NCBI GenBank assembly: GCA_964016885.1
Contig: OZ024756.1
Coordinates: forward strand, 43,524,001-43,588,000
Length of the DNA stretch: 64,000 nucleotides
Reading direction: 5' to 3'
Source: Eledone cirrhosa
Lineage: Eukaryota
Both the position numbers and the translations under genes were made by a program. The notes beneath the pieces are model-generated. The model saw only the letters and a program-made list of their open reading frames with translations. It was not told where the DNA came from and made no database searches. How positions within the stretch are numbered: position 1 is the stretch's first letter; every line of letters starts with the position of its first letter. Of this stretch, positions 1 through 64,000 are shown in pieces.

Positions 1-3000
1 CACACACTAGACAGACATTGGACACACACTAGAGACAGACATTGGACACACACTAGAGACAGACATTGGACACACACTAGAGACAGACATTGGACACACA
101 CTAGAGACAGACATTGGACACACACTAGAGACAGACATAGGACACACACTAGAGACAGACATTGGACACACACTAGAGACAGACATTGGACACACATTAG
201 AGACAGACATTGGACACACACTAGAGACAGATATTAGACACACACTAGAGACAGACATTGGACACACACTAGAGACAGACATTGGACACACACTAGAGAC
301 AGACATTGGAGACACACTAGAGATAGAGATTGGACACACACTAGAGACAGACATTGGACACACACTAGAGACAGACATTGGACACACACTAGAGACGGAC
401 ATTAGACACACACTAGAGACAGACATTGGACACACTCTAGTGAGAAATATTGGACACACACACTAGAGACAGACATTGGAGACACACTAGAGACAGACAT
501 TGGACACACACTAGAGACAGACGTCGGACACACACTAGAGAGAGACATTGGACACACACTAGAGACAGACATTGGACACACACTAGAGAGAGATATTGGA
601 CACACACTAGACGCAGACATCGGACACACACTAGAGACAAACATTGGACACACACACTAGAGAGAGACATTGGACACGCACTAGAGACAGACATTGGACA
701 CACACTAGAGACAGACATTGGACACACACTAGAGACAGACATTGGACGCACAATAGAGACAGACATTGGACACACACTAGAGAGAGACATTGGACACACA
801 CTTGAGACAGACATTGGACACACACTAGAGACAGACATTATACACACACTAGAGACAGACATTGGACACACACTAGAGACAGACTTGGACACACACTAGA
901 GACAGACATTGGACACACACTAGAGACAGACATTGGACACACACTAGAGAGAGATATTGGACACACACACTAGAGACAGACATTGGACACACACTAGAGA
1001 CAGACATTGAACACACACTATAGACAGACATTGGACACAGACTAGAGACAGACGTTGGACACACACACTAGAGACAGACATTGGACACACACTAGAGACA
1101 GACATTGGACTCACACTAGAGACAGACATTGGACACACACTAGAGACATACATTGGACACACACTATAGACAGACATTGGATACACACTAGAGACAGACA
1201 TTGGACACACACTAGAGACAGACATTGGACACACACTAGTGAGAGACATTGGACACACACTAGAGACAGACATTAGACACACACTAGAGAAAGACATTAG
1301 ACACACACTAGAGACAGACATTCGAAACACACTAGAGACAGACATTCGACACACACTAGAGACAGACATTGGACACACACTAGAGACAGACATTAGACAC
1401 ACACTAGAGACAGACATTGGACACACTAGAGACAGACATTGGACAAACACTAGAGACAGACATTGGACACACACTAGTGAGAGACATTGGACACACACTA
1501 GAGACAGACATTGGACACACACTAGAGACAAACATTGGACACACACACTAGAGAGAGACATTGGACACGCACTAGAGACAGACATTAGACACACACTAGA
1601 CAGACATTGGACACACATTACAGACAGACATTGGACACACACTAGAGACAGACATTGGACACATACTAGAGACAGACATTAGACACACACACCAGAGACA
1701 GACATTGGACACACACTAGAGACAGACATTGGACACACACTAGAGACAGACATTGGACACACACTAGAGACAGACATGTGACACACACTAGAGACAGACA
1801 TTAGACACACACTAGAGACAGACATTGGACACACACTAGAGACAGACATTGGAGACACACTAGAGACAGACATTAGACCCACACTAGAGACAGACATTGG
1901 ACACACACTAGAGACAGACATTGGACACACACTAGAGACAGACTTTGGACACACACTAGAGACAGACATTGGACATACACACTAGAGAGAGACATTGGAC
2001 ATACACACTAGAGACAGACATTGGACACACATTAGAGACAGACATTGGACACACACTAGAGATAGACATTGGACACACACAAGAGACAGACATTAGACAC
2101 ACACTAGAGACAGACATTGGACACACACTAGACACAGACATTGGACACACACACTAGAGAGAGACATTGGACACGCACTAGAGACAGACATTGGACACAC
2201 ACTAGACAGGCATTGGACACACACTAGAGACAGACATTGGACACACACTAGAGACAGACATTGGACACACACTAGAGACAGACATTAGACACACACTACA
2301 GACAGACATTAGACACACTCTAGAGACAGACATTGGACACACACTAGAGACAGACATTAGACACACACTAAAGACAGACATTGGACACACACTAGAGACA
2401 GACATTGGTGACACACTAGAGACAGACATTAGACCCACACTAGAGACAGACATTGGACACACACTAGAGACAGACATTGGACACACACTAGAGAGAGACA
2501 TTGGACATACACACTAGAGAGAGATATTGGACACACACACTAGAGACAGACATTGGACACACACTAGAGACAGACATTGGACACACAATAGAGACAGACA
2601 TTGGACACACACTAGAGAGAGACATTGGACACACACTAGCGACAGACATTGGACACACACTAGAGACAGACATTGGACACACACTAGAGACAGACATTGG
2701 ACACACACAAGAGACAGATATTGGACACACACTAGAGACAGACATTGGACACACACACTGGAAACAGACATTGGACACACACACTAGAGACAGACATTGG
2801 ACACACACACACTAGAGACAGCCATTGGACATACACACTAGAGAGAGACATTGGACACACACTAGACAGACATTGGACACACACTAGAGAAAGACATTGG
2901 ACACACACTAGAGACAGGCATTGGACACACACTAGAGATAGACATTGGACACACACTAGAGACAGACATTGGACACACACTAGAGACAGACATTGGACAC

Positions 3001-6000
3001 ACTAGAGACAGACATTGGACACACACTAGAGACAGACATTGGACACACACTAGACACACACACCAGAGACAGACATTGGACACACACTAGAGACAGACAT
3101 TGGACACAAACTAGAGACAGACATTGGACACACACTAGAGACAGACATTGGACACACACTAGTGAGAGACATTGGACACACACTAGAGACAGACATTGGA
3201 CACACACTAGAGACAGACATTGGACACACACTAGAGACAGACAATAGACACACACTAGAGACAGACATTGGACACACACTAGAGTCAGACATTAGACACA
3301 CACTAGAGACAGACATTGGACACACACTAGAGACAGACATTGGACACACACTAGAGACAGACATTGGACACACACTAGAGACATACATTGGACACACACT
3401 ATAGACAGACATTGGATACACACTAGAGACAGACATTGGACACACACTAGAGACAGACATTGGACACACACTAGAGACAGACATTGGACACACACTAGAG
3501 ACAGACATTAGACACACACTAGAGACAAACATTAGACACACACTAGAGACAGACATTCGACACACACTAGAGACAGACATTGGACACACACTAGAGACAG
3601 ACATTGGACACACTAGAGACAGACATTGGACAAACACTAGAGACAGACATTGGACACGCACTAGAGACAGACATTAGACACACACTAGACAGACATTGGA
3701 CACACACTACAGACAGACATTGGACACACACTAGAGACAGACATTGGACACACACTAGAAACAGACATTGGAGACACACTAGAGACAGACATTAGACCCA
3801 CACTAGAGACAGACATTGGACACACACTAGAGACAGACATTGGACACACACTAGAGACAGACATTGGAGACACACTAGAGACAGACATTAGACCCACACT
3901 AGAGACAGACATTGGACACACACAAGAGACAGATATTGGACACACACTAGAGACAGACTTTGGACACACACTAGAGACAGACATTGGACATACACACTAG
4001 AGAGAGACATTGGACATACACACTAGAGACAGACATTGGACACACATTAGAGACAGACATTGGACACACACTAGAGATAGACATTGGACACACACTAGAG
4101 ACAGACATTAGACACACACTAGAGACAGACATTGGACACACACTAGAGACAGACATTGGACACACACTAGAGACAGACATTGGAGACACACTAGAGACAG
4201 ACATTAGACCCACACTAGAGACAGACATTGGACACACACTAGAGACAGACATTGGACACACACTAGAGACAGACTTTGGACACACACTAGAGACAGACAT
4301 TGGACATACACACTAGAGAGAGACATTGGACATACACACTAGAGACAGACATTGGACACACATTAGAGACAGACATTGGACACACACTAGAGATAGACAT
4401 TGGACACACACAAGAGACAGACATTAGACACACACTAGAGACAGACATTGGACACACACTAGACACAGACATTGGACACACACACTAGAGAGAGACATTG
4501 GACACGCACTAGAGACAGACATTGGACACACACTAGACAGGCATTGGACACACACTAGAGACAGACATTGGACACACACTAGAGACAGACATTGGACACA
4601 CACTAGAGACAGACATTAGACACACACTACAGACAGACATTAGACACACTCTAGAGACAGACATTGGACACACACTAGAGACAGACATTAGACACACACT
4701 AAAGACAGACATTGGACACACACTAGAGACAGACATTGGTGACACACTAGAGACAGACATTAGACCCACACTAGAGACAGACATTGGACACACACTAGAG
4801 ACAGACATTGGACACACACTAGAGAGAGACATTGGACATACACACTAGAGAGAGATATTGGACACACACACTAGAGACAGACATTGGACACACACTAGAG
4901 ACAGACATTGGACACACAATAGAGACAGACATTGGACACACACTAGAGAGAGACATTGGACACACACTAGCGACAGACATTGGACACACACTAGAGACAG
5001 ACATTGGACACACACTAGAGACAGACATTGGACACACACAAGAGACAGATATTGGACACACACTAGAGACAGACATTGGACACACACACTGGAAACAGAC
5101 ATTGGACACACACACTAGAGACAGACATTGGACACACACACACTAGAGACAGCCATTGGACATACACACTAGAGAGAGACATTGGACACACACTAGACAG
5201 ACATTGGACACACACTAGAGAAAGACATTGGACACACACTAGAGACAGGCATTGGACACACACTAGAGATAGACATTGGACACACACTAGAGACAGACAT
5301 TGGACACACACTAGAGACAGACATTGGACACACTAGAGACAGACATTGGACACACACTAGAGACAGACATTGGACACACACTAGACACACACACCAGAGA
5401 CAGACATTGGACACACACTAGAGACAGACATTGGACACAAACTAGAGACAGACATTGGACACACACTAGAGACAGACATTGGACACACACTAGTGAGAGA
5501 CATTGGACACACACTAGAGACAGACATTGGACACACACTAGAGACAGACATTGGACACACACTAGAGACAGACATTAGACACACACTAGAGACAGACATT
5601 GGACACACACTAGAGTCAGACATTAGACACACACTAGAGACAGACATTGGACACACACTAGAGACAGACTTGGACACACACTAGAGACAGACATTGGACA
5701 CACACTAGAGACAGACATTGGACACACACTAGAGACATACATTGGACACACACTATAGACAGACATTGGATACACACTAGAGACAGACATTGGACACACA
5801 CTAGAGACAGACATTGGACACACACTAGAGACAGACATTGGACACACACTAGAGACAGACATTAGACACACACTAGAGACAAACATTAGACACACACTAG
5901 AGACAGACATTCGACACACACTAGAGACAGACATTGGACACACACTAGAGACAGACATTGGACACACTAGAGACAGACATTGGACAAACACTAGAGACAG

Positions 6001-9000
6001 ACATTGGACACGCACTAGAGACAGACATTAGACACACACTAGACAGACATTGGACACACACTACAGACAGACATTGGACACACACTAGGGACAGACATTG
6101 GACACATACTAGAGACAGACATTAGACACACACACCAGAGACAGACAGTGGACACACACTAGAGACAGACATTGGACACACACTAGAGACAGACATTGGA
6201 CACACACTAGAGACAGACATTTGACACACACTAGAGACAGACATTGGACACACAATAGAGACAGACATTGGACACACACTAGAGACAGACATTGGACACA
6301 CACTAGTGAGAGATATTGGACACACACTAGAGACAGACATTAGACACACACTAGAGACATACATTGGACACACACTAGAGACATACATTGGACACACACT
6401 AGAGACAGTCTTTGGACACACACTAGAGAGAGACATTGGACACACACACTAGAGACAGACATTGGACACACACTAGAGACAGACATTGGACACACATTAG
6501 AGACAGACTTTGGACACACACTAGAGACAGACATTGGACATACACACTAGAGAGAGACATTGGACATACACACTAGAGACTGACATTGGACACACATTAG
6601 AGACAGACATTGGACACACACACTAGAGACTGACATTGGACACACATTAGAGACAGACATTGGACACACACTAGAGATAGACATTGGACACACACTAGAG
6701 ACAGACATTAGACACACACTAGAGACAGACATTGGACACACACTAGACACAGACATTGGACACACACACTAGAGAGAGACATTGGACACGCACTAGGGAC
6801 AGACATTGGACACACACTAGACAGACATTGGACACACACTAGAGACAGACATTGGACACACACTAGAGACAGACATTGGACACACACTAGAGACAGACAT
6901 TAGACACACACTAGAGACAGACATTAGACACACCCTAGAGACAGACATTGGACACACACTAGAGACAGACATTGGACACACACTAGAGACAGACTTTGGA
7001 CACACACTAGAGACAGACATTGGACATACACACTAGAGAGAGACATTGGACATACACACTAGAGACAGACATTGGACACACATTAGAGACAGACATTGCA
7101 CACACACTAGACAGACGTTGGACACACACTAAAAAATGACATTGGACACACACTAGAGACAGACATTGGAGACACACTAGAGACAGACATTGGACACACA
7201 ATAGAGACAGACATTGGACACACACACTAGACACAGACAACGGACACACACTAGAGACAGACATTGGACACAAACTAGAGTCAGACATTGGACACACACT
7301 AGAGAGAGACATTGGACACACACAAGAGACAGACATTGGACACACACTAGAGACAGACATTGGACACACACTAGAGACAGACATTGGACACACACTAGAG
7401 ACATACATTGGACACACACACTAGACACAGACATCAGACACACACTAGAGACAGACATTGGACACACACTAGAGCGAGATATTGGACACACACTCGAGAC
7501 AGACATTGGACACACACTAGAGACAGACATTGGACACACACTAGAGACAGACATTGGACACACACTAGAGACAGACATTGGACACACACTAGAGACAGAC
7601 ATTGGACACACTCTAGAGACAGACATTGGACACACACTAGAGACAGACATTGGACACACACTAGAGACAAACATTAGACACACACTAGAGACAGACATTG
7701 GACACACACTAGTGAGAGATATTGCAAACACACACTAGAGACAGACATTGGAGACACACTAGAGACAGACATTGGACACACACTAGAGACAGACATCGGA
7801 TACACACTAGACGCAGACATCGGACACACACTAGAAACTGACATTGGACACACACTAGAGAGAGATATTGGACACACACCAGAGAGAGACATTGGACACA
7901 CACTAGAGAGAGATATTGGACACACACTAGACGCAGACATCGGACACACACTAGAAACTGACATTGGAAACACACTAGAGAGAGATATTGGACACACACT
8001 AGAGACAGACATTGTACACACACACTAGACACAGACATTGGACGCACACTAGAGACAGACATTAGACACACACTAGAGACAGACATTGGACACACACTAG
8101 AGACTGACATTGGACACACACTAGAGACAGACATTGGACACACACTAGAGACAGACATTGGACACACACTAGAGACAGACATTGGACACACTAGAGACAG
8201 ACATTGGACACACACTAGAGACAGACATTGGACACACACTAGAGACAGACATTGGACACACACTAGAGACAGACATTTGACACACACTAGAGACAGACAT
8301 TGGACACACAATAGAGACAGACATTGGACACACACTAGAGACAGACATTGGACACACACTAGTGAGAGATATTGGACACACACTAGAGACAGACATTAGA
8401 CACACACTAGAGACAGACATTGGACACACACTAGAGACAGTCTTTGGACACACACTAGAGAGAGACATTGGACACACACACTAGAGACAGACATTGGACA
8501 CACACTAGAGACAGACATTGGACACACATTAGAGACAGACTTTGGACACACACTAGAGACAGACATTGGACATACACACTAGAGAGAGACATTGGACATA
8601 CACACTAGAGACTGACATTGGACACACATTAGAGACAGACATTGGACACACACACTAGAGACTGACATTGGACACACATTAGAGACAGACATTGGACACA
8701 CACTAGAGATAGACATTGGACACACACTAGAGACAGACATTAGACACACACTAGAGACAGACATTGGACACACACTAGACACAGACATTGGACACACACA
8801 CTAGAGAGAGACATTGGACACGCACTAGGGACAGACATTGGACACACACTAGACAGACATTGGACACACACTAGAGACAGACATTGGACACACACTAGAG
8901 ACAGACATTGGACACACACTAGAGACAGACATTAGACACACACTAGAGACAGACATTAGACACACCCTAGAGACAGACATTGGACACACACTAGAGACAG

Positions 9001-12000
9001 ACATTGGACACACACTAGAGACAGACTTTGGACACACACTAGAGACAGACATTGGACATACACACTAGAGAGAGACATTGGACATACACACTAGAGACAG
9101 ACATTGGACACACATTAGAGACAGACATTGCACACACACTAGACAGACGTTGGACACACACTAGAAAATGACATTGGACACACACTAGAGACAGACATTG
9201 GAGACACACTAGAGACAGACATTGGACACACAATAGAGACAGACATTGGACACACACACTAGTCACAGACAACGGACACACACTAGAGACAGATATTGGA
9301 CACAAACTAGAGTCAGACATTGGACACACACTAGAGAGAGACATTGGACACACACAAGAGACAGACATTGGACACACACTAGAGACAGACATTGGACACA
9401 CACTAGAGACAGACATTGGACACACACTAGAGACATACATTGGACACACACACTAGACACAGACATCAGACACACACTAGAGACAGACATTGGACACACA
9501 CTAGAGCGAGATATTGGACACACACTCGAGACAGACATTGGACACACACTAGAGACAGACATTGGACACACACTAGGGACAGACATTGGACACACACTAG
9601 AGACAGACATTGGACACACACTAGAGACAGACATTGGACACACTCTAGAGACAGACATTGGACACACACTAGAGACAGACATTGGACACACACTAGAGAC
9701 AGACATTAGACACACACTAGAGACAGACATTGGACACACACTAGTGAGAGATATTGCAAACACACACTAGAGACACACATTGGAGACACACTAGAGACAG
9801 ACATTGGACACACACTAGAGACAGACATCGGATACACACTAGACGCAGACATCGGACACACACTAGAAACTGACATTGGACACACACTAGAGAGAGATAT
9901 TGGACACACACCAGAGAGAGACATTGGACACACACTAGAGAGAGATATTGGACACACACTAGACGCAGACATAGGACACACACTAGAAACTGACATTGGA
10001 AACACACTAGAGAGAGATATTGGACACACACTAGAGACAGACATTGTACACACACACTAGACACAGACATTGGACGCACACTAGAGACAGACATTAGACA
10101 CACACTAGAGACAGACATTGGACACACACTAGAGACTGACATTGGACACACACTAGAGACAGACATTGGACACACACTAGAGACAGACATTGGACACACA
10201 CTAGAGACAGACATTGGACACACTAGAGACAGACATTGGACACACACTAGAGACAGACATTGGACACAAACTAGAGACAGACATTGGACACACACTAGAG
10301 ACAGACATTGGACACACACTAGAGACAGACATTGGACACAAACTAGAGACAGACATTGGACACACACTAGAGACAGACATTGGACACACACTAGAGACAG
10401 ACATTAGACACACACTAGAGACAGACATTGGACACACACTAGAGAGAGACATTGGACACACACTAGAGACAGGCATTGTTCACACACTAGAGACAGACAT
10501 TGGACACACAATAGAGACAGACATAGGACACACACTAGAGACAGACATTAGACACACACTAGAGAGAGACGTTGGACACACACTAGAGACAGACATTGGA
10601 CACACACTAGAGACAGACATTGGACACACACTAGAGACAGACATTAGACACACACTAGAGACAGACGTTAGAGACACACTAGAGACAGACATTGGACACA
10701 CACTAGAGACAGACATTGGACACACACTAGAGACAGACATTGGACACACACTAGAGACAGACATTGGACACACACTAGAGACAGACATTAGACACACACT
10801 AGAGACAGACATTGGACACACACTAGAGACAAACATTGGACACACACACTAGAGAGAGACATTGGACACGCACTAGAGACAGACATTGGACACACACTAG
10901 ACAGACATTGGACACACACAAGAGACAGACATTGGACACACAATAGAGACAGACATAGGACACACACTAGAGACAGACATTAGACACACACTAGAGACAG
11001 ACATTGGACACACACTAGAGAGAGACATTGGACAAACACTAGAGACAGACATTGGACACACACTAGAGACAGACATTGGACACACACTAGAGAGAGACAT
11101 TGGACACACACTAGAGACAGACATTGGACACACACTAGAGACAGACATTGGACACACACTAGAGACAGACACTGGACACACACTAGAGACAGACATTGGA
11201 CACACACTAGAGACAGACATTGGACACACACACTGGAAACAGACATTGGACACACACACTAGAGACAGACATTGGACACACACCAGAGACAGACATTGGA
11301 TACACACTAGAGACAGACATTGGACACACACTAGAAACAAACAATGGGCACACACTAGACAGACATTGCACACACACTAGAGACAGACATTGGACACACA
11401 CTAGAGACAGACATTGGACACACACTAGGGACAGACATTGGACACATACTAGAGACAGACATTAGACACACACACCAGAGACAGACATTGGACACACACT
11501 AGAGACAGACATTGGACACACACTAGAGACAGACATTAGACACACACTAGAGACAGACATTGGACACACACTAGAGACAGACATTAGACACACACTAGAG
11601 ACATACATTGGACACACACTAGAGACAGACATTGGAGACACACTAGAGACAGACATTAGACCCACACTAGAGACAGACATTGGACACACACTAGAGACAT
11701 ACATTGGACACACACTAGAGACAGACTTTGGACACACACTAGAGACAGACATTGGACACGCACTAGAGACAGACATTGGACACACACTAGACAGACATTG
11801 CACACACACTAGAGACAGACATTGGACACACACTAGAGAGAGATATTTGACACACACACTAGAGACAGACATTGGACACACACTAGAGACAGACATTGGA
11901 CAGACACTAGAGACAGACATTGGACATACACACTAGAGACAGACATTGGACATACACACTAGAGAGAGACATTGGACATACATACTAGAGACAGACATTG

Positions 12001-15000
12001 GACACACATTAGAGACAGACATTGGACACACACTAGAGACAGACATTGGCCTCACACTAGAGACAGATATTGGACACACACACTAGAGAGAGACATTGGA
12101 CAAACACTAGAGACAGAAATTGGACACACACTAGAGACAGACATTGAACACACACTAGAGACAGACATTGGACACACACACTAGACACAGACAACGGACA
12201 CACACTAGATACAGACATTGGACACACACTAGAGAAAGATATTGGACACACACTAGAGACAGACATTGGACACACACTAGAGACAGACATTGGACACACA
12301 CACTAGACACAGACATTAGACACACACTAGAGACACAAATTGGACACACACTAGAGACAGACATTGGACACACACTAGAGACAGACATTGGACACACAGT
12401 AGAGAACAGACATTGGACACACACTAGATACAGACGTTGGACACACACTAGAGACAGACATTAGACACACACTAGAGACACACATTGGACACACACTAGA
12501 GACAGACATTGGACACACACTAGAGACAGACGTTGGACACACACTAGAGAACAGACATTGGACACAGACTAGAGACAGACATTGGACACACACTAGAGAC
12601 AGACATTAGACACACACTAGAGACAGACATTGGACACACACTAGAGACAGACATTGGACACACACTAGAGACAGACATTGGACACACACTAGAGACAGAC
12701 ATTGGACACACTAGAGACAGACATTAGACACACACTAAAGACAGACATTGGACACACACTAGAGACAGACATTGGACACACACTAGAGACAGACATTGGA
12801 CACACACTAGAGACATACATTGGACACACACTAGAGACAGACTTTGGACACACACTAGAGACAGACATTGGACACGCACTAGAGACAGACATTGGACACA
12901 CACTAGACAGACATTGGACACACACTAGAGACAGACATTGGAGACACACTAGAGACAGACATTGGACACACTAGAGACAGACATTAGACACACACTAAAG
13001 ACAGACATTGGACACATACTAGAGACAGACATTAGACACACACACCAGAGACAGACATTGGACACACACTAGAGACAGACATTGGAGACACACTAGAGAC
13101 AGACATTGGACACACTAGAGACAGACATTGGACACACACTAGAGACAGACATTAGACACACACTAGACACAGACATTGGACGCACACTAGAGACAGACAT
13201 TAGACTCACACTAAAGACAGACATTGGACACACACTAGAGACAGACATTGGACACACACTAGAGACAGACATTGGACACACACTAGAGACAGACATTGGA
13301 CACACCCTAGAGACAGACATTGGACACACTAGAGACAGACATTGGACACACACTAGGGACAGACATTAGACACACTAGAGACAGACATTGGACACACACT
13401 AGAGACATACATTGGACACACACTAGAGACAGACTTTGGACACACACTAGAGACAGACATTGGACACGCACTAGAGACAGACATTGGACACACACTAGAC
13501 AGACATTGGACACACACTAGAGACAGACATTGGACACACACTAGAGAGAGATATTGGACACACACACTAGAGACAGACATTGGACACACACTAGAGACAG
13601 ACATTGGACAGACACTAGAGACAGACATTGGACACACACTAGAGACAGACATTGGACATACACACTAGAGACAGACATTGGACACACATTAGAGACAGAC
13701 ATTGGACACACACTAGAGACAGACCTTGGACTCACACTAGAGAGAGACATTGGACACACACACTAGAGAGAGACATTGGACACGCACTAGAGACAGAAAT
13801 TGGACACACACTAGAGACAGACATTGGACACACACTAGAGACAGACATTGGACACACACACTAGACACAGACAACGGACACACACTAGATACAGACATTG
13901 GACACACACTAGAGAAAGATATTGGACACACACTAGAGACAGACATTGGACACACACTAGAGACAGACATTGGACACACACACTAGACACAGACAACGGA
14001 CACACACTAGATACAGACATTGGACACACACTAGAGAAAGATATTGGACACACACTAGAGACAGACATTGGACACACACTAGAGACAGACATTGGACACA
14101 CACACTAGACACAGACATTAGACACACACTAGAGACACAAATTGGACACACACTAGAGACAGACATTGGACACACACTAGAGACAGACATTGGACACACA
14201 GTAGAGAACAGACATTGGACACACACTAGATACAGACATTGGACACACACTAGAGACAGACATTAGACACACACTAGAGACACACATTGGACACACACTA
14301 GAGACAGACATTGGACACACACTAGAGACAGGCGTTGGACACACACTAGAGAACAGACATTGGACACACACTAGAGACAGACATTGGACACACACTAGAG
14401 ACAGACATTAGACACACACTAGAGACAGACATTGGACACACACTAGAGACAGACATTGGACACACACTAGAGACAGACATTGGACACACACTAGAGACAG
14501 ACATTGGACACACTAGAGACAGACATTAGACACACACTAAAGACAGACATTGGACACACACTAGAGACAGACATTGGACACACACTAGAGACAGACATTG
14601 GACACACACTAGAGACAGACATTGGAGACACACTAGAGACAGACATTGGACACACTAGAGACAGACATTGGACACACACTAGAGACAGACATTATACACA
14701 CACTAGAGACAGACATTGGACACACACTAGTGAGAGATATTGGAGACACACACTAGAGACAGACATTGGAGACACACTAGAGACAGACATTGGACACACA
14801 CTAGAGACAGACATCGGACACACACTAGAGACAGACATTGGACACACACTAGAGAGAGACATTGGACACACACTAGAGACAGACATTAGACACACACTAG
14901 ACACAGACATTGGACGCACACTAGAGACAGACATTAGACACACACTAAAGACAGACATTGGACACACACTAGAGACAGACATTGGACACACACTAGAGAC

Positions 15001-18000
15001 AGACATTGGACACACACTAGAGACAGACATTGGACACACACTAGAGAGAGACATTAGACACACACTAGAGACAGACATTGGACACACACTAGAGACAGAC
15101 ATTGGACACACACTAGAGACAGACATTGGACACACACTAGAGACAGACATTGGACACACACTAGAGACAGACATTGGACACACACTAGAGACAGACATTG
15201 GACACACTAGAGACAGACATTGGACACACACTAGAGACAGACATTAGACACACTAGAGACAGACATTGGACACACACTAGAGACAGACATTAGACACACA
15301 CTAGAGAGAGACATTAGACACACACTAGAGACAGACATTGGACACACACTAGAGACAGACATTGGACACACACTAGAGACAGACATTGGACACACACTAG
15401 AGACAGACATTGGACACACTAGAGACAGACATTGGACACACACTAGAGACAGACATTGGACACACACCAGAGACAGACATTGGACACACACTAGAGACAG
15501 ACATTGGACACACAATAGAGACAGACATTGGACACAAACTAGAGACACACATTGGACACACACTAGCGACAGACATTGGACACATACTAGAGACAGACAT
15601 TAGACACACACACCAGAGACAGACATTCGACACACACTAGAGACAGACATTGGACACACACTAGAGACAGACATTGGACACACTTTAGAGACAGACATTG
15701 GACACACACCAGAGACAGACATTGGACACACACTAGAGACAGACATTGGAGACACACTAGAGACAGACATTGGACACTCACTAGAGACAGACATTGGACA
15801 CACACTAGAGACAGACATTGGACACACACTAGAGACAGACATTAGACACACACTAGAGACAGACATTAGACACACACTAGAGACAGACATTGGACACACA
15901 CTAGAGACAGACATTAGACACACACTAGAGACAGACATTGGACACACACTAGAGCCAGACATTGGAGACACACTAGAGCCAGACATTAGACACACACTAG
16001 AGACAGACATTGGACACACACTAGAGACATACATTGGACACACACTAGAGACAGACTTTGGACACACACTAGAGACAGACATTGGACATACACTAGAGAC
16101 AGACTTTGGACACACACTAGAGACAGACATTGGACATACACACTAGAGAGAGATATTGGACACACACACTAGAGACAGACATTGGACACACATTAGAGAC
16201 AGACATTGGACAGACACTAGAGACAGACATTGGACAGACACTAGAGAAGACATTGGACAGACACTAGAGACAGACGTTAGACACACACTAGAGACAGACA
16301 TTGGACACACACTAGAGACAGACATTGGACACACACACTAGAGAGAGACATTGGACACGCACTAGAGACAGACATTGGACACACACTAGACAGACATTGG
16401 ACACACACTAGAGACAGACATTGGACACACACTAGAGACAGACATTGGACACACACTAGAGACAGACATTGGACACACACTAGAGACAGACATTAGACAC
16501 ACACTAGAGACAGACATTGGACACACATTAGAGACAGACATTGGAGACACACTAGAGACAGACATTAGACACACACTAGAGACAGACATTGGACATACAC
16601 ACTAGAGAGAGATATTGGACACACACACTAGAGACAGACATTGGACACACACTAGAGACAGACATTGGACACACACTAGAGACAGACTTTGGACACACAC
16701 TAGAGACAGACATTGGACACACACTAGAGACAGACATTGGACACACACTAGAGACAGACATTGGACACACACTAGAGAGAGACATTGGACACATACATAG
16801 AGACACACATTGGACACACACTAGCGACAGACATTGGACACATACTAGAGACAGACATTAGACACACACACCAGAGACAGACATTCAACACACACTAGAG
16901 ACAGACATTGGACACACACTAGAGACAGACATTGGACACACACTAGAGACAGACATTGGACACACACTAGAGACAGACATTAGACACACACACCAGAGAC
17001 AGACATTCGACACACACTAGAGAGAGACATTGGACACACACTAGAGACACACATTGGACACACACTAGCGACAGACATTGGACACATACTAGAGACAGAC
17101 ATTAGACACACACACCAGAGACAGACATTGGACACACACTAGAGACAGACATTGGACACACACTAGAGACAGACATTGGACACACACACTAGAGAGAGAC
17201 ATTGGACACGCAATAGAGACAGACATTGGACACACACTAGAGACAGACATTGGACACATACTAGAGACAGACATTGGACACACACTAGAGACAGACATTG
17301 GACACATACTAGAGACAGACATTAGACACACACTTGAGACATACATTGGACACACACTAGAGACAGACATTGGACACACACTAGAGACAGACATTGGACA
17401 CATACTAGAGACAGACATTAGACACACACTTGAGACATACATTGAACACACACTAGAGACAGACATTGGACACACACTAGAGACAGACATTGGACACACA
17501 CACTAGAGACAGACATTGGACACACACTAGACAGACATTGGACACACACTAGAGACAGACATTGGACACACACTAGAGACAGACATTAGACACACACTAG
17601 AGACAGACATTGGACACACACTAGAGACAGACATTGGAGACACACTAGAGACAGACATTAGACCCACACTAGAGACAGACATTGGACACACACTAGAGAC
17701 AGACTTTGGACACACACTAGAGACAGACATTGGACATACACACTAGAGAGAGATATTGGACACACACACTAGAGACAGACATTGGACACACACTAGAGAC
17801 AGACATTGGACACACACTAGAGACAGACTTTGGACACACACTAGAGACAGACATTGGACACACACTAGAGACAGACATTGGACACACACTAGAGACAGAC
17901 ATTGGACACACACTAGACAGACATTGGACACACACTAGAGACAGACATTGGACACACACTAGAGACAGACATTGGACACATACTAGAGACAGACATTAGA

Positions 18001-21000
18001 CACACACTAGAGACAGACATTGGACACACACCAGAGACAGACATTGGACATACACATCAGAGAGAGACATTGGATATACACACTAGAGACAGACATTGGA
18101 CACACATTAAAGACAGACATTGAACACACACTAGAGACAGACATTGGACACACACTAGAGACAGACTTTGGACACACACTAGAGACAGACATTGGAGACA
18201 CACTAGAGACAGACATTAGACACACACTAGAGACAGACATTGGACACACACTAGAGACATACATTGGACACACACTAGAGACAGACTTTGGACACCCACT
18301 AGAGACAGACATTGGACATACACACTAGAGAGAGATATTGGACACACACTAGAGACAGACATTGGACACACACTAGAGATAGACATTGGACACACACTAT
18401 AGACAGACTTTGGACACACACTAGAGACAGACATTGGATATACACACTAGAGACAGACATTGGACATACACACCAGAGAGAGACATTGGACATACACACT
18501 AGAGACAGACATTGGACACACATTAGAGACAGACATTGGACACACACTAGAGAGACATTGGACACACACTAGAGACAGACTTTGGACACACACTAGAGAC
18601 AGACATTGGAGACACACTAGAGACAGACATTAGACACGCACTAGAGACAGACATTGGACACACACTAGAGACATACATTGGACACACACTAGAGACAGAC
18701 TTTGGACACACACTAGAGACAGACATTGGACATACACACTAGAGAGAGATATTGTACACACACTAGAGACATTGGACACACACTAGATTATAGACATTGG
18801 ACACACTAGAGACAGACTTTGGACACACACTAGAGACAGACATTGGACATACACACTAGAGAGAGATATTGTACACACACTAGAGACATTGGACACACAC
18901 TAGAGATAGACATTGGACACACACTAGAGACAGACTTTGGACACACACTAGAGACAGACATTGGATATACACTAGAGACAGACATTGGACACACACTAGA
19001 GACAGACATTGGACACACTAGAGACAGACATTAGACACACACTAAAGACAGACATTGGACACACACTAGAGACAGACATTGGACACACACTAGAGACAGA
19101 CATTGGACACACACTAGAGACATACATTGGACACACACTAGAGACAGACTTTGGACACACACTAGAGACAGACATTGGACACGCACTAGAGACAGACATT
19201 GGACACACACTAGACAGACATTGGACACACACTAGAGACAGACATTGGAGACACACTAGAGACAGACATTGGACACACTAGAGACAGACATTAGACACAC
19301 ACTAAAGACAGACATTGGACACATACTAGAGACAGACATTAGACACACACACCAGAGACAGACATTGGACACACACTAGAGACAGACATTGGAGACACAC
19401 TAGAGACAGACATTGGACACACTAGAGACAGACATTGGACACACACTAGAGACAGACATTAGACACACACTAGACACAGACATTGGACGCACACTAGAGA
19501 CAGACATTAGACTCACACTAAAGACAGACATTGGACACACACTAGAGACAGACATTGGACACACACTAGAGACAGACATTGGACACACACTAGAGACAGA
19601 CATTGGACACACCCTAGAGACAGACATTGGACACACTAGAGACAGACATTGGACACACACTAGGGACAGACATTAGACACACTAGAGACAGACATTGGAC
19701 ACACACTAGAGACATACATTGGACACACACTAGAGACAGACTTTGGACACACACTAGAGACAGACATTGGACACGCACTAGAGACAGACATTGGACACAC
19801 ACTAGACAGACATTGGACACACACTAGAGACAGACATTGGACACACACTAGAGAGAGATATTGGACACACACACTAGAGACAGACATTGGACACACACTA
19901 GAGACAGACATTGGACAGACACTAGAGACAGACATTGGACACACACTAGAGACAGACATTGGACATACACACTAGAGACAGACATTGGACACACATTAGA
20001 GACAGACATTGGACACACACTAGAGACAGACCTTGGACTCACACTAGAGAGAGACATTGGACACACACACTAGAGAGAGACATTGGACACGCACTAGAGA
20101 CAGAAATTGGACACACACTAGAGACAGACATTGGACACACACTAGAGACAGACATTGGACACACACACTAGACACAGACAACGGACACACACTAGATACA
20201 GACATTGGACACACACTAGAGAAAGATATTGGACACACACTAGAGACAGACATTGGACACACACTAGAGACAGACATTGGACACACACACTAGACACAGA
20301 CAACGGACACACACTAGATACAGACATTGGACACACACTAGAGAAAGATATTGGACACACACTAGAGACAGACATTGGACACACACTAGAGACAGACATT
20401 GGACACACACACTAGACACAGACATTAGACACACACTAGAGACACAAATTGGACACACACTAGAGACAGACATTGGACACACACTAGAGACAGACATTGG
20501 ACACACAGTAGAGAACAGACATTGGACACACACTAGATACAGACATTGGACACACACTAGAGACAGACATTAGACACACACTAGAGACACACATTGGACA
20601 CACACTAGAGACAGACATTGGACACACACTAGAGACAGGCGTTGGACACACACTAGAGAACAGACATTGGACACACACTAGAGACAGACATTGGACACAC
20701 ACTAGAGACAGACATTAGACACACACTAGAGACAGACATTGGACACACACTAGAGACAGACATTGGACACACACTAGAGACAGACATTGGACACACACTA
20801 GAGACAGACATTGGACACACTAGAGACAGACATTAGACACACACTAAAGACAGACATTGGACACACACTAGAGACAGACATTGGACACACACTAGAGACA
20901 GACATTGGACACACACTAGAGACAGACATTGGAGACACACTAGAGACAGACATTGGACACACTAGAGACAGACATTGGACACACACTAGAGACAGACATT

Positions 21001-24000
21001 ATACACACACTAGAGACAGACATTGGACACACACTAGTGAGAGATATTGGAGACACACACTAGAGACAGACATTGGAGACACACTAGAGACAGACATTGG
21101 ACACACACTAGAGACAGACATCGGACACACACTAGAGACAGACATTGGACACACACTAGAGAGAGACATTGGACACACACTAGAGACAGACATTAGACAC
21201 ACACTAGACACAGACATTGGACGCACACTAGAGACAGACATTAGACACACACTAAAGACAGACATTGGACACACACTAGAGACAGACATTGGACACACAC
21301 TAGAGACAGACATTGGACACACACTAGAGACAGACATTGGACACACACTAGAGAGAGACATTAGACACACACTAGAGACAGACATTGGACACACACTAGA
21401 GACAGACATTGGACACACACTAGAGACAGACATTGGACACACACTAGAGACAGACATTGGACACACACTAGAGACAGACATTGGACACACACTAGAGACA
21501 GACATTGGACACACTAGAGACAGACATTGGACACACACTAGAGACAGACATTAGACACACTAGAGACAGACATTGGACACACACTAGAGACAGACATTAG
21601 ACACACACTAGAGAGAGACATTAGACACACACTAGAGACAGACATTGGACACACACTAGAGACAGACATTGGACACACACTAGAGACAGACATTGGACAC
21701 ACACTAGAGACAGACATTGGACACACTAGAGACAGACATTGGACACACACTAGAGACAGACATTGGACACACACCAGAGACAGACATTGGACACACACTA
21801 GAGACAGACATTGGACACACAATAGAGACAGACATTGGACACAAACTAGAGACACACATTGGACACACACTAGCGACAGACATTGGACACATACTAGAGA
21901 CAGACATTAGACACACACACCAGAGACAGACATTCGACACACACTAGAGACAGACATTGGACACACACTAGAGACAGACATTGGACACACTTTAGAGACA
22001 GACATTGGACACACACCAGAGACAGACATTGGACACACACTAGAGACAGACATTGGAGACACACTAGAGACAGACATTGGACACTCACTAGAGACAGACA
22101 TTGGACACACACTAGAGACAGACATTGGACACACACTAGAGACAGACATTAGACACACACTAGAGACAGACATTAGACACACACTAGAGACAGACATTGG
22201 ACACACACTAGAGACAGACATTAGACACACACTAGAGACAGACATTGGACACACACTAGAGCCAGACATTGGAGACACACTAGAGCCAGACATTAGACAC
22301 ACACTAGAGACAGACATTGGACACACACTAGAGACATACATTGGACACACACTAGAGACAGACTTTGGACACACACTAGAGACAGACATTGGACATACAC
22401 TAGAGACAGACTTTGGACACACACTAGAGACAGACATTGGACATACACACTAGAGAGAGATATTGGACACACACACTAGAGACAGACATTGGACACACAT
22501 TAGAGACAGACATTGGACAGACACTAGAGACAGACATTGGACAGACACTAGAGAAGACATTGGACAGACACTAGAGACAGACGTTAGACACACACTAGAG
22601 ACAGACATTGGACACACACTAGAGACAGACATTGGACACACACACTAGAGAGAGACATTGGACACGCACTAGAGACAGACATTGGACACACACTAGACAG
22701 ACATTGGACACACACTAGAGACAGACATTGGACACACACTAGAGACAGACATTGGACACACACTAGAGACAGACATTGGACACACACTAGAGACAGACAT
22801 TAGACACACACTAGAGACAGACATTGGACACACATTAGAGACAGACATTGGAGACACACTAGAGACAGACATTAGACACACACTAGAGACAGACATTGGA
22901 CATACACACTAGAGAGAGATATTGGACACACACACTAGAGACAGACATTGGACACACACTAGAGACAGACATTGGACACACACTAGAGACAGACTTTGGA
23001 CACACACTAGAGACAGACATTGGACACACACTAGAGACAGACATTGGACACACACTAGAGACAGACATTGGACACACACTAGAGAGAGACATTGGACACA
23101 TACATAGAGACACACATTGGACACACACTAGCGACAGACATTGGACACATACTAGAGACAGACATTAGACACACACACCAGAGACAGACATTCAACACAC
23201 ACTAGAGACAGACATTGGACACACACTAGAGACAGACATTGGACACACACTAGAGACAGACATTGGACACACACTAGAGACAGACATTAGACACACACAC
23301 CAGAGACAGACATTCGACACACACTAGAGAGAGACATTGGACACACACTAGAGACACACATTGGACACACACTAGCGACAGACATTGGACACATACTAGA
23401 GACAGACATTAGACACACACACCAGAGACAGACATTGGACACACACTAGAGACAGACATTGGACACACACTAGAGACAGACATTGGACACACACACTAGA
23501 GAGAGACATTGGACACGCAATAGAGACAGACATTGGACACACACTAGAGACAGACATTGGACACATACTAGAGACAGACATTGGACACACACTAGAGACA
23601 GACATTGGACACATACTAGAGACAGACATTAGACACACACTTGAGACATACATTGGACACACACTAGAGACAGACATTGGACACACACTAGAGACAGACA
23701 TTGGACACATACTAGAGACAGACATTAGACACACACTTGAGACATACATTGAACACACACTAGAGACAGACATTGGACACACACTAGAGACAGACATTGG
23801 ACACACACACTAGAGACAGACATTGGACACACACTAGACAGACATTGGACACACACTAGAGACAGACATTGGACACACACTAGAGACAGACATTAGACAC
23901 ACACTAGAGACAGACATTGGACACACACTAGAGACAGACATTGGAGACACACTAGAGACAGACATTAGACCCACACTAGAGACAGACATTGGACACACAC

Positions 24001-25410
24001 TAGAGACAGACTTTGGACACACACTAGAGACAGACATTGGACATACACACTAGAGAGAGATATTGGACACACACACTAGAGACAGACATTGGACACACAC
24101 TAGAGACAGACATTGGACACACACTAGAGACAGACTTTGGACACACACTAGAGACAGACATTGGACACACACTAGAGACAGACATTGGACACACACTAGA
24201 GACAGACATTGGACACACACTAGACAGACATTGGACACACACTAGAGACAGACATTGGACACACACTAGAGACAGACATTGGACACATACTAGAGACAGA
24301 CATTAGACACACACTAGAGACAGACATTGGACACACACCAGAGACAGACATTGGACATACACATCAGAGAGAGACATTGGATATACACACTAGAGACAGA
24401 CATTGGACACACATTAAAGACAGACATTGAACACACACTAGAGACAGACATTGGACACACACTAGAGACAGACTTTGGACACACACTAGAGACAGACATT
24501 GGAGACACACTAGAGACAGACATTAGACACACACTAGAGACAGACATTGGACACACACTAGAGACATACATTGGACACACACTAGAGACAGACTTTGGAC
24601 ACCCACTAGAGACAGACATTGGACATACACACTAGAGAGAGATATTGGACACACACTAGAGACAGACATTGGACACACACTAGAGATAGACATTGGACAC
24701 ACACTATAGACAGACTTTGGACACACACTAGAGACAGACATTGGATATACACACTAGAGACAGACATTGGACATACACACCAGAGAGAGACATTGGACAT
24801 ACACACTAGAGACAGACATTGGACACACATTAGAGACAGACATTGGACACACACTAGAGAGACATTGGACACACACTAGAGACAGACTTTGGACACACAC
24901 TAGAGACAGACATTGGAGACACACTAGAGACAGACATTAGACACGCACTAGAGACAGACATTGGACACACACTAGAGACATACATTGGACACACACTAGA
25001 GACAGACTTTGGACACACACTAGAGACAGACATTGGACATACACACTAGAGAGAGATATTGTACACACACTAGAGACATTGGACACACACTAGATTATAG
25101 ACATTGGACACACTAGAGACAGACTTTGGACACACACTAGAGACAGACATTGGACATACACACTAGAGAGAGATATTGTACACACACTAGAGACATTGGA
25201 CACACACTAGAGATAGACATTGGACACACACTAGAGACAGACTTTGGACACACACTAGAGACAGACATTGGATATACACACTAGAGAGAGACATTGGACA
25301 CACATTAGAGACAGACATTGAACACACACTAGAGACAGACATTGGACACACACTAGAGATAGACATTGGATATACACACTAGAGACAGACATTGGACACA
25401 CACTAGAGAG
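1..25410. repeat. 24-bp tandem satellite (consensus CATTGGACACACACTAGAGACAGA), roughly 1,000 units, running off the left edge
   Basis: Directly visible tandem unit. 22/26-bp variants arise from CA-number slippage. All ORFs here are translations of the repeat (LETDIGHT/MSVSSVCP). Confidence 0.98.
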
Positions 25411-25492
25411 AAACATAACACTGACACAAAGCCTCACACACACAATATAGAGAAGGATACACAGAAAGACAGAGGACACATCACATTACGCA

Positions 25493-26410
25493 AACACATA
25501 CACACATACACACACATATATACATACATACACACACATGCAAACAGTCATACATACAAATACACACAGATATACATATATACACACATATACAAACAGT
25601 CATACATACATACACACATATATACATACATACACATACAAACAGTGATACATACACATACAAAAAGTCATACATACATACACACACATACAAACAGTCA
25701 TACATACACATGCACACAGATATACATTCATACACACACATACAAACAGTCATACATACACATACACACAGATATACATACATACACATACAGTCATACA
25801 TACACATACACAGATATACATACATACACATACAGTCATACATACACATACAAACAGTCATACATACATACACACACATACAAACAGTCATACTTACACA
25901 TACACACATATATACATACATACACATACAAACAGTCATACATACACATACACACAGATATACATACATACACACACATACACACACATACAGACATACA
26001 TACATACAAACAGTCATACATACACACATATATACATACATACACACACATACACGTATATACATACATACACACACATACAAACAGTCATACATACACA
26101 TACACACATATATACATACATACACATACACACAGATATACATATATACACATACAAACAGTCATACATACACATACACACATATATACATACATACACA
26201 CACATACAAACAGTCATACATACACATACACACAGATATACATACATACACATACAAAGTCATACATACACATACAAACAGTCATACATACATACACACA
26301 CATACAAACAGTCATACATACACATACACAGAGATACATACATACACACACATACAAACAGTCACCCATACACATACACACAGATACATACATGTGCACA
26401 CATATATATA
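25493..26410. repeat. Compound ACAT/AC-rich micro/minisatellite (recurrent CATACAAACAGTCATACATA)
   Basis: Low-complexity repeat between the satellite and exon A1; a shorter paralog lies at about 34150-34295. Confidence 0.9.
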
Positions 26411-26500
26411 TAATATAGATAACATTAAAAACAATAAGTATTTCTAACTGAAATGAAACAACAAAAGTGATGACTAATGAGAAAATGGAATAAAACTTAC

Positions 26501-26827
26501 TTTTTACAGACTTTGGTGACGATATATTCGTATTTGCTGCACAATGAAAATGTGTTGCCTCTTCGCAATTAGGGTTATTTTTCCAACACTGAAACTCTCC
26601 TTTCCATCCCTTATTTGCTGGTATTTTACAGTCAAAACCAGGTGTAACTAGTCCTCTCTGAAATACTTTTGTATCTTTGTCGTAATTCAATTGTAAAACT
26701 TGAGTTCCATTTCGTAGGAGTTTCAACACATTTATCCTAGTTAAGTCACCATTTACCTTACATGTTATATTTATTCTAGCTGATGATCCAACTTGAAATT
26801 CAGGTGTTATAGATTCGATATATATAT
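26501..26827 (-). CDS. Exon A1: V/I-set-like Ig domain, 327 nt
   Basis: Acceptor ...ttccatattttatatacag| and donor |gtaagt. Protein ...INITCKVNGD..LKLLRNG...FDC...QCW..PNCEEATHFHC. B- and F-strand-like Cys about 73 aa apart. Confidence 0.85.
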
Positions 26828-26982
26828 CTGTATATAAAATATGGAAGAGGAGAAAATGTTTAGACAAAGATTTATTTAAAATATAACATATATAATGGCG
26901 GGTAGAGAATAACTAAGACGGACAAGAAATCAATAATAGAAAAACTAGAGAAATACAGTTGTGAATGATAGAAGAAGAAAAA

Positions 26983-27045
26983 GCAGCAGCAGCGGCAGCA
27001 GCAGCAGCAGCAGCGGCGGCGGCGGCGGCGGCAGCGGCAGCGGCA

Positions 27046-27099
<54 letters not shown>

Positions 27100-27117
27100 G
27101 AAGCAGCAGCAGCAGCA
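26983..27117. repeat. (CAG)n/(CGG)n compound trinucleotide microsatellite, intronic
   Basis: Directly visible. Confidence 0.95.
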
Positions 27118-27317
27118 TGTAGACATGAATAAGTATGTATTTCAAACATTAACATATCTCACATGGAAACATACAATCATGTATATATACAAACATGTAT
27201 TGATAGAGGCAGACATATATTTAAAAATATGGAATCTCTCTCATCTAATATGCCCAATCTCAATTTTTTCAAATTCCATCCCACCCGTCCCCTCAATCTA
27301 TTTTCTTTCTCATTCTT

Positions 27318-27353
27318 TCTTTTGATGAAGGACTAGCGTCCGAAACGTTAAGA
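27318..27353 (+). ncRNA. Minimal hammerhead-ribozyme-like motif (Penelope type, C3U variant)
   Basis: TCTT-TTGATGA-A-GGAC-tagc-GTCC-GAAA-CG-TT-AAGA: stem I TCTT/AAGA, stem II GGAC/GTCC, palindromic stem III (AACGTT). Confidence 0.6.
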
Positions 27354-27437
27354 CCCTCTTCCTGCTATATCAAGTCTTAACCTAATATATACCTTCCATA
27401 TACTGTACCGATTGTGTGGTTATTTCTGTTTACCTTT

Positions 27438-27445
<8 letters not shown>

Positions 27446-27508
<63 letters not shown>
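27446..27508. repeat. (TA)n microsatellite
   Basis: Directly visible. Confidence 0.95.
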
Positions 27509-27515
<7 letters not shown>

Positions 27516-27554
27516 CACAGAAAGGTAATACATAAAAGAAAATATTTTGCTTAC

Positions 27555-27869
27555 ATCTATCTGTAGGGTTGAATACAAAGCCAAGTTTCATTTTAAATGC
27601 TGAACAGGTGATGGTTATATTGGGGTAGTCTTCAATTGTTACGTTGTAGGCAAACTGTGACTCTAATGAAACATAACAATTGTTAGTTTTTGGAATCTTC
27701 ACAGATTTTTGACTGACTTCTGTTTCATTACTTCCATGTGTTACACTCCATCTAAACAGGACAGTCTCTTCAGCATTTGGGACAATATTTAAATGACATC
27801 TGAAGGTAGATATCTCATTACGTATGTGGTTCTCAGTGTCAGACGTCAGAGTATCCATTGAAGATTTCA
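27555..27869 (-). CDS. Exon B1: C-type (C2/C1-like) Ig domain, 315 nt
   Basis: Acceptor ...ttttatcttttcag| and donor |gtaagc. Protein STFRCHL...VLFRWSV...NNCYVSLESQFAYNVT.EDYPNITITCSA shows the Cys-Trp-Cys pattern; several N-x-T sequons. Confidence 0.85.
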
Positions 27870-27898
27870 CTGAAAAGATAAAATGTTAAATAAATAAT

Positions 27899-28197
27899 TG
27901 TTTCTACTTTTGCACAACGCCATCAAATATCCAATGTATTACTGGTACTTTATTTTATCGACCCTGTAAGGATGAAAGGCAAAGTTAACCTCAGCGGGAT
28001 TTGAACTCAGATCATAAAGGGCCGTATAAATAATTGTTTCTACTTTAGGCACAAGGCCAGCAATTACCCAGTGCATTACTTGTACTTTATTTTATCGACC
28101 CTGTAAGGATGAAAGGCAAAGTTAACCTCGGCGGGATTTGAACTCAGACTGTAAAGGGACGTAACTATGCTAGAAAGCATGGCTTCGGAAGGGCCGT
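27899..28197 (-). mobile_element. Two tandem 5'-truncated tRNA-derived SINE copies (Nin/Deu-core-like)
   Basis: On the minus strand: B-box GAGTTCAAATCC followed by GCCTTTCATCCTTACAGGGTCGATAAAATAAAGTAC, twice. ATAAATAAT occurs at 27890, 28026 and 28198. Absent from the paralogous intron at about 54470-54500. Confidence 0.7.
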
Positions 28198-28229
28198 ATA
28201 AATAATGAAATGAAATCTTGGCTGCTTTC

Positions 28230-29840
28230 ATTGATACAAACAACTAAAATGTTGAATGGGGAGGTTGCTTCTGATAGGACACTCTGGAAGGCATGTGTGA
28301 GGACTCTGCCCTAACAATACTCTCATGTTGAGGAAGAGAAGAAAATCACCCAAATATTTTGTGACACAGAAGCAGGGTAAATGCAATGAGGAACAAGATG
28401 TATATGACAATAACTACACACCCGCTAATGACACCCAATCCAACAAAGGGGTCAGTTCTACAACTCAGCAGTGACATAGTAAGACAATTAAGGATACGAA
28501 GACAGACAAATCAAGTGGACTACCGGGCTTAGTTGTTTAGATGCTGAAAGCATCTTGGATGGTAGGTTACATCATAATGAACTGTATCATAAACCAAGTA
28601 ATACAAAGTAATGTCATACCTAATGACTGGTGTAGCTGGAGCATTGACAACTACTACATAAGCAAAGGAGAGGCTCTAGACAGAGAACAATATAGAGGTA
28701 ACAAGTTGAGGAACCAGGTCATGAAACTTACAGAAAGAGTTATCATGTAGCTGATTAGGGATCAAATTAAACCAAAGGGGATACAGTTCAGATTTATGCC
28801 AGGTAAACATACCACTGATGTCCTCTTCTTTGTGAGGCAAATGCAAGTAAAGTACCTAGCTAAACATAAGCCCCTCTACATGGCATTTGTTGACCTGAAG
28901 AAAGTATTTTACAAAGTCCTCCATTTCATAATCTGGTGGGCTGTTAGAAAACTAGGGGTAAATGAGAGACTTCTGAGGGTGGTATAAGCCATGTATTAAC
29001 AATTATTATAGTGAGGAATTTAGTGTGTAAATGTGGGTTCTTCAAGGGTCTGTTCATAGCCCTCTCGTTTATTATTATCTTGCAGGCTTTAACAGAATAG
29101 TTTAAGACTGACTGCCCATGGGAAATCCTATATGCTGATTATCTAACCCTCATTAGCTGAAATTATGGCAGAAATAGAGAACAAATTCATGCTCTAGAAG
29201 TAAATGGTCATAAAGTCAACTAGGCAAAGACTAACTTACTAGTAATTAGAAAGGAAAGACTAAACTTTTAGTAATTAGAAAGGAAAACAAGGCCCTGATA
29301 GCTTTGGGGAGCAGTCTTGCTTAATGTACAGGAGATGATTGAGTAGAAATTCTATCCTGTGTTCCAAATGATGACTATAGGTATACAAGTGATGTAATAT
29401 GATCTCAGACAGCCTAACAAAGATGTAGGTTTTATAAGTGGTTGATAAATAGGAGCAGTTAACAGTAAGGGCTCAACGGAAAACAGGCTCTATTAGATAG
29501 TCAGAGGACTTCATAGAAGTAGTTGATAGCTTCTGTTACCTGCATGTGTTTGATGGCTGTGCAATAATAGTGTGCATGCAGGGCAAAGCATCAATGAACT
29601 GTGAGAAAACTGGGTATATAGGGTGCAGGTACAGTGTAGAGGAGAGGAGATTGCAGTGGTATGGACAGGTAAAGTGCATAGTGGCTGACAGCTGTGAAAA
29701 ATGTGCAGGGTGCTCAAAGTTGATGGAAGTTATGGAAGAGGAAATCTTAGGATGAAGTGATAAAAGCTAACCTTGGACATTTATAACTCTGAAAGGAAAT
29801 GAAGCAGGATCAACATCTCTGACGTAGCAGAAGACCTACC
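28230..29840 (+). pseudogene. Old degraded RTE-clade LINE (RT remnants)
   Basis: Fragments MLKAS..IPNDWC, MAFVDLKKVF, CPWEILYADY are colinear with the young RTE ORF; many stops and frameshifts. Confidence 0.85.
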
Positions 29841-29847
29841 TTACAAT

Positions 29848-32800
29848 TACACACACTAGAGACAGACATTGGACACACACTAGAGACAGACATTGGTCAC
29901 ACCCTAGAGACAGACATTGGACACACACTAGAGACAGACATTAGACACACACTAGAGACAGACATTGGACACACACTAGAGACAGACATTGGACACACAC
30001 TAGAGACAGACATTGGACACACACTAGAGACAGACATTGGACACACACCAGAGACAGACATTGGACACACACTAGAGACAGACATTGGACACACACTAGA
30101 GACAGACATTGGACACACACTAGAGACAGACATTGGACACACACTAGAGACAGACATTGGACACACAGTAGAGACAGACATTAGACACACACTAGAGACA
30201 GACATTGGACACACACTAGAGACAGACATTGGACACACAGTAGACAGACATTGAACACACACTAGAGACAAACATTGGACACACACTAGAGACAGACATT
30301 GGACACACACACTAGAGACAGACATTAGACACACACTAGAGACAGACATTGAACACACACACTAGAGACAGACATTGGACACACACTAGAGAGAGACATT
30401 GGACACACACTAGAGACAGACATTGGACACACACTAGAGACAGACATTGGACACACACTAGAGACAGACATTGGACACACAGTAGACAGACATTGAACAC
30501 ACACTAGAGACAAACATTGGACACACACTAGAGACAGACATTGGACACACACACTAGAGACAGACATTAGACACACACTAGAGACAGACATTGAACACAC
30601 ACACTAGAGACAGACATTGGACACACACTAGAGAGAGACATTGGACACACACTAGAGACAGACATTGGACACACACTAGACACAGACATTGGGCACACAC
30701 ACTAAAGACAGACATTGGACACACACACTAGAGATAGACATTGGACACACACTAGAGACAGACATTGGACACACACTAGACAGACATTGGACACACATTA
30801 GAGACAGACATTAGACACACTAGAGAGAGACATTAGACACACACTAGAGACAGACATTGGACACACACTAGAGACAAACATTGGACACACATTAGAGACA
30901 GACATTGGACACACTGGAGAGAGACATTGGACACACACTAGAGACAGACATTGGATACACACTAGAGACAGACATTAGACACACACTAGACAGACATTGG
31001 ACACACATTAGAGACAGACATTGAACACACTGGAGAGAGACATTGGACACACACTAGAGACAGACATTAGACACACACTAGAGACAGACATTGGACACAC
31101 ACTAGAGACAGACATTGGAGACACATAGAGACAGACATTAGACACACACTAGAGACAGACATTGGACACACACTAGAGACAGACATTGGACACACACACT
31201 AGAGACAGACATTGGACACACACTAGAGACAGACATTAGACACACACTAGAGACAGACATTGGACACACACTAGAGACAGACATTGGACACACACTAGAG
31301 ACAGACATTGGAGACACATAGAGACAGACATTAGACACACACTAGAGACAGACATTGGACACACACTAGAGACAGACATTGGACACACACACTAGAGACA
31401 GACATTGGACACACACTAGAGACAGACATTGGGCACACACACTAAAGACAGACATTGGACACACACACTAGAGACAGACATTGGACACACACACTAAAGA
31501 CAGACATTGGGGACACACTAGAGACAAACATTGGACACACATTAGAGACAGACATTGGACACACACTAGTGAGAGATATTGGAGACACACACTAGAGACA
31601 GACATTGGAGACACACTAGAGACAGACATTGGACACACACTAGAGACAGACATCGGACACACACTAGAGACAGACATTGGACACACACTAGAGAGAGACA
31701 TTGGACACACACTAGAGACAGACATTGGACACACTAGAGAGAGACATTGGACACACACTTGAGACAGACATTGGACACACTAGAGAGAGACATTGGACAC
31801 ACACTAGAGACAGATATTGGACACACACTAGAGACAGACATTGGGCACACACACTAAAGACAGACATTGGACACACACACTAGAGACAGACATTGGACAC
31901 ACTAGAGAGAGACATTGGACACACACTAGAGACAGACATTGGACACACACTAGAGACAGACATCGGGCACACACACTAAAGACAGACATTGGACACACAC
32001 ACTAGAGACAAACATTGGACACACAGTAGAGACAGACATTGTACACACACTAGAGACAAACATTGGACACACATTAGAGACAGACATTGGACACACACTA
32101 GAGACAAACATTGGACACACACTAGAGACAGACATTGGACACACTAGAGAGAGACATTGGACACACACTAGAGACAGACATTGGACACACACTAGAGACA
32201 GACATTGGGCACACACACTAAAGACAGACATTGGACACACACACTAGAGACAGACATTGGACACACACACTAAAGACAGACATTGGACACACACTAGAGA
32301 CAAACATTGGACACACATTAGAGACAGACATTGGACACACACTAGAGACAAACATTGGACACACATTAGAGACAGACATTGGACACACATTAGAGACAGA
32401 CATTGGACACACTAGAGAGAGACATTGGACACACACTAGAGACAGGCATTGGACACACACTAGAGACAAACATTGGACACACATTAGAGACAGACATTGG
32501 ACACACACTAGAGACAAACATTGGACACACACTAGAGACAGACATTGGACACACTAGAGAGAGACATTGGACACACACTAGAGACAAACATTGGACACAC
32601 ACTAGAGACAGACATTGGACACACTAGAGAGAGACATTGGACACACACTAGAGACAAACATTGGACACACACTAGAGACAGACATTGGACACACACTAGA
32701 GACAGACATTGGACACACTAGAGAGAGACATTGGACACACACTAGAGACAGACATTGGACACACTAGAGAGAGACATTGGACACACACTTGAGACAGACA

Positions 32801-33840
32801 TTAGACACACACTAGAGACAGACATTAGATACACACTAGAGACAGACATTAGACACACACTAGAGACAGACATTGGACATACACTAGAGACAGACATTGG
32901 ACACACACTAGAGACAGAAATTAGACACACACTAGAGACAGACATTGGACACACACTAGAGACAGACATTGGACACACACTAGAGACAGACATTGGACAC
33001 ACACTAGAGACAGACATTGGACACACACACTAGAGACAGACATTGGACACACACACTAGAGACAGACATTGGACACACACTAGAGACAGACATTGGACAC
33101 CCACTAGAGACAGACATTGGACACACACTAGAGACAGACATTAGACACACACTAGAGACAAACATTGGACACACACTAGAGACAGACATTGGACACACAC
33201 TAGAGACAGACATTGGACACACACTAGAGACAGACATTGGACACACACACTAGAGACAGACATTGGACACACACTAGAGACAGAAATTGGACACACACTA
33301 GAGACAGACATTGGACACACACTAGAGACAGACATTGGACACACTAGAGACAGACATTAGACACACACTAGAGACAGACATTAGACACACACTAGAGACA
33401 GACATTGGACACACACTAGAGACAGACATTGGACACACACTAGAGACAGACATTGGACACACACACTAGAGACAGACATTGGACACACACACTAGAGACA
33501 GACATTGGACACACACTAGAGACAGACATTGGACACACACTAGAGACAGACATTGGACACACACTAGAGACAGACATTGGACACACTAGAGACAGACATT
33601 AGACACACACTAGAGACAGACATTAGACACACACTAGAGACAGACATTGGACACACACTAGAGACAGACATTGGACACACACTAGAGACAGACATTGGAC
33701 ACACACACTAGAGACAGACATTGGACACACACACTAGAGAGAGATATTGGACACACACACTAGAGACAGACATTGGACACACACTAGAGACAGACATTGG
33801 ACACACACTAGAGACTGACATTGGACACACACACTAAAGA
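29848..33840. repeat. Second array of the 24-bp satellite (about 4 kb)
   Basis: Same unit as 1-25410, at the homologous intron position relative to an A exon. Confidence 0.98.
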
Positions 33841-34381
33841 GAAACATAACACTGACACAAAGACTCACACACACACTATAGAGAAACATTACATTACACA
33901 CACGCACTAGAGAGAGACGTTACATACACACACTATAGAGAAACATTACATTACACACACACACTAGAGGGAGATATTGGACACACACACACTATAGTGA
34001 AACATTACATTACACATACATACTATAGAGAAACATTACGCACATAAACACGCAAAACTTTACATTTCATATACACACTATAGTGATATAATACACACAC
34101 ACAATATAGAGAAAGATACACACAAAGACAGAGGAAACATTACATTACGCAGACACATACACACATATATACATACATACACACACATACAAACAGTCAT
34201 ACATACACATACACACAGATATACATACATACACACACATACAAACATTCACACATACACACATACATACATGTGCACACACATATATATATAATATAGA
34301 TAACATTAAAAACAATAAGTATTTCTAACTGAAATGAAACAACAAAAGTGATGACTAATGAGAAAATGGAATAAAACTTAC

Positions 34382-34708
34382 TTTTTACAGACTTTGGTGG
34401 GGATTTACCCATATTTGTGGTACACTGAAAATTTGTTGCATCTTCGCAATTAGGGTTATTTTTCCAACACTGATACTCTCCATTCCATCCCTTACTTGCT
34501 GGTATTTTACAGTCAAAACCAGGTGTAACTACTCCTCTCTGAAATACTTTTGTATCTTTGTTGTAATTCAATTGTAAAACCTGAGTTCCATTTCGTAGGA
34601 GTCTCAAGACAGTTACCAGATTTAAGTGACTAATTGCCTTACATGTTATCAATATTCTAGCTGATGATCCAACTTGAAATTCAGGTGTTATAGATTTGAT
34701 ATATATAT
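34382..34708 (-). CDS. Exon A2: V/I-set-like Ig domain, 327 nt
   Basis: Same acceptor and donor as A1. Protein DIYIKSITPEFQVGSSARILITCKAISHLNLVTVLRLLRNG...CEDATNFQCTTNMGKSPPKSVK is open. Confidence 0.85.
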
Positions 34709-34853
34709 CTGTATATAAAATATGGAAGTGGAGAAAATGATTAGAGAAAGATTTATTTAAAAAATAACATATATAATGGCAGGTAGAGAATAACTAAGAC
34801 GGAGAAGAAATCAATAATAGAAAAAGGAGAGAAAATACAGTTGTGAATGATAA

Positions 34854-34901
<48 letters not shown>
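34854..34901. repeat. (AAT)n tract at the 3' end of the Tx1-like element (tail and/or target)
   Basis: Directly visible; (AAT)7 also flanks the other end at 40922-40942. Confidence 0.9.
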
Positions 34902-34903
<2 letters not shown>

Positions 34904-35151
34904 TTTCTTTATTAACCACAAGGGTTTACATAAAGTAGACATTAAGGACAGTGCAGGACAATGCAGGACGGTACAAATGGGCATTTCTGCGTGTAAAAAA
35001 CAAAAACAGAGGATGTAACAAAAAATAACAATGAAAAATTCCCCAATAGGGGGGAGACTTCGGAGGGACATTTGTGGAGAAAGCCCAGTAAAAAGCCACA
35101 ATGACCCTGACCACCAAGGCAAGTGCCCTCTCCCAGTTTTCCACCTTTAAT

Positions 35152-38100
35152 TTACAGATATATGCTCAGAGTAGGCCCATTCACTCGGGCCATTCTTGCT
35201 TCTCTCACCCATCTTTCAACAAAATGCTGTGAAGAGAGCACTTCCCTCTCTACTCTGATTTTCCTTTTCAAATGAAATTTGAAAAAGTCAATCAGAGCAT
35301 CACCGAAGAGGTAAGTGCTCGTCTTCAGCCCTTTCAAACGTGTCCACCATACTATCTCTTTCGCCATGGCCACCAGGCAGATAAAAACTGCCTGCCCTTC
35401 CCGGCTAAAGGAGGAGGGCGGGGCAATCCTCACGATGGACTCAGATGATAGCCGGATCCGTCCTAAACGCGACAGCAGGTGTTCGACATAAACCCACAAG
35501 TCAGCAATTTTCGGACACTGGACGAGTGCGTGCAGGACGGTTTCGTCGCCCTGCGCGCATCTCGGACATGCCCGGCTGACGGCACCTCCATGCCTGTAGA
35601 GTTTATCCCGAACTGGCAAGGCTCCTCGGTAGCACTGCCAGGCCAGAGATTTCTGGAAGTTGTCCATAGGCCCTGGCCCGAAAGTTCTTCCGAAGAGATT
35701 GGCTAGTTGATTTTCGTCGACGCCTAGAGTTTCCCCAAGTACGTCGTCGCTCTTCCCCTCCACTAATCCTCTATAGAACGCCGAGGTGGAGTTTCCACCG
35801 ATCACATTGCCCGATTGGTCGAGGGCTGTGAGCGCCTGAAGACATTCCAGTCTCCAGGCGCTCCCTCTCGGTCTTCGCTTGACCCAGGACTGCAGCTCCG
35901 TCAAGGAAACGAGCTGGGGAAAAACGCGTCTAGCAAACGGCGACCACACCTGATCACCGTCGAGGAAGAGGTGGAGATGTCGTAGCCTGAGCGCGTGCCT
36001 GCGCATCATCAGCCACGGCATGCCCAGCCCTCCACGTAGCGGGTGTTGACAACAGATGGACCGCCTGACCATCGGAGCACGTCCCTTCCACAAAAAGCGA
36101 AAGAGCAAACGCTCCAGCGCAGTCACGCGAGGCTTAGGACAAGGTACGACGGTTAGGCGGTAGCAGATGACAGACGCGATGTACGCGTTAGCCACCTCCG
36201 CTCGACCTTTCAGGGATAGCTTCCTCTCCGCCCATTTCTGGGTGAGAGAAGCCACCCTGCTCGTCACCTCGTCCCAGTTTTTGTCCGTCTGGAGGTCCGG
36301 ACCGAATCAGACCCCTAGCAATTTAACCGGTCCGTCCGTCCAGCGCCCGACGACGCTGTTGGACGGCATGGACCTGCCTCTCCAGGTGCCGAGCTGCAGG
36401 CCCACTGACTTTTCCTGGTTGATCATTGCTCCTGTCACCGCTTCGTATTCTCTTAGTGTAGTGCCGATCGCCTCGATGTGTTTGGTGTTCGACACCACTA
36501 CGGTGACATCGTCCGCATATGCTGACACGGATCTTCCGCATCCTAGTTCGCGCGGGACTCCCCTCAACGTCTCCAGTTTGTGCAGTAATGGCTCGAGAGT
36601 CAATACGTACAAGAGGGACGAGAGGGGACATCCTTGGCGGACCGAGCGCATGATGTTGAACGGTTCCGACAGGTGACCGTTCACTCTCACCACAGAGCAG
36701 ATGTCGCTGTGCATGGCAGCGATCCAGCCTCTGAAGACGGGCCCAAAGCCAGCCGCCCTCAGGACTGCCGCTAGGTAACGATGGTCGACCCTATCGAAAG
36801 CTTTCGACTGATCTAAATTGATCAAGGACCCACCCGTGCCAGGTTCCCTAGCTACCCTCTCTACGATGTATCGCATGAGGTGGAGGTTGTCGTGGATGGA
36901 TCTGTCGGGAATGGCGCATGTCTGCGCCTCTCTCACCAGACCACCAACGACAAGCGCCAACCTCTTTGCTAGCACCTTGGCCAAAATCTTAAACTCTGTG
37001 TTTAGCAGAGTTATGGGCCGGAAATTTTCTATGTTATCCCCCTTGTTTGGATCCTTTCTCAGCAGTGCCACCGCTCCTCGGCTCACAGAACTGGGAATTC
37101 TCCCGTTCTGTTGCCAGTTGCAGTAGACGTCCGCCAAGAGGCCTCCGAACAAGTCTGGCATCTGTACGTAAAGTTCATAGGGCAGACCATCCAAACCAGG
37201 CGATTTACCCCTTGTGCAGCCAGTCATTGCCTCCCTTACTTCAGCGGCTGTTATCGGCTTTTCGCAACACTTCGCCTCAGTGGCCGAGAGCCGCGGCAGT
37301 CCGTCGAGGTAGACACTAAAGTCCATCCCTCTACCCGGCCCACCGCTGCCCCCGAACAGCTGAGCGAAGTGTCGCTGAAAAGCTTCACACATTTGCCCGG
37401 GATCGAGTAGCATGCGCCCGTCGTGGTCCACCAAAGACCGGATCGTGGCTTTGTTGCCACGACGCGCCTCCGCCACTCGGGCCCATTGAACGGCTTTCGT
37501 CCCCTCGTGTCTGAGAGCACGCACCCTTGCTCTGACAACGCAGCCTTCGTGCTTTGCATTGAAGAATTGGTCAAGGGCCAATTTCGCCGCAAGCACGTCG
37601 GTCGCAATGCCTTTGCTAAGCGCCTCGTCTAATTTTCTAACTAGTTCTCCCTCTGCTCTATTTTTCTCTATTGCTAAAGCCTTACTAAACCTAATCGATT
37701 CTATTCTAATCGCTCTTTTCAGAGCAAACCACCACTTGTTGTTGACGATGGCCCCCGTCAACGCCCGCTTAACTAGTTCGCTAATACGGTCTCTGTAGGC
37801 CTTGCGCGCTGGTAAGGACGCGTTTAGCTTCCAGTAGCCGGGTCCTCGTCTATGAAGCCTATCTAAGTCAAGCACACAGATCACGAATTTGTGGTCCGTG
37901 TAGCTGACTATCTTGAATTGTGGACAGCCTATGCTAGACCTATCTATTTCCCTACAAAATACTCTATCTAGATATGATCTGGATGACCATATGCGGTTTG
38001 TCCAAGTCCACATTGGCACATTCGGGAAATCCAATCGGTACCTGTCAGACAGTTCAAAACGCCTGAGCAGGTTGGTGAGGCTCTTGCACCCTCCACCCCT

Positions 38101-38571
38101 ATCCGCTAATCCCACACAGTCCCAGCGTGCATCTAAGATCCCGTTCCAGTCGCCCACTAACACTAAAGAGCGGGACGTTCCAAGAAAGGTCTCCAGACGC
38201 CGGAAGAAATCAGGCCGCCCTGCTCCTGTCGGGGCATAGACGGCCACTAACCTGAAAGCTTGCCCGTCTCCGCTGGTCACGTCCAGCACCACCAGCTTAC
38301 CCTCTGGGTCCAGGAAGATGGCCCGTATGGCGAGATCCACACCTCTCCGAAAAAGCACAGCAACTCCTCCACCGGATCCAGGACGGCTGGGAGATGCGTA
38401 CACATCGTAGCCGCCGAAGATCGGTGCGAAGGCCCGTGCTTCGGAGATTCTGGTCTCGCTGATGGCCACTACATCTATGTTTAGTGACCTGAGGTCGTTG
38501 AGCAGGTGACCCTGCTTCCATGACGACCCCAAGCCACGCGCATTTATGCTGCCTATTCTGAGTGAGGTCAT
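35152..38571 (-). CDS. ORF2: APE endonuclease + reverse transcriptase + C-terminal zinc finger, interrupted by one in-frame TGA at 36307-36309
   Basis: APE motifs SINARGL, AISET, VYAP, GDWN, YLDR, TDH. RT motifs PGLDGL, FRPITLLN, DQSKAFD, RQGCPLS, YADD. Zinc finger CPRC..ETVLHALVQC. The 754-aa and 371-aa ORFs are in the same frame (LLGV*FG). Confidence 0.92.
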
Positions 38572-38606
38572 GTTTAAAATAGAGTGGAAAAGATGGGAAA
38601 GACCAC

Positions 38607-40703
38607 TTACCGTACTTTTGGTAGAGGAGGGATGGTTTTTACATCCCTTTTCACTTGATCGTCTGGTGAAGGGACCGTTGAATCGTCCCTTCGGCTGGTC
38701 GTCGGCTCTTCTAAGAGAATGTCTGAGTATACTCTTCGATTGATGGTTCCTCCTAGGTCCCTGAAATCACCAACTGCGTTGGGGAATTTCGTTTTAATAT
38801 TTGTGTATTGTTTCTGTGCTATTTTTAGCAGTCTTATGTTAGTTGGCGTTTTGATTGGTGCTGGTATTATGTAGTCCTGTTGTGAAATGTCTGTGTGTTC
38901 AATTATGTAAGTCATTAGTTTCTTGTTGTGTGTATTTATTGCCGTGCATTTGTTTTTCTGGGGGTGGGGTGTGGTTCTGCTATTTTCTTGTCGTTGTTGC
39001 TGGGTGTGTGTGTTTTGTTGTTGTGTTTGCGATGTTGGTGCTTGTGGTGGTGGTGTTGAAGGTGTTGTTGGCGGTGGGGTTGTCGCCGGTGGTGATGGTG
39101 GTGCTAGTGTGGGTGGTGATGGTGTTGGTGTTGTTGCTGCTGTGGGTCTCTTTGCAGTAGACTTTACCCTTTTCTCATTTCTTTCTTCCCTTTTCAAAGG
39201 CGACGATGCGCTGCTTCTGCGTTTGTGCCTTCTTACGACCTTTTGCCATCCCTCTCCCACCTCACACTCCATGTCTGATTCTGTGAGGTCGGGGAGGGGT
39301 ACCAGCTCCACTCTTTCACTTGTTGTTGTTGGTGATGTTTGCACTGGAGTCTCTGTTGCAGCTGCATTTGGTATTGCTGTTGTTGTTGTTAGTATTTCCA
39401 CTGCTGCTGCTGTTTTTGATTTCCGTGGAGTGGGTATGGGTGCCACGGGCCTATCGTTCCTGGTTGCCGCTTGTCCTGTTGCTGGTAGCCGTGGAGCCGG
39501 ATTCGGAAGGAGGGGGGTTTTCTCCTTTCTCAGGGTCTTATCGTTGCAGAAGGCCCTGAGGTGAGTCTTCGATCCACAGCGAAAGCATTTCAGGCGTTTG
39601 CCCTCAACACTTATGGGCAGTTGAGTGCCGTTATCGAAGTCTATCACATCCGGGATAGCTTCGATGCACTCCTGGTTGGTTTGGATTAGCATCTCAATGG
39701 AGGAGCCGACCCAATCTTCTCTTACTTTTTTCTGTACTTGCAGTACAGTTGTTTTGTCCTCGATTCCGACGAGGACAGACGCGGCCAGCCAAGAAAGGGT
39801 CATTCCGGGGGGGACGTGGGTCAGTTTGACCCTCACAATTTTTTGCCCACAGTAGGAGGGCACCAACACCATTTCCTCGCTCCTTAGGGTCACTACTGAT
39901 TGGGCCTTTGCCTCCTGGGGTGTGGCAAAAAGTACGTCTACGGTGGCATATTTTTTGCCTCGGGTGATGTGCGTTTTCCGCTGCCACACAGACCCCAAGG
40001 TTTTTTGTATTTGGGCCTCTGTGGCTCTTTCCACCTTACGGGATTTTGTACTTACTGTACGGTACGTGACCGTACAGTGCTCTTGGGTTTCGAAAAATTT
40101 TTCCGCTGCCTTGCAGATTGCTCGGTGTCCGTTCTTTGTCACCATCTTCTTCGCTTCCTCTAATTCCTCATTTGTTATGAGGATTGTTTCCAAGTTTTTC
40201 GCAATACCTGCAAATGAGATTGGTTTTTCTCTGCTGTTGTTGTTGTCGTCAGAGCTGCTGGTACTTTTGTTGTTGCTGCAGGTACTACGACTACTGCCTC
40301 CGCCGCTGTTGCTGTGGTTGTTGTTGGTGTTGCTGCTGCTAATGCTGTTGTTGTTTATGCTGCTGGTGATGCTGTTGCGGCTGCTACTGTTGTTTTCATT
40401 GTCACTGTTGCTGTTGTTATTACGGCTGCTACTGCTATTATTCCTGACGTCAGACGAATGAACTGGGTTTTCGTATTTCCCGCACACCTGTTTCGTCGCT
40501 GTCGTCGTCGTCGTGGAGAAACCTTGCACGCTTTGCACGAGACTTTTCTTTTCTTTCGTCACTTGCGAAAGAGAAGGGAGGGAGAGAGACACATTTAAAG
40601 AAGGGAGGGAGAGAGACAATCTTCTCTCTGCTGTAGTGATGATTGAGGAAGAAGAAGACGGAATGAGTGGGAGTGACCTATGAAATTTCTTTTTCGTAGC
40701 CAT
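38607..40703 (-). CDS. ORF1 (gag-like nucleic-acid-binding protein) of the Tx1-like element, 698 aa
   Basis: CFRCGSKTHLRAFC zinc knuckle, N/S-rich and P/T-rich low-complexity segments, positioned directly upstream of ORF2. Confidence 0.85.
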   Translation of the reverse strand: MATKKKFHRSLPLIPSSSSSIITTAERRLSLSLPSLNVSLSLPSLSQVTKEKKSLVQSVQGFSTTTTTATKQVCGKYENPVHSSDVRNNSSSSRNNNSNSDNENNSSSRNSITSSINNNSISSSNTNNNHSNSGGGSSRSTCSNNKSTSSSDDNNNSREKPISFAGIAKNLETILITNEELEEAKKMVTKNGHRAICKAAEKFFETQEHCTVTYRTVSTKSRKVERATEAQIQKTLGSVWQRKTHITRGKKYATVDVLFATPQEAKAQSVVTLRSEEMVLVPSYCGQKIVRVKLTHVPPGMTLSWLAASVLVGIEDKTTVLQVQKKVREDWVGSSIEMLIQTNQECIEAIPDVIDFDNGTQLPISVEGKRLKCFRCGSKTHLRAFCNDKTLRKEKTPLLPNPAPRLPATGQAATRNDRPVAPIPTPRKSKTAAAVEILTTTTAIPNAAATETPVQTSPTTTSERVELVPLPDLTESDMECEVGEGWQKVVRRHKRRSSASSPLKREERNEKRVKSTAKRPTAATTPTPSPPTLAPPSPPATTPPPTTPSTPPPQAPTSQTQQQNTHTQQQRQENSRTTPHPQKNKCTAINTHNKKLMTYIIEHTDISQQDYIIPAPIKTPTNIRLLKIAQKQYTNIKTKFPNAVGDFRDLGGTINRRVYSDILLEEPTTSRRDDSTVPSPDDQVKRDVKTIPPLPKVR

Positions 40704-41087
40704 GTTGTTTTTTTTTTGTTTAAAATAAATATTGGGTACAAAACCCCAATAAGCAGTTATTTAACCCCGAAGGGCCAAATAACGGGCAGAAAGACCCCTC
40801 TCACGAGGAGGAGGGTGTTTTTGTCTACAAGTTCGTTAAAGTTTTAAACAATTTACAATTGTTATAGTGTTCAAAATTTACAATACCTTACAGAGCCGAG
40901 TCTCCGTCAACCATAGCATTCAATAATAATAATAATAATAATAAGAAGAAGAAGAAGCATGGAAACTGATGGAGAGAAACAAGGAGAATGAGGTGGTGTG
41001 TGTGTGTGTGACAGTAAAATGTGTATCTCCTTTGTTCAATCTATGTTGGTATTGTAGTTCATATACTAAGGTTTCCAGCCAGTCATA

Positions 41088-41260
41088 TTCATCATCATCA
41101 TTACCATCATTCCACTCTAGTATGGGTTAGATTGGTTGCCCCATTAGAGGTAAGTCGGGTCAGGTGACCATGCCTTGCACATATAGAACTATTTCTGGCT
41201 TGGTTTCTACAGCTGGATGCCCTTCCTAATGCCCACCATATTTGTAGTGTGGTGGGTACT
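41088..41260 (-). mobile_element. 3' end of an RTE-related LINE/SINE with degenerate (GAT)n tail; runs into the 46-bp satellite
   Basis: Matches the young RTE 3'UTR (GACCATGCCTTGC...TTTCTACAGCTGGATGCCCTTCCTAA). Confidence 0.75.
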
Positions 41261-44200
41261 TTTTGTTGTGTCTCCTACATGACCACTTTACAGTGTGGTG
41301 GGTACATTTTGTTGTGACTCCTACATGACCACTTTACAGTGTGGTGGGTACTTTTGGTTGTGACTCCTACATGACCACTTTACAGTGTGGTGGGTACCTT
41401 TTGTTGTGACTCCTACATGACCACTTTACAGTGTGGTGGGTACCTTTTGCTGTGACTCCTACATGACCACTTTATAGTGTGGTGGGTACTTTTGGTTGTG
41501 ACTCCTACATGACCACTTTATAGTGTGGTGGGTACCTTTTTTGTGACTGCTACATGACCACTTTAGAGTGTGGTGAGTTCTTTTGGTTGTGACTCCTACA
41601 TGACCACTTTATAGTGTGGTGGGTACTTTTTGTTGTGACTCCTACATGACCACTTTATAGTGTGGTGGGTACCTTTTGGTTGTGACTGCTACATAATCAC
41701 TTTACAGTGTGGTGGGTTCTTTTGGTTGTGGCTCCTACATGACCACTTTACAGTGTGGTGGGTACCTTTTGGTTGTGGCTCCTACATGACCACTTTACAA
41801 TGTGGTGAGTACTTTTTGCTGTGACTGCTACATGACCACTTTACAGTGTGGTGGGAACCTTTTGGTTGTGACTCCTACATGACCACTTTACAGTGTGGTG
41901 GGTACCGTTTGGTTGTGGCTCCTACATGACCACTTTACAGTGTAGTGGGTACTTTTGGTTGTGACTCCTACATGACCACTTTACAGTGTGGTGGGTACTT
42001 TTGGTTGTGACTGCTACATGACCACTTTACAGTGTGGTGGGTACATTTTGGTTGTGACTGCTTCATGACCACTTTACAGTGTGGTGGGTACTTTTGGTTG
42101 TGACTGCTACATGACCACTTTACAGTGTGGTGGGTACCTTTTGGTTGTGACTGATTCATGACCACTTTACAGTGTGGTGGGTACCTTTTGGTTGTGACTC
42201 CTACATGACCACTTTACAGTGTGGTGGGTACCTGTTGGTTGTGACTGCTACATGACCACTTTACAGTGTGGTGGGTACCTTTTGGTTGTGACTGCTACAT
42301 GACCACTTTACAGTGTGGTGGGTACATTTTGGTTGTGACTTCTACATGAGTACTTTACAGTGTGGTGAGTACTTTTGGTTGTAACTGCTACATGACCACT
42401 TTACAGTGTGGTGAGTACTTTTGGTTGTGACTGCTACATGACCACTTTACAGTGTAGTGGGTACTTTTGGTTGTGGCTCCTACATGACCACTTTACAGTG
42501 TGGTGGGAACTTTTTGCTGTGACTGCTACATGACCACTTTACAGTGTGGTGGGTACCTTTTGGTTGTGGCTCCTACATGACCACTTGACAGTGTAGTGGG
42601 TACTTTTGGTTGTGACTGCTACATGACCACTTTACAGTGTAGTGGGTACTTTTGGTTGTGACTGCTACATGACCACTTTACAGTGTGGTGGGTACTTTTG
42701 GTTGTGACTGCTACATGACCACTTTACAGTGTGGTGGGTACCTTTTGGTTGTGACTGCTTCATGACCACTTTACAGTGTGGTGAGTACCTTTTGGTTGTG
42801 ACTCCTACATGACCACTTTACAGTGTGGTGGGTACCTTTTGCTGTGACTCCTACATGACCACTTTATAGTGTGGTGGGTACTTTTGGTTGTGACTCCTAC
42901 ATGACCACTTTATAGTGTGGTGGGTACCTTTTTGTGACTGCTACATGACCACTTTAGAGTGTGGTGAGTTCTTTTGGTTGTGACTCCTACATGACCACTT
43001 TATAGTGTGGTGGGTACTTTTTGTTGTGACTCCTACATGACCACTTTATAGTGTGGTGGGTACCTTTTGGTTGTGACTGCTACATAATCACTTTACAGTG
43101 TGGTGGGTTCTTTTGGTTGTGGCTCCTACATGACCACTTTACAGTGTGGTGGGTACCTTTTGGTTGTGGCTCCTACATGACCACTTTACAGTGTGGTGAG
43201 TACTTTTTGCTGTGACTGCTACATGACCACTTTACAGTGTGGTGGGAACCTTTTGGTTGTGACTCCTACATGACCACTTTACAGTGTGGTGGGTACCGTT
43301 TGGTTGTGGCTCCTACATGACCACTTTACAGTGTAGTGGGTACTTTTGGTTGTGACTCCTACATGACCACTTTACAGTGTGGTGGGTACTTTTGGTTGTG
43401 ACTGCTACATGACCACTTTACAGTGTGGTGGGTACCTTTTGGTTGTGACTGCTTCATGACCACTTTACAGTGTGGTGGGTACTTTTGGTTGTGACTGCTA
43501 CATGACCACTTTACAGTGTGGTGGGTACCTTTTGGTTGTGACTGATTCATGACCACTTTACAGTGTGGTGGGTACCTTTTGGTTGTGACTCCTACATGAC
43601 CACTTTACAGTGTGGTGGGTACCTGTTGATTGTGACTGCTACATGACCACTTTACAGTGTGGTGGGTACCTTTTGGTTGTGACTGCTACATGACCACTTT
43701 ACAGTGTGGTGGGTACATTTTGGTTGTGACTTCTACATGAGTACTTTACAGTGTGGTGAGTACTTTTGGTTGTGACTGCTACATGACCACTTTACAGTGT
43801 GGTGAGTACTTTTGGTTGTGACTGCTACATGACCACTTTACAGTGTGGTGGGTTCTTTTGGTTGTGACTGCTACATGACCACTTTACAGTGTGGTGAGTA
43901 CTTTTTGCTGTGACTGCTACATGACCACTTTACAGTGTGGTGGGAACCTTTTGGTTGTGACTCCTACATGACCACTTTACAGTGTGGTGGGTACCGTTTG
44001 GTTGTGGCTCCTACATGATCACTTTACAGTGTAGTGGGTACTTTTGGTTGTGACTCCTACATGACCACTTTACAGTGTGGTGGGTACTTTTGGTTGTGAC
44101 TGCTACATGACCACTTTACAGTGTGGTGGGTACCTTTTGGTTGTGACTGCTTCATGACCACTTTACAGTGTGGTGAGTACCTTTTGGTTGTGACTCCTAC

Positions 44201-47200
44201 ATGACCACTTTACAGTGTGGTGGGTACCTGTTGGTTGTGACTGCTACATGACCACTTTACAGTGTGGTGGGTACCTTTTGGTTGTGACTGCTACATGACC
44301 ACTCTACAGTGTGGTGGGTACATTTTGGTTGTGACTTCTACATGAGTACTTTACAGTGTGGTGAGTACTTTTGGTTGTGACTGCTACATGACCACTTTAC
44401 AGTGTGGTGAGTACTTTTGGTTGTGACTGCTACATGACCACTTTACAGTGTAGTGGGTACTTTTGGTTGTGGCTCCTACATGACCACTTTACAGTGTGGT
44501 GACTTCTTTTGGTTGTGGCTCCTACATGACCACTTTACAGTGTGGTGGGAACTTTTTGCTGTAACTGCTACATGACCACTTTACAGTGTGGTGGGTACCT
44601 TTTGGTTGTGGCTCCTACATGACCACTTTACAGTGTGGTGAGTAGTTTTTGCTGTGACTGCTACATGACCACTTTACAGTGAGGTGGGTACTTTTGGTTG
44701 TGACTGCTACATGACCACTTTACAGTGTGGTGGGTTCTTTTGGTTGTGGCTCCTACATGACCACTTTACAGTGTGGTGGGTTCTTTTGGTTGTGACTCCT
44801 ACATGACCACTTTACAGTGTGGTGGGTACCGTTTGGTTGTGACTGCTACATGACCACTTTACAGTGTGGTGGGTTCTTTTGGTTGTGGCTCCTACATGAC
44901 CACTTTACAGTGTGGTGAGTACTTTTTGCTGTGACTGCTACATGACCACTTTACAGTGAGGTGGGTACCTTTTGGTTGTGACTCCTACATGACCACTTTA
45001 CAGTGTGGTGGGTTCTTTTGGTTGTGACTCCTACATGACCACTTTACAGTGTGGTGGGTTCTTTTGGTTGTGGCTCCTACATGACCACTTTACAGTGTGG
45101 TGGGTACCTTTTGGTTGTGGCTCCTACATGACCACTTTACAGTGTGGTGAGTACTTTTTGCTGTGACTGCTACATGACCACTTTACAGTGTGGTGAGTTC
45201 TTTTGGTTGTGGCTCCTACATGACCACTTTACAGTGTGGTGGGTTCTTTTGGTTGTGGCTCCTACATGACCACTTTACAGTGTGGTGGGTACCTTTTGGT
45301 TGTGGCTCCTACATGACCACTTTACAGTGTGGTGAGTACTTTTTGCTGTGACTGCTACATGACCACTTCACAGTGTGGTGGGTACCTTTTGGTTGTGGCT
45401 CCTACATGACCACTTTACAGTGTGGTGAGTACTTTTTGCTGTGACTGCTACATGACCACTTTACAGTGTGGTGGGTACCTTTTGGTTGTGACTCCTACAT
45501 GACCACTTTACAGTGTGGTGGGTATCGTTTGTTTGTGGCTCCTAAATGACCACTTTACAGTGTGGTGGGTTCTTTTGGTTGTGACTGCTACATGACCACT
45601 TTACAGTGTGGTGGGTACCTTTTGGTTGTGACTGCTACATGACCACTTTACAGTGTGGTGAGTTCTTTTGGTTGTGACTGCTACATGACCACTTTACAGT
45701 GTGGTGGGTACCTTTTGGTTGTGACTGCTACATGACCACTTTACAGTGTGGTGGGTACATTTTGGTTGTGACTCCTACATGACCACTTTACAGTGTGGTG
45801 GGTTCTTTTGGTTGTGACTGCTACATGACCACTTTACAGTGTGGTGAGTACTTTTTGCTGTGACTGCTACATGACCACTTTACAGTGTGGTGGGAACCTT
45901 TTGGTTGTGACTCCTACATGACCACTTTACAGTGTGGTGGGTACCGTTTGGTTGTGGCTCCTACATGATCACTTTACAGTGTAGTGGGTACTTTTGGTTG
46001 TGACTCCTACATGACCACTTTACAGTGTGGTGGGTACTTTTGGTTGTGACTGCTACATGACCACTTTACAGTGTGGTGGGTACCTTTTGGTTGTGACTGC
46101 TTCATGACCACTTTACAGTGTGGTGAGTACCTTTTGGTTGTGACTCCTACATGACCACTTTACAGTGTGGTGGGTACCTGTTGGTTGTGACTGCTACATG
46201 ACCACTTTACAGTGTGGTGGGTACCTTTTGGTTGTGACTGCTACATGACCACTCTACAGTGTGGTGGGTACATTTTGGTTGTGACTTCTACATGAGTACT
46301 TTACAGTGTGGTGAGTACTTTTGGTTGTGACTGCTACATGACCACGTTACAGTGTGGTGAGTACTTTTGGTTTGGACTGCTACATGACCACTTTACAGTG
46401 TAGTGGGTACTTTTGGTTGTGGCTGCTACATGACCACTTTACAGTGTGGTGACTTCTTTTGGTTGTGGCTCCTACATGACCACTTTACAGTGTGGTGGGA
46501 ACTTTTTGCTGTAACTGCTACATGACCACTTTACAGTGTGGTGGGTACCTTTTGGTTGTGGCTCCTACATGACCACTTGACAGTGTAGTGGGTACTTTTG
46601 GTTGTGACTGCTACATGACCACTTTACAGTGTAGTGGGTACTTTTGGTTGTGACTGCTACATGACCACTTTACAGTGTGGTGGGTTCTTTTGGTTGTGGC
46701 TCCTACATGACCACTTTACAGTGTGGTGGGTTCTTTTGGTTGTGACTCCTACATGACCACTTTACAGTGTGGTGGGTACCGTTTGGTTGTGACTGCTACA
46801 TGACCACTTTACAGTGTGGTGGGTTCTTTTGGTTGTGGCTTCTACATGACCACTTTACAGTGTGGTGAGTACTTTTTGCTGTGGCTGCTACATGACCACT
46901 TTACAGTGTGGTGGGTACCTTTTGGTTGTGACTCCTACATGACCACTTTACAGTGTGGTGGGTACCGTTTGTTTGTGGCTCCTACATGACCACTTTACAG
47001 TGTGGTGAGTTCTTTTGGTTGTGACTGCTACATGACCACTTTACAGTGTGGTGAGTTCTTTTGGTTGTGACTGCTACATGACCACTTTACAGTGTGGTGG
47101 GTACCTTTTGGTTGTGACTGCTACATGACCACTTTACAGTCTGGTGGGTACATTTTGGTTGTGACTCCTACATGACCACTTTACAGTGTGGTGGGTTCTT

Positions 47201-50100
47201 TTGGTTGTGACTGCTACATGACCACTTTACAGTGTGGTGGGTACCTTTTTGTTGTGACTCCTACATGACCACTTTACAGTGTGGTGGGTTCTTTTGGTTG
47301 TGACTGCTACATGACCACTTTACAGTGTGGTGGGTACTTTTGGTTGTGGCTCCTACATGACCACTTTACAGTGTGGTGAGTTCTTTTGGTTGTGGCTCCT
47401 ACATGACCACTTTACAGTGTGGTGGGAACTTTTGGTTGTGGCTCCTACATGACCACTTTACAGTGTAGTGGGTACTTTTGCTTGTGACTGCTACATGACC
47501 ACTTTACAGTGTGGTGGGTACTTCTGGTTGTGACTGCTACATGACCACTTTACAGTGTGGTGGGTACTTTTGGTTGTGGCTCCTACATGACCACTTTACA
47601 GTGTGGTGAGTTCTTTTGGTTGTGGCTCCTACATGACCACTTTACAGTGTGGTGGGTACTTTTGGTTGTGGCTCCTACATGACCACTTTACAGTGTAGTG
47701 GGTACTTTTGGTTGTGACTGCTACATGACCACTTTACAGTGTGGTGGGTTCTTTTGGTTGTGGCTCCTACATGACCACTTTACAGTATGGTGAGTTCTTT
47801 TGGTTGTGACTGCTACATGACCACTTTATAGTGTGGTGAGTTCTTTTGGTTGTGACTGCTACATAACCACTTTACAGTGTGGTGGGTTCTTTTGGTTGTG
47901 GCTCCTACATGACCACTTTACAGTGTGGTGAGTACTTTTTGCTGTGACTGCTACATGACCACTTTATAGTGTGGTGAGTTCTTTTGGTTGTGACTGCTAC
48001 ATGACCACTTTATAGTGTGGTGAGTTCTTTTGGTTGTGACTCCTACATGACTACTTTATAGTGTGGTGGGTACCTTTTGGTTGTGGCTCCTACATGACCA
48101 CTTTACAGTGTGGTGTGTTCTTTTGGTTTTGGCTCCTCCATGACCACTTTACAGTGTGGTGCGTTCTTTTGGTTGTGACTGCTACATGACCACTTTACAG
48201 TGTGGTGCGTTCTTTTGGTTGTGACTGCTACATGACCACTTTACAGTGTGGTGAGTTCTTTTGGTTGTGACTGCTACATGACCACTTTACAGTGTGGTGC
48301 GTTCTTTTGGTTGTGACTGCTACATGACCACTTTACAGTGTGGTGAGTTCTTTTGGTTGTGACTGCTACATGACCACTTTACAGTGTGGTGAGTTCTTTT
48401 GGTTGTGACTGCTACATGACCACTTTACAGTGTGGTGAGTTCTTTTGGTTGTGACTGCTACATGACCACTTTATAGTGTGGTGAGTTCTTTTGGTTGTGG
48501 CTCCTACATGACCACTTTACAGTGTGGTGCGTTCTTTTGGTTGTGACTGCTACATGACCACTTTACAGTGTGGTGAGTTCTTTTGGTTGTGACTGCTACA
48601 TGACCACTTTACAGTGTGGTGAGTTCTTTTGGTTGTGGCTGCTACATGACCACTTTACAGTGTGGTGAGTTCTTTTGGCTGTGACTGCTACATGACCACT
48701 TTATAGTGTGGTGAGTTCTTTTGGTTGTGGCTCCTACATGACCACTTTACAGTGTGGTGGGTTCTTTTGGTTGTGACTGCTACATGACCACTTTACAGTG
48801 TGGTGAGTTCTTTTGGTTGTGACTGCTACATGACCACTTTACAGTGTGGTGAGTTCTTTTGGTTGTGGCTCCTACATGACCACTTTACAGTGTGGTGGGA
48901 ACTTTTGGTTGTGGCTCCTACATGACCACTTTACAGTGTAGTGGGTACTTTTGCTTGTGACTGCTACATGACCACTTTACAGTGTGGTGAGTTCTTTTGG
49001 TTGTGACTGCTACATGACCACTTTACAGTGTGGTGAGTTCTTTTGGTTGTGACTGCTACATGACCACTTTATAGTGTGGTGAGTTCTTTTGGTTGTGGCT
49101 CCTACATGACCACTTTACAGTGTGGTGGGTTCTTTTGGTTGTGACTCCTACATGACCACTTTACAGTGTGGTGGGTTCTTTTGGTTGTGACTCCTACATG
49201 ACCACTTTACAGTGTGGTGAGTACCTTTTGGTTGTGACTGCTACATGACCACTCTACAATGTGGTGGGTACCTTTTGTTTGTGACTCCTACATGACCACT
49301 TTATAGTGTGGTGAGTTCTTTTGGTTGTGGCTCCTACATGACGACTTTACAGTGTGGTGGGTACTTTTGGTTGTGGCTCCTACATGACCACTTTATAGTG
49401 TGGTGAGTTCTTTTGGTTGTGACTCCTACATGACCACTTTACAGTGTGGTGAGTACCTTTTGGTTGTGACTGCTACATGACCACTCTACAATGTGGTGGG
49501 TACCTTTTGTTTGTGACTCCTACATGACCACTTTATAGTGTGGTGAGTTCTTTTGGTTGTGGCTCCTACATGACCACTTTACAGTGTGGTAAGTACCTTT
49601 TGTTGTGTCTGCTACATAACCACTTTACAATGTGGTAAGTACCTTTTGGTTGTGACTGCTACATAACCACTTTACAATTTGGTAAGTACCTTTTGGTTGT
49701 GACTGCTACATGACCACTTTACAGTGTGGTAAGTACCTTTTGGTTGTGACTGCTACATGACCACTTTACAGTGTGGTGGGTACCTTTTGTTTGTGACTCC
49801 TACATGACCACTTTATAGTGTGGTGAGTTCTTTTGGTTGTGGCTCCTACATGACCACTTTACAGTGTGGTGGGTACTTTCGGTTGTGACTCCTACATGAC
49901 CACTTTACAGTGTGGTGAGTTCTTTTGGTTGTGGCTCCTACATGACCACTTTACAGTGTGGTGGGTACTTTCGGTTGTGACTCCTACATGACCACTTTAC
50001 AGTGTGGTGAGTTCTTTTGGTTGTGACTCCTACATGACCACTTTACAGTGTGGTGAGTTCTTTTTGTTGTGTCTGCTACATAACCACTTTACAGTGTGTA
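41245..50100. repeat. 46/47-bp tandem satellite (CTACATGACCACTTTACAGTGTGGTGGGTAC(C)TTTTGGTTGTGACT(G/C)), about 190 units
   Basis: Directly visible. Higher-order blocks repeat at offsets of 1391 bp (41968/43359) and 1950 bp (44011/45961). Confidence 0.97.
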
Positions 50101-50427
50101 CTTGAAGAGTTTTGTTGTGTCACCTACACCACCACATTGTTGTGAGTGGATGGTTGTGTATATGTAAGATGGGGAATGGAGACCTGGTTCTAAGGTGAGA
50201 CCTTAATTGTGGCTGTGATAATGAAGGTAGTAGAGTGGTTACAATGATGATGATGATGAACATGGTTGTAGTGGCTGTCATAGTGATAGTAGTTAAACTG
50301 ATCAAGATTATAAAAGTATAAATCCAAACACAAACACAGCAGTACAGAAATATGTACACACTTAATCAAATATATGAATAATTATGTATTTCAAACATAT
50401 ACATATTCTCACATGGAAACATACAAT

Positions 50428-53009
50428 CATCATCATCATCATCATCACCGTTTTACGTCCGTTCTTCCACGCTAGCATGGGTTAGACGGGTTGTCCTGTT
50501 GTGGGCAGTGTCTGGTCGGCTGACCATGCCTTGCTCATACAGGAACTGATCTGGCTTGATTTCTACAGCTGGATGCCCTTCCTAACACCAACCTCATTTA
50601 CAGTGAATGCTGGGTGCTTTTTCGTGGTGCCTACACGTCCACTTTACAGTGTGGGCTGGGTGCTTTTTTGCCGTGGCACCTCCACGACCACCTTGCGGTG
50701 GGGGGAGTGGGGGCATATTGTTTATATGCTTCAGCATGTACCCATGGGAGGTCGGGTACCCTGTATTACTGCGTGACGCCAGAAGTCACGGTCGTGTGTC
50801 ATTGTCTTTGAGAGGTGTAGTTGGGTAAGGTCGGCTTTTATCACCTCATCCCAAGTCATCTTGGGTCTCCCCACTCCGCGGTTTCCATCAACTTCTAGTG
50901 CTCTGCACCTTTTTATGCAGCTGTCATCCTTCATACGTATCACATGTCCATACCAGCGTAACCACCTCTCCTGCACGCAGCATTTGATTCCTCTTATGCT
51001 CAGTCTCTCTCTCAATTCCTTTATGCTTTGTCGTTCACGTATATTACTGTTACACATCCATCGGAGCATGCAGGCTTCGTTTCTCTCTAATCTACGTAAG
51101 TCTTCCACCTTCAGCGCCCAGGTCTCACTACCATGCAACATCGCTGTTCGGATACACGCATCATACAGTCTGCCTTTCATTCTGAGGGAGAAGCCTTTTG
51201 CAGCTAGCAGTGGTAGTAGTTCCCTACACTTCTTCCATCCCGTTCTTACCCTAGTTATTGTACTTTCTGAGCACCCAGCTCCATTGCTAATTCGGTCACC
51301 TAGGTAGCAGAAGCTGTCTACTGTTTCTACAGGGCCCTCCCAGAGATTGGTGGTACTTGTTTCCTGTGGCTGTTTGCTTGCTGTTTCAGCACAGCTGCTG
51401 CATGTGAATCCTACATTCTTAATTAAGCTTCCTGAGATCCCGCTACATCTCTTGTGTACCCATTGTTTGCATTTGGGGCAGAGAATGGAGTTCCTACCTA
51501 CACCTTTCCTACATACTGAGCAAGGCCATTTCCCTGAGGGGATCTGGGTTCTGTTTTCTCGTCTACTTACAAGGACCTTAGTCTTTGTCATGTTGACTTT
51601 GAGGCCCTTTCTCTCTAGTCCCTGCTTCCAGGTTTGGAATTTATTCTCTAGTTCTACCATAGATTCAGCTATGAGTGCGAGGTCATCAGCATACAGGAGT
51701 TCCCATGGGCATCCGGTCTTAAACTCCTCCGTTATTGCCTGCAGGACTATGATGAACAGGAGAGGGCTAAGAACAGAGCCCTGGTGGACCCCAACCTGTA
51801 CGCTAAATTCCTCGCTATACTCATTGCTAATCCTAACTTTGCTGACTGCTCCCCTATACATGGCTTCTACCGCTTTCACAAGCCATTCATCTACTCCTAG
51901 TTTTCTAAGAGCCCACCAGATTACCGCACGTGGAACTCTGTCAAAGGCTTTCTCAAGGTCGACAAATGCCAAGTAGAGTGGCTTACTTTTAGCTAGGTAC
52001 TTTTCCTGTAATTGCCTCACAAGGAAGAGGGCATCAGTGGTGCCTCTCCCTGGTACAAACCCAAATTGCATCTCGTCTATATTCACCCAGTCCCTAATCA
52101 GCTGTGCTATAACTCTTTCTGTTACTTTCATGACCTGGTCCATCAACTTTATACCTCTATAGTTTCCTCTATCTAGTGCATCGCCTTTACCTTTGTAGCA
52201 GTTGACAATGATGCTACTGCACCAATCTTTTGGTATGGCCCCTTCTAGTATTACCTGGTTAACGATACGTGTGGTTATATTGTGACCTACAGACCCAGAT
52301 GCCTTCAGCATCTCGGCAGCTATACCCGATGGACCGGTTGCCTTCCCCATCTTCATATCTCTGATTGCCTTACTTACTACGCTGCCGCTGACTTGTACTG
52401 CTGGTCCCTCTATAGGGTCTACATGGGGTAGGGTCTCTTCTTCCCATGCATTCTCCTCATTTAGTAATCTATCATAATGACTCTTCCATGCATCTTTCTT
52501 CTCAGCACTTGTGAGGGCAAGCTCACCTTTATCATTCCGGATACACTTCTCTCCAATGACATCACAACTATCTCTGACACACTGCCTCGCAATCTTGAAT
52601 ACCTCCTGTTTCTGGTCCTCACGTTGTAAAACATGCTTGAATTTTCTATCCTCTGCTTCCCTCCTAGCTAAGTATACTTGTCGCCTAGCTTCCCTCTTGG
52701 TCTCTATGTAATGTACCCTGCTCCCCCCGTTCTTCCATTCTTTCCATGCCTGTCTCTTGGCCTTGACTGCTTCATCTACCTTATTGTTCCACCACCAAGT
52801 CACTCTCCTCCTGCTTGAGGTCTTACTCCAGCCACAAACCTCATCCGTCGCCTCTAGTAAGTTATTTTTTAGGAACTCCCAGTTCTCTTCTACGTTAAAT
52901 GTCTCTATCTGTTCTTCTTTACTGTCGTAGGCGTTGAGTAAAATATCTTTAAATCTGTTACTGGTTGAGGGGACTTTCAGCTTCCAGATCTTTCTTCTCC
53001 AGGTTGGCC
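50428..53009 (-). mobile_element. Young 5'-truncated RTE-clade LINE with (GAT)n tail; RT ORF open (50731 to about 53009)
   Basis: RT motifs AFVDLEKAFD, HQGSVLSP, LYADD; PHD-like Cys cluster. The empty site ATACAATCAT|GTATATATAC is seen in the paralog at about 27171-27190. Confidence 0.93.
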
Positions 53010-53094
53010 TCATGCATATATACACACATGCATGTATTGATAGAGGCAGACATGTATTTAAAAATATGGAACCCCTCTCATCTATACATGAACA

Positions 53095-53910
53095 CACATG
53101 CAGAGGTGAATTAGCTTACAAATTTAGAAGTGCCCTAGATAAACATAAACTCAATATTAAGATAGTAGAAAGACCAGGTACCTCCGTAAAAACACTTATG
53201 AGCAACACATACCCTTTTCAAAGACCCTCATGTATAGATAAGAAATGTATAACCTGTAAAATAAGCCCCCATATTAACTGTAAAACTAGAAATGTAGTGT
53301 ATAGCATAAGATGTACTGAAAGACAATGTAGAGACAAAAATATAGTGTACATAGGTGAGACAGCTCGTAGTGTAGGGGAACGGATAAATGAACACTGGCG
53401 AGACCTTCAAGATAGTAAAGAATCATCTTTACTCTACCAACATGCTAAAATAGAACACAAGGGTAAATTAGAGAACATAGAAATAAAAATAGAATCTACA
53501 CACAGAAAAGACGCAATGTTTAGACAAATCACAGAGGCAATAAACATAAAGGAATTACAACCAAAATTAAATAGAAAATATGAGTGGAACAGCAACATCA
53601 CAACTTACAATTAAGGACAAAATGAATACACACACACACATAGAACAAACAACCAACCAGTAACATGTAAATAAACAAATAAATAAATGAACATAAACAC
53701 ACACAGACACCCAGATGTGGCGCATGCACAGACTGAGCACACAACACACACACAGAAACAAAATGGCGTAGGACAGAACAAAGGAGAGGCACAAAAGAAA
53801 ACAAAGAAAGGAATCCCCAGTCACTGAAGAGGTCACAGAGTGTGTGACGAAAGAACTATAACAATATATAAACAACTATCTGGTTGTGGAACCAACCAAC
53901 CAACCAGAAA
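53095..53910 (+). mobile_element. Penelope-like element 3' fragment: GIY-YIG endonuclease coding region (to 53614) plus 3' region
   Basis: C..C..C...CKTRNVVYSIRC...YIGETARSVGERINEH...LYQH...RQITEAINI...PKLN; boundaries approximate. Confidence 0.85.
53824..53860 (+). ncRNA. Hammerhead-like core in the Penelope 3' region
   Basis: CTGAAGA-G-GTCAC-agagtgt-GTGAC-GAAA. Stems I and III are not convincingly formed. Confidence 0.4.
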
Positions 53911-54139
53911 TTTATAAATTTATAAATTTATTATAAATTTATTATAATAAATTGAAGTGAAAGCAACTGGTGCGTGTGTTTCTTATTGGCAACATGACCC
54001 TCCCAAAGTATAACAATATCGGTTTCAACACACGATTTCAGATAAAGAATCTTGCTAAACAAATTCAGAAACGAAATATATATATATATATATATACACA
54101 CACAGAAATGTAATACATAAAATAAAATAACTTGCTTAC

Positions 54140-54454
54140 TTTTCCCTGTAATAGAGACTAGAGAGTCAAGTTTCATTTTCAATACTGAACAGGTGATGGT
54201 TATATTGGGGTAGTCTTCAATTGTTACACTGTAGTCAAACTGTGACTCTAATGAAACATAACATTTGTTAATTTTTGGAACTGGCACAGTTTTTTGGCTG
54301 ACTTCTGTTTCGTTACTTCCACGTGTTACACTCCATTTAAACAGGACATTCTCTTCAGAATTTGGGACAAAATTTAAATGACATCTGAAGGTAGATATCT
54401 GGTTAATTTTGTGGTTCTTAGTGTCAGACATCAGATCTTTCAGAGCAGATTTAG
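54140..54454 (-). CDS. Exon B2: C-type Ig domain, 315 nt
   Basis: Acceptor ...ttttatcttttcag| and donor |gtaagc. Open paralog of B1 (STFRCHLNFVPN..LFKWSV..NKCY..NITITCSV). Confidence 0.85.
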
Positions 54455-54524
54455 CTGAAAAGATAAAATGTAAATCTTAGTAAAACAAATAATGAAATGA
54501 ATGTTTGCTGGTTACATTAATAGA

Positions 54525-57500
54525 AACTACAACTAAAATGTTGAATGGGGAGGTTGCTTCTGATAGGACACTCTGGAAGGCATGTGTGAGGACTCTGCCC
54601 TAACAATACTCTTATGTTGAGGAAGAGAAGAATATCACCCAAAATATTTTGTGACACAGAAGCAGGTCATGAAAGTAACAGAAAGAGTTATAGCACAGCT
54701 GATTAGGGACCGGGTGAATATAGACGAGATGCAATTTGGGTTTGTACCAGGGAGAGGCACCACTGATGCCCTCTTCCTTGTGAGGCAATTACAGGAAAAG
54801 TACCTAGCTAAAAGTAAGCCACTCTACTTGGCATTTGTCGACCTTGAGAAAGCCTTTGACAGAGTTCCACGTGCGGTAATCTGGTGGGCTCTTAGAAAAC
54901 TAGGAGTAGATGAATGGCTTGTGAAAGCGGTAGAAGCCATGTATAGGGGAGCAGTCAGCAAAGTTAGGATTAGCAATGAGTATAGCGAGGAATTTAGCGT
55001 ACAGGTTGGGGTCCACCAGGGCTCTGTTCTTAGCCCTCTCCTGTTCATCATAGTCCTGCAGGCAATAACGGAGGAGTTTAAGACCGGATGCCCATGGGAA
55101 CTCCTGTATGCTGATGACCTCGCACTCATAGCTGAATCTATGGTAGAACTAGAGAATAAATTCCAAACCTGGAAGCAGGGACTAGAGAGAAAGGGCCTCA
55201 AAGTCAACATGACAAAGACTAAGGTCCTTGTAAGTAGACGAGAAAACAGAACCCAGATCCCCTCAGGGAAATGGCCTTGCTCAGTATGTAGGAAAGGTGT
55301 AGGTAGGAACTCCATTCTCTGCCCCAAATGCAAACAATGGGTACACAAGAGATGTAGCGGGATCTCAGGAAGCTTAATTAAGAATGTAGGATTCACATGC
55401 AGCAGCTGTGCTGAAACAGCAAGCAAACAGCCACAGGAAACAAGTACCACCAATCTCTGGGAGGGCCCTGTAGAAACAGTAGACAGCTTCTGCTACCTAG
55501 GTGACCGAATTAGCAATGGAGCTGGGTGCTCAGAAAGTACAATAACTAGGGTAAGAACGGGATGGAAGAAGTGTAGGGAACTACTACCACTGCTAGCTGC
55601 AAAAGGCTTCTCCCTCAGAATGAAAGGCAGACTGTATGATGCGTGTATCCGAACAGCGATGTTGCATGGTAGTGAGACCTGGGCGCTGAAGGTGGAAGAC
55701 TTACGTAGATTAGAGAGAAACGAAGCCTGCATGCTCCGATGGATGTGTAACAGTAATATACGTGAACGACAAAGCATAAAGGAATTGAGAGAGAGACTGA
55801 GCATAAGAGGAATCAAATGCTGCGTGCAGGAGAGGCGGTTACGCTGGTATGGACATGTGATGCGTATGAAGGATGACAGCTGCATAAAAAGGTGCAGAGC
55901 ACTAGAAGTTGATGGAAACCGCGGAGTGGGGAGACCCAAGATGACTTGGGATGAGGTGATAAAAGCCGACCTTACCCAACTACACCTCTCAAAGACAATG
56001 ACACACGACCGTGACTTCTGGCGTCACGCAGTAATACAGGGTACCCGACCTCCCATGGGTACATGCTGAAGCATATAAACAATATGCCCCCACTCCCCCC
56101 ACCGCAAGGTGGTCGTGGAGGTGCCACGGCAAAAAAGCACCCAGCCCACACTGTAAAGTGGACGTGTAGGCGCCACGAAAAAGCACCCAGCACTCACTGT
56201 AAATGAGGTTGGTGTTAGGAAGGGCATCCAGCTGTAGAAATCAAGCCAGATCAGTTCCTGTATGAGCAAGGCATGGTCAGCCGACCAGACACTGCCCACA
56301 ACAGGACAACCCGTCTAACCCATGCTAGCGTGGAAGAACGGACGTAAAACGGTGATGATGATGATGATGATGAAGCAGGGTAAATGCAATGAGGAACAAG
56401 ATGTATATGACAATAACTACACACCCGCTAATGACACCCAATCCAACAAAGGGGTCAGTTCTACAACTCAGCAGTGACATAGTAAGACAATTAAGGATAC
56501 GAAGACAGACAAATCAAGTGGACTACCGGGCTTAGTTGTTTAGATGCTGAAAGCATCTGGGATGGTAGGTCACATCATAATGAACTGTATCATAAACCAA
56601 GTAATACAAAGTAATGTCATACCTAATGACTGGTGTAGCTGGAGCATTGACAACTACTACATAAGCAAAGGAGGGGCTCTAGACAGAGAACAATATAGAG
56701 GTAACAAGTTGAGGAACCAGGTCATGAAACTTACAGAAAGAGTTATCATTTAACTGATTAGGGACCAAATTAAACCAAAGGGGATTCAGTTCAGATTTAT
56801 GCCAGGTAACACATACCACTGATGTCCTCTTCTTTGTGAGGCAAATGCAGGTAAAGTACCTAGCTAAACATAAGCCCCTCTACATGGCATTTGTTGATCT
56901 GAAGAAAGTATTTTACAAAGTCTCCCATTCCATAATCTGGTGGGCTGTTAGAAAACTCGGGGTAGATGAGAGACTGAGGGTGGTATAAGCCATGTATTCA
57001 CAATTATTATAGTGAGGAATTTAGTGTGTAAATGTGGGTTCTTCAAGGGTCTGTTTATAGTCCTCTCCTCATTTATTATCTTCCAGGTTATAACAGAATA
57101 GTTTAAGACTGACTGCCCATGGGAAATCCTATATGCTGATTATCTAACTCTCATTAGCTGAAACTATGGCAGAAATAGAGAACAAATTCATGCTCTAGAA
57201 GTAAAAGGTCATAAGTCAACTAGGCAAAGACTAACTTACTAGTAAATAGAAAGGAAAGACTAAATTTTTAGTAATTAGAAAGGAAAACAAGGCCCTGATA
57301 GCTTTGGGGAATAGTCTTGATTAATGTACATGAGATGAGTAATTAAAAATTCTATCCTGTGTTCCAAATGATGACTATAGGTATACAAGTGATGTAATAT
57401 GATCTCAGACAGCTTAGCAAAGATGTAGGTTTTATAAGTGGTTGATAAATAGGAGCATTTAACGGTAAAGGCTCATGGAAAACAAGCTTTATTTGATACT

Positions 57501-57580
57501 CAGAGGACTCAATAGAAGTAGTTGATAGCTTCTGTTACCTGAATGACTAAATTAGCAGTGGAGGTGTCTGTTTTGAAAGT
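54525..57580 (+). pseudogene. Old degraded RTE LINE (paralog of 28230-29840) interrupted by a young RTE insertion
   Basis: 54525-54666 plus 56372-57541 match 28245-29541 closely. Confidence 0.85.
54667..56371 (+). mobile_element. Young 5'-truncated RTE LINE copy with (GAT)n tail and 8-bp TSD GAAGCAGG
   Basis: TSD at 54659-54666 and 56372-56379; empty site at about 28369-28376. Near-identical reverse complement of about 50428-52134. Confidence 0.95.
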
Positions 57581-57660
57581 ACATTACACACACAAGAGAG
57601 AAACATGAAATGAAACAACAACAAACGTGATAACTAATGAGAAAATGGAATAAAACTTAC

Positions 57661-57987
57661 CTTTTACAGTCTTCAAGATTGACTCATCACCAGGACTTGT
57701 ATAACATTGATAATTTGTTGCATCATTGCAATTAGGCTTATTTTTCCAGCAGTGATACTCTCCATTCTCTCTCTCAACTGCTGTTATTTTACAGTCAAAA
57801 CCAGGTGGTAATATTCCTTTGTCATATTTATTTGTAATTGGGTTGTGAGACATTTTTATAAAAATTGACCCATTTTTAAGGACACTCAAGATATTTGGCC
57901 AACTTGTGTCATCAGTTAATTTACAAATTATATTTAATCTAGATGATGATCCAACTTCAAATTCAGGTGTTATATTTAGTGATACCC
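57661..57987 (-). CDS. Exon A3: more divergent V/I-set-like Ig domain, 327 nt
   Basis: Acceptor ...ttccatattttatatatag| and donor |gtaagt. All five Cys conserved (IIC, FDC, HCW, PNC, YQC); open frame. Confidence 0.85.
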
Positions 57988-58172
57988 CTATATATAAAAT
58001 ATGGAAGAGGAGAAAATGATTAGACAAAGATTTATCTTAAAAATAACATATATAATGGCAGGTAGAGAAAAACTAAGACAAAGAAGAAAACAATATTAAT
58101 TGAAAAAGGAGAGAAAATACAGTTGTGAATGATAAAATAAGGAGGAGAGAAGAAAGAAAACTGAAGATGATA

Positions 58173-58276
58173 AAGAAGAAGAAGAAGAAGAAGAAGAAGA
58201 AGAAGAAGAAGAAGAAGAAGAAGAAGAAGAAGAAGAAGAAGAAGAAGAAGAAGAAGAAGAAGAAGAAGAAGAAGAA
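58173..58276. repeat. (AAG)n microsatellite
   Basis: Directly visible. Confidence 0.95.
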
Positions 58277-58521
58277 GCATGTAGACTGATGGAAGGAAAC
58301 AAGGAGAATGAGGTAGTGTGTGTATGACAGTAAAATTTGTGTATCTCCTTTGTTAGATGGATTGTAAACTTTGTGTCTTCTTGGAAGGATTTATTTGCCA
58401 CTGAATTTTATGTACACTCTTTAGATATAATATTGGAATATGAGAAACGTTATTGCCATCATTAATCTGGATACCTAAATATGGAATGTTACGCGATGGG
58501 GGCCTCCACAACCCCGGTGGA

Positions 58522-59030
58522 CAGATTGGTTGCCCATTAGAGGTAAGTCGGGTCAGGTGACCATGCCTTGCTCATATAGAACTATTTCTGGCTTGGTTTC
58601 TACAGCTGGATGCCCTTCCTAATGCCCACCATATTTGTAGTGTGGTGGGTACTTTTAGTTGTGTCACCTACATGACCACTTTACAGTGTGGTGGGTACTT
58701 TTGGTTGTGACTCCTACATGACCACTTTACAGTGTGGTGGGTACTTTTAGTTGTGACTCCTACATGACCACTTTACAGTGTGTACTTGAAGATTTTTCTT
58801 GTGTCACCTACATAACCACTTTACAGTGTAGTCTTTATGTTTTTTGCGGTGTCTCTTACATTGCCACTTTACAGTGAGTACTAGGTGCTTTGTGTTGTGA
58901 CACATACACAGCCACATTTACAGTGTTCACTGCATGTTTTTTGTCGTGATACCAACACGAACACTTTACATTGTTGGGTGGGTGTTTTTTGTTGTGACAC
59001 CTACATGACCAGTTTACAGTGTTAGTTGGA
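58522..59030 (-). mobile_element. RTE/SINE 3'-tail remnant containing only a few (about 3 clear, up to 8 degenerate) 46-bp units
   Basis: 58522-58660 is nearly identical to 41128-41265, followed by a short array of the satellite unit. Confidence 0.8.
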
Positions 59031-59415
59031 ATTTTGTAGATCCTTTCCAGTTATGACTTATAGCATTAACACCAAACATCCTGCAAACATTAATATATGC
59101 TGTATGATACCTACATTACACATATAAATTGAACATAGCCGATATACGAATTTTCCTGTCATACACACCCAATCTCTAGTACATTATGGAACACATATTG
59201 CATTACAATTTAGGAAATAAGAACACCAATAGATAAAAATCAAGCTAATACAACCATGTACACTTTCATATATTTTACATACACACATCTAATGGTAACA
59301 AGAGCGAATGTATAAAAATACATGATTCGGTCCCTTAAAACCTCAACACTTACATCTAATGTAAAACTGATACACACATATATATATATTTATGTTTTAT
59401 ATATACATATATATA

Positions 59416-59772
59416 TCATCATCATCATTTCATCACTTCATTTTACGTCCACTTTTCCCTGCTTGCAAGGGTGGGACGGGAACTGATTTTGGCTTGATTT
59501 CTACAGCTGGATGCCCTTCCTAACACCAACCTCATTTACAGTGAGTGCTGGGTGCTTTTTTCCCGTGGCGCTTACCCGTCCACTTTACAGTGTGGGGTGG
59601 GTGCTTTTTTGCTGTGGCACTTCCACAACCACTCTACAGTAGAATGATATGGACCCCATCCCTATCATCTCATTTCTACAGCTGAGTAAACAACACATCA
59701 CCCGGTCTGAGAATTGAACTCACAACCTTTCGATTGCAAGGACAATGCTCTAACCACTAAGCCATGTGCCTC

Positions 59773-59775
<3 letters not shown>
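59416..59775 (-). mobile_element. tRNA-derived SINE with RTE-derived 3' tail
   Basis: Minus strand: A-box TGGCTTAGTGG and B-box GAGTTCAATTC. The 3' part matches the young RTE 3'UTR and ends in (GAT)n. Confidence 0.8.
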
Positions 59776-60014
<239 letters not shown>

Positions 60015-60342
60015 CTAACGGCATTCTATAACATATATGCGACTATAACGTCAAGATGGGAAAAGTAGTTAACGAAAGATTTAGGAAAAATAACTCAAAC
60101 TCATCTCAAAAGAGAATCAGGATATAAATTCATCCACAGAATTTAGTAAAATCCAGGGAAAAATCTATAGACCTTTAACTCATGATAAAATAAAGTTTGA
60201 AACACTTATCCTTCAATTTGGAATAACATCAAATGCTCTGTATAGTCTTAAAAGACTATTTCATGAAAACTTTCAGTGGAGATGGTCACGGTTGGATTTC
60301 ATTCATCAGCAGAGCTCAACATATATATATATATATATATAT

Positions 60343-60975
60343 AAACGGAAAAAAGAACGAAATTTCATTTCTCACTCTTAGTACGGCTGTTATTAAATAT
60401 AAGTATGTATACGTACATTCATATATGTATACAGACGTACAGTAGTATGTATATATATATATACATACATGTGTTTGTAAACAAACATCCCGAATAAAGC
60501 CGTACAGTGTCTAGCATAGCAACCATCGTTGCTCATTTGTTCAACACTGACAAAGGAACGCTGTACTAGTTTCAAGCTTATTAGCCATCGTCAGCAACGT
60601 ACACCCTCCTGCCAGATAATTGAACGTCTGAAAGTATATACTTTCCTTATGCATATTAACGGCTGAGCAGCCTAATTTGCATATCGAGTGAGTTAATCGG
60701 CCGGGTACACCGAAAACGATAAACGGAAAAAATGAAACGAAATTTCATTTCTCACTCTTAGTACGGCTGTTACTTAAATATAAGTATGTACACGTACATA
60801 CATATATGTATACAGACGAACAGTAGTATGTATATATATATACATACATGCACACATATATATATGTACGTATGGATTCACCGAACATTTATTTTAATGC
60901 TCGGTGTGTTTGTAAACAAACATTCCGAATTAAGCCGTACAGTGTCTAGCAACCATCGTTGCACATTTGTTGAAC
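60343..60975. repeat. Imperfect direct duplication (period about 378 bp) of an unidentified repeat
   Basis: AAACGGAAAAAA..GAAATTTCATTTCTCACTCTTAGTACGGCTGTTA occurs at 60343 and 60721 with colinear downstream sequence. Confidence 0.75.
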
Positions 60976-60999
60976 AAATGAACAACGATGGTTGCAGTA

Positions 61000-62180
61000 T
61001 TCATCTGTCGAGGCTGCATTGTGTGAGATCTACCTGTGGGTAACAAGATGGCTGCCAAAAGACATATTTACCTTACTAATTAGAGGGTGGTTTCAGGGGA
61101 AGTAACTCCTCGAGAGATTAGAAATTGTGGGTGTGTATAGTTAAGTGCTAATTTTTAACTGTTTTAATCGAGAGACAATGTAGGGGAGGTAACTTATAAT
61201 TATCTAAGTTGTTCATAGCAATTTAACTTATTAGCTACAAGTAAAAATGGGGCTAGATGACTAAGTTGGGTCAAATATTCTATTGGTGAAGGAATTAGCC
61301 TTTCGATGTTGACAGCTAATAGTTACCTCCGTTCTATCGTTAATCGGTAGAGGTCGTGATAGAGTTATGTAATATGCTTCTGTAATACAGAGATCACAAG
61401 ATTTTCTTCGTCCATTGAACGGTTGGGGCCTAGCCACGATATCCCATTTTAGTGAGTGTTGAACGTTGTTTAATTTAAGGTTTTTAATGAGCCTAGTTAG
61501 CGATGTCGAACATCTGTTGCTAGGGTCTCGGAAGGAAAAAGAGTGCGCGTTATAGCGTACCTTAAAAGGGTTAGAGGTAGACCCGATATAAGAGCTGGTA
61601 TTCGAAGCAGTTTTAACCGTACTCCTATAGACTATGTTGGGTGTCAGGCAGTGTCCATTTAATGGGCATGCATTGGGGTAACGGCAGTTGCAGTTGCTTC
61701 CGCGGTTAGTGAGAGTAGGGTAGTTTAACCTAAGCGGTAGGTCCGTGCTAGAAGGATTAGATGGGGGAGGTGTGCTACTAGAGTAATTATTAGTGTGGTG
61801 GCGTGGTGTATTTGATAGGGGTGGTGGTACCGCGGTGTGGGAGTTATACTGTCTTAGCTTATGATGGTTACTGAATGCGATGTGGCTAGCTTGGTTAGGT
61901 GTTGTGGAGAATGAGATTTTAATGTTATTTTTATTAAAGAGTTTGTAATATCTATGGTGGGGGGGGGGGGGTTATATAGGATAGAGAAGAAGCGTTTAGG
62001 GATATTAGTGGCTAGATTAGATAAGAATGGGGAGTTAAGCCAGGTTATATTTCTAGGTCTATTCCTTCTAGGGGTTCTAGTGGAGTTGGTAGGGTCCTTC
62101 CTAGGGTTATTACCTGGGGATTTGTTATTTGTCATCCCATTTCTCATTCCTATTCTAGGGTTGATTTTTAGTTTGCTACT
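61000..62180 (-). mobile_element. Penelope-like element 3' fragment (second family), frameshifted, with GIY-YIG domain
   Basis: RNITWLNSPFLSNLATNIPKRFF, then CNCRYPNACPLNGHCLTPNIVYRSTV...SYIGSTSNPFKVRYNAH...CDLCITEAYYI on the minus strand; boundaries approximate. Confidence 0.82.
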
Positions 62181-62219
62181 TGGAGTGGGGAGCACGCCGC
62201 TGCCACCATTAATATATAT

Positions 62220-62310
62220 CTGGCTGTCTCACAACAGGATAGCACGTCCTACCCATGCTAGAGTGGAATATGGACGTTAAACAATGATAATAATGAGGAT
62301 GATGGATGGA
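62220..62310 (+). mobile_element. Short RTE/SINE 3'-end fragment
   Basis: CACAACAGGATAGCACGTCCTACCCATGCTAGAGTGGAATATGGACGTTAAAC plus a degenerate GAT tail resembles 56297-56371. Confidence 0.65.
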
Positions 62311-62433
62311 GCTTATATGGTCCAACAAGAGTGCTAAACATCGCTCCTTGTTTGGTCAAACACACACATATGTATATATATATATAATATAAATTTGCAT
62401 TGCTCTATTGTGCTACAATAAAACTCACCTCCT

Positions 62434-62436
<3 letters not shown>

Positions 62437-62477
<41 letters not shown>
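62437..62477. repeat. (TA)n microsatellite
   Basis: Directly visible. Confidence 0.9.
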
Positions 62478-62481
<4 letters not shown>

Positions 62482-63475
62482 GGAAGATGGACATTGTTTA
62501 GTGTACCGAACTTGCATGCTACACCGTTCATCCAATTTTCATGAAATCTCACTCATATATAAAACTCAACGCGTAAAGTGGAATAGGCTACTTGAAATTT
62601 TCGAAAAATCGATAATCGGGCCCTATGACAGAATATTTTTCGATTCCAATGAAATTTTATGTGAATTCGAACACAAGAACTCTTAGTTTACATCTGGCGC
62701 AATAAAAATAAATTTCATATGCCCATATAAGGACGTGCGTTGGACGGCCAGCTGCATGTCTTCCCAGCTGTCTCAGTAAACGACCGACCATTAAAGAGTT
62801 TCTCTTTTCATATTCCACCTTATTCAAGTGGAAATACAGTATTATCCCTATCTGAAAAGGGAACCGAATTTAATGGTGTCTTTTGTGAACCTAAAAGCTG
62901 TGAGTAAATTTTCAAACAGTCTTAAATAATCATGCTTTTTGAAAAAAAAGTTGTGTTGTACACATACAATACAAGTAAAAACATTTACGTCGTACCAATG
63001 TTTTCCTTTTTTAAACAAAAGATTCTAAAAAATTACTTAATTTATAATACAGTCTTTTACACAGGAAGTGAGTAACTTTTCGGGTGTTTAAACGTAAGTT
63101 CACCAGGGTTTGTGTCTTCATTACGACTAAATGTTATGAGCGTATTTGCAATTAATTGCGCACACGTGCACACCTGCATGCATATAGACACTGACAGCCA
63201 ATAAAAAATCGATAACTTGCTTATTAAGATATCGGTCAAAAAGAGAGATTGAATGTACTTTAGAACATTTTTTGAATATATTGTTCTTTTTGGCATGATA
63301 TGTCAGAAATATAGCTACTATACACTTTGGTTATTTTTTGTAACTAAAAAATGGTTCCTTTTGGGTGGATACTTAACGAGAAAAATCCTAGGGTTTTGGA
63401 CAAGTTTGTTTCAGGCGCTGTATAGACGCCTATTTTGTCACACCTTGGTCATGAATTCGTATTCTTTTCCAATAG

Positions 63476-63730
63476 ATATTTTCCGCTCTATAAGGCTCAC
63501 CAGGATATAAGGCGTATCATTTAAAATCAGGCCCGCGCAACGGCGTGTAAGGCCAACCAGAAAATGCTATCTTCTTTACTTTTAGTCTAGATCTATTACT
63601 TCTGTTAGAGCCGTGATTGATTACCATTGTATTATTTATACATAAGGCTCACCGGAGTATAAAGCGCAGAGCTGTTTTTTCATTAAATTTAATTATTTTA
63701 AGTGCAATTTATAGACGGGAAAATTCGGTA
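63476..63730. mobile_element. Degenerate MITE-like element (Tc1/pogo-Tigger-like termini)
   Basis: Imperfect terminal inverted repeats TATTTTCCGCTCTATAA / TTATAGACGGGAAAATTCGGTA and an internal repeated ATAAGGCTCACC.G..TATAA.GCG. Confidence 0.45.
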
Positions 63731-64000
63731 AGTTATTGTAATCATATTTCCAAACCTTCCCATTCACCAGTAACCATGCTAACGAATCTGGTGTCATCTC
63801 TCTCTGTATTTAATCACCTCTCTCTAACCTAACAGCTTCGTTACACGTCGTTATGCCCATACGGAAACGTTCAAGACTTACCTCCAAAAAAGGTACAGCT
63901 ACTGCTTTGAGACAACGAATTAGGCGTTCTCAGGTATGAGTTCATTCACAATTGATTAATCCTTTATGCAATATTCTCCCTTAATGTTAGCAAGTACTGC

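Follow-up and report, generated by a model that had tools for sequence, protein, structure and literature searches.

In the CEACAM family, one gene with ITIM and ITSM motifs founded a tandem array (PMC2832619, PMC8860441) whose products carry a V domain first and C-type domains after it. Conversion of the N domain under pathogen pressure is described for this family, and its GPI forms arose from stops in membrane exons (PMC2832619); the GPI-linked or secreted paralogues carry such stops, or frameshifts, in that exon. The Alr genes of Hydractinia, for which a role in allorecognition is proposed, are clustered, divergent IgSF genes of an invertebrate; they put a V domain first, contain ITIMs and have an EF-loop Cys predicted to take part in an interdomain disulfide (PMC9546547). 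A V-C unit with an interdomain disulfide is found in the rabbit kappa light chain (PMC10038998), and molluscan FREPs, amphioxus VCBPs and arthropod Dscam (PMC13428168) are further diversified Ig-domain recognition molecules of invertebrates. The immune and self-recognition receptors of cephalopods are almost unknown. Here we describe an octopod family that Pfam does not detect and that has no name in databases, and of which a 64,000-nucleotide stretch of Eledone cirrhosa DNA (the window) holds part of one gene. In our reading, to which we give an even chance of being correct, its cluster works like the CEACAM family, with a predicted inhibitory receptor and decoy relatives directed against pathogen ligands, and evolved separately in coleoids.

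The cluster is a tandem array of 1.25 Mb with 13 gene units, 17 V exons and 17 C exons. Exons A1, A2 and A3 are domains 5, 3 and 1 of one predicted gene of leader-(V-C)x3 layout, gene d, with the following parts:

26501..26827, minus strand: exon A1, encoding the fifth domain (V-type Ig, 5 Cys) of predicted gene d, phase 1-1
26730..26756, minus strand: codons 24-32 of A1, BC loop, CDR1-equivalent, 8 of 9 residues unlike A2
26517..26552, minus strand: codons 92-103 of A1, F strand with FG loop (CDR3-equivalent), 8 residues unlike A2
27555..27869, minus strand: exon B1, encoding the fourth domain (constant-type Ig, 3 Cys), phase 1-1
34382..34708, minus strand: exon A2, encoding the third domain (V-type Ig)
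54140..54454, minus strand: exon B2, constant-type Ig domain, domain 2
57661..57987, minus strand: exon A3, divergent V-type Ig domain, domain 1, 43% amino-acid identity to A1
43596.6 kb, outside the window: leader exon
43441.2 kb, outside the window: last C exon
43439.9 kb, outside the window: truncated membrane exon

Exons A1 and A2 are each 327 nt long, with an open frame, AG/GT splice sites and phase 1-1. They are not alleles or haplotigs, as a single leader and a single membrane exon enclose the two, without a gap in the assembly. Dscam-like cassettes were also rejected: V and C exons alternate, and each V has its C partner within a distinct gene unit that has its own leader and membrane exons, unlike the alternative-exon array of Dscam. 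All 16 intact V exons of the cluster have 5 Cys, and 14 of the 15 intact C exons have exactly 3 (the remaining one has 4), in both cases with canonical splice sites; two exons are broken, and one unit is without a V. No RNA runs with window sequence were found; the three matching datasets are DNA, because introns are covered, and gaps in the coverage of their contigs give no evidence on alleles. Allele sampling comprised one assembly and one short-read sample.

The AlphaFold model of exon A (pLDDT 86) has strands at residues 2-10, 16-23, 33-38, 41-49, 54-60, 64-67, 77-83, 91-97 and 105-107, and its best structural matches were VHH, TCR and PD-1 V domains (Z 10-10.8, rmsd ~2.5, 92-101 residues aligned). 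This nine-strand sandwich with C' and C'' strands is that of a predicted V-set-like Ig domain. The B-F pair C22 and C95 is invariant in the V exons (16/16), D89 is nearly so, and a D-x-x-x-Y-x-C motif is present (C-x-D..Y-x-C is invariant in the alignment labelled A3); the C-strand position has Leu instead of Trp. A Pfam search with A1-A3 and B1 gave no match, and V-set was matched by only one of 22 homologues (E 0.021). Exon B was modelled as a seven-strand sandwich with a B-F Cys pair and a C-strand Trp, i.e. a constant-type Ig domain; fold searches returned generic Ig-like folds including VCAM1 and SIRP-gamma, and did not separate the C1 from the C2 set. The A and B profiles had no detectable likeness to each other.

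The five Cys of the V domain include an extra D-E pair and an EF-loop Cys. Among PDB sequences, the family profile matched rabbit kappa light chains best (E 7e-5), whose Cys80 and Cys171, which form the V-C interdomain disulfide, align with V Cys87 and C Cys64. We infer that these two residues staple every V-C pair. The octopod V-C unit differs from rabbit kappa in being membrane-bound and germline, with no V(D)J parts, and its V is without the FGxG motif of the G strand. The resemblance is likely convergent, and the matching interdomain Cys pair would then be a case of structural convergence.

Profile searches identified direct homologues in the LOC115221679 family of Octopus, Argonauta and cuttlefish, with leader, V, C, stalk, membrane exon and tail; in each of three Octopus assemblies they sit together on a single chromosome. 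These database entries are unnamed; Eledone cirrhosa adds a young expansion, (V-C)x2-3 genes and satellite-filled introns. A word-based search with A1 among longer proteins yielded no homologue among 32 candidates, and the A1 profile matched PDB sequences only with E>1. No description of the family or of six LOC identifiers was found in main texts of the literature; supplementary tables and subscription papers could mention them.

Gene a alone has a complete tail, with an ITIM, a second tyrosine motif and a PDZ-type end. Such an end also suits junctional or neural adhesion. The ITIM-bearing exon had a single match in the genome. By the consensus definitions of PMC2832619, the ITIM LHYAEL is present in Eledone cirrhosa, O. 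sinensis and cuttlefish, and the ITSM TDYAVI in cuttlefish, whereas in Eledone cirrhosa the ITSM hinges on splicing at the exon end. The cuttlefish relative P0052 (HH probability 96.8) has two ITIM-consensus motifs, one ITSM and both extra Cys. From its sequence, gene a is predicted to encode an inhibitory cell-surface receptor, in which an ITIM and, given that splicing, an ITSM come after the membrane span.

The paralogue tails are truncated, and several end in GPI-like hydrophobic stretches, a pattern of small-residue site, spacer and terminal hydrophobic stretch that inspection by eye picked out in the membrane exons with 8 or 9 T (genes d-h); across six copies this run of T is 7, 8 or 9 bases long. 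For genes i, k, l and m, the tails were read from one exon only. An activating member with an ITAM or a charged membrane residue was not seen on inspection of 13 membrane exons; a Lys in one of them and several Asn occur in degenerate spans. The truncated membrane exons could also be decay, in view of the variable T-run, the broken exons and the unit lacking a V.

The initial annotation had put the A1/A2 differences at about 25 of 109 residues with 3-4 synonymous changes. This agrees with our count of 25 amino-acid changes in 108 whole codons and, by NG86, 28.5 nonsynonymous and 4.5 synonymous steps (pN 0.113, pS 0.062, dN/dS 1.9). The changes cluster near the first and the last Cys as described there, with 8/9 residues changed at codons 24-32 and 8/13 at codons 92-104 (best-window permutation P 0.002 for 9 and 0.004 for 12 amino acids). 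Their assignment to the BC and FG loops had been made conditional on a V-like fold, and in the predicted V-type fold they do lie in the BC and F/FG regions, co-location on one surface being mapped from secondary structure only. The nonsynonymous excess of this pair alone was not significant (Fisher P 0.09-0.20), so that the proposed diversifying selection, and a dN/dS above 1, find their support in the site models of the whole family.

The introns next to these exons contain a shared satellite:

26397..26500, minus strand: intron after the A1 donor, 104 nt identical to 34278-34381
34278..34381, minus strand: intron after the A2 donor, 104 nt identical to 26397-26500
1..25416, no strand: array of a ~24-bp satellite that fills the intron after A1
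29849..33832, no strand: 165 copies of the same 24-bp satellite in the intron after A2

The identical stretch past the donor, first estimated at ~90 nt, thus has 104 nt and is preceded by 18 last exon nucleotides that are also the same in A1 and A2. On the other side, 5' of the acceptor, 6/100 intron positions differ, the same level as pS. The satellite after A1 runs ~83 kb past the window, as far as the C exon that follows. Conversion explains the identical intron, which has been homogenised and runs into the shared satellite, and it also occurred within the V exon (P 0.002). Segments were exchanged between V exons including that of gene a. The gene a V exon differs little from those of genes d-g (pS 0.026-0.106, pN 0.09-0.19), whereas its C exon is far from their C exons (pS 0.11-0.17, pN 0.29-0.32). 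In paired receptors, the inhibitory and the other members share ligand domains that are almost identical; here the V of gene a groups with its paralogues and its C does not. Among the Octopus proteins P0040, P0041 and P0008, the C domains are identical at 99-100 of 101 positions, and V identity is 59/98, 64/103 and, in the third comparison, 92/99. Conversion, which had been named, as patchy conversion of the introns, as a possible explanation of the pattern, is real, yet it does not remove the dN excess. GC-biased conversion was rejected as the cause, since synonymous AT-to-GC changes are depleted, not enriched.

Across paralogues of the one assembly, which are not alleles, pN exceeded pS in 45/45 young V pairs and 42/45 young C pairs. 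The site models, which for V used ten young V exons, favoured M2a over M1a (LRT 35.7/56.0 for V, 32.4/39.4 for C), also when partitioned for recombination (19.7/33.0 and 21.7/30.5). Selected V sites lie in the BC, C'C'', DE and FG loops, and selection on the constant-type B exons (overall omega 2.6-3.1) is as strong as on V. The suggestion of a CDR1/CDR3 pattern thus holds for the varying BC and F/FG regions, but C'C'' (CDR2-equivalent), DE and the C exons vary as well, and the pattern is not purely CDR-like. The three CDR-equivalent loops (20 codons) hold 36/92 minimal nonsynonymous changes (P 5e-5); they are also enriched in synonymous ones (8/19), so tracts that are older or converted, and simple tolerance of change, account for part of the contrast between loops and core. 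For the whole V exon, omega>1 was borderline (GY-F3x4 P 0.057; tree-free counts 92:19, P 0.008-0.13).

The cluster resembles CEACAM in its single ITIM/ITSM gene within a tandem family, V-first order, disrupted membrane exons of paralogues, and V-domain gene conversion with positive selection. It differs in that the repeat unit is a V-C pair instead of N plus A/B domains, that V has five Cys, that the C domains are selected too and that the host is a mollusc. The CEACAM family is confined to vertebrates, and its N domain is cysteine-free. By sequence, the family does not appear to belong to CEACAM proper, and no CEACAM was among the best 60 of 82 PDB sequence matches. Provided that expression and splicing follow the gene models, the truncated tails may be GPI signals or inert anchors, and the gene a receptor would damp haemocyte or epithelial responses via SHP-type phosphatases. 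Microbes or parasites would bind the receptor tip, new loop variants would be favoured, and these could spread by gene conversion and unequal crossing-over, aided by the intronic satellite. The tail-less relatives are likely decoys in a pathogen arms race. The CEACAM solution, with decoys, conversion and GPI forms from broken membrane exons, would then have arisen independently in molluscs. The family offers a testable candidate: one conserved inhibitory receptor, fast-evolving relatives and named loops under selection.

Alternatively, though we consider it unlikely, the cluster is an allorecognition or self-recognition locus, in which V tips would bind only V tips that match their own and thereby trigger the ITIM/ITSM receptor to restrain rejection or sucker attachment. 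The Alr features named above recur here, variation is at membrane-distal loops, and a self cue on octopus skin stops sucker attachment, according to a review (PMC9339708, citing Nesher 2014). However, the divergence was measured between paralogues, the Fn3-like domain of Alr is absent, the C domains are selected too, and a single signalling gene exchanging V segments with tail-less copies fits decoys better. Allorecognition would provide a first molecular handle on octopus self recognition. Slightly less likely still is a germline-diversified self/non-self system of coleoids, in which an ancient ITIM-ITSM checkpoint receptor made of light-chain-like, disulfide-stapled V-C modules, with its three CDR-equivalent loops reshuffled by conversion from a satellite-driven donor/decoy array, would give individual-specific recognition. 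The cluster would then be a candidate for the locus of allorecognition, or of the skin self cue, in octopus.

Dpr/DIP and Beat/Side are models for a code of neuronal wiring or adhesion, in which two-Ig GPI and membrane proteins would pair via their V domains and label neurons or sucker sensory cells. The two-Ig architecture with GPI-like or PDZ-ended tails and the Atlas neighbours, which include CADM and fasciclin-3-like clusters, agree with such a code. We regard it as improbable: codes for wiring tend to be conserved among closely related species, whereas in this family positive selection has been strong and recent, genes are born and die, and subfamilies are specific to lineages; cuttlefish and octopods alike retain ITIM and ITSM. 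No fibrinogen or chitin-binding exon as in FREPs and VCBPs was found by homology to full-length relatives.

An explanation with no adaptive cause is already disfavoured and quite improbable. Relaxed or dying duplicates, conversion beside the satellite and an AT-biased synonymous restraint could give a false omega>1; the non-significant pair test, truncated tails, broken exons and recombination within V exons are in line with this, as is a synonymous deficit mostly in the AT-to-GC class (4/42 vs 33% expected, other classes fitting neutrality). But the intact exons keep their Cys and splice sites, and in the young V exons pS (mean 0.063) is in line with the upstream intron divergence (0.05) while pN (mean 0.117) is twice that. 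Moreover, none of 40 neutral simulations with hidden breakpoints reached the observed omega of 2.33 or LRT of 29.6. A reproductive recognition protein of sperm, spermatophore or egg surface, diverging by sexual selection, is the least probable, as the founder gene has an inhibitory tail, despite fast amino-acid change over whole ectodomains, GPI-like tails and a weak Izumo-Ig match in one of 22 homologues (E 0.0019).

Five open exons, all phase 1-1 with AG/GT ends, lie on the minus strand of the window. The A exons are V-type and the B exons constant-type (C) Ig exons:

57661-57987, minus strand, V-type exon A3
54140-54454, minus strand, C-type exon B2
34382-34708, minus strand, V-type exon A2
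27555-27869, minus strand, C-type exon B1
26501-26827, minus strand, V-type exon A1

Of 108 residues compared, 25 distinguish A1 from A2; the codon differences amount to 28.5 nonsynonymous and 4.5 synonymous steps (dN/dS 1.9). These figures are close to the approximately 25 of 109 residues and 3-4 synonymous changes of the initial annotation. As it had also claimed, the changes are bunched near the first and last Cys (8/9 at codons 24-32, 8/13 at codons 92-104; permutation P 0.002-0.004). The intron is identical for 104 nt 3' of the donor, where about 90 nt had been noted, and differs at 6 of 100 positions 5' of the acceptor. This pair alone did not show dN > dS (Fisher P 0.09-0.20).

Neither A nor B exons pass in Pfam. 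An alignment of 16 A exons gave a predicted nine-strand sandwich (pLDDT 86), whose best structural matches were the V domains of VHH, TCR and PD-1 (Z 10-10.8), and the B exons a predicted seven-strand constant-type domain (pLDDT 91). The strands of the predicted model place BC at codons 24-32, C'C'' at 50-53 and FG at 98-104, in line with the earlier assignment of the variable clusters to the BC and FG loops of a V-like fold. Five Cys are present in all 16 intact V exons, and three in 14 of the 15 intact C exons (four in the remaining one); one spare Cys is left over in each V and each C domain. The first PDB match of a profile of 22 homologues was rabbit kappa light chains (E 7e-5); in the alignments the spare V Cys falls on the EF-loop Cys of the rabbit V domain and the spare C Cys on the rabbit C-domain Cys; in the rabbit, these two form the Cys80-Cys171 interdomain bond (PMC10038998). 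Unlike these chains, the octopus V domains have no FGxG motif in the G strand. We infer from this alignment that a V-C disulfide staple may join the spare Cys of each V-C pair.

Genome searches returned 17 V and 16 C matches, every one at 42.56-43.70 Mb of the contig carrying the window (G000:C17), and a divergent homologue used as query led to no other locus than this cluster. The contig is 44.7 Mb long and ends 1.1 Mb from the window. We analysed 1.06 Mb (42.40-42.80 and 43.124-43.788 Mb) plus 50 kb beyond, and sampled 11 of the approximately 32 ten-kb stretches in between, which were satellite throughout. Profiles counted 17 V exons (one broken) and 17 C exons (one broken, one damaged), which 12 leader and 13 membrane-type exons split into 13 units, a-m. 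From a leader at 43596.6 kb to a membrane exon at 43439.9 kb, the order is A3-B2-A2-B1-A1-B; since no further leader, membrane exon or assembly gap was found in this interval, A3, A2 and A1 are domains 1, 3 and 5 of a single predicted gene, d. The assignment of unit f, assembled across ~495 kb and a gap, is uncertain, and the leader of unit b was not located (gap). Genes a and b form a head-to-head inverted duplicate about an assembly gap (G000:C17:43639.7-43709.4 kb); only these two have a short stalk exon, and b carries a tandem pair of membrane-type exons. The first V exons of genes f and e (L005 and L006) carry a 39-nt internal duplication adding 13 N-terminal residues; their 5' end is A3-like and the exons are chimeric.

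Conversion among the V exons is evident. Incompatibility is lower between nearby sites (P 0.002), and the nearest neighbour switches along the exon: A1 tracks f_D3 for three quarters of its length and e_D3 over the final quarter. In the ten young V exons no substitution occurs within the first 60 aligned columns past the donor, and six genes share an identical leader exon; the identical intron after the A1 and A2 donors is therefore a homogenised tract. Thus, the alternative that conversion explains the pattern holds for the intron. In the V exons, however, synonymous divergence does not fall short of that in the upstream intron (young V means: pN 0.117, pS 0.063, intron 0.05), and the dN excess stands.

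Selection was assessed on the 10 most closely related of 16 intact V exons, where pN exceeded pS in 45/45 pairs, and on the 10 most closely related of 15 intact C exons, where it did so in 42/45; with all intact exons, the counts were 118/120 V and 102/105 C pairs. In our own implementation of the codon models, M2a was favoured over M1a under two frequency models (LRT: V, 35.7 and 56.0; C, 32.4 and 39.4), also with a separate tree for each segment (V, 19.7 and 33.0; C, 21.7 and 30.5). In 40 simulations of neutral evolution that included hidden breakpoints and patches of differing rate, omega rose to 1.78 and the LRT to 11.9 at most, against observed values of 2.33 and 29.6. The diversifying selection proposed initially is supported by these family-wide site models. 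Counted against it are the following: whole-exon V omega was borderline under one model (P 0.057), as were tree-free V counts (P 0.008-0.13); the BC, C'C'' and FG loops also took 8 of 19 minimal synonymous changes; and the synonymous deficit was limited to AT-to-GC changes (4/42 and 3/43). Naive empirical Bayes called V sites 4, 11, 25, 30, 46, 53, 59, 71, 92 and 99-101, the majority in the BC, C'C'', DE and FG loops, which by analogy with V domains would form the membrane-distal end, and C sites 3, 35, 53, 55, 57 and 100-103, of which 53, 55 and 57 alternate along a single strand.

Only gene a (plus strand) has a full tail. Its tail exons are one of NxxY type, a proline-rich one containing LHYAEL and TLYAE, and a final one whose product ends S-S-V, a PDZ-type motif. 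A genome-wide search matched the ITIM exon at a single place. In genes i, k, l and m the membrane exon stays in frame and there is a single short tail exon; in b and c the frame shifts directly past the membrane span; and genes d-h have a variant membrane exon in which a stop or a T-run shift truncates the protein, leaving a hydrophobic stretch at its end. The truncation is real, since its 8-T form is also present in short-read contigs of one sample, where the 7-T form, that of gene d, did not turn up.

Searching 1.84 billion proteins with a profile returned 36 matches. Thirty of these were looked up: 28 are named proteins of Octopus or Argonauta, of which none has a name that indicates function, and the other two are unnamed. 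Some homologues are leader-V-C proteins whose ends are GPI-like, some consist of repeated V-C units, and others have a membrane span with a tyrosine tail. In Octopus gene models, three O. vulgaris proteins (P0003, P0004 and P0046) have repeated V-C units with Thr-rich linkers, so (V-C)n chains are older or have arisen more than once. A tail-based search found a cuttlefish protein (P0052) that carries the two spare Cys, an ITSM and two motifs fitting the ITIM consensus (as defined in PMC2832619); on this basis, the founder would be a coleoid inhibitory-type receptor.

The V exon of gene a belongs to the exchanging young group, and its C exon lies outside. Gene a would be the putative receptor and the tail-less paralogues candidate decoys arising by membrane-exon breakage, their V domains exchanged by conversion under selection from pathogens. 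A single ITIM/ITSM gene, tail-less paralogues arising via a broken membrane exon (PMC2832619) and V-domain conversion under selection (PMC8860441) make up the CEACAM pattern, and we therefore favour a predicted CEACAM-like inhibitory receptor plus decoys under pathogen pressure, a reading we put at about even. Allorecognition resembling Hydractinia Alr (PMC9546547 and PMC9339708) is unlikely. The octopus family resembles ITIM-receptor clusters in its mode of working, but by the tests applied it is not a member of CEACAM, Alr, FREP, VCBP or Dscam. A role in neural wiring, in the manner of Dpr/DIP or Beat/Side, is improbable, neutral decay slightly more so, and a reproductive role the least probable of these. 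No RNA runs containing the stretch were found. We found no description of the family in the literature, where supplementary material might list the genes, and the mollusc and cephalopod passages of a 2026 review of invertebrate diversification (PMC13428168) do not mention it. We conclude that the exons are real, selected and part of a coleoid receptor family apparently not described before.

Six of 16 V exons, among them A1 and A2, are followed by an intron filled with a 24-bp satellite; such introns, after V exons of genes d, e and f, span 7 to ~495 kb, and ~0.7-0.8 Mb of this satellite lies within the cluster (G000:C17:42.75-43.55 Mb). A 9-kb array of a ~46-bp minisatellite fills window positions 41246-50138, with relatives between C and membrane exons in other units. 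The B2-A2 intron holds a near full-length non-LTR retrotransposon (35155-40760, minus strand) with a 717-aa ORF1-like frame, an endonuclease-RT frame (819 aa), a stop and a zf-RVT frame (384 aa). GIY-YIG-like frames at 52931-53611 (plus) and 61264-61971 (minus), of which only the former has a Pfam match, a weak one (E 0.0002), are probably remnants of Penelope-type elements. Exon B2 is flanked by a 1.7-kb inverted repeat (50427-52137 and 54663-56373; 99.7% identical), each arm being a copy of an RT/PHD-finger LINE fragment; a stem of this kind might cause B2 to be skipped, back-spliced or A-to-I edited.
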